From positions 359,476,001 through 359,540,000 of the forward strand of contig OZ024742.1 of the NCBI GenBank assembly GCA_964016885.1: a stretch of 64,000 bases of DNA, written 5' to 3'. The first letter of the stretch is position 1. Every line of letters starts with the position of its first letter. Source of the stretch: Eledone cirrhosa (taxonomy: Eukaryota). The position numbers and the translations under genes were made by a program. Under the pieces are notes generated by a model, which saw only the letters and a list, made by a program, of their open reading frames with translations, was not told the origin of the DNA and ran no database searches. Shown here one piece after another: positions 1 through 64,000 of this stretch.

Positions 1-788
<788 letters not shown>

Positions 789-973
789 TATAATGCTCCA
801 TTTAATTTACAAATTAAGGATAATATACCTAAAAAATTCTTTAATATCCTAGAGAAGAACTTCCCGCCAAACCACAAATACCATCAAATTTTAAATAGAT
901 CAACGGTTAAATTCTCCTACTCAACAACCAAAAGCATTAAAAAAAATATAAGTGCCTACAATGTAAAAAAACC

Positions 974-1465
974 ATGAGTATACCACCAGTACATCAAACT
1001 AACCATAATATCTCCTCGGATACAGGATTCACGAAAAATTGTAACTGTAGAAACAAGGCAAACTGCCCATTAAAAGGAAATTGCCTTGTTAATAACATAG
1101 TATATAAATGTAAAGTTAACACTAAGGACTCAATTTATTCATATATAGGAGCTACCTCTAACAAATTTAAGGTAAGATTTAAGACCCACAAACATAGTTT
1201 TAAAAATGCCGCACTAGCTAATACAACATCTCTAGCTGAAATAATTAATAATTATAGAAAAAGGAATATAGATTATGACCTGACCTGGAGTGTGCTCAAA
1301 AGGGCCACCCCTTATCAAAATAATAGATATGAATGTAGATTATGTTCCCAAGAACTTTTTGAAATAATGAAATCTAAGGATATCCTATTAAATAAGCGAC
1401 AGGAATTAATAATATCGTGTAATCATAAACTGAGAAAAAACTTTAAATATTATAAACCTAATTAA
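974..1465 (+). pseudogene. PLE GIY-YIG endonuclease domain (C-terminal fragment of a truncated ORF)
   Basis: NIVYKCKV...YSYIGATSNKFKVRFKTH; the same frame continues upstream from about 790. Confidence 0.85.
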
Positions 1466-1754
1466 TATACACTTTAGAAATTAATATATAAACTTTTTTT
1501 AATTTAGTTAACCTATAATTAATATTCTACTACTGATGAACTACATAATTTTACTTTCCTTCTTACAACTATCATTTCCTAAAACTGATACCATTAAGTA
1601 AACATATATAATGCTTTAATTCCAGGTTATGACTCTATGTTCCTTGAAATCTCTATATATTTATTATTTCTCACTAATAATTTTAACTCCCCCCCCCCAA
1701 TAATTATATGTATGTGTATGTATGTATGTGTGTATATATATATATATGTATATA

Positions 1755-1819
<65 letters not shown>

Positions 1820-2095
1820 ATGTGTGTGTATATATATATATATTATTTTTATATTCTTTTAATTTCCCCTCATCTTTAACAGCACTCTTCAACTACATCT
1901 AACTCTTATTTATCATATCTATATACATTAGTATAATTTTATCAATATATATATACCCATCAATTAAATTAATTTATATTCTTTTCATGGATGGATTTAT
2001 TTCACTAACACTCTTATAGTAAAATTTTAGTCTCCCTAGATATTTGCATTGGCATTACTATTTTATAACAGCAACTGTTCGTATAACTTTTACTG

Positions 2096-2560
2096 ACCTG
2101 GCCTATTTTCACCCCTAAAATAACCTTCTCATTCTTCACACCCCATTCAAAACTGAAATCTGCCTTCTTCTACCCCTAAAATAAACTTCAATTACTACTA
2201 TTTTACCACTTGGCCAATTATTAACTTTCTATTGGTTAATTCTAAACCTGTTACCAAACAGACAGACTATATTAAATCTTTGTTGGTTTTATTCAATGAA
2301 CAAATATAATTATTTCTGAGGTCAGCATACGACCTATTTTCATCCCTAAAATAATCTTTCATTCATAATATTCTTTTCCATCCAAAACTGAAATCTACCT
2401 TCCTCTACCCATAAATTAAGGTTCTTTTACTACTATATTACTATCTTGACCTTCACTATCTTTCTATTGGTCAATTCAAAACCTGTTCCCAAACAGACCT
2501 ATCGTATTAAATCTTTGTTTTTTTCAATAAACAAATATCATTATTTCTGAAGACAGCATA
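2096..2560 (+). repeat. Diverged tandem duplication (about 230 bp unit) in the PLE 3' UTR
   Basis: cctattttcacccctaaaataa...ttatttctgaggtcagcata recurs as cctattttcatccctaaaataa...ttatttctgaagacagcata. Confidence 0.8.
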
Positions 2561-2679
2561 TATATGTGTAGGTATGTATATTCCCTCTGATAGTTTGTAT
2601 AAATATTTTACATAGATCTATAGAATATGCATACCAACACTAACACATATATATCCTAGAAACGATCGTAAAATGATGA
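2538..2679 (+). ncRNA. Type I hammerhead ribozyme with about 105-nt stem II
   Basis: Stem I tcattattt/aaatgatga; CTGAAGA at 2547; stem II helices atatatatgtgt/acacatatatat and ggtatgtatattc/gaatatgcatacc; GAAA at 2659; palindromic CGATCG; cleavage GTA. Confidence 0.8.
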
Positions 2680-2745
2680 ATTTTTTTAATATAAGGAACT
2701 GTTTCTTTGTTTATTCATTACTTTATTAATTTATATATATATATA

Positions 2746-2936
2746 TAACGAAGGAGGTGTGGTAAGGAACCAGATGGACCATAACGCACCAGAGTACTCA
2801 ATACTTAGGGTAGTAGAGAGGGTAATAGGAAAAGGTTTGACCCCGACGGCAGAGCTCAAGCTGTTTCGACGGCTATTTTTTGACCAGAAATAGCCGTCGA
2901 AACGGCTTGAGCTCTGCCATCGGGGTCAAACAAGTT

Positions 2937-2941
<5 letters not shown>
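2746..2941. mobile_element. Mini fold-back insertion of the PLE family-A terminus in (TA)n
   Basis: Long minus arm and short plus arm of the sequence at 15471-15610, centre about 2882, TA tracts on both sides. Confidence 0.9.
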
Positions 2942-3035
<94 letters not shown>

Positions 3036-3252
3036 AGAAGAAGAAGAAGAAAAAGAAGAAGAAGAAGAAGAAGAAGAAGAAGAAGAAGAAGAAGAAGAAG
3101 AAGAAGAAGAAAAAGAAGAAGAAGAAGAGGTTGACGGGACTAGCATAAGGTTTCCCTACCAGTACTCAATAGGTAAGGTTATGTAAACATCCCAGAGTAG
3201 ACAAAGTTATTTGCCTCGATACAACACACATAAATGGGTACCATAAATCCTA

Positions 3253-3365
3253 ACCCGTATTCGTGTTTCGGCCACACTTAATGTAGTAAGAGAGCGTACA
3301 GCATCTATTGTCTGCATTTATTATGAAATAATGCACAATCGGTGCATGTGGCTTCATCAGCGGGT
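3253..3365 (-). ncRNA. Type I hammerhead ribozyme with long stem II (isolated pLTR-like island 3130-3375)
   Basis: Minus strand: acccg CTGATGA a gccaca...tgtggc c GAAA cacgaa TA cgggt; stem III is weak. Confidence 0.75.
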
Positions 3366-3376
3366 CCCGCCTAATA

Positions 3377-3451
<75 letters not shown>

Positions 3452-3834
3452 AACAGCGTAGATGTAATTCATTTCGCGCAGAAGTTTTGTTCAAATTTAT
3501 TGCGGAAATTTTGTAAGTTCAATTTAAATTTTGATACTATTGTGTAGCTTGACCCCCCGTCTGAACTGTCAGGCGGTGGGTCAGCTCATCTTTACCCCTC
3601 CTAGGGGTAAAAAAACTGTTTTTAAAAATTTTGTGGCATAAAAAAATGTCAATCGTCTACAGAAATGTTAAACGAAGCTAACGAAAATAGTGGTGGGGGA
3701 CAGCGGTAAGAGTTGTAAGCTCGCACGCTTTAGTCCCCCCTTCCTTCCCAACTAACGTCATAGAGAAGGAAGGAAAAAATAAAATAAAAACAGACGAATC
3801 TGCGGAGAAAAATGACGAAAACACAAATCTGGAC

Positions 3835-5475
3835 ATGGATTCCAACAACGAAAAAAAAAATTTTGAAAAATTGCATGACAATATTAATACCACAAACAAA
3901 GACACAACAAACACAAAAATAACACTTGAAAACAACATCATAACAGAAAGCAAAGCAGACGACAAAGTCAACACCAATAAGATTTCGTTTGCACAAACAA
4001 CAAAGAAATCTTTGACATATATACCTGAAAATATTTCAGATGTGGCACAAAGAATTGCAGACGCCAAACAATATATAACTGAAAGAGAGAATGGTATTTT
4101 ATCGGTAAAAATGCCTCAAGAACTCACCAAAGACATTGAAAGTCGAACGGTCCTTTTCCGCACCATCAACAGCACTTATAAAAAATCTGAACAGCCAACT
4201 TAAACAGATATCAAAACAGTACTCACAGAAGTACTTAATGAAACCACTTTCATAAGAAAAGACAGACTGTATGGAAGCCTAGCGATTATTATGAAGAATG
4301 AATCGGCGGCAAAAAAATGTGCTTTGTCACCGATTCGTTCGAAAAATTTTACCTTTTATCCATCTTATATGGGGAAAAGAACTCAACGCATATGGCTGGA
4401 TGCAATGATGCCAGATGTGGACTACTGCTGGCTCATAGCTGGCTTCATCGATCCAGCGAATGACAACGTGATTTCCATTGGGAAAACCAAAGGCAATGCG
4501 TTCAGTGGAACAGGTATAGAGCTTGTAGTGCAAATGAAGCCTGAACGCATTGCCCAAATACCCGACAGAATCATATTAGAGGGCCACGGGTATATAAACA
4601 TTAGCGTGGAGGGGAGAAGACCGTCCTGTCATATTTGTGCAGGCAGAGGGCACCTGAAGGCGGCTTGTCCCCAACTCAACAAAAAGAAAACCCTGCTACC
4701 AACACCAGCTCCACCACCACCACCACAACAGATAAACAAACAACAAAACTCAGTCCCACCCAACCCGTCCCTCAGTAAAACTACACCACCACCACAACAC
4801 AAACAGTCACAACACATTACCCCAAAACAAAATACAGGCCCACCCAACCCCTCACTCAATAAAACAACACAACCACCGCAGCCACAACACACAACACAGT
4901 CTAACATAGTGACAACCATCTCCCCCACAAAGAAAACCAACAACACGGAAACATTACCAGCAAACATACCTCTTCCCTCCAACACTGAAGATAACCCAAC
5001 GAATTCGGAGGAAGAAACGGAGTCCTTCAGACAGATTAAAAGGAAAAAAAGAAAACATGTGCAAAACACACAAGGCCAAACAACCCCCACCCAAATGTCA
5101 ACACAATCCAACAAAACACAAAACACCCCTCCAGCAACAAACAAAACAAAACCTGCCCCTCCCCTCTTCGAAACACTCACACCATCCGAAAAAAAGACAT
5201 TACACTATACTTACATCAACAGAAACAATAATAAATTAAATGAACTCATATACAATAATCCTTCGGTACAAACCGAAGGTGTAAACTTTGTTTCGTCAGA
5301 AAACTACCCACATTTAAAATTAATAAAAATCCCAATGAACCTCTACCAAAAACTAAAAAAGGATTTTAAGGAGGACGTAGGACCACCCTCCGTCAAACCC
5401 ATAAACCGCGTCCTACTAAAAAGATTTTCCCCTCCCCCTCACAACTCCAAACACCCCAACCCCACCACACACTGA
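3835..5475 (+). pseudogene. Tx1-like ORF1 (gag-like zinc knuckle, Pro/Thr/Gln-rich tail) with a premature stop at 4201
   Basis: CHICAGRGHLKAAC matches CX2CX4HX4C; TAA at 4201 corresponds to CAA in the second copy. True start and end are uncertain. Confidence 0.8.
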
Positions 5476-5599
5476 CGACCCCACACCACCACAAGACACC
5501 CCTTCACCCAACACCCCCGACCCCATGGAAGTCGTGCAACCCGAACCCCGGGAAGCGGAAAGGTAGGTCTCTACACTCTCCTTTGGCTCTGCCGCCCAC

Positions 5600-8500
5600 A
5601 TGGATGTGTTAAGAGTAGGATGTTTGAATGCACGTGGCCTGGGCTCAACTTGGAAGCAAGCAAAGCTTCTAAATGACCTCAGGTCATGTAGTATAAATGT
5701 AATGGTTATCTGTGAGACTCGAATCAGCGTCGTGCGGCAGCTGGCCCCCACCTTCGATGACTTTGAGGTGCATGCATCTCTCTGTCAACCTGGAGGTGGA
5801 GTGGGGTTGTCGTACTGCTGCAAAAACACCTGGGTCTTGCCGTACAGGTTGTGCACTCGGACCCGGAGGGTCGTTTGTTGGTGCTAGACGTTGGCAGTAG
5901 TGAAAGTGCGGCCTTGAGACTGGTCGCCGTCTACTCCCCTTTCGGAGCTGAACGGCCCGACTTCTTCCAGCGTTTGGAGACTTTTCTGGGAACGTCGCGT
6001 TCCCTGCTTCTAGCGGGGGATTGGAATGACATCCTGGATGCACGTTGGGACTATGCAGGAGCATGTCCTAATAGAGGGGGGTGTAACAGCCTCAAGGGGT
6101 TACTCGACCGTTTTAACTTGGTCGATAGATATCGACTAGATTTTCCAACTGTGCCTACCTGGACTTGGAGAAACCACAGTGGTCAATCTAGATCGTACTT
6201 AGATAGATTCTTAGTTAGAAGTAAGGATAGGGACATATTAAGCTGTCCAGAAATGCGCACGGTTGGCTACACGGATCACAAATTAGTGACCTGCGTGGTC
6301 AATCTCGAGAAAACACATAGACAGGGTCCCGGTTACTGGAAACTTAATTTGTCTTTACCGGCAAAAGAGACTTACAGAAACCGGATTAGCAGATTAGTTA
6401 AGGAGAGGTTGACGGGTGCAATCGTCAACAACCGATGGTGGACATCTCTCAAAAGAGAGATTAGAACAGAATCAATAAGTTATAGCAAGATGTTAGCTGC
6501 CGATAGGAATAGAAACGAGAAAGAATTAACAGGTAAATTAGAAGAGGCAATCAAGAGCGAAGATGTGGCCAGAGTGCTGGCATCGAGGACGGCCTTGAAC
6601 CAGTTTTTCGATGCAAAGCACGAAGGCTGCGTCATTCGAAGTAAAATACGTGCTCTAGGTAATGAGGGGGCCAAAGCCGTTGGATGGGCCCGCGTGACAG
6701 AAGCTAAGAGTGGAAATCGATCCACCATCCGGTCGTTGCAAGACGAAGATGGACGGGTGATCCGGGAGCCTAAGCAGATGTGCGAGGCCTTTCAAAGGCA
6801 CTTTGCCCGATTGTTCGGGGGAGGCGAGGGTCCGGGCGGGGGCGTGGATTTCGGTCCATACCTCGACGGCCTGCCGCGTCTCTCGAACGAAGAGGCAGAG
6901 TCCTGCGAGGGACCAATCTCGGCTGATGAGATCGGAGATGCGCTGAGCCAATGCAGCAGACGCAAATCTCCAGGTCTCGATGGTATACCTTACGAACTTT
7001 ATTTAGCAATGCCGGTCTTCTTCTCCGAACTCCTCGAAGCGGTCTACTGCAATTGGCAGCAGAACGGGAGAATTCCTTGTTCTGTAGCCAAGGGCGTAGT
7101 CACGCTGGTGAGGAAGGACGAGAACAAGGGGGATAGTATAAATAATTTTCGGCCCATAACCCTGCTAAACACAGAGTTAAAGATTTTGGCCAAGGTGTTA
7201 GCAAAGAGGTTTGCGCTTGTCGTGGGTGGCCTGGTGGGAGATGCGCAGACATGTGCTATCCCATCCAGGTCCATTCACGATAACCTCCACCTCATGCGAT
7301 ACATCATAGAGAGGGTTGGCAACAAACCCGGCTTCGGTGGGGCCCTGATCAACTTGGATCAGTCTAAGGCCTTCGATAGGGTCGACCATGGTTACCTGGA
7401 TGCGGTGCTAGCGGCGGCTGGGTTCGGTCCTGTTTTCAGAGGCTGGATCACTGCCCTACATAGCAACCACATCTGTTCTAGGATCAAGGTGAACGGCTAC
7501 CTTTCGAAGCCGTTCGAAATCACACGATCCATTCGACAGGGGTGCCCTCTCTCCTCCCTTCTGTACGTATTGACTCTCGAGCCTTTACTGAGGAAGTTGG
7601 AGTTGTTGCAGGGTATCCCCCTGGAACCAGGATTGAGCAAAGCGGTGTCGGCCTACGCCGATGACGTAACAGTAATGGTATCAACCGACTCGGAGATCGA
7701 GGCGATCGGTACCTTACTGGAGGAGTACGAAAGGTTGTCAGGAGCGAAACTGAACCGGGAAAAATCCATCGGGCTGCAACTCGGAACGTGGAGAGGCAGA
7801 CCGATGCCTCCTGACGGTGTCGTCGGACACTGGACGGAGGGCCCGGTAAAGTTGCTTGGGGTCTGGTTTGGACCGGACCTCCAGGTGGAAAAGAACTGGA
7901 ACGCGGTTACGAACAAGGTGTTTGCACTAACCCAGAAATGGGCCAAGTGTAAGCTGTCCCTAAAAGGCCGGGCGGAGGTGGCGAACATTTACATAGCGTC
8001 CGTCACTTACTACCGCCTGACTGTCGTGCCTTGCCCTAAGGAAACACTCACCACCATGGAACGCATGCTCTTCCAATTTCTTTGGAAGAAGCGTCCTCCT
8101 ATGGTGAGAAGATCCATCTGCTGCCAACAACCTTCGAAAGGAGGGCTGGGGATGCCGTGGTTGATGATGCGTAGGCACGCATTAAGGCTACGGCACCTAC
8201 AGGTATTCCTCACTGGTCAACCGGTGTGGACTCCGTTCGTGAAACGAGCCTTTCCGAGACTCGTCTCGCTCACCGAGCTACAGTCCTGGGTCAAGGAAAG
8301 ATCCGGAAAACTGGGAGACTGGCACACTGGGTGTGCTCAGGCGCTCAGGGCTCTCTGGCAAGCGGGCCGGGCCATCGGTGGAGAATCCACCTCAGCATTC
8401 TATAGAGGGCTGGTGGCTAGCAGGGGAGATGACACCCTTGGAGAGTCGCTGGACATGGAAGAAGACGAACTGGCCAGCCTGTTCGGTAGGACTTTCGGCC

Positions 8501-9036
8501 CAGGACCAATGGACAACTTCCAGAAGTCACTGGCCTGGCAGTGCTACCGGGGGGCTCTACCCGTTCGAGAGAGGCTCTACAGACACGGGCGCCCGGGCAG
8601 GGATCCCTCAAAAAAGATTTGCCCTAGATGCGTGCGTCACGAAGAAACCGTTGCGCACGCATTGGTGCAATGTCCGGGCGTGGCTGATCTGTGGGGCTAC
8701 GCCGAACGACTGCTGTCGCGGGTGGCGCCGATTAAATTGACCGCCGAGTCCGTGATGACAATCAAACCGCCTCCCCTCTTCACAAAGGAAGCAAAGGCGG
8801 TTTTTCTGTGCGTAATAGCCATGTTGAAAGAGGTTGTTTGGTGGACACGATTGAAAGGTCTGAGGTCAGGCAGCTTCCTCTCTGGCCATAGTCTGGTCTA
8901 CTTCTTCCGATATCACTTCGGAAGAAGGATAAGAATGGAGAGAGAGGTGCTTGGCCACAGGCAGTTTTATGAAAGGTGGGTGATAGTGGCGAGAATGGCT
9001 CGTGTAAATGGGCCTTCTCTGTATACCATCCTGTAG
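5600..9036 (+). CDS. Tx1-like ORF2: APE endonuclease, reverse transcriptase, C-terminal CCHC; one frameshift near 5800-5850
   Basis: CLNARGL, ICET, LAGDWN, YLDRF, TDH (APE); FRPITLLN, LDQSKAFDRV, QGCPLS, AYADD (RT); CPRC-x8-H-x4-C. Confidence 0.93.
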
Positions 9037-9289
9037 GTAAAGAAGTAAAGGAGAGGGGAGCACCTTCTCCATGTGCTCCCCGGGCAAAGGATTGCACACT
9101 TTTTCGGGGGTGTGTGCAACCCCCATCACGTCCCCTCCCTTTTGAGGTTATTTTCGATTATTTTCATGTTACACCCTTTTTACTCGATTATATGTAAACT
9201 CCCCCTTTGTATTTGTCCCTTCTTTTTATGCCTTTATGGTAAATAAAGAAATCTATCTATATTTCTATCAATCTAGCTGTCGTCTGTTC

Positions 9290-11450
9290 TACAGTGTGGA
9301 TGTAATTCACTTCGCACAGAAGTTTTGTTCAAATTTATTGAGGAAATTTTGTGAGTTCAAACTTAATTTTGATACAATTGTGTAGCTTGACCCTCCGTCT
9401 GAACTGTCAGGCGGTGGGTCAGCTCATCTTTACCCCTCCTAGAGGTAAAAAACCTGTTTTAAAAAATTTTGTGTAAAAAATTTCAATCGTCTAACAGAAA
9501 TGTGAAACCCAGCGAACGAAAATAGTGGTGGGGGGACAGCGGTAAGAGTTGTAAGCTCGCACGCTTTAGTCCTCCCTTCCTTCCCAACTAACGTCATAGA
9601 GAAGGAAGGAAAAATTAAAATAAAAACAGACGAATCTGCGGAGAAAAAATTAAATGACGAAAACACAAATCTGGACTTGGATTCCAACAACGAAAAAAAA
9701 AAATTTGAAAAATTGCATGACAATACTAATAACACAAACAAAGACACAACAAACACAAAAATAACAGTTGAAAATAACACCATATCAGAAAACAAGGCAG
9801 ACGACAAGATTTCATTTGCACAGAAAACAAAGAAATCTTTGACTTATATAGCGGAAAACATTTCAGATGTGGTACGAAGGATCACGGACGCCAAACAATA
9901 CATAAGTGAAGGAGAGAATGGTATTTTATCGGTAAAAATGCCTCAAGAATTCACGAAAGACATTGAAAGCCGAACGGTCAAGTTTCGGACCATCAACAAC
10001 AGTACAAAAAAACCTGAACAGCCTTCTCAAGCAGATATCAAAACAGTACTCACAGAAGTACTTAATGAAACCACTTTCATAAGAAAAGACAGACTGTATG
10101 GAAGCCTAGCAATTATCATGAAGAATGAATCGGCGGCAAAAAAATGTGCTTTGTCACCGATTCGTTCGAAAAATTTCACCTTTTATCCATCTTATATGGG
10201 GAAAAGAACTCAACGCATATGGCTGGATGCAATGATGCCAGATGTGGACTACTGCTGGCTCATAGCTGGCTTCATCGATCCAGTGAATGACAACGTGATT
10301 TCCATTGGGAAAACCACAGGCAATGCGTTCAGTGGAACAGGTATAGAGCTGGTAGTACAAATGAAGCCTGAACGCATCGCCCAAATACCCGACAGAATCC
10401 TATTAGAGGACCACGGGTATATAAACATTAGCGTGGAGGGGAGAAGGCCGTCCTGCAATATCTGTGCAGGCAGAGGGCACCTGAAGGCCGCTTGTCCCCA
10501 ACTCAACAAAAAGAAAACCCTGCTACCAACACCAGCTCCACCACCACCACCACAACAGACAAACAAACAACAAAACTCAGTCCCACCCAACCCGTCCCTC
10601 AGTAAAACTACACCACCACCACAACACAAACAGTCACAACACATTACCCCAAAACAAAATACAGGCCCACCCAACCCCTCACTCAATAAAACAACACAAC
10701 CACCGCAGCCACAACACACAACACAGTCTAACATAGTGACATCCATCTCCCCCACAAAGAAAACCAACAACACGGAAACATTACCAGCAAACATACCTCT
10801 TCCCTCCAACATTGAAGATAACCCAACGAATTCGGAGGAAGAAACGGAGTCCTTCAGACAGATTAAAAGGAAAAAAAGAAAACATGTGCAAAACACACAA
10901 GGCCAAACAACCCCCACCCAAATGTCAACACAATCCAACAAAACACAAAACACCCCTCCAGCAACAAACAAAACAAAACCTGCCCCCCCCCCCCTCTTCG
11001 AAACACTCACACCATCCGAAAAAAAGACATTACACTATACTTACATCAACAGAAACAATAATAAATTAAATGAGCTCATATACAATAATCCTTCGGTACA
11101 AACCGAAGGTGTAAACTTTGTTTCGGAGGATAAGAATGGAGAGAGAGGTGCTTGGCCACAGGCAGTTTTATGAAAGGTGGGTGATAGTGGCGAGAATGGC
11201 TCGTGTAAATGGGCCTTCTCTGTATACCATCCTGTAGGTAAAGAAGTAAAGGAGAGGGGAGCACCTTCTCCATGTGCTCCCCGGGCAAAGGATTGCACAC
11301 TTTTTCGGGGGTGTGTGCAACCCCCATCACGTCCCCTCCCTTTTGAGGTTATTTTCGATTATTTTCATGTTACACCCTTTTTACTCGATTATATGTAAAC
11401 TCCCCCTTTGTATTTGTCCCTTCTTTTTATGCCTTTATGGTAAATAAAGA
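9290..11450 (+). mobile_element. Second, internally deleted copy of the Tx1-like element (5' UTR + ORF1 joined to the last about 320 bp)
   Basis: Colinear with 3452-5295, then jumps at about 11125 to the equivalent of about 8926; same 3' end followed by (ATCT)n. Confidence 0.93.
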
Positions 11451-11544
11451 AATCTATCTATCTATCTATTAAATCTATCTATCTATGCTGGTGATCGATT
11501 ATGAAACGTATCAAATATTATTGTCTTCTGTAACTAAATTCTAA

Positions 11545-12910
11545 CGGTGGTGGTGTTGGTGTCGGTGTTGGTGTTGGTGTCGGTATTGGTGGTGGTGGTG
11601 GTGGTGGTAGTGGTGGTAGCGGTGGTGGTGGTGGTGGTGGTGGTGATGGTGGTGGTGGTGGTGGTGGTAATGGTGTTGATGTTGGTGTTGGTATTGGTGT
11701 CAGTGTTGGTGGTGGTGGTGGTGGTGGTGTTGGTGTTAGTGGTGTTGATGTTATTGTTGTTGGTGGTGTTGGTGTTAATGTTGGTGTTGGTGTTGATGAT
11801 TGTGGTGGTGGTGTTGATGATGATGCTGTTAATGTTGATGTTGGTGTTTGTGATGGTGGTGATGGTGGTGGGGATGATGATGGTGGTGGTGTTGATGATG
11901 GTGGTGATGGTGGTAGTGATGTTGGTGGTTGTGGTGTTGATGATGGTGGTGGTGTTGGTGGCGGTGGTGTTGATGATGATGGAGGTGGTGGTGGTGGTGG
12001 TGGTTGTGATGGTGGTGGTGTTGATGGTGTTGATGGTGGTGGTGGTGGTGGTGATGTTGGTGGTGTTGATGGTGTTGATGGTGGTGGCGGAGCGGGTGTT
12101 GATGGTGGTCATGTTGATGGTGTTGATGGTGGTCGTGGTAGTGATGTTGGTGGTTCTGGTGTTGATGATGGTGGTGGTGGTGTTGGTGGTGGTGGTGGTG
12201 TTGATGATGATGGTGGTGGTGGTCATGTTGGTGGTGTTGATGGTGGTGGTCGTGGTGTTGATGGTGTTGATGGTGGTGGTGGTGGTGTTGATATTGATGG
12301 TATTGATGGTGTTGGTGGTGGTGGTGGTGGTGGTGGTGGTTATGTTGGTGGTGGTGGTGATGTGGTGGTGTTGATGATGGTGGTGGTGGTGGTGGTGTTG
12401 ATGGTAGTGGTGGTGGTGATGTTGGTGGTGTTGATGGTGTTGATGGTGGTGGTGGTGGCGGTGGTGGTGGTGGTGGTGTTGATGGTGGCGGGGGCGGTGG
12501 TAATGATGGTTGTGTTGGTGATGTGGTGGTGGTGGTGTTGATGGTGGTGGCTGTGGTGGTGGTGGTGATGTTGGTGGTGTTGATGGTGGCGGGGGTGCTG
12601 GTGGTGGTGGTGTTGATGTTGGGGGTGATGATGGTGGTGGTGGTGGCGGTGTTGATGTTGGTGGTTGTGTTGATGTCGGTGGTGTTGGTGGTGGTGATGG
12701 TGGTGGTGGTGTTGATGGTGGTGGTGATGATGGTGGTGGTGTTGATGGTGGTGTTGATGTTGGTGGTGTTGATGGTGGTGGTGTTGATGTTGGTGGTGGT
12801 GTTGATGGTGGTGGTGATGATTATGGTGGTGTTGATGGTGGTGTTGATGGTGGTGATGATGGTGTTGTTGATGTTGGTGATGGTGTTGATGGTGGTGTTG
12901 ATGATGGTGG
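11545..12910. repeat. Degenerate (GGT/GAT/GTT)n triplet low-complexity tract
   Basis: Direct inspection. Confidence 0.95.
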
Positions 12911-14227
12911 CTATTATCTGGTCATTTTATGAAAAATTTCCTCAACTTTACATGTAATTTCTTAAGAATTATTCAGAATTATATAAAAATAACAACAAAA
13001 ACCAAAAACAAAAGCGAACGCAGAAAAAGATACAAATGGCGATTATTCAGAAATTATTCAAATGTCAATTTGTGGATATGTCCCGAATCTGAATATATAA
13101 TGTCATGTCTCTCAATCGCTCGACAAACTGTTATATTATACATGATTCAATTAATCATAGTTTGTTAGTGATATTCAGCTTTCCTGTCAATAGTCTCAGT
13201 TAATTCTGCTGTCTTGATTTCTCTTAGCATCGTTGGATAAAACAAAAGAAAGATATTTTCAGTCGGAATGTGAAGTTGATAATGCAATTGAAATATGTTA
13301 ACCCTATCAACCAAAGGGCGTATCAAAAAGATAATATGAAACTTGAAGCAGAATATTTGATACTAAGTGAAAGATAAATTAACTAAATACTTGGAGAGCA
13401 TTGTATACAATTGAAAAGAAAGGGAAAAGACCCTTGACTCTTGATAGTGTCTTAGAGGCGCCGTCGTCATACCACACGGCATATTTTAGAGGTTTTAAAC
13501 CCGGTGGAGCTCATCTCTTTCCAGGACTAAACACAGACGATTTCTTCCATAAGGAAGAAAGAACAAATGAAATTAAAAGATAAAAGTGTTACAAAGATAT
13601 ATTACATGGACGAAATACTACTAACTATTATAAAATACAGCTAAATGTCAGAAATAATGAATTAACTATCTATAATCTTGCTGTTGTAGTAAAACTTTAG
13701 AGAGATGTTAGTAAATTAATAATGCTAGAGACAAGACCAACCCTGTGGTTTCATCAATAATCTTGCTGTTTTAGTAATAACTAGTAGAATGGCCCGGCGG
13801 TACTCGGGATTATAAACATAGATTGGCATGTTTATCCCTCCTTTCTGAAACAGTTTCTTCGTATGTTCACCAATTGATCCAGAAGTCCTAATAAAAACTG
13901 AAGTCGCATTGGGTGAATAGGCAAATAATTTTCCATTAAGATTTTTCAAAAGCATGTAATGCGTTCCTTCTCTTTTTTGTTGTTGCTTTTGCTGCTGTGG
14001 GTGTGATAGCAGCCGGTGGTCGCACTACTAACACAGTCTCGTCCTTCTTCAGCCAATCGTGTATATCCCCTTCTGCCTCGTCAGCAGTGAAAACAATATT
14101 TGCTCTAGGGTTCTTATATATTTGATATATATTTCTCCTTATCGAGCCTCGTGAAATAAATGCGTTTGTTTATATTTTGTTATTGTGTATGCAAACATAT
14201 CTGTACAAGAATATATATATATATATA

Positions 14228-14315
<88 letters not shown>

Positions 14316-14370
14316 TGAGATTCTACAGGACTAGAACTGTTTCATTCATTAGAAATCATCAGGAATCTCA
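14316..14370 (-). ncRNA. Type I hammerhead ribozyme (island in (TA)n)
   Basis: tgagattc CTGATGA tttctaatgaat GAAA cag ttctagtc ctg TA gaatctca; perfect 8-bp stem I. Confidence 0.88.
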
Positions 14371-14383
14371 CTTTAATCTGTTA

Positions 14384-14441
<58 letters not shown>

Positions 14442-14452
14442 TAACAGATTAA

Positions 14453-14503
14453 AGTTTAAGCGAAGAATCGCTGCTTTCACCCTTAACGGGATCTTCTGAA
14501 ACT
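14453..14503 (-). ncRNA. Degenerate hammerhead ribozyme
   Basis: agttt CAGAAGA tccc gttaa gggt GAAA gca gcga ttct tcgc TT aaact; U4 mutated. Confidence 0.55.
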
Positions 14504-14552
14504 AAAAAATCAATCTGTGAAGGCAGAAGTAAATATTTCGAAAAACGTTACA

Positions 14553-14628
<76 letters not shown>

Positions 14629-14864
14629 TATATATACATATATACACACACACACAGATAGTATCATAATGTCGTGCCGAGAGCCAGACATACAGACAGA
14701 TATTATAAGGGCGCGACGTTATAGCTATCTAATGCGGTCCCTAGGGCATAGAAAATTTGAAATTATTTTTGCTCAAAAGACTCCCACGACCATAATCATT
14801 ACATGTGTAAAGTTTGAAAAAAATCGGTTGGGTACTTCTCGAGTTTTAGGCATTCAAACTCACA

Positions 14865-14961
<97 letters not shown>

Positions 14962-15420
14962 CCTCGGTTTTATATATATAGATGAAAGGAAAAGGTGACC
15001 AGAATGTAGAAGGACCGTAACGAAAGACTACAATGCATTTCATCTAATGTACTCCCCCACCTAACCACCACCAATCACCCACCAAACCACCACCAAACCA
15101 TTACCAAACCCCCACCAAACCACCACCAATACCCCACCAATCAGCCACTAAACCGCCACCAATCACCCACGAAACCACCACCAATCCCCCCACCAAACCA
15201 CCACCAATCAAAAACCAAACCACCACCAATCACTATCCTTAGAATCTGCTGTATACATATCACTTTCAACGCTTGACCGCTCCACTCACTCCTCTATTGT
15301 TCTACAGGCAAGTTCAGCCACCCCTACCGCCCACCAAATGCCATGATAGACTTATTTGTGTTTACAACAAATTTTAACCAATCCTCTTGACAACTACAAT
15401 CTTCCCATATAAGGAAGTAC

Positions 15421-15514
15421 CCCCTTGACAAGTTCGGCTATTTATTCACCAGGCTAAAAATTCTAATTTAGTCCAGAAATAGCCGTCGAAACGGCTTGAG
15501 CTCTGCCGTCGGGG
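15421..15514 (+). ncRNA. Type I hammerhead ribozyme, U3:A8 core variant (5' pLTR)
   Basis: cccc TTGACAA g..cggctattt...aaatagccg.c GAAA cggc ttgagctct gccg TC gggg. Confidence 0.8.
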
Positions 15515-15700
15515 TCATACTTTTTCCTATTTCCCACTCTACTACCCTAAGTATTGAGTACTCTGGTACGTTATGGTCCATCTGGTTACTTACCACAATT
15601 CCTTTGTTATTTAGCTCCTATCTCTGTAGTAGAGCACTTTCCGACTCTACTACGCCATATCCCGACTTTTCCACCCAGCTCAAGTTTCTTCACCCGCACG

Positions 15701-17837
15701 ATGCGAAAACACAACATCGACTTCTCCACCAAGAACATCCCAGTTCCACCGAGAAAACTTTACCTTTGGATGCTCACGCAAGAAATCGACCTTTTTGCGA
15801 AAAGACTAAGATGGAGAACTTATTTCTACGAAAGATACCGCGACAATCAGGGCTTCAACACCAAGGAGAGATTCGGATTCAATACCTACAAATCTCCCCC
15901 ACCAAATCCTATGCTTTCACCCTTCGAGAACGACCTTTTTCACCTGGTCAAGAGCATTAAATTCAAACCCAGACACAACAGATTCCTACAACAACTCCGT
16001 TGCAAAATAACAGAGTATGAAAACACTAACGACATCATGGTGCACTCGGACAAAACTGGAAACCTCTACTGCGTCAACCCTGACAGATACCACACACTGA
16101 TCAGGAGCAGCCTAAACTCCACATATAAAAAGGTTAACCATTCAATTATCGAGGACATAAATCGAGATGGACAACAAATTACCTCCAGACTCGGGGTCGC
16201 CGACCGCACTGAACCCCTAGACCCACGGACTACCTACTTCACACTGAAGGACCACAAATCCGGCTTCGACCGCAAACCATCCATTAGGCTTATAAACCCA
16301 ACGAAGTCGGACATAGGGAGAATCAGTAAAAAGATCCTAGACCGAGTTATACCAAAAGTTAAGCAAAACGTCAGACTTAGACTATGGGTCAGCACCCAGG
16401 AAGTAATCTCATGATTCAGGAATATGGAGGACAAACGAGGCACAAAATTCATCCAGTTTGACATAGAGAGTTACTATGCATCTATTACCTTACCGCTCCT
16501 TATAGCCGCCTTGGACTTTGCCGAAACACTCACACCCATCACTGACCAGGAAAGAAATATCATTCTCCTCGCCAGGAAGACAGTCCTACTTTTCGACAAC
16601 TCCAAGTGGATAAAGAGAGCTCCCGACATCCCCTTCGACGTCAGTATGGGCGCAACGGATTCGGCCGAGGTCACAGATCTTATAGGATTATTCCTACTAT
16701 TTAAACTCACCGAAATGTTTCCTACATTAGGCAGTGGATTGTACCGGGATGATGGGCTCCTCACCCTCAAAGGGTACAACACCAGTAGTACAGACCGGAT
16801 CCGTAAACAACTAATCAACTTCTTCCGGGCTGGGGATTTAAAATCACCCTACAAACGTCCCTAACCCGAGTTAATTTCCTGGACGTTACCCTTAACCTCG
16901 AAAATGATCTGTACTACCCATACAGGAAACTAAACGACAACGCCGTTCTAACCATCCTAGAAACATCACCAATAACCTGGTTAAAAACATCTCACTCCGC
17001 TTATCTCGTTTGTCCGCTAATGAGCAGATATTCAACGAACACGCGCTTCATTACAACCAGGCCCTCAAGCGGAGTGGCTTCCGGGAAGAAATATCCTTTT
17101 ATCCAGCTTCCCTTAGCGGAACCAGCAGGCGACACCGCCGCTGACGCAACGTAACGTGGTTCAATCATCCCCATAATGCCGAGATGGCAACACCTATCAG
17201 GAAAATCTTCTTTCGATTCCTCGAAAAACACTTCCCACTACAACACCGCTACCACAACATAATCAACAAAAACACCATCAAACTCTCCTACAGCACCACA
17301 CCTAACTTCGCACAAAACATCGTCTCCTCAAACAACAAAAAACTCAACCCCTATGGAAGAAATAACCTAGACATCAGTTGAGAGCCGACCAGGAGGTGTA
17401 ACTGCCCTGATAGATCTACGTGCCCCCTCAACAACAAATGCCTAGAACGTAACGTGATCTACCAGTGCAACGTGAGGACGGACACCTCCAACAAAGCTTA
17501 TATAGGATTAACCGCGTGTGACTTCAAGACCCGGCTCTACCAACACCAACATACTTTCTGAAACCCGGTCCGGGGACATGCCCCTACACTTTCGGGCCAC
17601 ATCTGGGACCTCCAAGATAATAATATAACCTACAATCTCACTTGGAGCTTACTGTCCAGAGCTAACTCTTACACGGGAGGACGCCGTCCGTGTAACTTAT
17701 GCTCGGAGGAAACATTACAAATGTTGTTTTCGAAGGACCAACTCCTAAACAAGAAAGACGAACTGGTAACCGCATGCAAACACAGATTGCGCAGGACTTA
17801 CCTCGCCCTCAAACCCCATAACGACTCGGGTGGATAG
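15701..17837 (+). pseudogene. PLE RT + GIY-YIG ORF disrupted by stops and frameshifts
   Basis: FSTKNIP..KRLRWR N-terminus; DKT; QFDIESYY; MGATDS; LYRDD; CNCPDRSTCPL; VIY...AYIG; TGA at 16412, 17379 and 17559; frameshifts between about 16830 and 17150. Confidence 0.9.
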
Positions 17838-18516
17838 GCAAGGGCTGATACCTCCTCCTCACTTGACGAATAAGTTAGGGGAAACTCCAGCTTACATAGG
17901 TAGATGTATCTCTTTTCTTTTCCTCTTTGTCTTCTTCCCTCTGTCTCATCCTATCACTTCCTTCCTCCCCTATTTTCTTCCTCGTCTGCTTTTCCCCTTT
18001 CGCCAGCCCCGATGCAGCCCATCGGGTCTCTGTAGCATCAGTTCCCCCACTCCTGTAATTTTAAGATAGAATTGGCCGAATACGTTTTACTAACTACTTA
18101 TAGCAGATGTGTTAAACCCCTTTAATTTGTATCAGTTTTGTAATTTCTACAAGTTTTTTTCTATTCTCAACTTATTAACCTGTATTTGTAAGATAGCATT
18201 GTGATTTTTTTTAATTCATTTCTCACTATCTAATTTCATATATTTTTTTTTTCTTTCTTTCTAGTATCTTGTATTGTCTCCTACTCTCATTCGATTTACC
18301 TATTCTATAACCTCCCCCACTTCATACACTATCCTTAGAATCTGCTGTATACATATCACTCTCAACGCTTGACCGCTCCACTCACTCCCCTATTGTTCTA
18401 CAGGCAAGTTCAGCCACCCCTACCTCCTACCAAATGCCATGATAGACTTATTTGTGTTTACAACAAATTTTAACCAATCCTCTTGACAACTACAATCTTC
18501 CCATATAAGGAAGTAC

Positions 18517-18610
18517 CCCCTTGACAAGTTCGGCTATTTATTCACCAGGCTAAAAATTCTAATTTAGTCCAGAAATAGCCGTCGAAACGGCTTGAGCTCT
18601 GCCGTCGGGG
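18517..18610 (+). ncRNA. Type I hammerhead ribozyme, U3:A8 core variant (3' pLTR)
   Basis: Same sequence as 15421-15514. Confidence 0.8.
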
Positions 18611-18758
18611 TCATACTTTTTCCTATATCTATCTCTCTCTATATATATATAAGGTGTATAGAGTAGTAGTATATATATATATAATAAGGTGTATACAGTA
18701 GCATTATATATATATATATAATAAGATGTATACAGTAACAGTATATATATAATAAGGT

Positions 18759-18890
18759 GTACTTTATTTTATCGACCCCGTAAGGACGAAAGGCGAAGTT
18801 AACCTCGGCGGAATTTGAGCTCAGATTATAAAGGGGCGTAACTCTATGCTGCAAAGCATGGCGTCCGACCCTCTGCCAATCCACCGCCCT
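18759..18890 (-). mobile_element. tRNA-derived SINE family 1 (octopus-type), 3'-truncated
   Basis: Reverse complement of the family at 22258; degenerate A/B boxes. Confidence 0.8.
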
Positions 18891-19099
18891 ATATATATAT
18901 ATATATAATAAGATGTATACTGAAGAAAATAAATAAAAATAGCTACAGAAAATGTGAGAAACGAAAAGCTGTTTCCTATTTTTTCAGGGAAGCCAAATAT
19001 ATAATAAAGCAAGATTGGAAAACAAAACCACAACCGACTAAGCAAGTAAAAACTAAACTTTAAAAAAAGGATTATAAAATGTCGTGTGAATACAAGGGA

Positions 19100-19370
19100 A
19101 AGAAAATTTCCCATATAGACATTACATGACAAGATTGATCAACAAACCGAAGTGGACAAGGAAAATGTTCAAGCTGATTGTGAAATACAAGATACAAAGC
19201 TGAGATCGAATGATGTATTTTTTATTGAGGCACGAAGCCAAAGTATTCTGGACAGAAACTATATGAGGTAGTGTAAAACATGCTGAGAATATTTACTCGT
19301 TGTAAAGAAGCAATCAATCACATTCTTGCTGATTTTCCAGTTTTAGCCAAATCAGAGTTCATAAACATGT
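19100..19370 (+). pseudogene. Highly degenerate fragment of an RLE-type (R4/Dong-like) non-LTR ORF, zinc-knuckle region
   Basis: Broken translation LHDKIDQQTEVDKE...SQSILDRNY...EAINHILADFPVLAKSEF resembles the LHG..VD..QDQ..TRNY..ETIDHI.SGCPVLA pattern (recognised from memory). Confidence 0.45.
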
Positions 19371-19852
19371 ATGCCACTCTGGAAATACTACTATATACAG
19401 GGAACTAAACCCCTATAGAATATATACATATCATTATAAAACCTCTCACAGTCATATTCTACAATTAGGGAATGATTAAATTACTATATTATGGGATGTG
19501 TCGCTACACAGACTAGAAAATTAAGGTAAATTACATCAGAAGTATTGTCATATATTTTACAGGGAGAATATAATCGTATCGATACATCAACTGGAGCAAA
19601 TCAGAGGAAGAAAGAAAAGAAAACGAATAAAATATTGAGAAAATATAATTACGTTGAAAATGCGAACTGAAAAGGAAAAATATATATATACGGCTTTAGA
19701 AATAACGGAAGCATATATAGAGGAAATGAGAAATACTAGGCACACTTAGTATTTAAGCTACTTATAATGCAATGAAAAACAAAAACACTTAAACAAATAG
19801 ATAAACAAAACAAAGCACTTCTCCACGATTCTGAAATAAATCTATAATCTTT

Positions 19853-20080
19853 TACAATAAAGGTTTCTAATTTAGACACAAGGTCAACAGCTTTAGGGGA
19901 AGGGAAAGTCGAGTAAATTGGATCCCAGTGTATTACTGGTACTTTATTTTATCGACCCGGTAAGGATGAAAAGACAAGACCACCTCGGTTGGATTTGAAC
20001 TCAGAACGTAAAGGGCCGTATCTCTATGCCGCGAAGCATGATGTCCGACGCTCTGATGATACTGGCAATCCACTTCCTTC
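19853..20080 (-). mobile_element. tRNA-derived SINE family 1
   Basis: Contains the ggtactttattttatcgaccc..gatttgaactcaga core. Confidence 0.85.
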
Positions 20081-20532
20081 ATAATCCTTTAAAATAATGA
20101 TAATGTATTGACTTCACGTAAGTAGAAGGTGATACATGTTAGAACAAGGGTACACCTGCTTATGGTGAGCCCATTAATTGATGGAACCTTATATTTTTAT
20201 CTACAAGTTTACATATTGAGTGAGTAGGCGCTGTCTATTATATCAACCCCAGTAAGAACTGGATCCCCAAGCGAGACCAGCCAAGATCATGGATGTTAAC
20301 CTAATTTATTTTATCAATTTCAAATGTGAATGAATGAAAATCGGTGCCATATTTTAACAAAACGAGAGGAATGAAAAACTTAAGTGATTTGAGTTCAGAA
20401 GTGACATACTAAAGTCACTACCATAAAAAGAAGTCATTGCTTGAATCAGTGGCCATACTAATTCTCTCCACATCATAAGCGGCTTTGAGCCGATTTTTAT
20501 TCGCATTTGAAATTGATAAAATAAATTAGGTT

Positions 20533-20680
20533 AACATCCATGAGCTTGGCTGGTCTCGCTTGGAGATCCAGTCGGATCAGTTGGAGACGGTGGCTTCTGA
20601 CAGGACCCGCTTTAAGGACTGTTTGAGGATTCTGCCCCCAACGACCCTTTCCGGAATAAGTGGGCGAGGAAGAAGAAGAA
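20533..20680 (+). mobile_element. 3' end of an RTE-clade (Rex3/Expander-like) element with (GAA)n tail and apparent TSD aaattaggtta
   Basis: Homologous to the reverse complement of 43770-43980; aaattaggtta occurs on both sides. Confidence 0.7.
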
Positions 20681-21470
20681 ATTAGGTTACCAATGTCCTC
20701 GGAGAAAAGATAACCCCAAAATATTTCTTTCTTTTCAGCAACTGGAACCTTTCATTGGTTTTTAGATACAAAATTGTTTTTCTCAATCTCGAGGTATAAC
20801 CTCTCAAAAGCCAATGGTGGAACCTTCACTTGCTCAAGCTACAAAATAAAAACAAAAAACAACGACAAACAAAAAATACAAAAATAACAACGACAAACAA
20901 ACAAAGACACAAAATCTCCCAAATCTCACCTTTAAAATGGAAGGACACATTAAAAAATGATGTGTTTTACTCCCCCAAAAAGACGTTTGGTCACATAAGG
21001 AAAGCGTTTGATCATATATATTTTCAATCCAGGCTGACCTTTTTGTGACATTTAAAAATACAATGTTTTGTTGATTTGTATGTGTCTGTGTTTTTCCAGC
21101 AACCATTTTTTTAAATCAATCTCTACTCAATGTGTGTTTCTATTCAACGCTATTTCCAACGATTCGTTGCAGATTTCAGTTAAAGAATGAAAGAAGATTT
21201 GCAAAAATATCGATTTCTCCAATGTTTTCGAATCAAAAGCGATTTATAGCAGCAAATATAATTTACTACAATAGGGTTCCCAGCACATCCCAGCTCCGTC
21301 CCTTTGCCCTCCAGTTTTCACACATACTTACCATCATACTTACACCCTTTCAATCTTCCATTAACCAACTTTCATACATTCAATTTCACACTATTTCGTT
21401 TTCCTTTGAATTTCTCTTTGCTTTCAGTCTTTCCATCGGTTACTCTTATTTATTATCTAGCTTTCTCAAC

Positions 21471-21575
<105 letters not shown>

Positions 21576-21658
21576 GTATATATATATCACTCTCTGCCTG
21601 CTTGTCAGCTTGTATGTATGTATATATTTCTGTATGTAGGTATGTAGGTATGTGTATG

Positions 21659-21741
<83 letters not shown>

Positions 21742-22257
21742 CTACCTGTTTCTTTGATTCGTATGTTGTCTTATACTTAAAACGCCTCTTCACTCAACCC
21801 TCTCTATCCCTCATACAAGCAGGTTCTACATATATTTACATACATACACACACACACATACATACACACACATACATACATACACACACATACATACATC
21901 TATACACCTACAGACATATACATACATACATACATCTATACCCAGACATCTATATACATACATACATCTATACACAGACATCTATACACATACATCTATA
22001 CACATACATACATCTATACACATAGAGACATACACATACATACATCTATACACAGACATCTATACACATACATCTATACACATACACCTATACACTACAT
22101 CTACACACTGACATCTATACACTGACATCTATACACACATAGTACACACCCAAATGTTATGTCAATAACAGTCTCACTTTCCCTACTGGTTCTCTATTCC
22201 ATGCTATGTTATCTTCCACGACTCCTAAATTCTATGAAACACACCCACGCATTATCT

Positions 22258-22447
22258 TGTGGATTGGCAGTATCGGTAAAGGGTCGGACGCCATGCTTTG
22301 ACGCATAGAGTTACGGCCCTTGCCATTCTGAGTTCAAATCCCGCCGAGGTTAACTTTGCCTTTGATCCTTATGAGGTCGATAAAATAAAGTACCAGTAGT
22401 GTACTTGGTAATTGCTGGCCTTGTGCCAAAAGTAGAAACAATTATCT
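22258..22447 (+). mobile_element. tRNA-derived SINE family 1
   Basis: A box tggcagtatcgg, B box gagttcaaatccc, CORE-like gcctttgatcctt..gtcgataaaataaagtacc. Confidence 0.88.
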
Positions 22448-22992
22448 TCTAACACATATAAGGTCACGCTGTTTATTTCACATTCTCTCACTCTCTTTAT
22501 ATATCTCACACACACCACACCCTCATCTCTATCACTCTCTCTCTCCCTTTCTTCGTATCCACTACGTCATAACTATTTTATCCTTTCCGTTTTTATTCAT
22601 TTCATCCACACCTAACATTATCCATTCACGTTGACTCTTCACTTCTCCCATCGTCTCATACGACATCCTAAGCCACCTTCTATTTCATTTTAGCCATTTT
22701 TCATCATATGTAACCCCTATCTTTACCTATACAGTTTATAGAGGCAACGCAGAGTAGTTCAAACTAGATCCTGTCAACAAAATCTTCATATGGTTTATAT
22801 ACACAGCAAGCCTCTGATATCCGAATCGCTAAATGTCAGCAGAAGGTCACCCAGGAGTCATGACCTGGATGCGACCCGGCCCCTTTAGAATATAAGAAGT
22901 TAAAGGCCGAAACACTCGTTTGAGTGGGGTTTCTTCTCTGAAGACCTTCTGCTGTCCAGCTCTCCTGAGAGTTTCTTACCATTATATTTCCC

Positions 22993-23088
22993 AACTTTGC
23001 CTTTCATCCTTACGGGGTCGATAAAATAAAGTACCAGTAATACACTGTTAAAATTGCTGGCCTTGTGCCAAAAGTAGAAACAATAATA
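22993..23088 (+). mobile_element. 5'-truncated SINE family 1
   Basis: Matches the 3' half of 22258-22447. Confidence 0.8.
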
Positions 23089-23240
23089 TTTCCCATCCCT
23101 CATTTTTCTAGCTTTCTCTCACGTCTTTTAATTCTCTTTCAGACCAACAATCACTTCTTTCTGGCTTTCAAATCTTTGCTTTGCCCTTTTTCTCCCCGAA
23201 AGTATGAGCTAAGGCTTTCTTCGGGGGACTTACAATCCCG

Positions 23241-23675
23241 CTGATAATTCAGGTAAGGCATGAATGACATGGCCGTTATATAAGACCTCTGATACTTCAG
23301 GTAAGGCAAGAATGACATAGCCGTTATGTAAGACCTCTGATACTTCAGGAAATGCAAGAATGACATAGCCGTTATATAAGACCTCTGATACTTCAGGAAA
23401 TGCAAGAATGACATAGCCGTTATATAAGACCTCTGATACTTCAGGAAAGGCATGAATGACATAGCCGTTATATAAGACCTCTGATACTTCAGGAAAGGCA
23501 TGAATGGCATAGCCGTTATATAAGACCTCTGATACTTCAGTAAAGGCATGAATGACATAGCCGTTATATAAGACCCCTGATATTTCAGGAAAGGCAAGAA
23601 TGACATAGCCGTTATATAAGACCTCTGATAATTCAGGAAAGGCACGAATGACATAGCCGTTATATAAGACCTCTG
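23241..23675. repeat. 48-bp minisatellite, about 9 copies
   Basis: Unit gatacttcaggaaaggcatgaatgacatagccgttatataagacctct; 16-aa periodicity in ORF 23151..23690. Confidence 0.95.
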
Positions 23676-23784
23676 CTTCAATCCACTCATCTCCGTGTAT
23701 ATATCTATCTTACAATCATTCTGTCTATTACACTATTACATCAACTTCACACTAAGCTCTAGATACAAGTTATAGGCCAATAGG

Positions 23785-24060
23785 TGGAGCTGTGTGGCAT
23801 AATGGTGACGGTGTTGGACTTACAACCATAGTGTCGTGGGTTCGGTTCCTGGTCTGCTTTGTGTGTTGTGCTCTTAAGTAAAACACTTCATTTCCCGTTG
23901 TTCCAGTATACTCACCTGAAAATGAGTACCAGCAATAGCTGGGAGGTTTAACCCTGCGATGGACTGGCGTCTTGTCCAGGGGGCAGTCTTGTACTCTCAT
24001 TCCCTTAATGCCATGAAACCGGAATAACCACTGACCTCGCGAGTCTTCTGGCAAGACTTT
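23785..24060 (+). mobile_element. tRNA-derived SINE family 2 (V/CORE-like body)
   Basis: A box tggcataatgg, B box ggttcggttcc, body accctgcgatggactggcgtcttgtccaggg. Confidence 0.75.
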
Positions 24061-24384
24061 AGACATCGTAATTTTCTTTAATTTTTGAATGGCCCTCTAT
24101 TGGTATTTACTTCACTTCACTGTAGCTTTCCTCGACCGACGAGGGTCGTGGGGCGCTCCATTATGCAATGTATCTTGGAAAAATGCAGCTAGGCAGAACC
24201 CATCCCTTCCTACTCCGTATATATTATAAAGAGTTGACCAAAATATGTATATTTCGACCACCGAAAGAATTCGCCAACAACCAGTATTGAAAATTTTTTT
24301 TTTTTCTTGCAAATTAAGAATTCGAGTTACGTATGAACAGGTAGTCCTACTGATAGCCGATATATGTATGTATATATATATATA

Positions 24385-24890
24385 CGGGATAACAAATTAT
24401 TGTTATAGGTAGTCCACTTAGATGAAGTCCAGTTAGGGTACTCCGAGTAGTGGATGATATCAATGCTTGGCTAAGTTTGACTAAACAAGGCATTTCCATA
24501 GTGATGTTGCGAGTACGCGGTGATTTCTATGTTGTTTACACTTGGAGTAATGATAAATCAAGAAAGAAGAGTGACACCGCTTGCTATACAATAAGGGCTT
24601 TAATCACATTGCTGACAATTGTTTCTCTGAACTGGTAGGTCTAGAGATCGCTACCCGCCTGTTTTTGAGTCAATCGATCACCAATACATAGTTATAACCA
24701 GTCAATTCATCAGAGCTTGCTCATTCTCGCAACCTCTGATGAATTGACTGGTTACAACTATGTATTGGTGATCGATTGACGCAGAAACTGGCGGGTAGCG
24801 ATCTCTAGACCTACCAGTTCAGAGAAACAATTGTCAGCAATGTGATTAAAGCCCTTATTGTATAGCAAACCGTGTCACTCTTCTTTCTTG

Positions 24891-24896
<6 letters not shown>
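24385..24896. mobile_element. Fold-back pLTR insertion in (TA)n with a long-stem-II HHR in each arm
   Basis: Arms 24553-24715 and 24734-24896; about 170-nt extra tail on the left. Confidence 0.85.
24611..24716 (-). ncRNA. Hammerhead ribozyme, long stem II, stem I truncated at the inversion
   Basis: gct CTGATGA attgactggt...accagttcaga GAAA caattg TC agc; mirror copy at 24734-24838(+). Confidence 0.65.
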
Positions 24897-24934
<38 letters not shown>

Positions 24935-24936
<2 letters not shown>

Positions 24937-25230
24937 TTAACTATATGTCTAGTCAATTTCTACGGGCTATCAGAAATACCGGGTAAATTTTCTGTAACTA
25001 TGAGTCACGGATAAAAGCTATATCATTTATCTATTGTTTCTTCATAAGTATATTTTAAACTTATAGCCTCGTTTAAATGATTTTTTGTGTGGTTAATTTA
25101 TATTGATTGGGAGAAGAAATACTGTGTATATTTTATCTAATAATTCTATGGACTTACTTTTTATATATTGCTCTGATTATTAATTATTTAATTAATTCGT
25201 CATTGAGCCACACGGTGAATGCTTGCCAAA

Positions 25231-25296
<66 letters not shown>

Positions 25297-25819
25297 TTTG
25301 TCTAGTTTATATGTATATACCCTTTACATTTTACATACTCCCGTACGCTTGAGTAAAACTTTAGGTAGTATTCGGCTGCGCTTTCTAGCAACCAACCTAC
25401 TCGCCGACAGGCACCAATCACAAACTTTCTGCCTTGACCACTGGCCACGTGATGATTCTTAGCCATTTTGAATTCGTTTCTGGCTGGGATCATGTAAAAA
25501 AAATCTTTGTCAAATTGAGTTATCTCTTGATGATTTCCAACCTCGTTAATTTATCCAAGATCGGATATATCCAAAAAAAGAATGAAACCGTCGGGGGTAG
25601 AGATATTTTGATGATTTTGGTAAGGTTTATGTACATTTTTTCTTCTAACTTTGATTTTGTACCTAATTATGTTTGGTTAACTATATGTCTAGTCAATTTC
25701 TACAGGCTATCAGAAATACCGGGTATATTTTCTGTAACTATGAGTCGCGGATAAAAAGGTATATCATTTATCTATTGTTTCTTCATAAGTATATATTTTA
25801 TCTAATGATTCTATGGACT

Positions 25820-25822
<3 letters not shown>
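24935..25822 (+). mobile_element. Non-coding HHR element with direct terminal repeats (about 740 bp spacing including an internal TA tract)
   Basis: 24935-25058 is repeated at 25675-25800; HHR at 25521; TA tracts on both sides. Confidence 0.65.
25521..25605 (+). ncRNA. Type I hammerhead ribozyme (U3 variant)
   Basis: tatctc TTGATGA tttc...gaat GAAA cc gtcggg gg TA gagata; same tttc/gaat stem II base as the HHR at 14316. Confidence 0.72.
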
Positions 25823-25860
<38 letters not shown>

Positions 25861-25863
<3 letters not shown>

Positions 25864-26037
25864 CGAAGGAAATGTGGTAAGGAACGCACCAAAGTACTCA
25901 ATACTTAGGGTAGTAGAATGGGTAATAGGAACGAGTAGGACCCCGACGGCTGAGCTCAAGCCGTTTCGACGGCTAATTCAGTCCAGAATTAGCCGTCGAA
26001 ACGGCTTGAGCTCAGCCGTCGGGGTCCTACTCGTTCC

Positions 26038-26040
<3 letters not shown>
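25861..26040. mobile_element. Mini fold-back insertion of the PLE family-A terminus
   Basis: Same architecture as 2746-2941, centre about 25980. Confidence 0.9.
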
Positions 26041-26063
<23 letters not shown>

Positions 26064-26070
<7 letters not shown>

Positions 26071-26768
26071 GTGAGGGTTTTTTTACAAATTGAAAAATAA
26101 CCGAGGTGTCCTACACGAGTGAAAGTATAAAGAAAAAGAGATGAAATCGAAAATGCAACTGGAGTCTTATTTTTGTTTTAAATATATATATTTATTTGGT
26201 TTCTTTACCGGTTACGCAGTTCTTCTGCTTTTCAAAAGGTGAGTTGAGATGGAGGGTCTGTGGTTTTTCTCACATCTGGTTGGTCTCTGAATGTTACTTG
26301 TTTTATATGGAAAAAGTAGCTCGAAATGCCAGGTTTTTCGAGAAGTAATTTGATTGGTTTGTCAATAATTATAATAAATTTCGCGCCAGTTCGCGTTACA
26401 ATAGTTCTTCAAATAAGAGTGGGGGTTGTCACAGGTTGTTTTTTTCATATATGACAAGCCCCCCCCCCCCCCCCCCCCTCTTATTTGAAGAACTATTGTA
26501 ACGCGAACTGGCGCGAAATTTATTATAATTATTGACAAACCAATCAAATTACTTCTCGAAAAACCTGGCATTTCGAGCCACTTTTTCCATATAAAACAAG
26601 TAACATTCAGAGACCAACCAGATGTGAGAAAAACCACAGACCCTCCATCTCAACTCACCTTTTGAAAAGCAGAAGAACTGCGAAACTGGTAAAGGAACCA
26701 AATAAATATATATATTTTTTAAAAAAATAAGACTCCAGTTGCATTTTCGATTTCATCTCTTTTTCTAT
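26064..26768. mobile_element. Fold-back pLTR insertion in (TA)n (about 300-bp arms, about 62-nt tail) with minimal U3:A8 HHRs
   Basis: Arms 26126-26425 and 26474-26768; HHRs at 26202-26239(-) and 26658-26695(+). Confidence 0.88.
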
Positions 26769-26842
26769 ATATATATATATATATATTTCGTTATATATGT
26801 ATGTATGTATGATTCTATGGACTTACTATATATATATATATG

Positions 26843-26960
26843 AACCGTAGAGCAAATATTTATTAAAATAACAGATTAAAGTTTAATCTGTTATTTTAAT
26901 AAATATTTACACTTCGGTTCTTATATATTTTATATATATTTATCCTTATCGAGCCCTCTT
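26843..26960. mobile_element. Short fold-back of another pLTR terminus
   Basis: Palindrome centred at 26881; pieces recur at 14095-14150, 14371-14390 and 14435-14458. Confidence 0.65.
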
Positions 26961-26982
26961 TGGATTTTTGTCTTCAAATTTA

Positions 26983-27031
<49 letters not shown>

Positions 27032-27032
27032 A

Positions 27033-27103
<71 letters not shown>

Positions 27104-27104
27104 A

Positions 27105-27189
<85 letters not shown>

Positions 27190-27199
27190 GGTGAGAGAG

Positions 27200-27230
<31 letters not shown>

Positions 27231-27724
27231 TAAACAAGAGATACAATAGTATAAAGTCGTATTAGTTTCGAACTTGTTGGAAAAGAAATATGAATGTTTT
27301 AACTTATCGGACGTTGTCCTTCCTTAGGAAAGGGCACAGAGAAAGAGGGAGTTGGAAGGCTGGAAATATTTTTTATCGGGGTGTGTGGTAAGAGCAGTCA
27401 AGTTGTGGGGCGTGCGAGGGTAGTGGCCGATGCGATGAGATCGGGTCTATAATTGCTTTTGTTATGTATATGTAGAGGGAGTGCATTTCATGTGTGTGTG
27501 TGTGTCGTTGATGTTGTGTTTTCCTTTGTATGTTTGTACGGGTTTTGTGTATCGTCAATGAATGTGTGTGTGTGTACGCATGTCGCGTTAAGTTTGTGTG
27601 TGGTTATGGACCTTATCAGTGTGTGTGTGTTTCAATGAGTTTATGTGATTATTGGTGAGTGTATGAGAGTGCCTTCATGCGTGCGTTTGTATGCAAGCAT
27701 ATATGACCCTCTCTCTCTCTCTCC

Positions 27725-27788
<64 letters not shown>

Positions 27789-27805
27789 ATATATACCAAA
27801 TGAAA

Positions 27806-27843
<38 letters not shown>

Positions 27844-27911
27844 GTTATTCCGGGTTGAATCGGAGGTATATATATATATATATATCCAGAGCCTGTGTTT
27901 CCAAAGTATAG

Positions 27912-28050
27912 TTCTTCTTCTTCTTCTTCTTCTTCTTCTTCTTCTTCTTCTTCTTCTTCTTCTTCTTCTTCTTCTTCTTCTTCTTCTTCTTCTTCGCCCA
28001 CTTATTCCTGGAAGGTAGTGAGGGCAGAATTCTCAAATACTACATCCATG
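27912..28050 (-). mobile_element. 3' end of an RTE-clade element with (GAA)n tail
   Basis: cgcccacttattcc..ggcagaattctcaaatactac matches the family at 43768 and 20533. Confidence 0.6.
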
Positions 28051-28576
28051 ATTCCTGACCATATGTAGAGGTTGACACGAATACCGAATTGAAAATAGCG
28101 AGTTTCGCTATCGTAGATACCTTCCTTCATCTGATTACGGTATTCTGAAGCTGGCGTATTTCTGAACCAGCTCCTGTAAAGATACATTAATAAATATAGA
28201 GTAGTATAATGTTAAAGGGTTAATATGGCACCGGTCATAACTTGTCACACTCAATATTGATATATAAATATCGTTTAATTTTATTTGCATATTTATTTAG
28301 AAATTTATTTTCAATTTTAACGGTCTGCTAAACAAGTGTCTCTATTATTGGAATATAACATTGAGTAGTTACCTCCCCTTAAACTGTCACCTGCAACCCG
28401 ACCGCCCTCACTTTATGTGATTTCACATCATATCCTTCCATCCAAAGCGAATATCTAAAAATATGTTTACAAACGGAACTTTCTCATACAAAGACGAGGT
28501 CAGGATTCACGTTTAATTTACCATAAGCCTAATAATAATAATAGTAATGATAATAAAAATAATAATAAGAAAAATG

Positions 28577-28623
<47 letters not shown>

Positions 28624-29023
28624 TAGGTTCACCAACTGAAAATTCATGTAATACTAAATGAACAAGTGAAGTGATATGGGTAAAGACAGTGCTGCGTTAT
28701 TTCAAGATTTAATATTACGTTCTTTTGCATTTTGAGTTCAATTCTACCGAGATTGAATCTGGGAGGGTAAAATAAGAAAATGGTAGTCCCGTAGATTCTA
28801 TTCGACTATAGTGTAGCCATTCACACAAAAACACGCACTCACACGTTCTAATGGAATCCTGGCATGCTTTTCCCATAAACGTTATTTCTGCGGTTTATAA
28901 ACCCTGGTGGAGCCAATTCCTCACCATGTCAGAAGACGGTTAAATTCTTCCAGAATGAAAGAATCAACCTCTTCTCTGGACTGTATATTTCTTTATAGAT
29001 ACTTGAAGGGATTACTTACCATC

Positions 29024-30179
29024 TTACTTGGAACTTACTGTCCAGAGCTAACTCTTACACGGGAGGACGCCGTCCGTGTAACTTATGCTCGGAGGAAACA
29101 TTACAAATGCTGTTTACGAAGGATCAACTCCTAAACAAAAAAGACGAACTGGTAACTGCATGCAAATACAGATTGCGGAAGACTTACCTCGCCTTCAAAC
29201 CCCCTAACGATCCGGGTGGGTAGACTAGGGCTGAAACACCCCACTTGCCGAATAAGATAGGTTAAACCCCTTCTGATATAGGTAGATGTACCTCTTTTCT
29301 TTTCATCCATGTTTTCTTCTTCCCTTTGTCTCCCCCTATCACTTCTTTCCACCACCGAACTTCTTCCTCGTTTGTTTTTTGTTTTGTTTTCCCTTTCGCC
29401 TACCCCGAGGCAGCCCATCGGGCCTCTTTAGTCTCAGTACCCCCACCCCAGTAACTTACAGATAGCATTCGCCGATACGCTATACTAACTATTCATAGCA
29501 GCTGTGTTAGACCCCAGATATGTGGTATTAATTTTTAATTCTAAATTTTTCAATTATTCTCATCTAGCAACTCATTCTGTGGATTTGGCCGAAATATAGC
29601 AGCTGTGTTAGACTCCTTATTTCACTTCTCACTTTCCAATCTTACTTTCTGTTACATCTTTCTCTCATTTCTTATTATATTCTTTTTTACTATATTTTTT
29701 CTTTGTCCCCTAATCGCATTTGATTTACTATTTCTATAACATCCCTCCTCCACTTTCTAAAGATACCATTTTTCGCCAACCTCCTCTGGCCTACTTTCAT
29801 ACACATTCTTTTGAATTTGCCGTGTAGATTTCACCTTCTACGCTTGACCGGATCTACCCACTCCCCTATCGTTCTACAGGCAAGTTCAGCCATCCCCATC
29901 CGGCACCCACTGCCATGATAGACTTTTCTGTGTACGCTACAAATTTTTACCAATCCCCTTGACAACTACAATCATTTCATATAAGGAAGTACCCTTGAAA
30001 AGTTCGGCTATTTATTTACCAGACTAAAAAAACTCTTACTTTAGTCCAGAAATAGCCGTCGAAACGGCTTGAGCTCTGCCGTCGGGGTCATACTTTCTCC
30101 TATTACCCACTCTACTACCCTAAGTATTGAGTACTCTGGTACGTTATGGTCTATCTGGTTCCTTACAACAACTCTTCCG

Positions 30180-30181
<2 letters not shown>
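29024..30181 (+). mobile_element. 5'-truncated diverged copy of PLE family A, ending at the distal 3' end
   Basis: Colinear with 17640-18625 plus the tail 15530-15610; ends ...ccgt|TATATA. Confidence 0.9.
29991..30088 (+). ncRNA. Type I hammerhead ribozyme, U3:A8 variant (core TTGAAAA)
   Basis: As 15421-15514 but with N7 = A and inner helix gactaaa/tttagtc. Confidence 0.78.
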
Positions 30182-30232
<51 letters not shown>

Positions 30233-30267
30233 TACAAGTATTAATAAAATAGATGTTCTTTTGATCA

Positions 30268-30330
30268 ATTACATTTTATTATACATATTTCGGATGTACA
30301 ACAGTACGTCCTCATCAGACAAAATATAAT
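30268..30330 (-). ncRNA. Type I hammerhead ribozyme
   Basis: attatattttgt CTGATGA ggacgtac tgtt gtacatcc GAAA tatgta TA ataaaatgtaat. Confidence 0.9.
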
Positions 30331-31951
30331 GATACATAACATACCCTGAGATGTTAAATGGTTAAGTTTTAATCAAAGTAGTGATTAACCTAAGAGAAAG
30401 ATTAACATTTATACCCTAATAATGAGAAAATGCGAAAACGTAATAAATTCATTAGAGAATGTGTGAGTAAGAAAAACGTTGCTTAATGTAACAGTTATAG
30501 AGATTTTAAAATGTATGATACTACAATTTATCTGGGAAAACAGTCAATGAAAGCCACTGGAATAGGATATATAGAGAGGGTAAGATAAGGGGTAATATAT
30601 GTAGAAGGAGATTTTCCGAAAGTTAAACGGTTACGTTTGAAAATATTTAATTTATGCTATTTTAGGGTGAAGAATCAAGATTTTAGTTTTTTTTTTAAAT
30701 TGCTGGTTATTTATATTTATAAGTTTTGTAAATTCTATAAGTGTTTTAACATTTCTAAATTTCGGAATTTTATGAGGATAACATTTAAAGGATTTAGCTG
30801 GCCAGCGGAAAGGAAAGTTTACACTGTTGAATATTTTCCTAAATGTAAACTTTACCGAAGATAATCATTGTCAACATATATGATATGTAAATCTTATAAA
30901 GTACTTATTGTTAGAAATATTTAAATAACGATTATGTTTATAGATATATATTAATGAACCAGTATATTTTAGGAAAATGATAACGAAAATAAAAATAAAA
31001 TAATAGATTGAGGCATGCTAAAGTTAAATATATACCTATATATAACAGGGTGTAAATGCATTAATTATTCATAGTTCGAAATAAATAATAATCAAGAAAT
31101 TTAGAAGTTAACTAAAAATTATTTATATCCATATATACCTCCCTGTATCTTTCTATACATAATTTTTAGTTAACTTCTAAATTTCTTGATTATTATTTAT
31201 TTCGAACTATGAATAATTAATGCATTTACACCCTGTTATATATAGGTATATATTTAACTTTAGCATGCCTCATTCTATTATTTTATTTTTATTTTCGTTA
31301 TCATTTTCTTAAAATATACTGGCTCATTAATATATATCTATAAACATAATCGTTATTTAAATATTTCTAACAATAAGTACTTCATAAGATGTACATATCA
31401 TATATGTTGACAATGATTATCTTCGATAAAGTTTACATTTTGGAAAATATTCAACAGTGTAAACTTTCCTTTCCGCTGGCCAGCTAAATCCTTTAAATGT
31501 TATCCTCATAAAATTCCGAAATTTAGAAATGTCAAAACACTTATAGAATTTACAGAACTAATAAATATAAATAACCAGCAATTTAAAAAAAAAAACTAAA
31601 ATCTTGATTCTTCACCCTAAAATAGCATAAATTAAATATTTTCAAACTTAACCTTTTAACTTTCGGAAAATCTCCTTCTACATATATTACCCCTTATCTT
31701 ACCCTCTGTATATATCCTATTCCAGTGGCTCTCATTGACTGTTTTCCCAGATAAATTGTAGTATCATACATTTTAAAATCTCTATAACTGTTACATTAAG
31801 CAACGTTTTTCTTACTCACACATTCTCTATTGAATTTATTACGTTTTCGCATTTTCTCATTATTAGGGTATAAATGTTAAACTTTCTCTTAGGTTAATCA
31901 CTACCTTGATTAAATCTTAACCATTTAACATCTCAGGGTATATCATGTATC

Positions 31952-32014
31952 ATTATATTTTGTCTGATGAGGACGTACTGTTGTATATCCGAAATATGTA
32001 TAATAAAATGTAAT
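31952..32014 (+). ncRNA. Type I hammerhead ribozyme (mirror copy of 30268-30330)
   Basis: 12-bp stem I with two G-U pairs; CTGATGA at 31964; GAAA at 31991. Confidence 0.9.
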
Positions 32015-32150
32015 TGATCAAAAGAACATCTATTTTATTAATATTTGTATTTTAATATTAATAACCCTGGAAAATTATTTTGACTGTAGAGTGCTTCCAA
32101 TCTACTGTAAAACTCATTCTTTGATATACTCATTGAATCTTGTTTAACTC

Positions 32151-32252
<102 letters not shown>

Positions 32253-32349
32253 TAGAAATAGAAGGTTTCGCCGTATTTTTTTTACTAAAGAAAATGTACC
32301 ATGTTATGTGGATTAGAATCCTCTAAATGGACACATGAGTTTTGACGTG

Positions 32350-32403
<54 letters not shown>

Positions 32404-32529
32404 GTGAGGTTTTTTTTACAAATTGAAAAATAACCGAGGTGTCCTACACGAGTGAAAGTATAAAGAAAAAGAGATGAAATCGAAAATGAAACTGGAGTCT
32501 TATTTTTTTTTTTTTATATTTATTTGGTT

Positions 32530-32567
32530 CCTTTACCGGTTTCGCAGTTCTTCTGCTTTTCAAAAGG
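32530..32567 (-). ncRNA. Minimal type I hammerhead, intact U3:A8 variant (within pLTR fragment 32397-32603)
   Basis: cctt TTGAAAA gcag aagaa ctgc GAAA ccgg TA aagg. Confidence 0.8.
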
Positions 32568-32602
32568 TGAGTTGAGATGGAGGGTCTGTGGTTTTTCTCA
32601 CA

Positions 32603-32651
<49 letters not shown>

Positions 32652-32655
<4 letters not shown>

Positions 32656-33330
32656 GCAATACAGTTCGTCTCCGTTGATTTATTATTTTAAATCGATATG
32701 GACAAACTGTAGTATAATAATTAGTTTTACTTCAATCTGGCTAATTTTTTCTTTTGCAATATATATACAGATGTGTTGGTATCTGTGTTTCATCACTTAC
32801 ATATTAATTTATACACTGCTCAGGGGATATTTTTTCCTCATTCGAGCTGATTCCATTGTAAAAGAATTCATTACCTTATTAATTTTAACTGCTCCTAGTT
32901 TGAGCTGCAAACCGTCCCATATATACGACTGTTATTTCTAGCTGTACGGTTATGAGACTAGTTAGATACTGTAAAGCCATGTGCGCCACGCAGTCTTTTA
33001 AATTATTTAGAAGTGAAGCATATCAATTTGTCTCTGGATGTTTACTGAGGAGATCGGGACATGATATTCCTACACTTTTTTAACTCGAAACATATTTGGA
33101 TCTTAAAGTCTAAACTTATCTACGGAACAGGTTTGATTTTGAAATTTAAATGTGTCTAAACATCACGGCCTTTTGGCAATACAGTTCGTCTCCGTTGATT
33201 TATTATTTTAAATCGATATGGACAAACTATAGTATAATAATTAGTATACTTCAATCTGGCTAAATTTTTCTTTTGCAATATATATACAGATGTGTTGGTA
33301 TCTGTGTTTCATCACTTACATATTAATTTA

Positions 33331-33335
<5 letters not shown>
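32652..33335 (+). mobile_element. Non-coding retrozyme-like element: about 520-nt unit, about 160-bp terminal redundancy, one HHR, in (TA)n
   Basis: 32652-32811 is repeated at 33172-33330. Confidence 0.8.
33037..33164 (+). ncRNA. Type I hammerhead ribozyme with about 65-nt stem III hairpin
   Basis: gatgttta CTGAGGA ga...tc GAAA catattt...aaatgtg TC taaacatc; inner helices ttaaagtc/gattttga and aaactt/aggttt. Confidence 0.82.
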
Positions 33336-33373
<38 letters not shown>

Positions 33374-33411
33374 AAGGAAAAGCGAAGTAGTTTCAGATGT
33401 TCAAGTCCTTT

Positions 33412-33595
33412 AATAATAATTGTTTCTACTTTAGGCACAAGGCCAGCAATTACCAGTGCATTACTGGTACTTTATTTTATCGACCCCGTAAGGATGAAAG
33501 GCAAAGTCAACCTCGGCGGGATTTGAACTCAGATCGTAAAGGGACGTAACTATGCTGGAAAGCATGGCGTCCGACCCTCTACCGATACTGCCAAT
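33412..33595 (-). mobile_element. SINE family 1 inserted in the left arm only
   Basis: Absent from the mirror position near 35957. Confidence 0.9.
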
Positions 33596-33668
33596 CTGTG
33601 ATATATATTTCAGTGACGACACTGGCCACACTGTTCTGTGTGCGAGTGTCGTGTCATCATCAGACAGC
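33596..33668 (-). ncRNA. Type I hammerhead ribozyme (mirror copy at 35884-35957(+) has CTGGTGA)
   Basis: gctgt CTGATGA tgacacgacact...agtgtcgtcact GAAA tatata TC acag. Confidence 0.85.
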
Positions 33669-36080
33669 TTGTTACATAATAAGGTTATGTTTCCGAGGCA
33701 ATCCAAATTGGATCGACAAGGGAACGGATGAATTGCGTGTTCTTGGGTTTTTTCATCCGCTCCCTTGTGAGTACCAATTCACCCCCACCGGCCTGCGCAA
33801 GCGCATGTCCGAAGGAAGTTGACCATTCTCCACCGCAGACTTCAACGAAATTTGCTTAGTCAGTTCACCCTGTCATCCAAAACAATGGTCCACCAATGCC
33901 TGTACCATATTTTACTGCTACCCATCACGGCTGTGGCAGTCAGCCGAGAGCCAGAGGGGATGGGAGAGTGTTAGTTTTTACAGGTCATAATACTAGCCCT
34001 CACTAAGCGTTGACGGTACGACTGACCATCACCTTATGAGGGAAAATAAACTTATTCTAGGTATCATGGTTTTACGTTGGAAGTTAAGAGTGAGAGTTGG
34101 AAATAAAAATTAAAATCCTAAATCAAATATCAGAAATTATAAATTCAACAATTAAGAAATTAACAATTAGAAATTAAAGAATTAAAAAAAGAATTAAAAA
34201 AATTCTTTTCAGGTGATAATTCGGATTGAGGTGAGTAAAAATATAGACTGAAGTGAGTAAATAATATGGAGAGAGGTGTTTAAGTAATATGTTCTGAGAG
34301 GGATTCTAGTGTCACAGTTACTCTATCCACATATTGTACGACGGTGTCGTACATTATAACTACAGGGCTCCAGGCATTAGTGAATCTGCTACACAGTCCT
34401 TATTTCCATCACATGGAACAAAATCAAAGAAAAACAGACATAAATTACACAAAAGAAAAGAACAGAACCAACAGTGAATAAATGCAAAAACACAGAGTAC
34501 ACATATGATCCATATGATTGTCCATCTGTCCATATATAGGTTGAATTGAGGGGGCCTCTGTTCAAGTGCGATTTGTTGCAGGAAAATAGGGGTTTATACT
34601 ATTATTTCTTTCCGCGTATTTATCCAGCCGAAAGTTATTATTATGTCCGTCCAGTGTAAGGGGTTTCCATCCCCATGGTAGCGGGAATTTCCGGGGTAGC
34701 TTATGGTTGGTTCCTCTCTTCTCCACCATATCGGTTACATCGTAAAGCGCTCAACTATTGGAGCTAAATTATTAGGGTAAACATTGATGCAATTCAATTC
34801 AAGCACTCAACGTACTTACCGATATGGTGGAGAAGAGAGGAACCAACCATAAGCTACCCCGGAAATTCCCTCTACCATGGGGATGGAAACTCCTTACACT
34901 GGACGGACATAATAATAACTTTCGGCAGGATAAATACGCGGAAACAAATAATAGGATAAACCCCTATTTTCCTGCACCAAATCGCACTTGAACAGAGGCC
35001 CCCTCAATTCAACCTATATATGGACAGATGGACAATCATATGGATCATATGTGTACTCTGTGTTTTTGCATTTATTCACTGTTGGTTCTGTTCTTTTCTT
35101 TTGTGTAATTTATGTCTGTTTTTCTTTGATTTTGTTCCATGTGATGGAAATAAGGACTGTGTAGCAGATTCACTAATGCCTGGAGCCCTGTAGTTATAAT
35201 GTACGACACCGCCGTACAATATGTGGACAGAGTAACTGTGACACTAGAATCCCTCTCAGAACATATTACTTAAACACCTCTCTCCATATTATTTACTCAC
35301 TTCAGTCTATATTTTTACTCACCTCAATCCGAATTATCACCTGAAAAGAATTTTTTTAATTCTTTTTTTAATTCTTTAATTTCTAATTGTTAATTTCTTA
35401 ATTGTTGAATTTATAATTTCTGATATTTGATTTAGGATTTTAATTTTTATTTCCAACTCTCACTCTTAACTTCCAACGTAAAACCATGATACCTAGAATA
35501 AGTTTATTTTCCCTAATAAGGTGATGGTCAGTCGTACCGTCAACGCTTAGTGAGGGCTAGTATTATGACCTGTAAAAACTAACACTCTCCCATCCCCTCT
35601 GGCTCTCGGCTGACTGCCACAGCCGTGATGGGTAGCAGTAAAATATGGTACAGGCATTGGTGGGCCATTGTTTTGGATGACAGGGTGAACTGACTAAGCA
35701 AATTTCGTTGAAGTCTGCGGTGGAGAATGGTCAACTTCCTTCGAACATGCGCTTGCGCAGGCCGGTGGGGGTGAATTGGTACTCACAAGGGAGCGGATGA
35801 AAAACCCAAGAACACGCAATTCATCCGTTCCCTTGTCGATCCAATTTGGATTGCCTTGGAAACATAACCTTATTATGTAACAAGCTGTCTGGTGATGACA
35901 CGACACTCGCACACAGAACAGTGTGGCCAATGTCGTCACTGAAATATATATCACAGCATTATTATTAAAGGACTTGAACATCTGAAACTACTTCGCTTTT
36001 CCTTATTCGATATTTACTCCGTCACTCCTATGTGGAAAAAGTACGTTGAGTGCTTGAATTGAATTGCATCAATATTTACC

Positions 36081-36117
<37 letters not shown>

Positions 36118-36193
36118 ACCTGTTATTTTTATTTAAAGATTTTCTCCGATTCCAACACGCCCGTCCCCTCAATCTATCTTATTTCTCATTCTT

Positions 36194-36229
36194 TCTTCTG
36201 ATTAACGACTAGCGTCCGAAACGTTAAGA
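36194..36229 (+). ncRNA. Degenerate minimal hammerhead
   Basis: tctt CTGATTA ac gac tagc gtc c GAAA cg TT aaga. Confidence 0.55.
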
Positions 36230-36435
36230 CCCTCTTCCTGCTATATGAAGCGTTAACCTAATATATCCCTTAAATATACTGTACCGATTGTGTTGTTATT
36301 TCTGTTTACCTTTTACACACACACATATATATGAGGGCGGTGGACGCAGCTACAAGCTGATAAAATACCGGCCATCCTCTTGCCTCTGATTTAAACACTA
36401 ACGTTTTTATCTGCTATATTCCTTCGTTATATTTT

Positions 36436-36500
36436 GAATTATCTGATGATGTCACCGGATTCATACTGAACGCGGTCATTGAAATGAACATAGTATAACA
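36436..36500 (+). ncRNA. Probable hammerhead with weak stem I
   Basis: CTGATGA tgtcaccg..cggtcatt GAAA tgaaca TA. Confidence 0.5.
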
Positions 36501-36556
36501 AATCTTTCAAGGATTTACACCAGAACATGCCTCCTGTTATATATATATATATTTTG

Positions 36557-36636
<80 letters not shown>

Positions 36637-36639
<3 letters not shown>

Positions 36640-36775
36640 GACAGAACCAGTTTCAAACTAGTTACACCATTACTCAACATAGTATTCGATACTTGGGAGA
36701 GTAGAGTATGACTATATTAGAAAACGTCGAGGCCCGATGGATGAGCTCTTGCTGTTTCAACAGCTAGTTCCAGAT
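36637..36775 (-). mobile_element. Diverged relative of the family-A pLTR terminus
   Basis: agtattcgatacttgggagagtagag...gagctcttgctgtttcaacagcta aligns to the family-A long arm. Confidence 0.6.
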
Positions 36776-37210
36776 TATATATTGTGTGTGTGTGTTGTGT
36801 GTGTGTGTGTGCGTGAGTGAGCACGTGTGTATGCATGCGTGTGTGGTGTGTGTTTACGTGTGACTCGATGTATATATATATATATATGTATATTAATATC
36901 TGTCCTGTTGAAACACCCACACAATATTTAAATGATAAGAAAGAATTTAGTGAAGGCAAGCATCGTGCCTTCCTACAGATAACTTGGTCTCAGATCGATA
37001 ATTGTTCATTTTTCAATAAATATTTCTAAATATCTTTTCCAGCTAGGTTTTCAATATTGATTACTAAACATAGAATATAGGGGAAATCTGAGAAGAAGCA
37101 AAAGACCAATTCCAAAAATGATACCCAATGACAATATATGTACATATCAGCTTTCAATATTGAATATTTCATAAAACTTGTTACAAATATATTCATTGAA
37201 GTAAATTTAT

Positions 37211-38360
37211 ATATAAATATTTCGTTTCTGAATTTGTTTAGCAAGATTCTTTATCTGAAATCGTGTGTTGAAACCGATATTGTTATACTTTGGGAGGGTC
37301 ATGTTGCCAATAAGAAACACACGCACCAGTTGCTTTCACTTCAATTTATTATATATTTATAAATTTATAAATTTACAAATTTACAAACTTATAAATTTCT
37401 GGTTGGTTGGTTGGTTCCACAACCAGATAGTTGTTTATATATAGTCATAGTCCTTTCGTCACACACTCTGTGACCTCTTCAGTGACTGGGGATTCCTTTC
37501 TTTGTTTCTGTGCCTTTCCTTTCTTCTATCCTACGCCATTTTGTTTCTGTGTGTGTGTTGTGTGCTCAGTTTGCGCATGCGCCACATCCGGGTGTCTGTG
37601 TGTGTTTGTGTTCATTTATTTATTTTTTTATTTATTTATTTATTTATTGTTGGTTGGTTGTTTGTTCTATGTGTGTGTGTGTTTTCATTTTGTCCTGTGT
37701 GTGTTTTCATTTTGTCCTTAATTGTAAGTTGTTTGTTCTATGTGTGTGTGTGTTTTCATTTTGTCCTGTGTGTGTTTTCATTTTGTCCTTAATTGTAAGT
37801 TGTTTGTTCTATGTGTGTGTGTGTTTTCATTTTGTCCTGTGTGTGTTTTCATTTTGTCCTTAATTGTAAGTTGTGATGTTGCTGTTCCACTCATATTTTC
37901 TATTTAATTTTAGTTTTAATTCTTTTATGCTTACTGCCTCTGTAATTTGCCTAAACATTGCGTCTTTTCTGTGTGTGGATTCTATTTTTATTTCTATGTT
38001 CTCTAATCTACCCCTGTGTTCTATCTTAGCATGTTGGTAGAGCACAGATGATTCTTTATTATCTTGGAGGTCTCCCCAGTGTTCATTTATTCGTTCCCCT
38101 ATACTACGAGCTGTCTCACCTATGTACACTATATTTTTGTTTCTACATTGTCCTTCAGTACATCTTATGCTATACACTACATTTCTAGTTTTACAGTTAA
38201 TATGGGGGCTTATTTTACAGGTTATACATTTCTTATCTATACATGAGGGCCTTTGGAACGGGTATGTCTTGCTAATAAGTAATATATAATAAATTGAAGT
38301 GAAAGCAACTGGTGCGTGTGTTTCTTATTGGCAACATGTCCCTCCCAAAGTATAACAATA
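37211..38360 (-). mobile_element. 5'-truncated PLE family B (GIY-YIG end + pLTR) with a short inverted pLTR at 38285-38360
   Basis: ORF 37860..38177(-): IVYIGETARSIGERINEH...RQITEA..LNRK; about 71-bp x3 tandem repeat at 37657-37870. Confidence 0.85.
37443..37487 (-). ncRNA. Type I hammerhead ribozyme
   Basis: agtca CTGAAGA g gtcaca gagtg tgtgac GAAA ggac TA tgact. Confidence 0.85.
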
Positions 38361-38380
38361 TATATAAATATATTTCAGTT

Positions 38381-38437
<57 letters not shown>

Positions 38438-38441
38438 TATA

Positions 38442-38574
<133 letters not shown>

Positions 38575-38604
38575 TATATACATATACATATATGTATATA
38601 TATG

Positions 38605-39164
<560 letters not shown>

Positions 39165-39572
39165 GATATTAAACAAATGGAAACTATATTTATAAAACCA
39201 TATTTATTTCATTATATATGTATATATATAATGTTATCGAAATTCAGCACAATTGCAAATAATAGATAACATGAGTACTGAATGTCTGTCACCAGGTTTT
39301 TGTCATTGAACCGTGGCCATGGTGGTCATCGAACTGTGGCTATGGTGTTTATTGAACTCTTAATCAATTAGATCGATCCTACTTTTCAGCTGGTTCAGGA
39401 TTATGGTGAGATGAGGGAGTTCAAAGTGGAATTAAGTCAAGTTTAAAAGAACTTAAACTTCTCTTATTCGGCTCATTAGCTATTCTACTAACAAGGCCGC
39501 TACATAGATATACGTATATCTATGTATACCTGTCGAGATATATATATATATAATACACACGCACATATGTCT

Positions 39573-39616
<44 letters not shown>

Positions 39617-40239
39617 ATATATATATATGTATATATGTATATATATATGTGTGTGTGTGTGTGCGTGTATGTATGTATACACACACATATACGTACGTTA
39701 AAAATTGGTTAAACATATAGAAAAAGGAAGCAGTATTAGAAAGGACTATAAATGCCATAAATGAGAGAAAAGGGAAGGGAAGAGCAAGGATTACTAGAAC
39801 AAAAGAAGAAAGAAAGAGGGAAGGGTAGAGGGGGACAAGACCTACACCTGGGTCTGAGCGGTGTTTTGGTTGCGCCTTGCGGACAAAATGACAAGGCATA
39901 TATACTCAGTGTGTTGTTATTTTCTCAATAAAACCTCAGTAGAGACATTAAAGTAAGTAACGATTTTTTCTGATCTTGTTTGCTATTTCCAGATATGATT
40001 ATATTAGACTCTGAATAGATTGATCTTTGTTAATTATTTCATTGAGCAAAACTTGGTATTGGTCGGACGTCGTTATATGTATCTATACTTGTGTAAAGTT
40101 ATATATTTTTCTTCATTTAATTTGTAATACCCTCCCCTGTGGTAGAGTCAAATTTTGGCCGAATCGAACTGCTTTTTCTAGCAGCAGATACCTGCCAGTG
40201 TCCACCTTACCACCCTCCTATTGATAGCCAATCACGTAG

Positions 40240-42258
40240 TATTTCTTCCATTTGAAATGTTCACTGATGGTGAACAAGGAAGAAATTTCTGTCTTGAATT
40301 TTCTTTTTGACTGAGAAAAGACTCCTGTTGATTTGATTTTGTTGTGGGAAAATGTATAGAAATGATCAGCGAGAGCGATGTGGAATTCCGTGGGATTGAT
40401 ATCAGTGAGCTGGGACTCCTACTTAAACTCACATACAATAGGAATGCTTAGACACACATGACCTTAGCAGCCTCTACTCCACATGGCCTGAAAGAGGCAG
40501 ACCACCCATCATTACCTCAATGGCCAAGAAGACCAACACAGAAAGATGGAGTGGGTGGACCAGAGCCATACGGACCCCCGAAAACCTTGATGAATTAAAG
40601 ACAATGATCGCACATACGATGGGGCCAGTATAAAACTAAACATTAAGGAACATATGTTCAAATTTAATAACAAATCATATGCCCAAGAAGAGTGGGCAGC
40701 CATTGGCGTTAACATTGAAGGGGGCATAGCCAACCTCTTTATGGTATGGTGGGACAGATGACTTAAGGAACAATTAGACGACAATTTTATAAACCTGACT
40801 ATGTACTCCCGCTACGTAGATGACATAAATATCGTAGTAAAAACACCCCCACAGGAGAACAATCAGGAATTAGAAAAGAACACCATGGAAAGCATCCAGC
40901 AAATAGCTAACTCCATCCACCAGAGTATTAAAGTTACTATAGACTACCCAAATAAACACCCCAACCATAGATTACCTATACTAGACACAGAACTCTGGTT
41001 GGAAGCTATAAGTAATAAAACGCATATCCTCCATTCGCATTATGACAAACCCATGACCTCCAAATACCTGATCCATCGAAACTCAGCTGTTTTGGACCAC
41101 ATTAAAATCAACATACTGATTGCGGACTTAGTAAGAGTGATGAGGAACGTGTCCCGCATGTCCAACCCCAAAGAATTAGAGAGACACAATACTTCATCCA
41201 CCACATGCAGTTCTCTGGCTACAATCAGAGAGACAAGATCAGGGTATATAAAGTAACTAGAATCAAATGGGCAACGATTGTAGAAAATGATGCAAATTTT
41301 GGAACAGAATAGAAAGGATTAGGAATAAGGCAAATAAAATAAATTCATGGTATGATAGCAATAAATACCAGAGTGTAATGTTCGTCAATACAACCGCAAG
41401 AGCTTATAGATTTAGAAGGGCCCTAGACAAGCTCAAATTAAATATTCAGACTTTTGAAAGACCATGTATTCCCATAAAAACCCTAATTAGCAAAACATAC
41501 CCTTTTAAAAGATCCCCCTGTGCTGATAGGAATATAACATACATAGGTGAAACAGCCCGTAGCATAGAAGAAAGGATAAGTGAACACTGGCGAGAACTCC
41601 AGGATGGGAAAAACTCATCAGTACTCCACCAACATGCCACAATAGAACATAGGGGCACATTAGAGAACATAGAGATAAACATTATATCCACACACAGAAA
41701 AGATGCAATGTTCAGACAAATCACAGAGGCGACAAACATAAACGAATTCCAACCAAAATTAAACAGAAAACATGAGTGGAATAGCAACATCACAACTAGT
41801 AACTAACGACAACATAAAGACATACAGACACACACAAGAACCAAACTGACAAAACAAATCAGATACACAAAGATTGAACAAGTAAATAAACACATAAATA
41901 AATAAATAAAAACACACACACACACCCGGATGTAACGCATGTGCAAACTAAGACCACAACACACAACACACAAAAACAAGATGGTGTAGGATAGAAGAAA
42001 GGAGAGACACACAAAATAAAAATCTAGTCACTGAGAAGGTCACAGAATGTGTGATGAAAGAGCTTTGATAATATATAAATAACCTTTCGGTTATCGAACC
42101 AGCCAGTCAACCGGAAATTTATGATAAATTGAAGTGATTCCGACAGGTGCGTGTGTTTTTATTGGCAACATGACCCTCCCAAAGTAAAACAATATCGGCT
42201 TCAACGCACGTTTTCAGATAAGAAATCTCGCAAAACAAATTCAAAAACGAATTATTTA
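40240..42258 (+). mobile_element. Degenerate PLE family B (RT + GIY-YIG + pLTR)
   Basis: YSRYVDD, LPILD, YDKP, ITYIGETARS; degenerate HHR at 42026-42070; ends in (TA)n. 5' boundary approximate. Confidence 0.85.
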
Positions 42259-42281
42259 TATATATATATATATATATAAAA

Positions 42282-43078
42282 GATTGGAACTTCCACCATC
42301 ATTCTTTTGAGAAACGTGAACCAACCACGTCTATGCAATGAAACGCGCTTTACAGTCAGGCGGAAGATGACCTACCTCCTATCGGAATATGACCTATCTA
42401 GAAGCCATTATCGTTAGAGGCAATTATCAATGAGGAAATGCATTTATTCCCAAGATTCCTCTTATCCCTTTCTCTACCAAGCTGCCATTCAAATTCTCAA
42501 GACTTCAGTTCACTGTTAGAGCCAGTTTTGCTATGACCGTATATAAAGCTCAGACTCAGTGTTTCAAAGTTGTAGAATTGAATACAAGAGAATCACTTTC
42601 AATAAATAGACAGTTATATGTAGGTTGTTCACGGGTGGAATCACCTAGAAATCTTCATATACTATGCACGAGCGGTAAAACGAAGAATCTGGTGTATCTG
42701 GAAGATTTTTTACTGTTTTGTTGTTTTTTTGTTTGCCCACTTATATCGCAACTAGCCATCATATCTGGTGGCCGTATCACTATCCACCACCGATGACCCA
42801 TTCTCTAGCAGAACAGCTCTGCTGATAAAGTATGTAGCTCGGATATCAGAAAGTCACTCCAGATAGAGCCACTACTTCTCTGAATTGAGAGATCACAGTT
42901 CCGATACAATGGGTATGTTGTTAGAATGTCTCAAGAAAGAATAACTGGACATATTTTACAGGCAAAACCAACTGGCAGGAGACTCATGGTCTCGCCTCAT
43001 ACTGTAAACCAGACAAACATGTAATACAGTCATGTTCTCTTATCTGTTTACCCGGGCGAAGCTGGGTACGCCAGCTAG
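42282..43078 (+). mobile_element. 3' remnant of an autonomous Helitron (PIF1-like helicase C-terminus) interrupted by an RTE fragment at 42737-42985
   Basis: IILLRNVNQPRLCN..IPKIPLIP..RLQF..FAMTVYKAQ..QLYVGCSRV..GKTKNLVY; hairpin acccgggcgaagctgggt, then CTAG|T. Confidence 0.85.
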
Positions 43079-43767
43079 TAATGATATAAGCGTCTATTTC
43101 ACAATAATAGTGCAAGGTTGACGTTAAGCTGTGTATAGCTATGTTTTGTTATGTTTTGTTATTTACGCCTCTTGACTATTGACACATCGTTTCACCTAGA
43201 GTGGAATAGGAACATCACCCTTTACTTATGTGAACTGACAGACATACTATCTATTGATGCAGTCTAAAACGATTCTGGGAAAATAGTAAATTACACAAAA
43301 TCAATACAATCATATAAAATATATTGGAAATAGGAACTTAGGATTAAAATAGAAATATTACAAGATATCTATCAACGAAATTAGATGTTGGCCATCAGGA
43401 TGTTTTTTGTTTATATAGATGCAATGTTTCATTGAAAATATTTCTACATTTCTCATTCATACGTGATATGAATAAATATATAATTAAGCTTAAGTTTCGT
43501 TCAATATTTTTTCCTAAGACATTTCTATCATATTGTTTTCTTTTATTTTCATTTTTTTACTTTATGTATTTATTATGTCTTTTTTTGCACATTCTGATTT
43601 ATAGGAATCGTTTTATTTAGTTCGAGTTTTCCATTTAATGACATTAATGCTATTGATCTCTGAAATCCCGAAAGAAATATATTTGAAGGAATATTGCGAC
43701 TAAATACGAAGAATAAATAATTATTTATCTATATCTATATTTTTTAAAATCTTTTAAATGTTATATA

Positions 43768-44335
43768 ATCTTCTTCTTCTTCTTCTTCTTCTTCTTCTTC
43801 TTCTTCTTCTTCTTCTTCTTCTTCTTCTTCTTCTTCTTCTTCTTCTTCACCCACTTAGTCCTGAGAGGGATCATGGTGGCAGAGTCCTCAAACACTACTT
43901 CCAGCGGGTCATGTCAGAAGCAACCACTCCAAGTGATCTGGCTGGATCTCCAAGCGAGACCAGCCAAGCTTATAAATGTTATCCAACTATCTTGCTTGGG
44001 GTCTACCCCTGGATCTCTTGCCAGTTGGTTTTTGCCCATAAAATCTGCCCAGTTATTCTTTCTTAAGACATTCTAACCACATGCCCATAGTATCAGAACT
44101 GTGATCTCTCAATTGAGAGAAGTAGTGCTCTATCTGGAGTGGCCCTCTGATCTCGGAGCTACATACTTTATTGGTAGAGCTGTTCTGCTAGAGAATGGGT
44201 CGCAGGTGGTGGATAGCGATATGGCCACCAGACATGATGGATAGTTGCGATATAAGTGTGCAACTGCCGGACTAATAAGCAATTCCGGACAACAGGGGTA
44301 AACTACTAGGGGAGATAGTGCAATGTTTGACACGC
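43768..44335 (-). mobile_element. RTE-clade (Rex3/Expander-like) 3' derivative with (GAA)n tail
   Basis: Broken translation IERSQ..YYGHVVRMS..ERITGQIL.AK..LGWSRLEIQP; (TTC)n tract on the plus strand. Confidence 0.7.
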
Positions 44336-44477
44336 GTGACTCCCTAGAAAACTCTTATTTAATATTAAAAGAAACAAATTTACTACTCACCGACGTTTAC
44401 ATATTTAGAAAATAAAAACGAAAAAGAGAAAAAAAGGAATAATACTGCTTTCTTTCTTTTTTTTTTAGAAAAAGGGA

Positions 44478-44830
44478 ATAATATTGTTTCTACTCTTAGC
44501 ACGAGGCCAGCAATTAACCACTGCATTACTGGTACTTTATTTTATCGACCCCGTAAGGGTGAAAGGCAAAGCTAATCCCGATGGAATTTGAACTCAGATC
44601 GTAAAATACTATAACTATATGCCGCTAAGCATGTTGTCCGACACTCTACCGATTCTGTCAATTGTAATAATGGTTTCTTATATAGGCACAAGGCCAGCAA
44701 TTATCCCAGTGTATTACTGGTACTTTATTTTATCGACCCCGTAAGGATGAAAGGCAAAGTTAACCTCGGCGGGATTTGAACTCAGATCATAAAGGGCTGT
44801 AACTCTTTGCTGCAAAGTATACTGTCAATT
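44478..44830 (-). mobile_element. Two tandem SINE family 1 copies
   Basis: Core repeated at about 44530 and about 44720. Confidence 0.85.
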
Positions 44831-45365
44831 GTAATAATGAATTTTTTTTATATATAATTTGTCCCTCATTCTCGATATTGCAAGCAAATGTAGTTTGTAT
44901 TTGCCATATCACTTCTATTATATCATTCAAGTACTACTATGAAGCAATCCTATATATCTTGTCCTGTATATGAGAAGACGTGTGTGTTTACGTAAGAAAT
45001 TATCATTTTCTTTATCATTATAAAACCTTGCACTGAGAGTTATAACAACATGCAACAGATTCTAGTGTTCAAGTTGTTTCCATTAACAGCAATTTCGATC
45101 AAACTGGTCAAGTCATGAACGTAACTACTTCAAATGTCTGTATTCTGTACATTTCTAACGACATGCATGTTACAAGGTATATTAATTTGATATACATACT
45201 CCAGACAGGTGAAGAAGTATTTGAATAACAACTGTACAGCATCAAACAGTTTCATAGAATCATTTACGGATGTACAAACAGTGAGGAACTTCCGATAGTT
45301 ACACTCATTCGGTAATGATAAATTTAACACCAGTCCTTATGTATGTATGTATGTATGTATGTATG

Positions 45366-45407
<42 letters not shown>

Positions 45408-45467
45408 TATATGTATGTATATGTGTGTGTATATATATATATAAATATACATATATATATGTATGTA

Positions 45468-45498
<31 letters not shown>

Positions 45499-45527
45499 GT
45501 ATGTATATATATGTGTATATATATATA

Positions 45528-47560
<2,033 letters not shown>

Positions 47561-47844
47561 TGTATATATGTATGTATGGATGTATGCATATGTGCATGTA
47601 TGCATGTATGTATGTATGTATGTTCTTCTGGTTTTATAATTTCACAAAGGTTTGCCAAGAGAGAGAGAGTCGCTTTCTAACATAGACACAAGACTCTCTC
47701 ATTGGAATTTACACAACATCAACTCTCTTCACCACCGGATCCTGTTACTCGGAGAATTACCCATCTGCATTGTTGAGGCTTCCAAAACGACCGAAACAAA
47801 ATAAATCATATATATGTATGTATGTATATATGTATATAGATAGA

Positions 47845-48200
47845 AATAATCGGGCACAGAAATAATCGGGCTGGACACCCGATCGCGCGGTTAAACCACT
47901 GGGAGTGAAGGAGCCCTAGCCTTTGTCAAGGTATTCTTCTAGGAGAAGGCAAGTCAGGAAACTGGGATAACTCCGACATAAATCCTGTGACTCAGTAGTT
48001 ACCGATGATGTTGATCTTTTCTTCTTTTCGAGTGATAGCTAGTGTCACTCAGAGAGTGGGATTGGCTCAGTGCACAGTCATTCCTCACTTTAACAAAAAT
48101 CTTCACGCACAGGCATTGCACGATAGCATTAATTAATAATTATTAATAATGTTATATTGTGCAATGGCCATACACGATAACGAGGTGGCAGCCATCATTA
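47845..48200 (+). mobile_element. Shorter relative of the RTE-derived element
   Basis: Shares tagcctttgtcaagg..ctaggagaagg, gagagtgggattggct and the 3' end acgaggtggcagccatc. Confidence 0.65.
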
Positions 48201-48475
48201 CGTATATATGTATGTGTGTATGTATGTATATTTATATATTTATATATGTGTGTATGTTTGTATTTATATATGTATAAATGTATGTACCCATGTATGTATG
48301 TATGAATGACTACATACATGCATGTATGTATTTATGTATGAAAATCAACGAAAAACAAAGACGGATCCTGGACATTGTTCCCCCTGCTTCCGACTGTACC
48401 AATTTGTAAATAAAAATATAGAACTATATATATACAAAATATAGAACAATGAAATCTTAGTTTAATACATTTAAT

Positions 48476-48522
48476 TGCTGACAATTGTTTCTTCCAGAAG
48501 AATGTCTGGATTCATCGAAGCA
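48476..48522 (-). ncRNA. Degenerate hammerhead
   Basis: tgct TCGATGA a tccaga cattct tctgga a GAAA caattg TC agca; shares gaaacaattgtcagcaat with the 24.7-kb HHR. Confidence 0.6.
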
Positions 48523-48824
48523 TAGAGAATGTTTAAGCAGGTAATTAATATCCTAGTCTTCGGAACATTTATATAGATACATAACTATTGCCAGTGTCAT
48601 TGACAAATGTTATATAGAACGAAATAAAATATTGTAACCACAAAAGCTGAATAATCCAACAATTTAATGAGTGATTTCTTAAGGCTGAACACTAATTTAT
48701 ATTGTTACTAGAATAATCTTGTTAGGGAAATTATATGTGTGAGAGTGTACGAAAGAAGTCTGTAGGTGCATGCGTGTGTGTGTGTCTATGCACACACACA
48801 CACATATATATATATATACAATAT

Positions 48825-49180
48825 ATTAACAAATGGAAACTATATTTATAAAACCATATTTATTTCATTATACATATTTCAAGGACACCAAAGCAAATTA
48901 TGGTGCGCTTTCATCAGATAAAATATAATATAGATCAGTTTTATAAACAAATATTGACATACCCTTAAAGAATGCAACCGACATGGTTGCATTCTTTAAG
49001 GGTATGTCAATATTTGTTTATAATTTGCTATGGTGTCCTTGAAATATGTATAATGAAATAAATATGGTTTTATAAATATAATTTCCATTTGTATTTTTAC
49101 TCCAACAATTTGTTGAGTGCTTTATATCAATTATAAAAATATTTGCTTATTGTATCACAACAAATTAAATATAACGTCTA
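48825..49180. mobile_element. Fold-back pLTR insertion with a perfect inner hairpin (48943-49021)
   Basis: 48829-48901 mirrors 49019-49092; the tail continues to the right. Confidence 0.8.
48862..48924 (-). ncRNA. Type I hammerhead ribozyme
   Basis: attttat CTGATGA aagcgcacca...tggtgtcctt GAAA tatgta TA atgaaat. Confidence 0.85.
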
Positions 49181-49284
49181 CATATATATATATATGTGTG
49201 TGTGTTTGAGTGCGTGTGTGTGTCTGTATAAATTTATATATATATATATATATATGTGTATGTGTGTATGTTTGTCTGTGTGTG

Positions 49285-49497
49285 AAGACGTGTGGCTGAT
49301 TGGTTAGAGAACTGGATTCGCACCCGTGAGGTTGTCAGTTCGATTCCTGGACCGGGCGACGCTTATGTCCTTGAGCAAGACACTTCATTTCACGTTGCTC
49401 CGTCTACCTGGTGTTGCGACAGATAGATAGTATAAGCAATTGGAAAAACCAACGGAAACACTGTTTCCTCGGTCCGATTTGACGAAAGTCGATCAAA
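49285..49497 (+). mobile_element. tRNA-derived SINE family 2 variant
   Basis: A box tggctgattgg, B box agttcgattcc, gtccttgagcaagacactt; second copy at 61495-61710. Confidence 0.8.
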
Positions 49498-49561
<64 letters not shown>

Positions 49562-49646
49562 GGAAAATTTGAACAGGAACAAAACAGAGAGGCAGTACAA
49601 CGAATGTTTATTAATTTCACGCTCTGGAGAGTGGGGTGGTGGTGGG

Positions 49647-49682
49647 GAACGACGTTTCGGGCATAAGCCCTTCTTCAGGTGA
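49647..49682 (-). ncRNA. Minimal PLE-type hammerhead
   Basis: ac CTGAAGA a gggc ttat gccc GAAA cg TC gt. Confidence 0.85.
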
Positions 49683-51096
49683 AAAGTGTGTGGGAAGAGA
49701 GTTGAAAGGGTGTGTAGGGGAGTGGTGGAGAGACATATAGCGAAAAGGGGTGGGAGGAAACGGTGCGAATGAAATTAAAAATAAAAGCATGATCAAAATA
49801 AAATTAAATTAAAATGGGGTAAAACAGGTGGTGGAAGGGTGTGGGGTGTGTAGGGGTGGTGGTGGGTGGGTGGAGTGGGGAGAGGGAGACGGGGTGTCCG
49901 AGCGGGGAGGGCTGAAGGTGGTGTGTGTGTGTAGGTGTACGTGTGTGTGTGTGTATGTGAAAGCAAGGGTTGGGTGAAGTACGGGGTTGCATGTTCAGGA
50001 AGAGGTGTGTGTGGGGTGAGGTGTAGGTCGGAGTGTGTGTGCGTGTGTGGATAGAGGGGTGGGGGGAGAGGAATCTGGAGGCTGAAGTTGTAAATATGTG
50101 GTGGAAAGCACGTGTGTGTGGGGTTTAAGCGTGTTGTGGGTGTAGGTGGCGTATGGAAAAAAAATTGGGGGGGGGAGTTATAAAGGTGATTCCGTAAGAG
50201 GATGTGGTTGAAAGGTTGGTAAACTCCTAGGATGGTAGTTGATACCGCGGTCAAGCTCCACATACGAGTAATCCATGGAGATATGGTCGGAAGAGAAGTG
50301 ATGTGGGGTGCGCGCGCGACAGGAAGTGGTCAAGGCGGTAGGAGTGCTGTGTGTCTGTGTGTGCTGGGAGGTGGTCAGAGGGCATAGCAGCAGTCGGGTG
50401 GAATGGTAAAGGGGCGAGGATGGGTAGGTGTGAAAGTTGGAGTGAGGAGGGTGTGTGTGTGTATTAGTAGAGGTCTTAGTGGGATGAGTGAGTGTGGAGA
50501 AAGGGTGTGGGTGGAGCGGGGAGAGAAGGGTGTGGGGGTCGATGGAAGGAGTGTGGTGTACTGGTGTGTGTGTAGTTTGATGAAGGGGGTGTTAGTGGGT
50601 GTTAGTATACGGGAGGTGGAGAAAGGGTTGAATGCAGGTGTGAGTGGGGGTTAGTGGTGGTAGGGTGTGTAGAGTTGGTGGTGTACGAGGGTGTGTGGGT
50701 ACGTGTGCGTGGGGTTGGGGGGTGGTAGTGATGTTAGTTGCGTGTGGGGTGGGTGGTGTAAGTGGGTGCGTGTGTTCGTGTGCTTGGGGTCGGGGGTGTT
50801 AGTGATGTTAGTTGCGGGGTGGTGGGATGGATGTATGGGGGTGAGGGTTAGTGGTGGTAGTAGGGTGTGTGTTTAGTGTGAGCGCGTGTATATATGTGCC
50901 GGTGGGTTTGTGCGCGTGATAAGGAGGGGGTAGGAGAAGAAGAGAGGGATGTTAGTATGTTCGTTGGGGAAGGGTGGTCGGATGAGGGGTGGAGTGGAGG
51001 TGTTAGTATTGTTAGTTGTGGGGTGGGCGGTGAAAAGGAGGGGTGTGTTAGTGGTGTTAGTGGGGGATATGTGTGGAGGCAGGGGGCGGTCGAAGG

Positions 51097-52988
51097 CTAA
51101 AGGAATAAGGGTGGGGAGTTCAGGCCGGGGGGAGTGTGGGTCTGTAAGATGAAGATGGTTCTTTGTTCAACTCTGAGGAGATTGGCGGGTGTTCCGTGGC
51201 ATTGGAGTAGGCCACAGACTGTGAGATGGCGTGCGGAATGTCCAGGGGCACCAAAGTGGCGGGCGATGGGGGAACTTCCACCGAGACGAATATCCCGGAG
51301 GTGCTCAGTGAATCGGTCCACCAGGCGACGTCCCGTCTGTCCGACGTAAGTCGCGCTGCACTCCGTGCAGCCAAGTCCGTAGACTAGGTTGGAGGAGGTG
51401 CAGCGGAAGGCATGCCGGACAGAGAGAGAGTGGCCGTTGGGACCCTGGAAGGTGGTGGTGTTGGTGATGTGGGGACAGGTGTTGCAGCGGGGCCTAGAAC
51501 AGGGAAAGGAACCGGGGAGGGAGTGCGTGGGGGGAGCTGTGGACGAGGAGGGTGCGGAGATTGCGTGCGCGTTTGAAGGGAGTGGTGGGGTTGGGAAGAT
51601 GTGGGAGGTGGAGGGGTCGGACTGGAGGCGTCGGAAGAGGCGGCGGATGGTGCGGTGGAGGGGTAAGGTGGAGGGGTGGTAGGTGATTGGGAAGGGGAGA
51701 CGGTGGGTGGGTGTGCGGTGGCGTGGGGTGAGGGTGGTGGAGCGGTGGACAGCCCGGGCGCGGGTGAGAGCGGTGTGGACGAGAGAGGGGGGAAACCTCT
51801 GCGGATGAAATGGCTGACTAGGGAAAGGGCCTGGGACTCGAAGTCAGCATCTCGGCTACAGAGGCGGCGGATCCTGAGGAGTTGGGAGTAGGGAATGGAG
51901 TGTTTAGTGTGTGTGGGGTGGGAAGAGGTGAAGTCGAGGTAAGAGTGGGAGTCGGTGGTTTGAAGAAGGCGGAGGTGACGAGGGAGTGGTGGGCGGGGTC
52001 GAAGGCGACGGAGATGTCTAAGAAGTGGACGTGGGTGGTGGAGATAGAGGTGGTGAAGTGGAGGGAGGGGTGGAAGGAGCAGAAGAAGGAGAGAAAGGAG
52101 TCGAGCTGTTCTCGGGTGAGGGTCGTAACTCCGATACAGTCGTCGATGTAACGACCGTACAGTTCGGGCGTGGGGCCGGTGTACTGGGCAAAGATTTGGG
52201 CCTCAACATAGCCAACAAAAACGTTGGCATAGTTCGGGCCCATTCTTGTACCCATGGCTACCCCCGTGACCTGTTGGTAAAACTCACCCGAGAAGGAGAA
52301 ACAATTGAGGGTGAGGACCAGCTCGGCAAGGCGAAGGATGGTGGGGTGGAGGGAATGGGGGAGGGGCGAAGGTCGAGGTAGTGTTTGAGGGCGCGTAGGC
52401 CGTCGACGTGGGGGATGACGGTATAGAGGGACTTGATGTCTAGGGTGAAGAGGAAGGGCTGTGGGCCGGGTGGGTAGGTGAAGGAGTCGAAAAGGCGCAG
52501 GGCGTGGTTGGTGTCGGAGATGTGGGAGGGGAGGATGGTGACAAGGGGGGCGAGGATGGAGTCGAGAAAGGCGAAGATGAGTTCGGTGGGGCAGTTGCAA
52601 GCGGAGACGATGGGGCAGCCGGGGTTGTCGGGTTTGTGGAGTTTGGGGAGGAAGTAGATGGTGGGGGTGCGGGGGCTGCGGACGATGAGGTGGTAAGCGG
52701 TGGGGGGGGGGTGACAAGGTGTTGGATGGTGGAGGAAACTTGTTGTTGGTAGAGGGGTGTGGGATCGGAGGGTAGAGGGCGGTAGAAGAGGGGGTTACAG
52801 AGCTGCCTGATGGCTTCGGCCGTGTAGAGGTCCGCGCGCCACACCACCACGGCGCCTCCCTTGTCCGCCGGTTTGATGACGATGTCATCTCGGCTACGGA
52901 GGGAGCGGAGAGCGAGGAGTTCGCCACGTGAGATATTATTCTGTTTGGAACGGTGGCGGAAGTCGAAACGATTTACGGCGCTAGGCAA
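51097..52988 (-). pseudogene. PLE RT + GIY-YIG ORF, frameshifted
   Basis: IVIKPADKGGAVVV; QVTGVAMGTRMGPNYANVFVG; YGRYIDD; HFLDI; NLVYGLGC..C...YVGQT; RFTEH; PPGLN. Confidence 0.9.
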
Positions 52989-53546
52989 ATCGCACCTGTC
53001 AAGTTTGTGAATAATTATTTTTTTCTTTTTTGCCTGTGACCATTCTCAACACAAAAGCAATACTAAAAGCTTTTTCCTCTGAATAAAGGAATTTTTCGAG
53101 AATGACCGGAGCAGGCCGAACTTGCTACATTTCTCCCCACCCAACCCTACTCACCGTCTCAACTCATTACTGCTATGAACACTTTTTCAACACACCTACA
53201 CCCATGCACTTATTAAAGGGGGTGAAAAGAAACTCCCACCACACCACAGACATGTTAAATCCCTATATATAGAACAACACACCACATACACATCAGTTTG
53301 ACAAGCGCACCTCAGCGTGAAAGGTCTTTCTAAAAACGAAACAATACCTCCTACGTTAACCAAGAACTCCTAAGACCTAACCAACAACCAACAACTTAAT
53401 TTATAAAATAATTTTTTTTAAGAAAAATTCTTTTTGGATTTTGTGAAGAAAATAAATTTGTTGAAAGCACAAGTGAAGCCATTTTTTCTCCCCCCCCCCC
53501 CTGTCTTAATATACCTAACTGTACCAAGGATTACACACATTTTCCA

Positions 53547-53627
<81 letters not shown>

Positions 53628-53760
53628 TGTGTGTGTTCAATAACAGAAGAGGACAAATTAAGGAGAGCTCTCAATATATATTAATTATTTTAATCTGTCA
53701 AGAATATATTATACCTTTTATCTCTCCTCAACACGCTTTTCGTCCAATTAACAGTTATGA

Positions 53761-53815
<55 letters not shown>

Positions 53816-53827
53816 TATATGTATGTG

Positions 53828-53885
<58 letters not shown>

Positions 53886-54017
53886 TGTGTGTGTGTGTGT
53901 TTGTGCTTGTATATGTATGTGTATATATATGTATGTGTGTGTGTGTCTGTGTGTTTGTGCTTGTATATGTATGTGTATATATATATATATGTGTGTGTGT
54001 GTTTGTGCTTGTATATG

Positions 54018-54063
<46 letters not shown>

Positions 54064-54101
54064 TATATATATATCCATACATACACACAGACACACACGC
54101 T

Positions 54102-54153
<52 letters not shown>

Positions 54154-54161
<8 letters not shown>

Positions 54162-54675
54162 AAGGTTTAGTAAATAATGAAAAAGTTTCAAAATAAATTT
54201 TAAAAAATTGACTTTACCTACTATAGTTACCTTTACCGATCGGTTTCGAATCCCAAAAATAAAACGGAGACCATACGGCCTTCGTTGCAAAGAGAGATTC
54301 TCGTCAGAAGGTTCTTTTCATTCAAAGAATATAAAATTCCTGAATTTAAATCACAAACTAGCGCTATCAAAGACTGTTCCTGGGATGAGAGTGGATGATG
54401 TAGAACAGGTTTATCAAGGGCCGTAGTAAAGATAGAGGCAAAAGGAGGTAGGTCAAACTAGCCACCGCTGTTGTCAGCAGCAGTCGGAATAACCCGGTTT
54501 GTTCTCAACGTTTGTGGAGGTAGTAGTAATATGAAATACGTCCCTTCACGCACAAGGCGCCAAGGTACGCATGTATTGTCCAACCAAGTGCCAGTGTGGT
54601 TCAATGGCGGGTTAATAAATTAACGAGCCAGAACAAATATAAACAAGGTTTAGTAAATAATGAAAAAGTTTCAAA

Positions 54676-54681
<6 letters not shown>
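54154..54681 (-). mobile_element. Non-coding retrozyme-like element: 483-nt unit + 45-nt terminal redundancy, one HHR, in (TA)n
   Basis: 54154-54198 is identical to 54637-54681. Confidence 0.82.
54229..54312 (-). ncRNA. Type I hammerhead ribozyme with extended stem II
   Basis: acctt CTGACGA gaatctc...gggattc GAAA ccgatcgg TA aaggt. Confidence 0.9.
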
Positions 54682-54733
<52 letters not shown>

Positions 54734-56351
54734 ATATATATATATATACATATATATAAAAGCAAATATTTTATTTCATATCCCTGCCGGCGCAGTGCAA
54801 GTTTGTTTGTGTGTATGTTTATGTATGTATGTAAGTATATATTTATGTATGTATATGTATATATTTATGTATGTATATGTTTGTATGTATGTATATGTAT
54901 GTATATGTATATATGTATGTATATGTATGTATATGTATGTATATGTATATGTATGTATATGTATGTATATGTATGTATATGTATATGTATATATGTATGT
55001 ATATATATATGTATGTATGTGTTATTATAGATATTGCCCATTATCATATCTATACGTATATACCATTAGTAAGTTTAACAAACTTTATCCGACTCTGTAT
55101 CCTGATCACATTCACCAAACACCTGCTGTTGACACAACGTTTCTCTACTTATTTCCATAAAAAGCATTTTCCTATCTGTTTTTCAACTGCGAAGTATATA
55201 TTTTTCGAATGTGCTACTTACAGAAAAAACACACAAATCCCATTGAAACCGACCCTTAACATCTTAAAAAAGAACTGCAACGTTGTATAATGCAGCTAAG
55301 GTGTGTGTATATCTTGAAGATTTGCAAAAGGCGTTAGTAGGAGTACTATTCGTCTGATCCGTTCAGTCACATAATATAAATAAAACTACATCTAAACCTT
55401 GTCTGTGATTGGGCTTACTTCTAGTTTGTATCTACATTATCGTAATATTTACAACTGCAAAACCTACACATATAAACATAAAGACAATTATATATTTATA
55501 GAGAAATGCATAGTTTTTCTTTCACGCTTTGTAGTGTAAATGAAGGAATATTGCTATAAACCAGATTCGAGACCTTGTTTATGAGAATCTACCTTTACAT
55601 AGCGGCTCACAATACAATATAGACTTGCAAAGTAAATGTTAATGTTCATGTCCCACGACGTACTAGAATAAACCCATGTTTTCTTAATTTTATATCATTC
55701 ATATTTTTTCTCACAAATAGTCTAATGTTACATTATGCATCTAAAGCCAACAATTTGTCGAGGAACTTAGCTAACAATGACAGTCTACCCCATGAAAACT
55801 AATATCTGAATCAACACGAAAGCAAATATGGCGACGAAATAACACTGAAAATATGTTTTATTGAGTAATTTATGGATGGCGGAAGACCAATATTTGCCAT
55901 ATTATGCAGGATAAAAGAAGAAATAGAGACGCATACATCAATAAATAATATTATAGTTGGAACTTCTCAACGGCAGAGAATAACTTCTTTCGTGTTAGAA
56001 CGTTGACCAGGACAAAAAAAGCAAAACTGAAATTAATTAAAACCGCTCCAGAGGATTATATGTTTTGTAATATCTTTTAAATGAGTCTCAATTTCATTTT
56101 GGCGTTTTATGTTACCTACTCGATGTATAGAAATATTTGTCCAGCTATAAAATCATCCTGAAGACGACTATAAAACTGAAATAGAAAATAGATTTATAAC
56201 GAGACGAAGAGATCAAATTTGCTTACAACTGTATTTGTTTTTCTCCTAGACAATTGTCGATGATGCATGAAATGCTAAATTATATGAATGACAACCAGTA
56301 TCGATTTATGATTAAACGCAGAAGACGTTTCTGCATTTCCCGTTATAAGAT

Positions 56352-56743
56352 TTCAGGGTAATGTGATGTTTGGTGTATAAACTAGATGTGGTGAATAAAT
56401 ATATACATATACACCAGGTCTGAAAACAATGGAACCAAACATCCACTGTCTCTGCCTCCGTCTATCCCGATCTCTCCGTGTCACACTATTATAAGCAAAT
56501 AGGGGCCGAATTCTGGTGTCCTTAGCTCTAGGACGCGTCTCCCTTACCATCCTCCGGAGAAACACCTTCTATATTCTGTCAGCCGGGGTCGCGGGGCGGT
56601 CACGCAAGGGCCTCCATTTGTATATAATAGTGAGAGATGAAGAGAGTAGGAGAGACGATGGCCTGGTGTATATGTATATATTTATTTACCACATATTTAC
56701 CACAAATATATTTATTTATACACTAAACATCACATAACACTTA
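56352..56743. mobile_element. MITE-like element with about 65-bp imperfect terminal inverted repeats
   Basis: atgtgatgtttggtgtataaa...tatatacatatacaccagg is mirrored at 56662-56735. Confidence 0.55.
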
Positions 56744-57039
56744 ACAGATTTCATCTCGCAACGCCTCGTACTATGCACAACAATGCTATGTACTTGATGT
56801 AGTTTATTTCGAAATAATTCAATAAATATTTATATAATCCAAATGAACCATCAGCAGCAGCTGGTAACAGGATTGTTTTTCTAGTTCTCGTGCTGGCCTT
56901 TCATGACATCTCATTTAATGAAACTGTTAGAAGAGGCAAAGCTTTAAAGGGTTTACATAGAATGTTGTTGTTGTTGTTACAGATCACACCTCTGCAGGTT
57001 TAGCTGGCCTCCTCCAAGGTATATCTCGTTGGAGGTGTC

Positions 57040-57222
57040 TTGAGTGATTTAATGATAGGGACCCATGTCCTATCATCTCATTTCTACAGCTGAGTAAACT
57101 GGAATAACGTGAAATAAAGTGGCTTGCTCAAGGAAACAACACAACACCCGGTCCGAGAGTTGAACTCACAACCTATCGATTACAAGCCCAATGCTCTAAC
57201 CACTACGCCATGCGCCTTCACA
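57040..57222 (-). mobile_element. tRNA-derived SINE family 2
   Basis: tggcgtagtggttaga...gagttcaactc...ccttgagcaagccactt. Confidence 0.8.
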
Positions 57223-57350
57223 AAGTTGCGCGTTTACATAGAATGCAATTACCAGTCCCCTAGTTCATTGGCATACTTCTCCAATTCGTTAGATCAAATT
57301 TAATAAAGCTCTTGGAGAATGTACCAGTCGCTTTTGATAGATATCTCTGC

Positions 57351-57590
57351 GCCGCCACCACCACCACTACCACCACCACAACTACAACCACTGTTACCAC
57401 CACCACCACCACCGCTACTGCCATCACCATCACCACCACTACCGCCACCACCACCACCACCACCGCTACCACCACCACCACCGATACTGCCATCACCATC
57501 ACCACCACTACCACCACCACCACCACCACCACCACCACCACCACCACCACCACCACTACCACCACCACCACCACAACCACCACCGCCACC
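57351..57590. repeat. (CCA)n tract
   Basis: Direct inspection. Confidence 0.95.
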
Positions 57591-57593
57591 GCG

Positions 57594-58107
57594 GTGTGTG
57601 TTGTGTGGTTAGTTTGCGCATGTGTTACATCCGGGTGTCTGTGTGTGTGTGTGTGTTTTTATTTGTTTATTTATTTGTTTATTTACATGTTACTAGTTGG
57701 TTGTTTGTTGTATGTGTATGTGTTTTCATTTTGTCCTTAATTGTAAGTTGTGATGTTGCTATTCCATGCGCAAATTAAGCACACAACACACACAAATACA
57801 AGATGGCGTAAGATAGAACAAAGGAGAGGCACAAAACAAAGAAAAGAATCCCCAGTCTCTGAAGAGGTCACAGAATGTGTGACGAAAGAACTTTGACAAT
57901 ATATGAACACCGTCCGGTTGTGGAACCAACCAACCAACCGGAAATTTACAAATTTCTTAAATTTATAAATTTAATTTATAATAAATTGGAGTGAAAGCAA
58001 CTATACTTTGGGAGGGTGATGTTGCCAATAAGAAACACACGCACCAGTTGCTTTCACTCCAATTTATTATAAATTAAATTTATAAATTTAAGAAATTTGT
58101 AAATATT
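57594..58107. mobile_element. Rearranged (minus/plus/minus) pLTR fragments of PLE family B, with HHR at 57855-57897(+)
   Basis: gtct CTGAAGA g gtcaca gaatg tgtgac GAAA gaac TT tgac; homologous to 37280-37890. Confidence 0.8.
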
Positions 58108-58142
58108 CACAAGTGTGTTTTAACCTTCATATCATGTCTCCC

Positions 58143-58213
58143 TATTTTATCTGACGAAAACGCAAATGTTATTGCATGATGATATTTGTTTTTGAAATGC
58201 GCATAATAAAATA
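58143..58213 (+). ncRNA. Type I hammerhead ribozyme
   Basis: tattttat CTGACGA aaacgcaaatgttatt gcat gatgatatttgttttt GAAA tgcgca TA ataaaata. Confidence 0.9.
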
Positions 58214-58331
58214 CATGGTATTCTTTTAACCATCTTTTGATCTTATATATTATTATTATATATATATATATATATATAGTTATATATTTATATTTGTATA
58301 AATATATATTATATATATGCATTTATATATA

Positions 58332-59163
58332 TATAAGTATGTACACGTACATACATATATGTATACAGACGTACAGTAGTATGTATATATATATATATAC
58401 ATACACGCACACATATATATATATGTACGTATGGATTCACCGAACATTTATTATAATGCTCGGTGTGTTTGTAAACAAACATCCCGTATTAAGCCGTAGT
58501 GTCCAGCAACCATCGTTGCTCGTTTGTTCAACACTGACAAAGGAACGCTGTACTAGTTTCAAGCTTATTAGCTATCGTCAGCAACGTATACCTTCCTTCC
58601 AGATTGTTGAACGTATATACTTACCTTATGCATATTAACGGCTGAGTAGCCCAATTTGCATATCGAGTGGGTTAATCGGCCGGGTGCACCGAAAACGATA
58701 AACGGAAAAAATGAAACGAAATTTCATTTCCCACTCTTAGTACGCCGGCCGATTAATCCACTCGATATGCAAATTGGGCTACTCAGCCGTTAATATGCAT
58801 AAGGTAAGTATATACGTTCAACAATCTGGCAGGAAGATATAAGTTGCTGACGATAGCTAATAAGCTTGAAACTAGTACAGCGTTCCTTTGTCAGTGTTGA
58901 ACAAACGAGCAACGATGGTTGCTGGACACTACGGCTTAATACAGGATGTTTGTTTACAAACACACCGAGCATTATAATAAATGTTCGGTGAATCCATGCG
59001 TACATATATATATATATATATATATATGTGCGTGTATGTATATATATATACATACTACTGTACGTCTGTATACATATATGTATGTACGTGTACATACTTA
59101 TATTTAAGTAACAGCCGTACTAACAGTGGGAAATGAAATTTCGTTTCATTTTTTCCGTTCATT
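58332..59163. mobile_element. Fold-back pLTR insertion (about 350-bp arms, about 60-nt tail)
   Basis: 58332-58682 mirrors 58746-59103. Confidence 0.9.
58545..58587 (-). ncRNA. Minimal type I hammerhead (mirror copy at 58843-58883(+))
   Basis: acgttg CTGACGA t agc taataa gct t GAAA ctag TA cagcgt. Confidence 0.88.
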
Positions 59164-59482
59164 TATATATATATGTATATATATATTTATATATATATAT
59201 GTGTGTGTCTATATATATGTATGTAAAATGATGCTGCCGTTTTGTGTATGATATACTTTTTTTTAGAAAAGTGGATAATGGAGCGCATCTATCTGAAATG
59301 TAAAAAAACTGCTTTGTATATAGAGCTATAGATGTGCCTGTGTGGGGGGGTAGTGTTATTATACGTCCGTACGAAGCTAAGAGGCTATGTGTGTATATGT
59401 AAGTAGAAGAGTGTGTGTGTGTGTGCTTGTAAGTACGAAGCTGTAAGCAAAAGTATGTTAACATAAGGGAGTGTGTGTGTGA

Positions 59483-59580
<98 letters not shown>

Positions 59581-59850
59581 ACAGAGCTGTGAAGAGAAAA
59601 GAAAAGGTGTGTATGAGTATTTAGTTGGTCTGTATCAGCTGTAAGAGTGTATGTTTGTGGGTATAAGAGAGTCATAGGAATCTAGGGGTGAATGTACAAG
59701 CGCGTGAGTTATAAACGTGGCAGAGGGAGGGGGGAGATAATTAAGCATGAATGTATTTTGTGTAATATTAAATAAATTGGGGAGGGGTGTTGAGTCCATG
59801 GAGGAAACAGGACCCAAGGCGATCTGTATATATATATATATATATATATA

Positions 59851-60047
59851 TAACAAAGGAATTGTGGTAAGGAACCAGATGGACCATAACGCACCAGAGT
59901 ACTCAATACATACTTAGGGTAGTAGAGTGGGAAATAAGAAAAAGTATGACCCTGACGGCAGAGCTCAAGCCGTTTCGACGGCTATTTCTGGAGTCCAGAA
60001 ATAGCCGTCGAAACGGCTTGAGCTCTGCCGTCGGGGTCATACTTTTT

Positions 60048-60051
<4 letters not shown>
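59851..60051. mobile_element. Mini fold-back insertion of the PLE family-A terminus
   Basis: Centre tctgga-g-tccaga at about 59992. Confidence 0.9.
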
Positions 60052-60098
<47 letters not shown>

Positions 60099-60414
60099 AT
60101 AGATAGATATAATTAGTTGCAACAGTGACATATACAGGTACCTAAGATTCGTTCGGTTATACACTCCAACTCAGCCTGTTATATAAAATACCTACATCCA
60201 CAGGTTGATTTGAGGTTTTTAGAAAATACATGAGAGTTCTTCAAGGGCAGTCACGTGTTCTTCAAGGAAAGAGGAAGAATTACCTCCGGGTTTTGGCGGG
60301 TAAATGCAAAGTGTGAACAAAAGAATCTACTCTGTTCAACGTCTACGTCTGCTCTCAAGCAGGACATCAACACAATTAATCAATCAATCAATAAATATAT
60401 ATATATATATATAT

Positions 60415-60594
60415 CAGGTAGAGTGTGGTAAACACCAGGTAGACCATAACCCACCAGAGTACTCGATACTTGGGGTAGTAGAGTGGGAAATATCAAAAGA
60501 ATCAGGACCCCGACGGCTGAGCTCCGGCGGCTTCGACAGTTAGATCCGGAAGCTGTCGAAACGGCCGGAGCTCAACCATCAGGGTCCTGAATCT

Positions 60595-60662
<68 letters not shown>

Positions 60663-60711
60663 AAGTATGACCCCGACGGCAGAGCTCAAGCCGTTTCAAC
60701 GGCTATTTCTG

Positions 60712-60714
<3 letters not shown>
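60415..60714. mobile_element. Diverged family-A-like mini fold-back (60415-60601) and a single short arm (60658-60714)
   Basis: Same terminus sequence and breakpoint, separated by (TA)n. Confidence 0.8.
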
Positions 60715-60745
<31 letters not shown>

Positions 60746-61339
60746 TGGACTTTATATACATATATATATATATATACGAAGGAAAGTCAAAAATTATCTG
60801 CACTCTTGTTTTTGTTTTTTTGTTGTTGTTTTTTTAAGTTTATTTACTCAAAAGCAGGGGTTAAACAAGTAGATCATCTTTCTACATGGCATCTTACACT
60901 GTTGACCGTACACCCCGTTTCCTGGTAGTATTCTAGTATAGACCTTTTTAAGTCCCCTAAAACGGTTAGCATCACCTTTCCCGCCTAAGGTTGAGTCTTT
61001 AATGTTTTCGTCACTCGCGAGGCAGGATGTTTCCACTCCTTGCTCTGTTTATTTGGCTTATAATGATTGACCCACGTTTCATCACCTCTGGCTATTCTCT
61101 TCAAACATTCTTCATGTTCATTGTTGTAGAGGTCAAGTAAACGTTGGCAGACCTCAACACATTTGCCCCTGTGATCTGCAGTAAGCTCTCTTGGTACCCA
61201 TCTCGCACAGACGTTATGGAAACCTATGTTGTTGTGGATGGTTTGATTGGCACAACCCTCACTAATCTGCAGAGAACTTGCTACCTATTCGATGATAATG
61301 TTTATTATATTATATCATATTATATTATTATTTAGTGAA

Positions 61340-61710
61340 AGCGTTCAAATCCCGCCGAGGTTAACTTTGCCTTTCATCCTTACGGGGACGATAAAAATAA
61401 AGTACCAGTCACGCATTGTGGTCGATTTAATCGACTTTCCCCTCCGCCAAAATTGCTGGCCTTGTGCCTATATCAGAAACAATTATTATTTAGTGAAAAC
61501 GTGTGGCTGAGTGGTTAGAGAATTGGATTCACAATCGTGAGGTTGTGAGTTCGATTCCCGGACCGAGCGATGCGTTATGTCCTTGAGTAACACACGTTAT
61601 TTCACGTTTCTCCATCTACCTGGAGTTGCGACCCATAAATAGTATTAGCAACTGGAAAAACCAATGGAAACATTGTTTCCTCGGTCCGATTTGACGAAAG
61701 TCGATCGTCC
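61340..61710 (+). mobile_element. Truncated SINE family 1 followed by SINE family 2
   Basis: Matches 22330-22447 and 49285-49497. Confidence 0.8.
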
Positions 61711-61831
61711 TATATTATTTATGTTCATACATTGAACAAAAGCGCTACCCACGATTTCATGGCCTCATATTAACTATATATTCATATATATACAAACCCC
61801 TTCATACATATGTATATATATATATATATAT

Positions 61832-62180
<349 letters not shown>

Positions 62181-62514
62181 CGTGAGTGTGAAGTTTTCAG
62201 TAATATAATATATAATATAGTACAACAACAAACAAACGTAAATTAAACGCTATCTGCTAGCGTCTATTCAGTAAAACTCTACAAAGAATATCTTAATACT
62301 TGGTGACATTGACGTGCGCCATGTCTGTTAATATTCATAGTCTTCCTATTCCAAGCAAAAGTATGTTGACTGTTTTCAGAAATTGGCCACTGAATGTGTA
62401 TATCACATGCCAACTGAAAATAAACTTCCAATCTTCCAACCATAAGAACATGCTACACGTGGATTTAAACATCAAAAGAACATCTGTCTTCAACGAATTG
62501 TCCTCTGCTCTCTT

Positions 62515-62979
62515 TTCCTCTTCCTCCTCCTCCCCTTCTTGTTGCTGTTGTTGTTGTTGTTGTTGTTGTTCTTCTTCTTCTTCTTCTTCTTCTTCTTCTT
62601 CTTCTTCTTCTTCTTCTTCTTCTTCTTCTCCTCCTCCTCCTCCTTCTTCTCCTTCTTCTTATTCTTCTTCTCATTCTTCTTCTTCTTCTTCTTCTTCTTC
62701 TTCTTCTTCTCCTCCTTCTTCTCCTTCTTCTTCTTCTTCTTCTTCTTCTTCTTCTTCTTCTTCTTCTTCTTCTCCTCCTTCTTCTCCTTCTTCTTCTTCT
62801 TCTTCTTCTTCTTCTTCTTCTTCTTCTTCTTCTTCTTCTTCTTCTTCTTCTCCTCCTCCTCCTCCTTCTTCTCCTTCTTCTTATTCTTCTTCTCATTCTT
62901 CTTCTTCTTCTTCTTCTTCTTCTTCTTCTTCTTCTTCTTCTTCTTCTTCTTCTTCTTCTCCTTCTTCTTCTTCTTCTTC

Positions 62980-63020
<41 letters not shown>

Positions 63021-63207
63021 TACTGGGCTTTCTCCACAAATGTCCCTCCGAAGTCTGCCCCCTATTGGGGAATTTTTCATTGTTATTTTTTGTTACATCC
63101 TCTGTTTTTGTTTTTTACACGCAGAAATGCCCATTTGTACCGTCCTGCATTGTCCTGCACTGTCCTTAATGTCTACTTTATGTAAACCCTTGTGGTTAAT
63201 AAAGAAA

Positions 63208-63252
<45 letters not shown>

Positions 63253-63640
63253 TCATCCTTCTTCTTCTCCTTCTTCTTCTCCTCCTCCTCCTCCTTCTTC
63301 TCCTTCTTCTTCTTCTTCTCCTCCTCCTCCTCCTTCTTCTCATTCTTCTACCCCCCTCCTCCTCCGCTTCTCTACATTCGTATCATTTTTATTCTTCATT
63401 TTCTCCCTATTTTCCTCCATCTTATCCTTTTTGTCTTTCTTACAGTATTACTTCTTTTTCTCCTCCACGTCTTCCTCCTCCTTTTCTTCTTCTTCTCTTC
63501 TCCTCCTTTTCTTCTTCTTCTTCTTCTTCTTCTTCTTCTTCTCCTTTTCTTCTTCTTCCTCTTCTTTTTTCTTCCTCTTTATTTTCTTCTTCTTCCTCCT
63601 TTTTCTTCTTCGTCTTCGTCTCCTACTCTTCCTACTTTCC
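62515..63640. repeat. Compound (TTG)n/(TTC)n/(TCC)n/(TAT)n low-complexity region
   Basis: Direct inspection. Confidence 0.95.
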
Positions 63641-64000
63641 TATATTTCATCTTCTTTTCCTTCATTTTCATCGTCTCTTCTTTTAGTCACATGACAAGTG
63701 AAGTTCTATGTTTCCGAGTTCAATTCCTGCCAATATCATCTTTACTGTTCAGTCAAGGGGAGTTACTTATGTATCATTAATGACACTAAGTATGATGCTG
63801 AATATTATACACAAACACATATACGTTTATATATAACAAACATAGATATAACTTCACTGTGAGTATTTAAAGCCGTATTTCAACCGTGTAAGGATGCCAT
63901 GTACATGTGTGTCAGAATCATGACTCACATCTTCAGAGGATGTTTACTTACTACGGTACTGAGACACAGATCCTAATAGCTTCTATTAGATTGGGTGAAA

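What the first reader, a model, noticed from the sequence alone, without database searches (positions are those of the whole stretch)
15421..15514. Cryptic hammerhead with compensatory U3:A8 core in the pLTRs of a full-length PLE
Seen: the pLTR has no CTGANGA, but cccc-TTGACAA-stem II-GAAA-cggc/gccg-TC-gggg folds as a complete type I HHR with a GUC site. The diverged copy at 29991 changes only the free N7 position of the core (TTGAAAA). Known: C3-G8 is a tertiary Watson-Crick pair and U3-A8 is a tolerated compensatory swap. Inference: PLE lineages scored as lacking HHRs may carry such variants.
Basis: partly seen in the sequence, partly recalled or inferred. Interest (0 to 1): 0.85.

Follow-up and report, generated by a model that had tools for sequence, protein, structure and literature searches.

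The report
Transposon hammerhead that lost its pair
The repeat ends of a decayed jumping gene fold into a hammerhead-shaped RNA with a known swapped core pair, but a third of its genomic relatives spread with that pair broken, so self-cutting is likely weak or not needed for copying.

Summary
15421-15514 and 18517-18610 fold as a type I hammerhead with U3:A8 in the pLTRs of a full-length but ORF-dead Hydra-clade Penelope-like element (PLE). Related families keep the other core bases, vary N7 and show compensatory stem II changes. U3:A8 in PLE hammerheads is already published (Schistosoma, about 1,300 hits; PMC4209133), and Hydra elements were never scored as hammerhead-less. The headline is therefore not new, and its extension to Naiads is unsupported.

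Two things were unexpected. (1) Position 3 does not track position 8 within the family: genome-wide there are 3,158 U3:A8, 1,642 mismatched C3-A8 and 53 G8 copies. The C3-A8 copies form a run of successive subfamilies lying between two U3:A8 groups. (2) Most of the 36,184 matches to the 3' half start inside loop II at a conserved (T/C)AGT, probably the transcription start, and read through the GUC site. Best reading: a genuine but attenuated, probably dimer- or protein-assisted hammerhead whose cis-cleavage is not needed for insertion. Cleavage and transcription are untested.

The parts
15231..15533 (+). 5' pLTR (partial tandem copy of the 3' end)
   Evidence: 98.35% over 303 nt to 18327-18629; 4 internal differences
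15421..15514 (+). Type I hammerhead fold, U3:A8 core, predicted cleavage after C15510
15425..15431 (+). Core U3 U4 G5 A6 N7 A8 A9 (TTGACAA)
   Evidence: sequence; only positions 3, 7 and 8 vary among nine subfamilies
15468..15474 (+). Conserved (T/C)AGT in loop II where most short genomic copies begin; inferred transcription start near A15470
   Evidence: likeness to an initiator element is recalled, not tested
15491..15509 (+). Stem III with near-palindromic loop; can form a hairpin or a self-dimer
   Evidence: cofold -26.9 against -6.5 kcal/mol per monomer
15511..15607 (+). Tail; genomic copies end about 17 or about 97 nt after the GUC site (inferred two reverse-transcription start sites)
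   Evidence: 34 and 27 of 79 halves
15701..17837 (+). Broken RT plus C-terminal GIY-YIG ORF with Hydra-clade motifs (RWR, DKT, CxCx5C, CxxC, CxH)
   Evidence: four premature stops and two frameshifts
18327..18629 (+). 3' pLTR ending in a (TA)n-like target
18517..18610 (+). Second, identical hammerhead; predicted cleavage after C18606
29011..30186 (+). 5'-truncated copy of a related subfamily; core TTGAAAA at 29995, stem I of three pairs, long tail
2742..2941 (.). Short inverted insertion holding only the 3' half of the hammerhead
25883..26040 (.). Short inverted insertion holding only the 3' half
59847..60052 (.). Short inverted insertion holding only the 3' half
60424..60719 (.). Short 3'-half insertions of families B and A
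61808..61954 (.). Short 3'-half insertion

Best explanation
This is a hammerhead fold with a U3:A8 core in the pLTRs of a decayed Hydra-clade Penelope-like retrotransposon, and it is likely a weak, dimer- or protein-assisted ribozyme whose cis-cleavage is probably not needed for the element to copy itself. Shown: the fold, the clade motifs, conservation of 12 of 15 core positions across subfamilies, amplification of C3-A8 and U3-G8 subfamilies, two fixed 3' ends downstream of the GUC site, and a sharp 5' boundary of short copies inside loop II. Inferred: an ancestor swapped C3-G8 for U3:A8; transcription starts at the loop II (T/C)AGT, so the 5' end of the RNA carries only half a hammerhead and only the 3' pLTR holds a whole one; the RT-endonuclease nicks (TA)n DNA, starts reverse transcription 17 or 97 nt downstream of GUC and copies back across an uncut or re-joined site; fast cutting there would sever the template, so slow or conditional cores are tolerated while the overall fold is kept.
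For: Fold and null test. Among eight family-A subfamilies the variable columns are 3 of 15 in the core (positions 3, 7, 8), 0 of 8 in stem I and 0 of 8 in stem III, against 116 of 200 in the upstream UTR and 13 of 36 in loop II. Three two-sided changes in stem II separate families A and B; in 22 aligned copies 85.4% of cells pair against at most 49.6% for slid controls. Counts on one scaffold: U3:A8 3,158, C3-A8 1,642, G8 53, each with reversed-pattern control 0. Trees put the C3-A8 rows as a grade between two U3:A8 groups with positions 3 and 8 masked or the hammerhead removed; one C3-A8 clade is rejected, p-AU 1.5e-5. A small U3-G8 subfamily exists (G8 in 17 of 21). 26 of 30 tail-anchored copies span GUC; 14 of 30 start 12-25 nt upstream of G12 and none between 26 and 98; 73 of 79 halves in a second sample start 11-25 nt upstream. 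In the anole PLE, hammerhead mutants did not affect insertion in vitro and cleavage needed the protein (PMC11167929). Penelope has an internal promoter in its pLTR (PMC2377424).
Against: No cleavage or RNA data. Strong conservation of the other core bases and the return to U3 in the nested A2 clade argue that some catalysis is under selection. The subfamily table was built from copies picked with core-containing patterns; the core-free lists showed no other common variant but only in the first 100 rows each. Conservation downstream of A15470 could come from promoter or protein-binding roles. The outgroup attaches at different places in the three trees, so the direction of the first change at position 3 is not fixed. 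Covariation is modest (pairs changed on both sides: 49 of 500 shuffles as high). 2 of 30 copies start within 1 nt of the cleavage site. Both arms of one insertion were counted separately.
Confidence: 0.55

Rival explanations
1. Fully active and required ribozyme. U3:A8 cleaves well, and C3-A8 RNAs were cut in trans by co-expressed U3:A8 partners through the palindromic stem III dimer, or are rescued by the long stem II and the protein; cut RNA is re-ligated into circles that template insertions.
For: Invariant core and stems; stable stem III self-dimer; U3:A8 ribozymes described as active in vitro and natural (PMC3088659); a second, unrelated PLE family in this genome has U3:A8 in 12,499 matches; circle model proposed in PMC4209133; U3 regained in A2.
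Against: A third of whole-hammerhead copies lack the pair and span several internal nodes; no pile-up of 5' ends at the cleavage site; single and non-G:C double mutants at this pair had low activity in a type III hammerhead.
Confidence: 0.3
2. Catalytically dead relic. Since G8 became A the fold has been kept only as a promoter, protein-binding or RT-recognition element, and U3:A8 is incidental.
For: A8 is fixed while position 3 toggles; conserved blocks extend outside the hammerhead (15405-15415, 15470-15472); insertion does not need cleavage in the anole PLE.
Against: U4, G5, A6, A9 and G10.1 lie about 40 nt upstream of the inferred start and stay fixed while N7 takes all four bases, the pattern expected of a hammerhead core; U3:A8 is the majority state in families A and B and in an unrelated family.
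Confidence: 0.13
3. Chance fold in a repeat.
For: Hammerhead cores are short; a loose descriptor gave 10 hits in the window.
Against: 0 hits in 200 resamples with the strict descriptor; position in both pLTRs; canonical CTGAYGA or CTGAAGA at the same place in related families.
Confidence: 0.02

Closest known systems
U3-A8 minimal hammerheads of Schistosoma mansoni Cercyon PLEs (Cervera and de la Pena 2014, PMC4209133; parts 1-2 of 4 of the text read)
   Same: Type I hammerhead in PLE pLTRs, U3-A8 in place of C3-G8, G10.1-C11.1, palindromic helix III region, over a thousand copies
   Different: Here helix III is a full 5-bp hairpin with a 9-nt loop, helix II and its loop span 56 nt, the host clade is Hydra, and C3-A8 and U3-G8 subfamilies also amplified
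Hydra-clade PLE hammerheads, including Hydra-1_Obim (Craig et al. 2021, PMC8557442; section 11, passages, supplement parts 1-2 and searches seen)
   Same: C-terminal GIY-YIG, RW[K/R], DKT and CxCx5C motifs, (TA)n targets, about 3 kb unit, hammerhead near the 3' end
   Different: All Hydra and Repbase Hydra rows seen in File S2 have CUGANGA cores and short stems II; this family has A8 and a long stem II
Anole Poseidon PAc (Frangieh et al. 2024, PMC11167929; passages and first part of main text read)
   Same: Two tail ends downstream of the hammerhead, AT-rich target, insertions that read through the cleavage site
   Different: PAc has C3-G8 and was assayed; nothing here was assayed
Natural U3-A8 hammerheads (Perreault et al. 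2011, PMC3088659; section 8 read)
   Same: Same covariation at the 3-8 tertiary pair
   Different: That section reports no C3-A8 lineage

Membership tests
Type I hammerhead ribozyme | Three helices around the core, open helix I, cleavage triplet NUH | tested here: met
   GUC at 15508-10
Type I hammerhead ribozyme | U4 G5 A6, A9, G12 A13 A14, A15.1-U16.1 and G10.1-C11.1 conserved, N7 free | tested here: met
   invariant in nine subfamily groups, N7 takes four states; core-free lists
Type I hammerhead ribozyme | Watson-Crick pair between positions 3 and 8 | tested here: met
   U3:A8 in the window copies and 3,158 of 4,853 counted copies; not met in 1,642 C3-A8 copies of sister subfamilies
Type I hammerhead ribozyme | Covariation in helices | tested here: inconclusive
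   three two-sided stem II changes between A and B; stems I and III nearly invariant; 49 of 500 shuffles reach the pair count
Type I hammerhead ribozyme | Helix I-II tertiary contact | not tested
   an extended stem I with an internal loop is predicted; no contact was sought
Type I hammerhead ribozyme | Site-specific self-cleavage | not testable with these tools
   needs an in vitro assay
Rfam hammerhead families | Score above the gathering threshold | tested here: not met
   0 matches in the window
Penelope-like element, Hydra clade | Single RT ORF with C-terminal GIY-YIG, flanked by pLTRs | tested here: met
   GIY-YIG hit is weak, E 0.022; a relative has a 710-aa open frame, 82-86% identical in its two main matched stretches
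Penelope-like element, Hydra clade | RWK-like, DKT, CxCx5C linker, CxxC and CxH motifs; (TA)n insertion; about 3 kb | tested here: met
   RWR, DKT, CNCPDRSTC, CNLC and CKH in the translation against the definition; by-eye match to the paper's Hydra alignment
Penelope-like element, Hydra clade | Placement in an RT phylogeny with reference Hydra elements | not tested
   reference proteins were not available as files
Naiad/Chlamys (hammerhead-lacking PLEs) | N-terminal GIY-YIG, CxC linker before RT, DKA motif | tested here: not met
   the endonuclease is C-terminal and the motif is DKT

The most novel reading that the evidence does not exclude
A PLE lineage kept transposing through several successive subfamilies, leaving over 1,600 copies, with a broken 3-8 pair (C3-A8) and then regained U3:A8. 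Its promoter starts inside loop II, so each transcript begins with half a hammerhead. The ribozyme is tuned down because reverse transcription must cross the cleavage site. The genome holds all four Y3/R8 states on one scaffold, a natural series for testing whether PLE hammerheads need to cut.
Probability: 0.4. Interest if true: 0.65.

Novelty: new variant of a known kind. Interest (0 to 1): 0.42.

Why it matters
What hammerheads do for Penelope-like elements is still open: proposals range from processing and circularisation to mere parasitism (PMC4209133, PMC8557442). The U3:A8 swap itself adds little. The family history does: natural U3:A8, C3-A8, U3-G8 and C3-G8 versions on nearly one scaffold, with copy numbers as a record of success, give a ready set for relating cleavage rate to transposition. 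The start of most short copies inside loop II also predicts that the 5' pLTR hammerhead is not transcribed whole. In practice, A8-type cores are missed by CUGANGA searches and by Rfam, although at least two families here (about 4,800 and 12,500 matches) carry them.

Tried and rejected
Rfam at gathering threshold: no match. Repeat finder on the whole window was swamped by microsatellites. I first read the CTGAGGA copies as a canonical sister subfamily proving clean covariation; rejected, because only 10 of 53 G8 copies are C3-G8 (hand count) and they are scattered tips among C3-A8 rows (5 changes for 5 rows), i.e. post-insertion mutations. A register artefact for C3-A8 was rejected: the same four stem I C precede C3 or U3. 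A peak of 5' ends at the cleavage site was sought and not seen (2 of 30 within 1 nt). Earlier findings for this genome: none. Paper searches: 'hammerhead' with 'U3-A8' found only PMC4209133; 'hammerhead, C3U, G8A' and 'hammerhead, C3-G8, Watson-Crick, mismatch' found none; 'hammerhead ribozyme, G8A' gave two unrelated papers; 'Octopus, Penelope, hammerhead' gave 4 listed, none on this family. I saw no report of an amplified C3-A8 lineage in these searches, but subscription papers are not held. The primary study of 3-8 exchanges (Przybilski and Hammann 2007) was not held and is known to me only as cited. The Naiad check was a text search of four 8-mers, 30 of 35 places seen, and is weak. The supplement of PMC4209133 was not opened; supplements of the 2026 bioRxiv preprint are closed and could bear on U3:A8 in other animals. 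Rows dropped: trees used 104, 61 and 65 of 184 extracted copies (length filters or chosen groups); 201 hits were reduced to 184 by removing duplicates. No protein database search or structure prediction was run.

Full report
Observation. The sequence at 15421-15514 is as described: stem I CCCC/GGGG, core TTGACAA, G10.1-C11.1, a 9-bp stem II with an apical hairpin, GAAA, stem III CGGC/GCCG closed by A15.1-U16.1, and GUC with the predicted cut after 15510. The constrained hammerhead is 1.1 kcal/mol above the minimum-energy fold, and the stretch folds better than 197 of 200 shuffles. A strict descriptor finds it twice in the window, once per pLTR, and never in 200 resamples. Rfam does not detect it. 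The copy at 29991 has N7 = A, as stated, but also a stem I of three pairs.

The element. Two 303-nt direct repeats (15231-15533 and 18327-18629, 98.35%) flank an RT followed by a GIY-YIG domain. The motifs RWR, DKT, CxCx5C, CxxC and CxH, the (TA)n target and the 3.1-kb unit match the definition of the Hydra clade (PMC8557442 section 11), and the RT matches that paper's Hydra alignment by eye. No reference tree was built. The ORF has four premature stops and two frameshifts, so this copy is full-length but dead; a relative keeps a 710-aa open frame. The host is an animal genome of 3.0 Gb; the repeats recall octopus, which is memory and not a tool result.

Is the motif conserved? Yes. With positions 3, 4, 7 and 8 free, the window's subfamily gives 1,216 matches, 94 of the first 100 being TTGANAA (hand count). 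Sister family B (endonuclease about 70% identical) has U3 in 99 and A8 in 93 of the first 100 of 219 (hand count) and three two-sided changes in stem II. More distant relatives, two of which lie beside Hydra endonuclease fragments 50-56% identical, carry canonical CTGAYGA or CTGAAGA at the same place. Among eight family-A subfamily groups only core positions 3, 7 and 8 vary; stems I and III do not vary, while 116 of 200 upstream columns do. In 22 aligned copies 85.4% of cells pair, against at most 49.6% for slid controls, though the count of two-sided pairs is reached by 49 of 500 shuffles. So this is a hammerhead by descent, and U3:A8 replaced C3-G8.

First surprise: the pair is not kept. On one scaffold the genome holds 3,158 U3:A8, 1,642 C3-A8 and 53 G8 copies, of which 10 are C3-G8 and 43 U3-G8 (controls 0). 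A core-free list agrees: U3 60, C3 36, other 4, and A8 100 of the first 100 of 3,873 (hand count). In trees of 104 and 65 copies with positions 3 and 8 masked, and of 61 copies with the hammerhead removed, the C3-A8 rows form a grade between the window's U3:A8 group and a second U3:A8 group nested inside the grade. A single C3-A8 clade is rejected (p-AU 1.5e-5). The root is unstable, so the history is either U to C to U or C to U twice. Most G8 copies are scattered mutants, but one small subfamily has G8 in 17 of 21 matches. In a pairwise mutagenesis of a type III hammerhead all single mutants here, and all doubles except the G:C swap, had low activity (PMC9901934, passages), while PMC3088659 (section 8) calls U3:A8 ribozymes active. 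C3-A8 is therefore expected to cut poorly, yet those lineages amplified.

Second surprise: most insertions hold half a hammerhead. The 3' half has 36,184 exact matches. In 60 fetched regions, 73 of 79 halves begin 11-25 nt upstream of G12, and 61 of 79 end 17 or 97 nt after GUC (paired arms are not independent). Anchoring instead on the tail, 14 of 30 begin 12-25 nt upstream, none between 26 and 98, 5 further up and 11 lower down; 26 of 30 span the cleavage site and 2 start within 1 nt of it. The boundary falls at an AGT that is invariant in all nine groups inside an otherwise variable loop. It resembles an initiator element (recalled), and Penelope has an internal pLTR promoter (PMC2377424, passages). 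A strong RT stop is the alternative, but the apical hairpin there differs between families A and B while the boundary appears at the same place by eye.

Mechanism. Shown: fold, conservation pattern, subfamily states and insertion ends. Inferred: RNA starts in loop II; the protein nicks (TA)n and starts reverse transcription at one of two tail sites, as shown for the anole element (PMC11167929); it copies back across GUC to the RNA's 5' end, giving the many short inverted insertions; long copies need a 3' pLTR that is uncut or re-joined. A fast ribozyme would destroy that template, so a slow or conditional one is tolerated. The palindromic stem III could dimerise, which leaves open cutting in trans. 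I give this reading 0.55, a required ribozyme with trans rescue 0.30 and a dead relic 0.13.

Comparison and novelty. U3-A8 in PLE pLTR hammerheads was reported for Schistosoma with about 1,300 hits (PMC4209133). It is new for Hydra as far as File S2 of PMC8557442 goes, where every Hydra row has CUGANGA. An unrelated PLE family with a C-terminal GIY-YIG in this genome has a minimal U3:A8 hammerhead with 12,499 matches, so the swap recurs. The step to hammerhead-less lineages is unsupported: Hydra was scored positive, relaxed-core searches of Naiads added nothing, and my limited text check found none. I found no report of an amplified C3-A8 lineage or of a start site inside a PLE hammerhead in the searches listed under Tried and rejected. 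Verdict: real feature, known type of core, new variant by its family history; interest 0.42.

Noticed in passing
window 26658-26695 (+) and 32530-32567 (-): Second, unrelated PLE family with a minimal U3:A8 hammerhead (4-bp stem II, palindromic CCGG in place of stem III); 12,499 matches genome-wide, U3 in 99 and A8 in 100 of the first 100; upstream C-terminal GIY-YIG seen in L221.
   Followed up: partly
window 37482 (-), 48917 (-), 54307 (-), 58151 (+), 33045 (+): Candidate canonical CTGANGA hammerheads from a loose scan, probably of other PLE families; some may be chance.
   Followed up: no
window 15032-15241: 11-bp C/A-rich minisatellite abutting the 5' end of the element; absent upstream of the same position in L132 and L158, so probably target or junction DNA.
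   Followed up: partly
window 15387-15393 and 18483-18489: A second TTGACAA lies 38 nt upstream of the core in both pLTRs and in the 29959 copy; no stem II fits it.
   Followed up: no
window 15405-15415: CCATATA(A/T)GGA block, palindromic in most subfamilies, conserved in all nine groups about 60 nt upstream of the inferred start.
   Followed up: no
window 276-1704: Inverted remnant of a more distant Hydra-like family (endonuclease about 40-50% identical); the loose scan found no hammerhead there.
   Followed up: partly
window 3691-11173: Non-LTR retrotransposon with a 1,089-aa endonuclease-RT frame (5767-9036) and a tandem second copy of its ORF1; L1/Tx1 likeness is recalled.
   Followed up: no
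window 18771-18880 and similar at 33467, 22272, 44720, 19939, 44532, 61345: Short interspersed repeat, present several times in the window; SINE identity is recalled.
   Followed up: no
window 23183-23771: Tandem array of about 12 units of 48 bp with open frames on the minus strand.
   Followed up: no
window 37840-41826 and 51097-52972: Fragments of other RT plus C-terminal GIY-YIG PLEs, one with inverted arms 3.4 kb apart.
   Followed up: no
window 30219-32063, 33746-35807, 58380-59048: Long near-perfect inverted repeats typical of PLE insertions.
   Followed up: no
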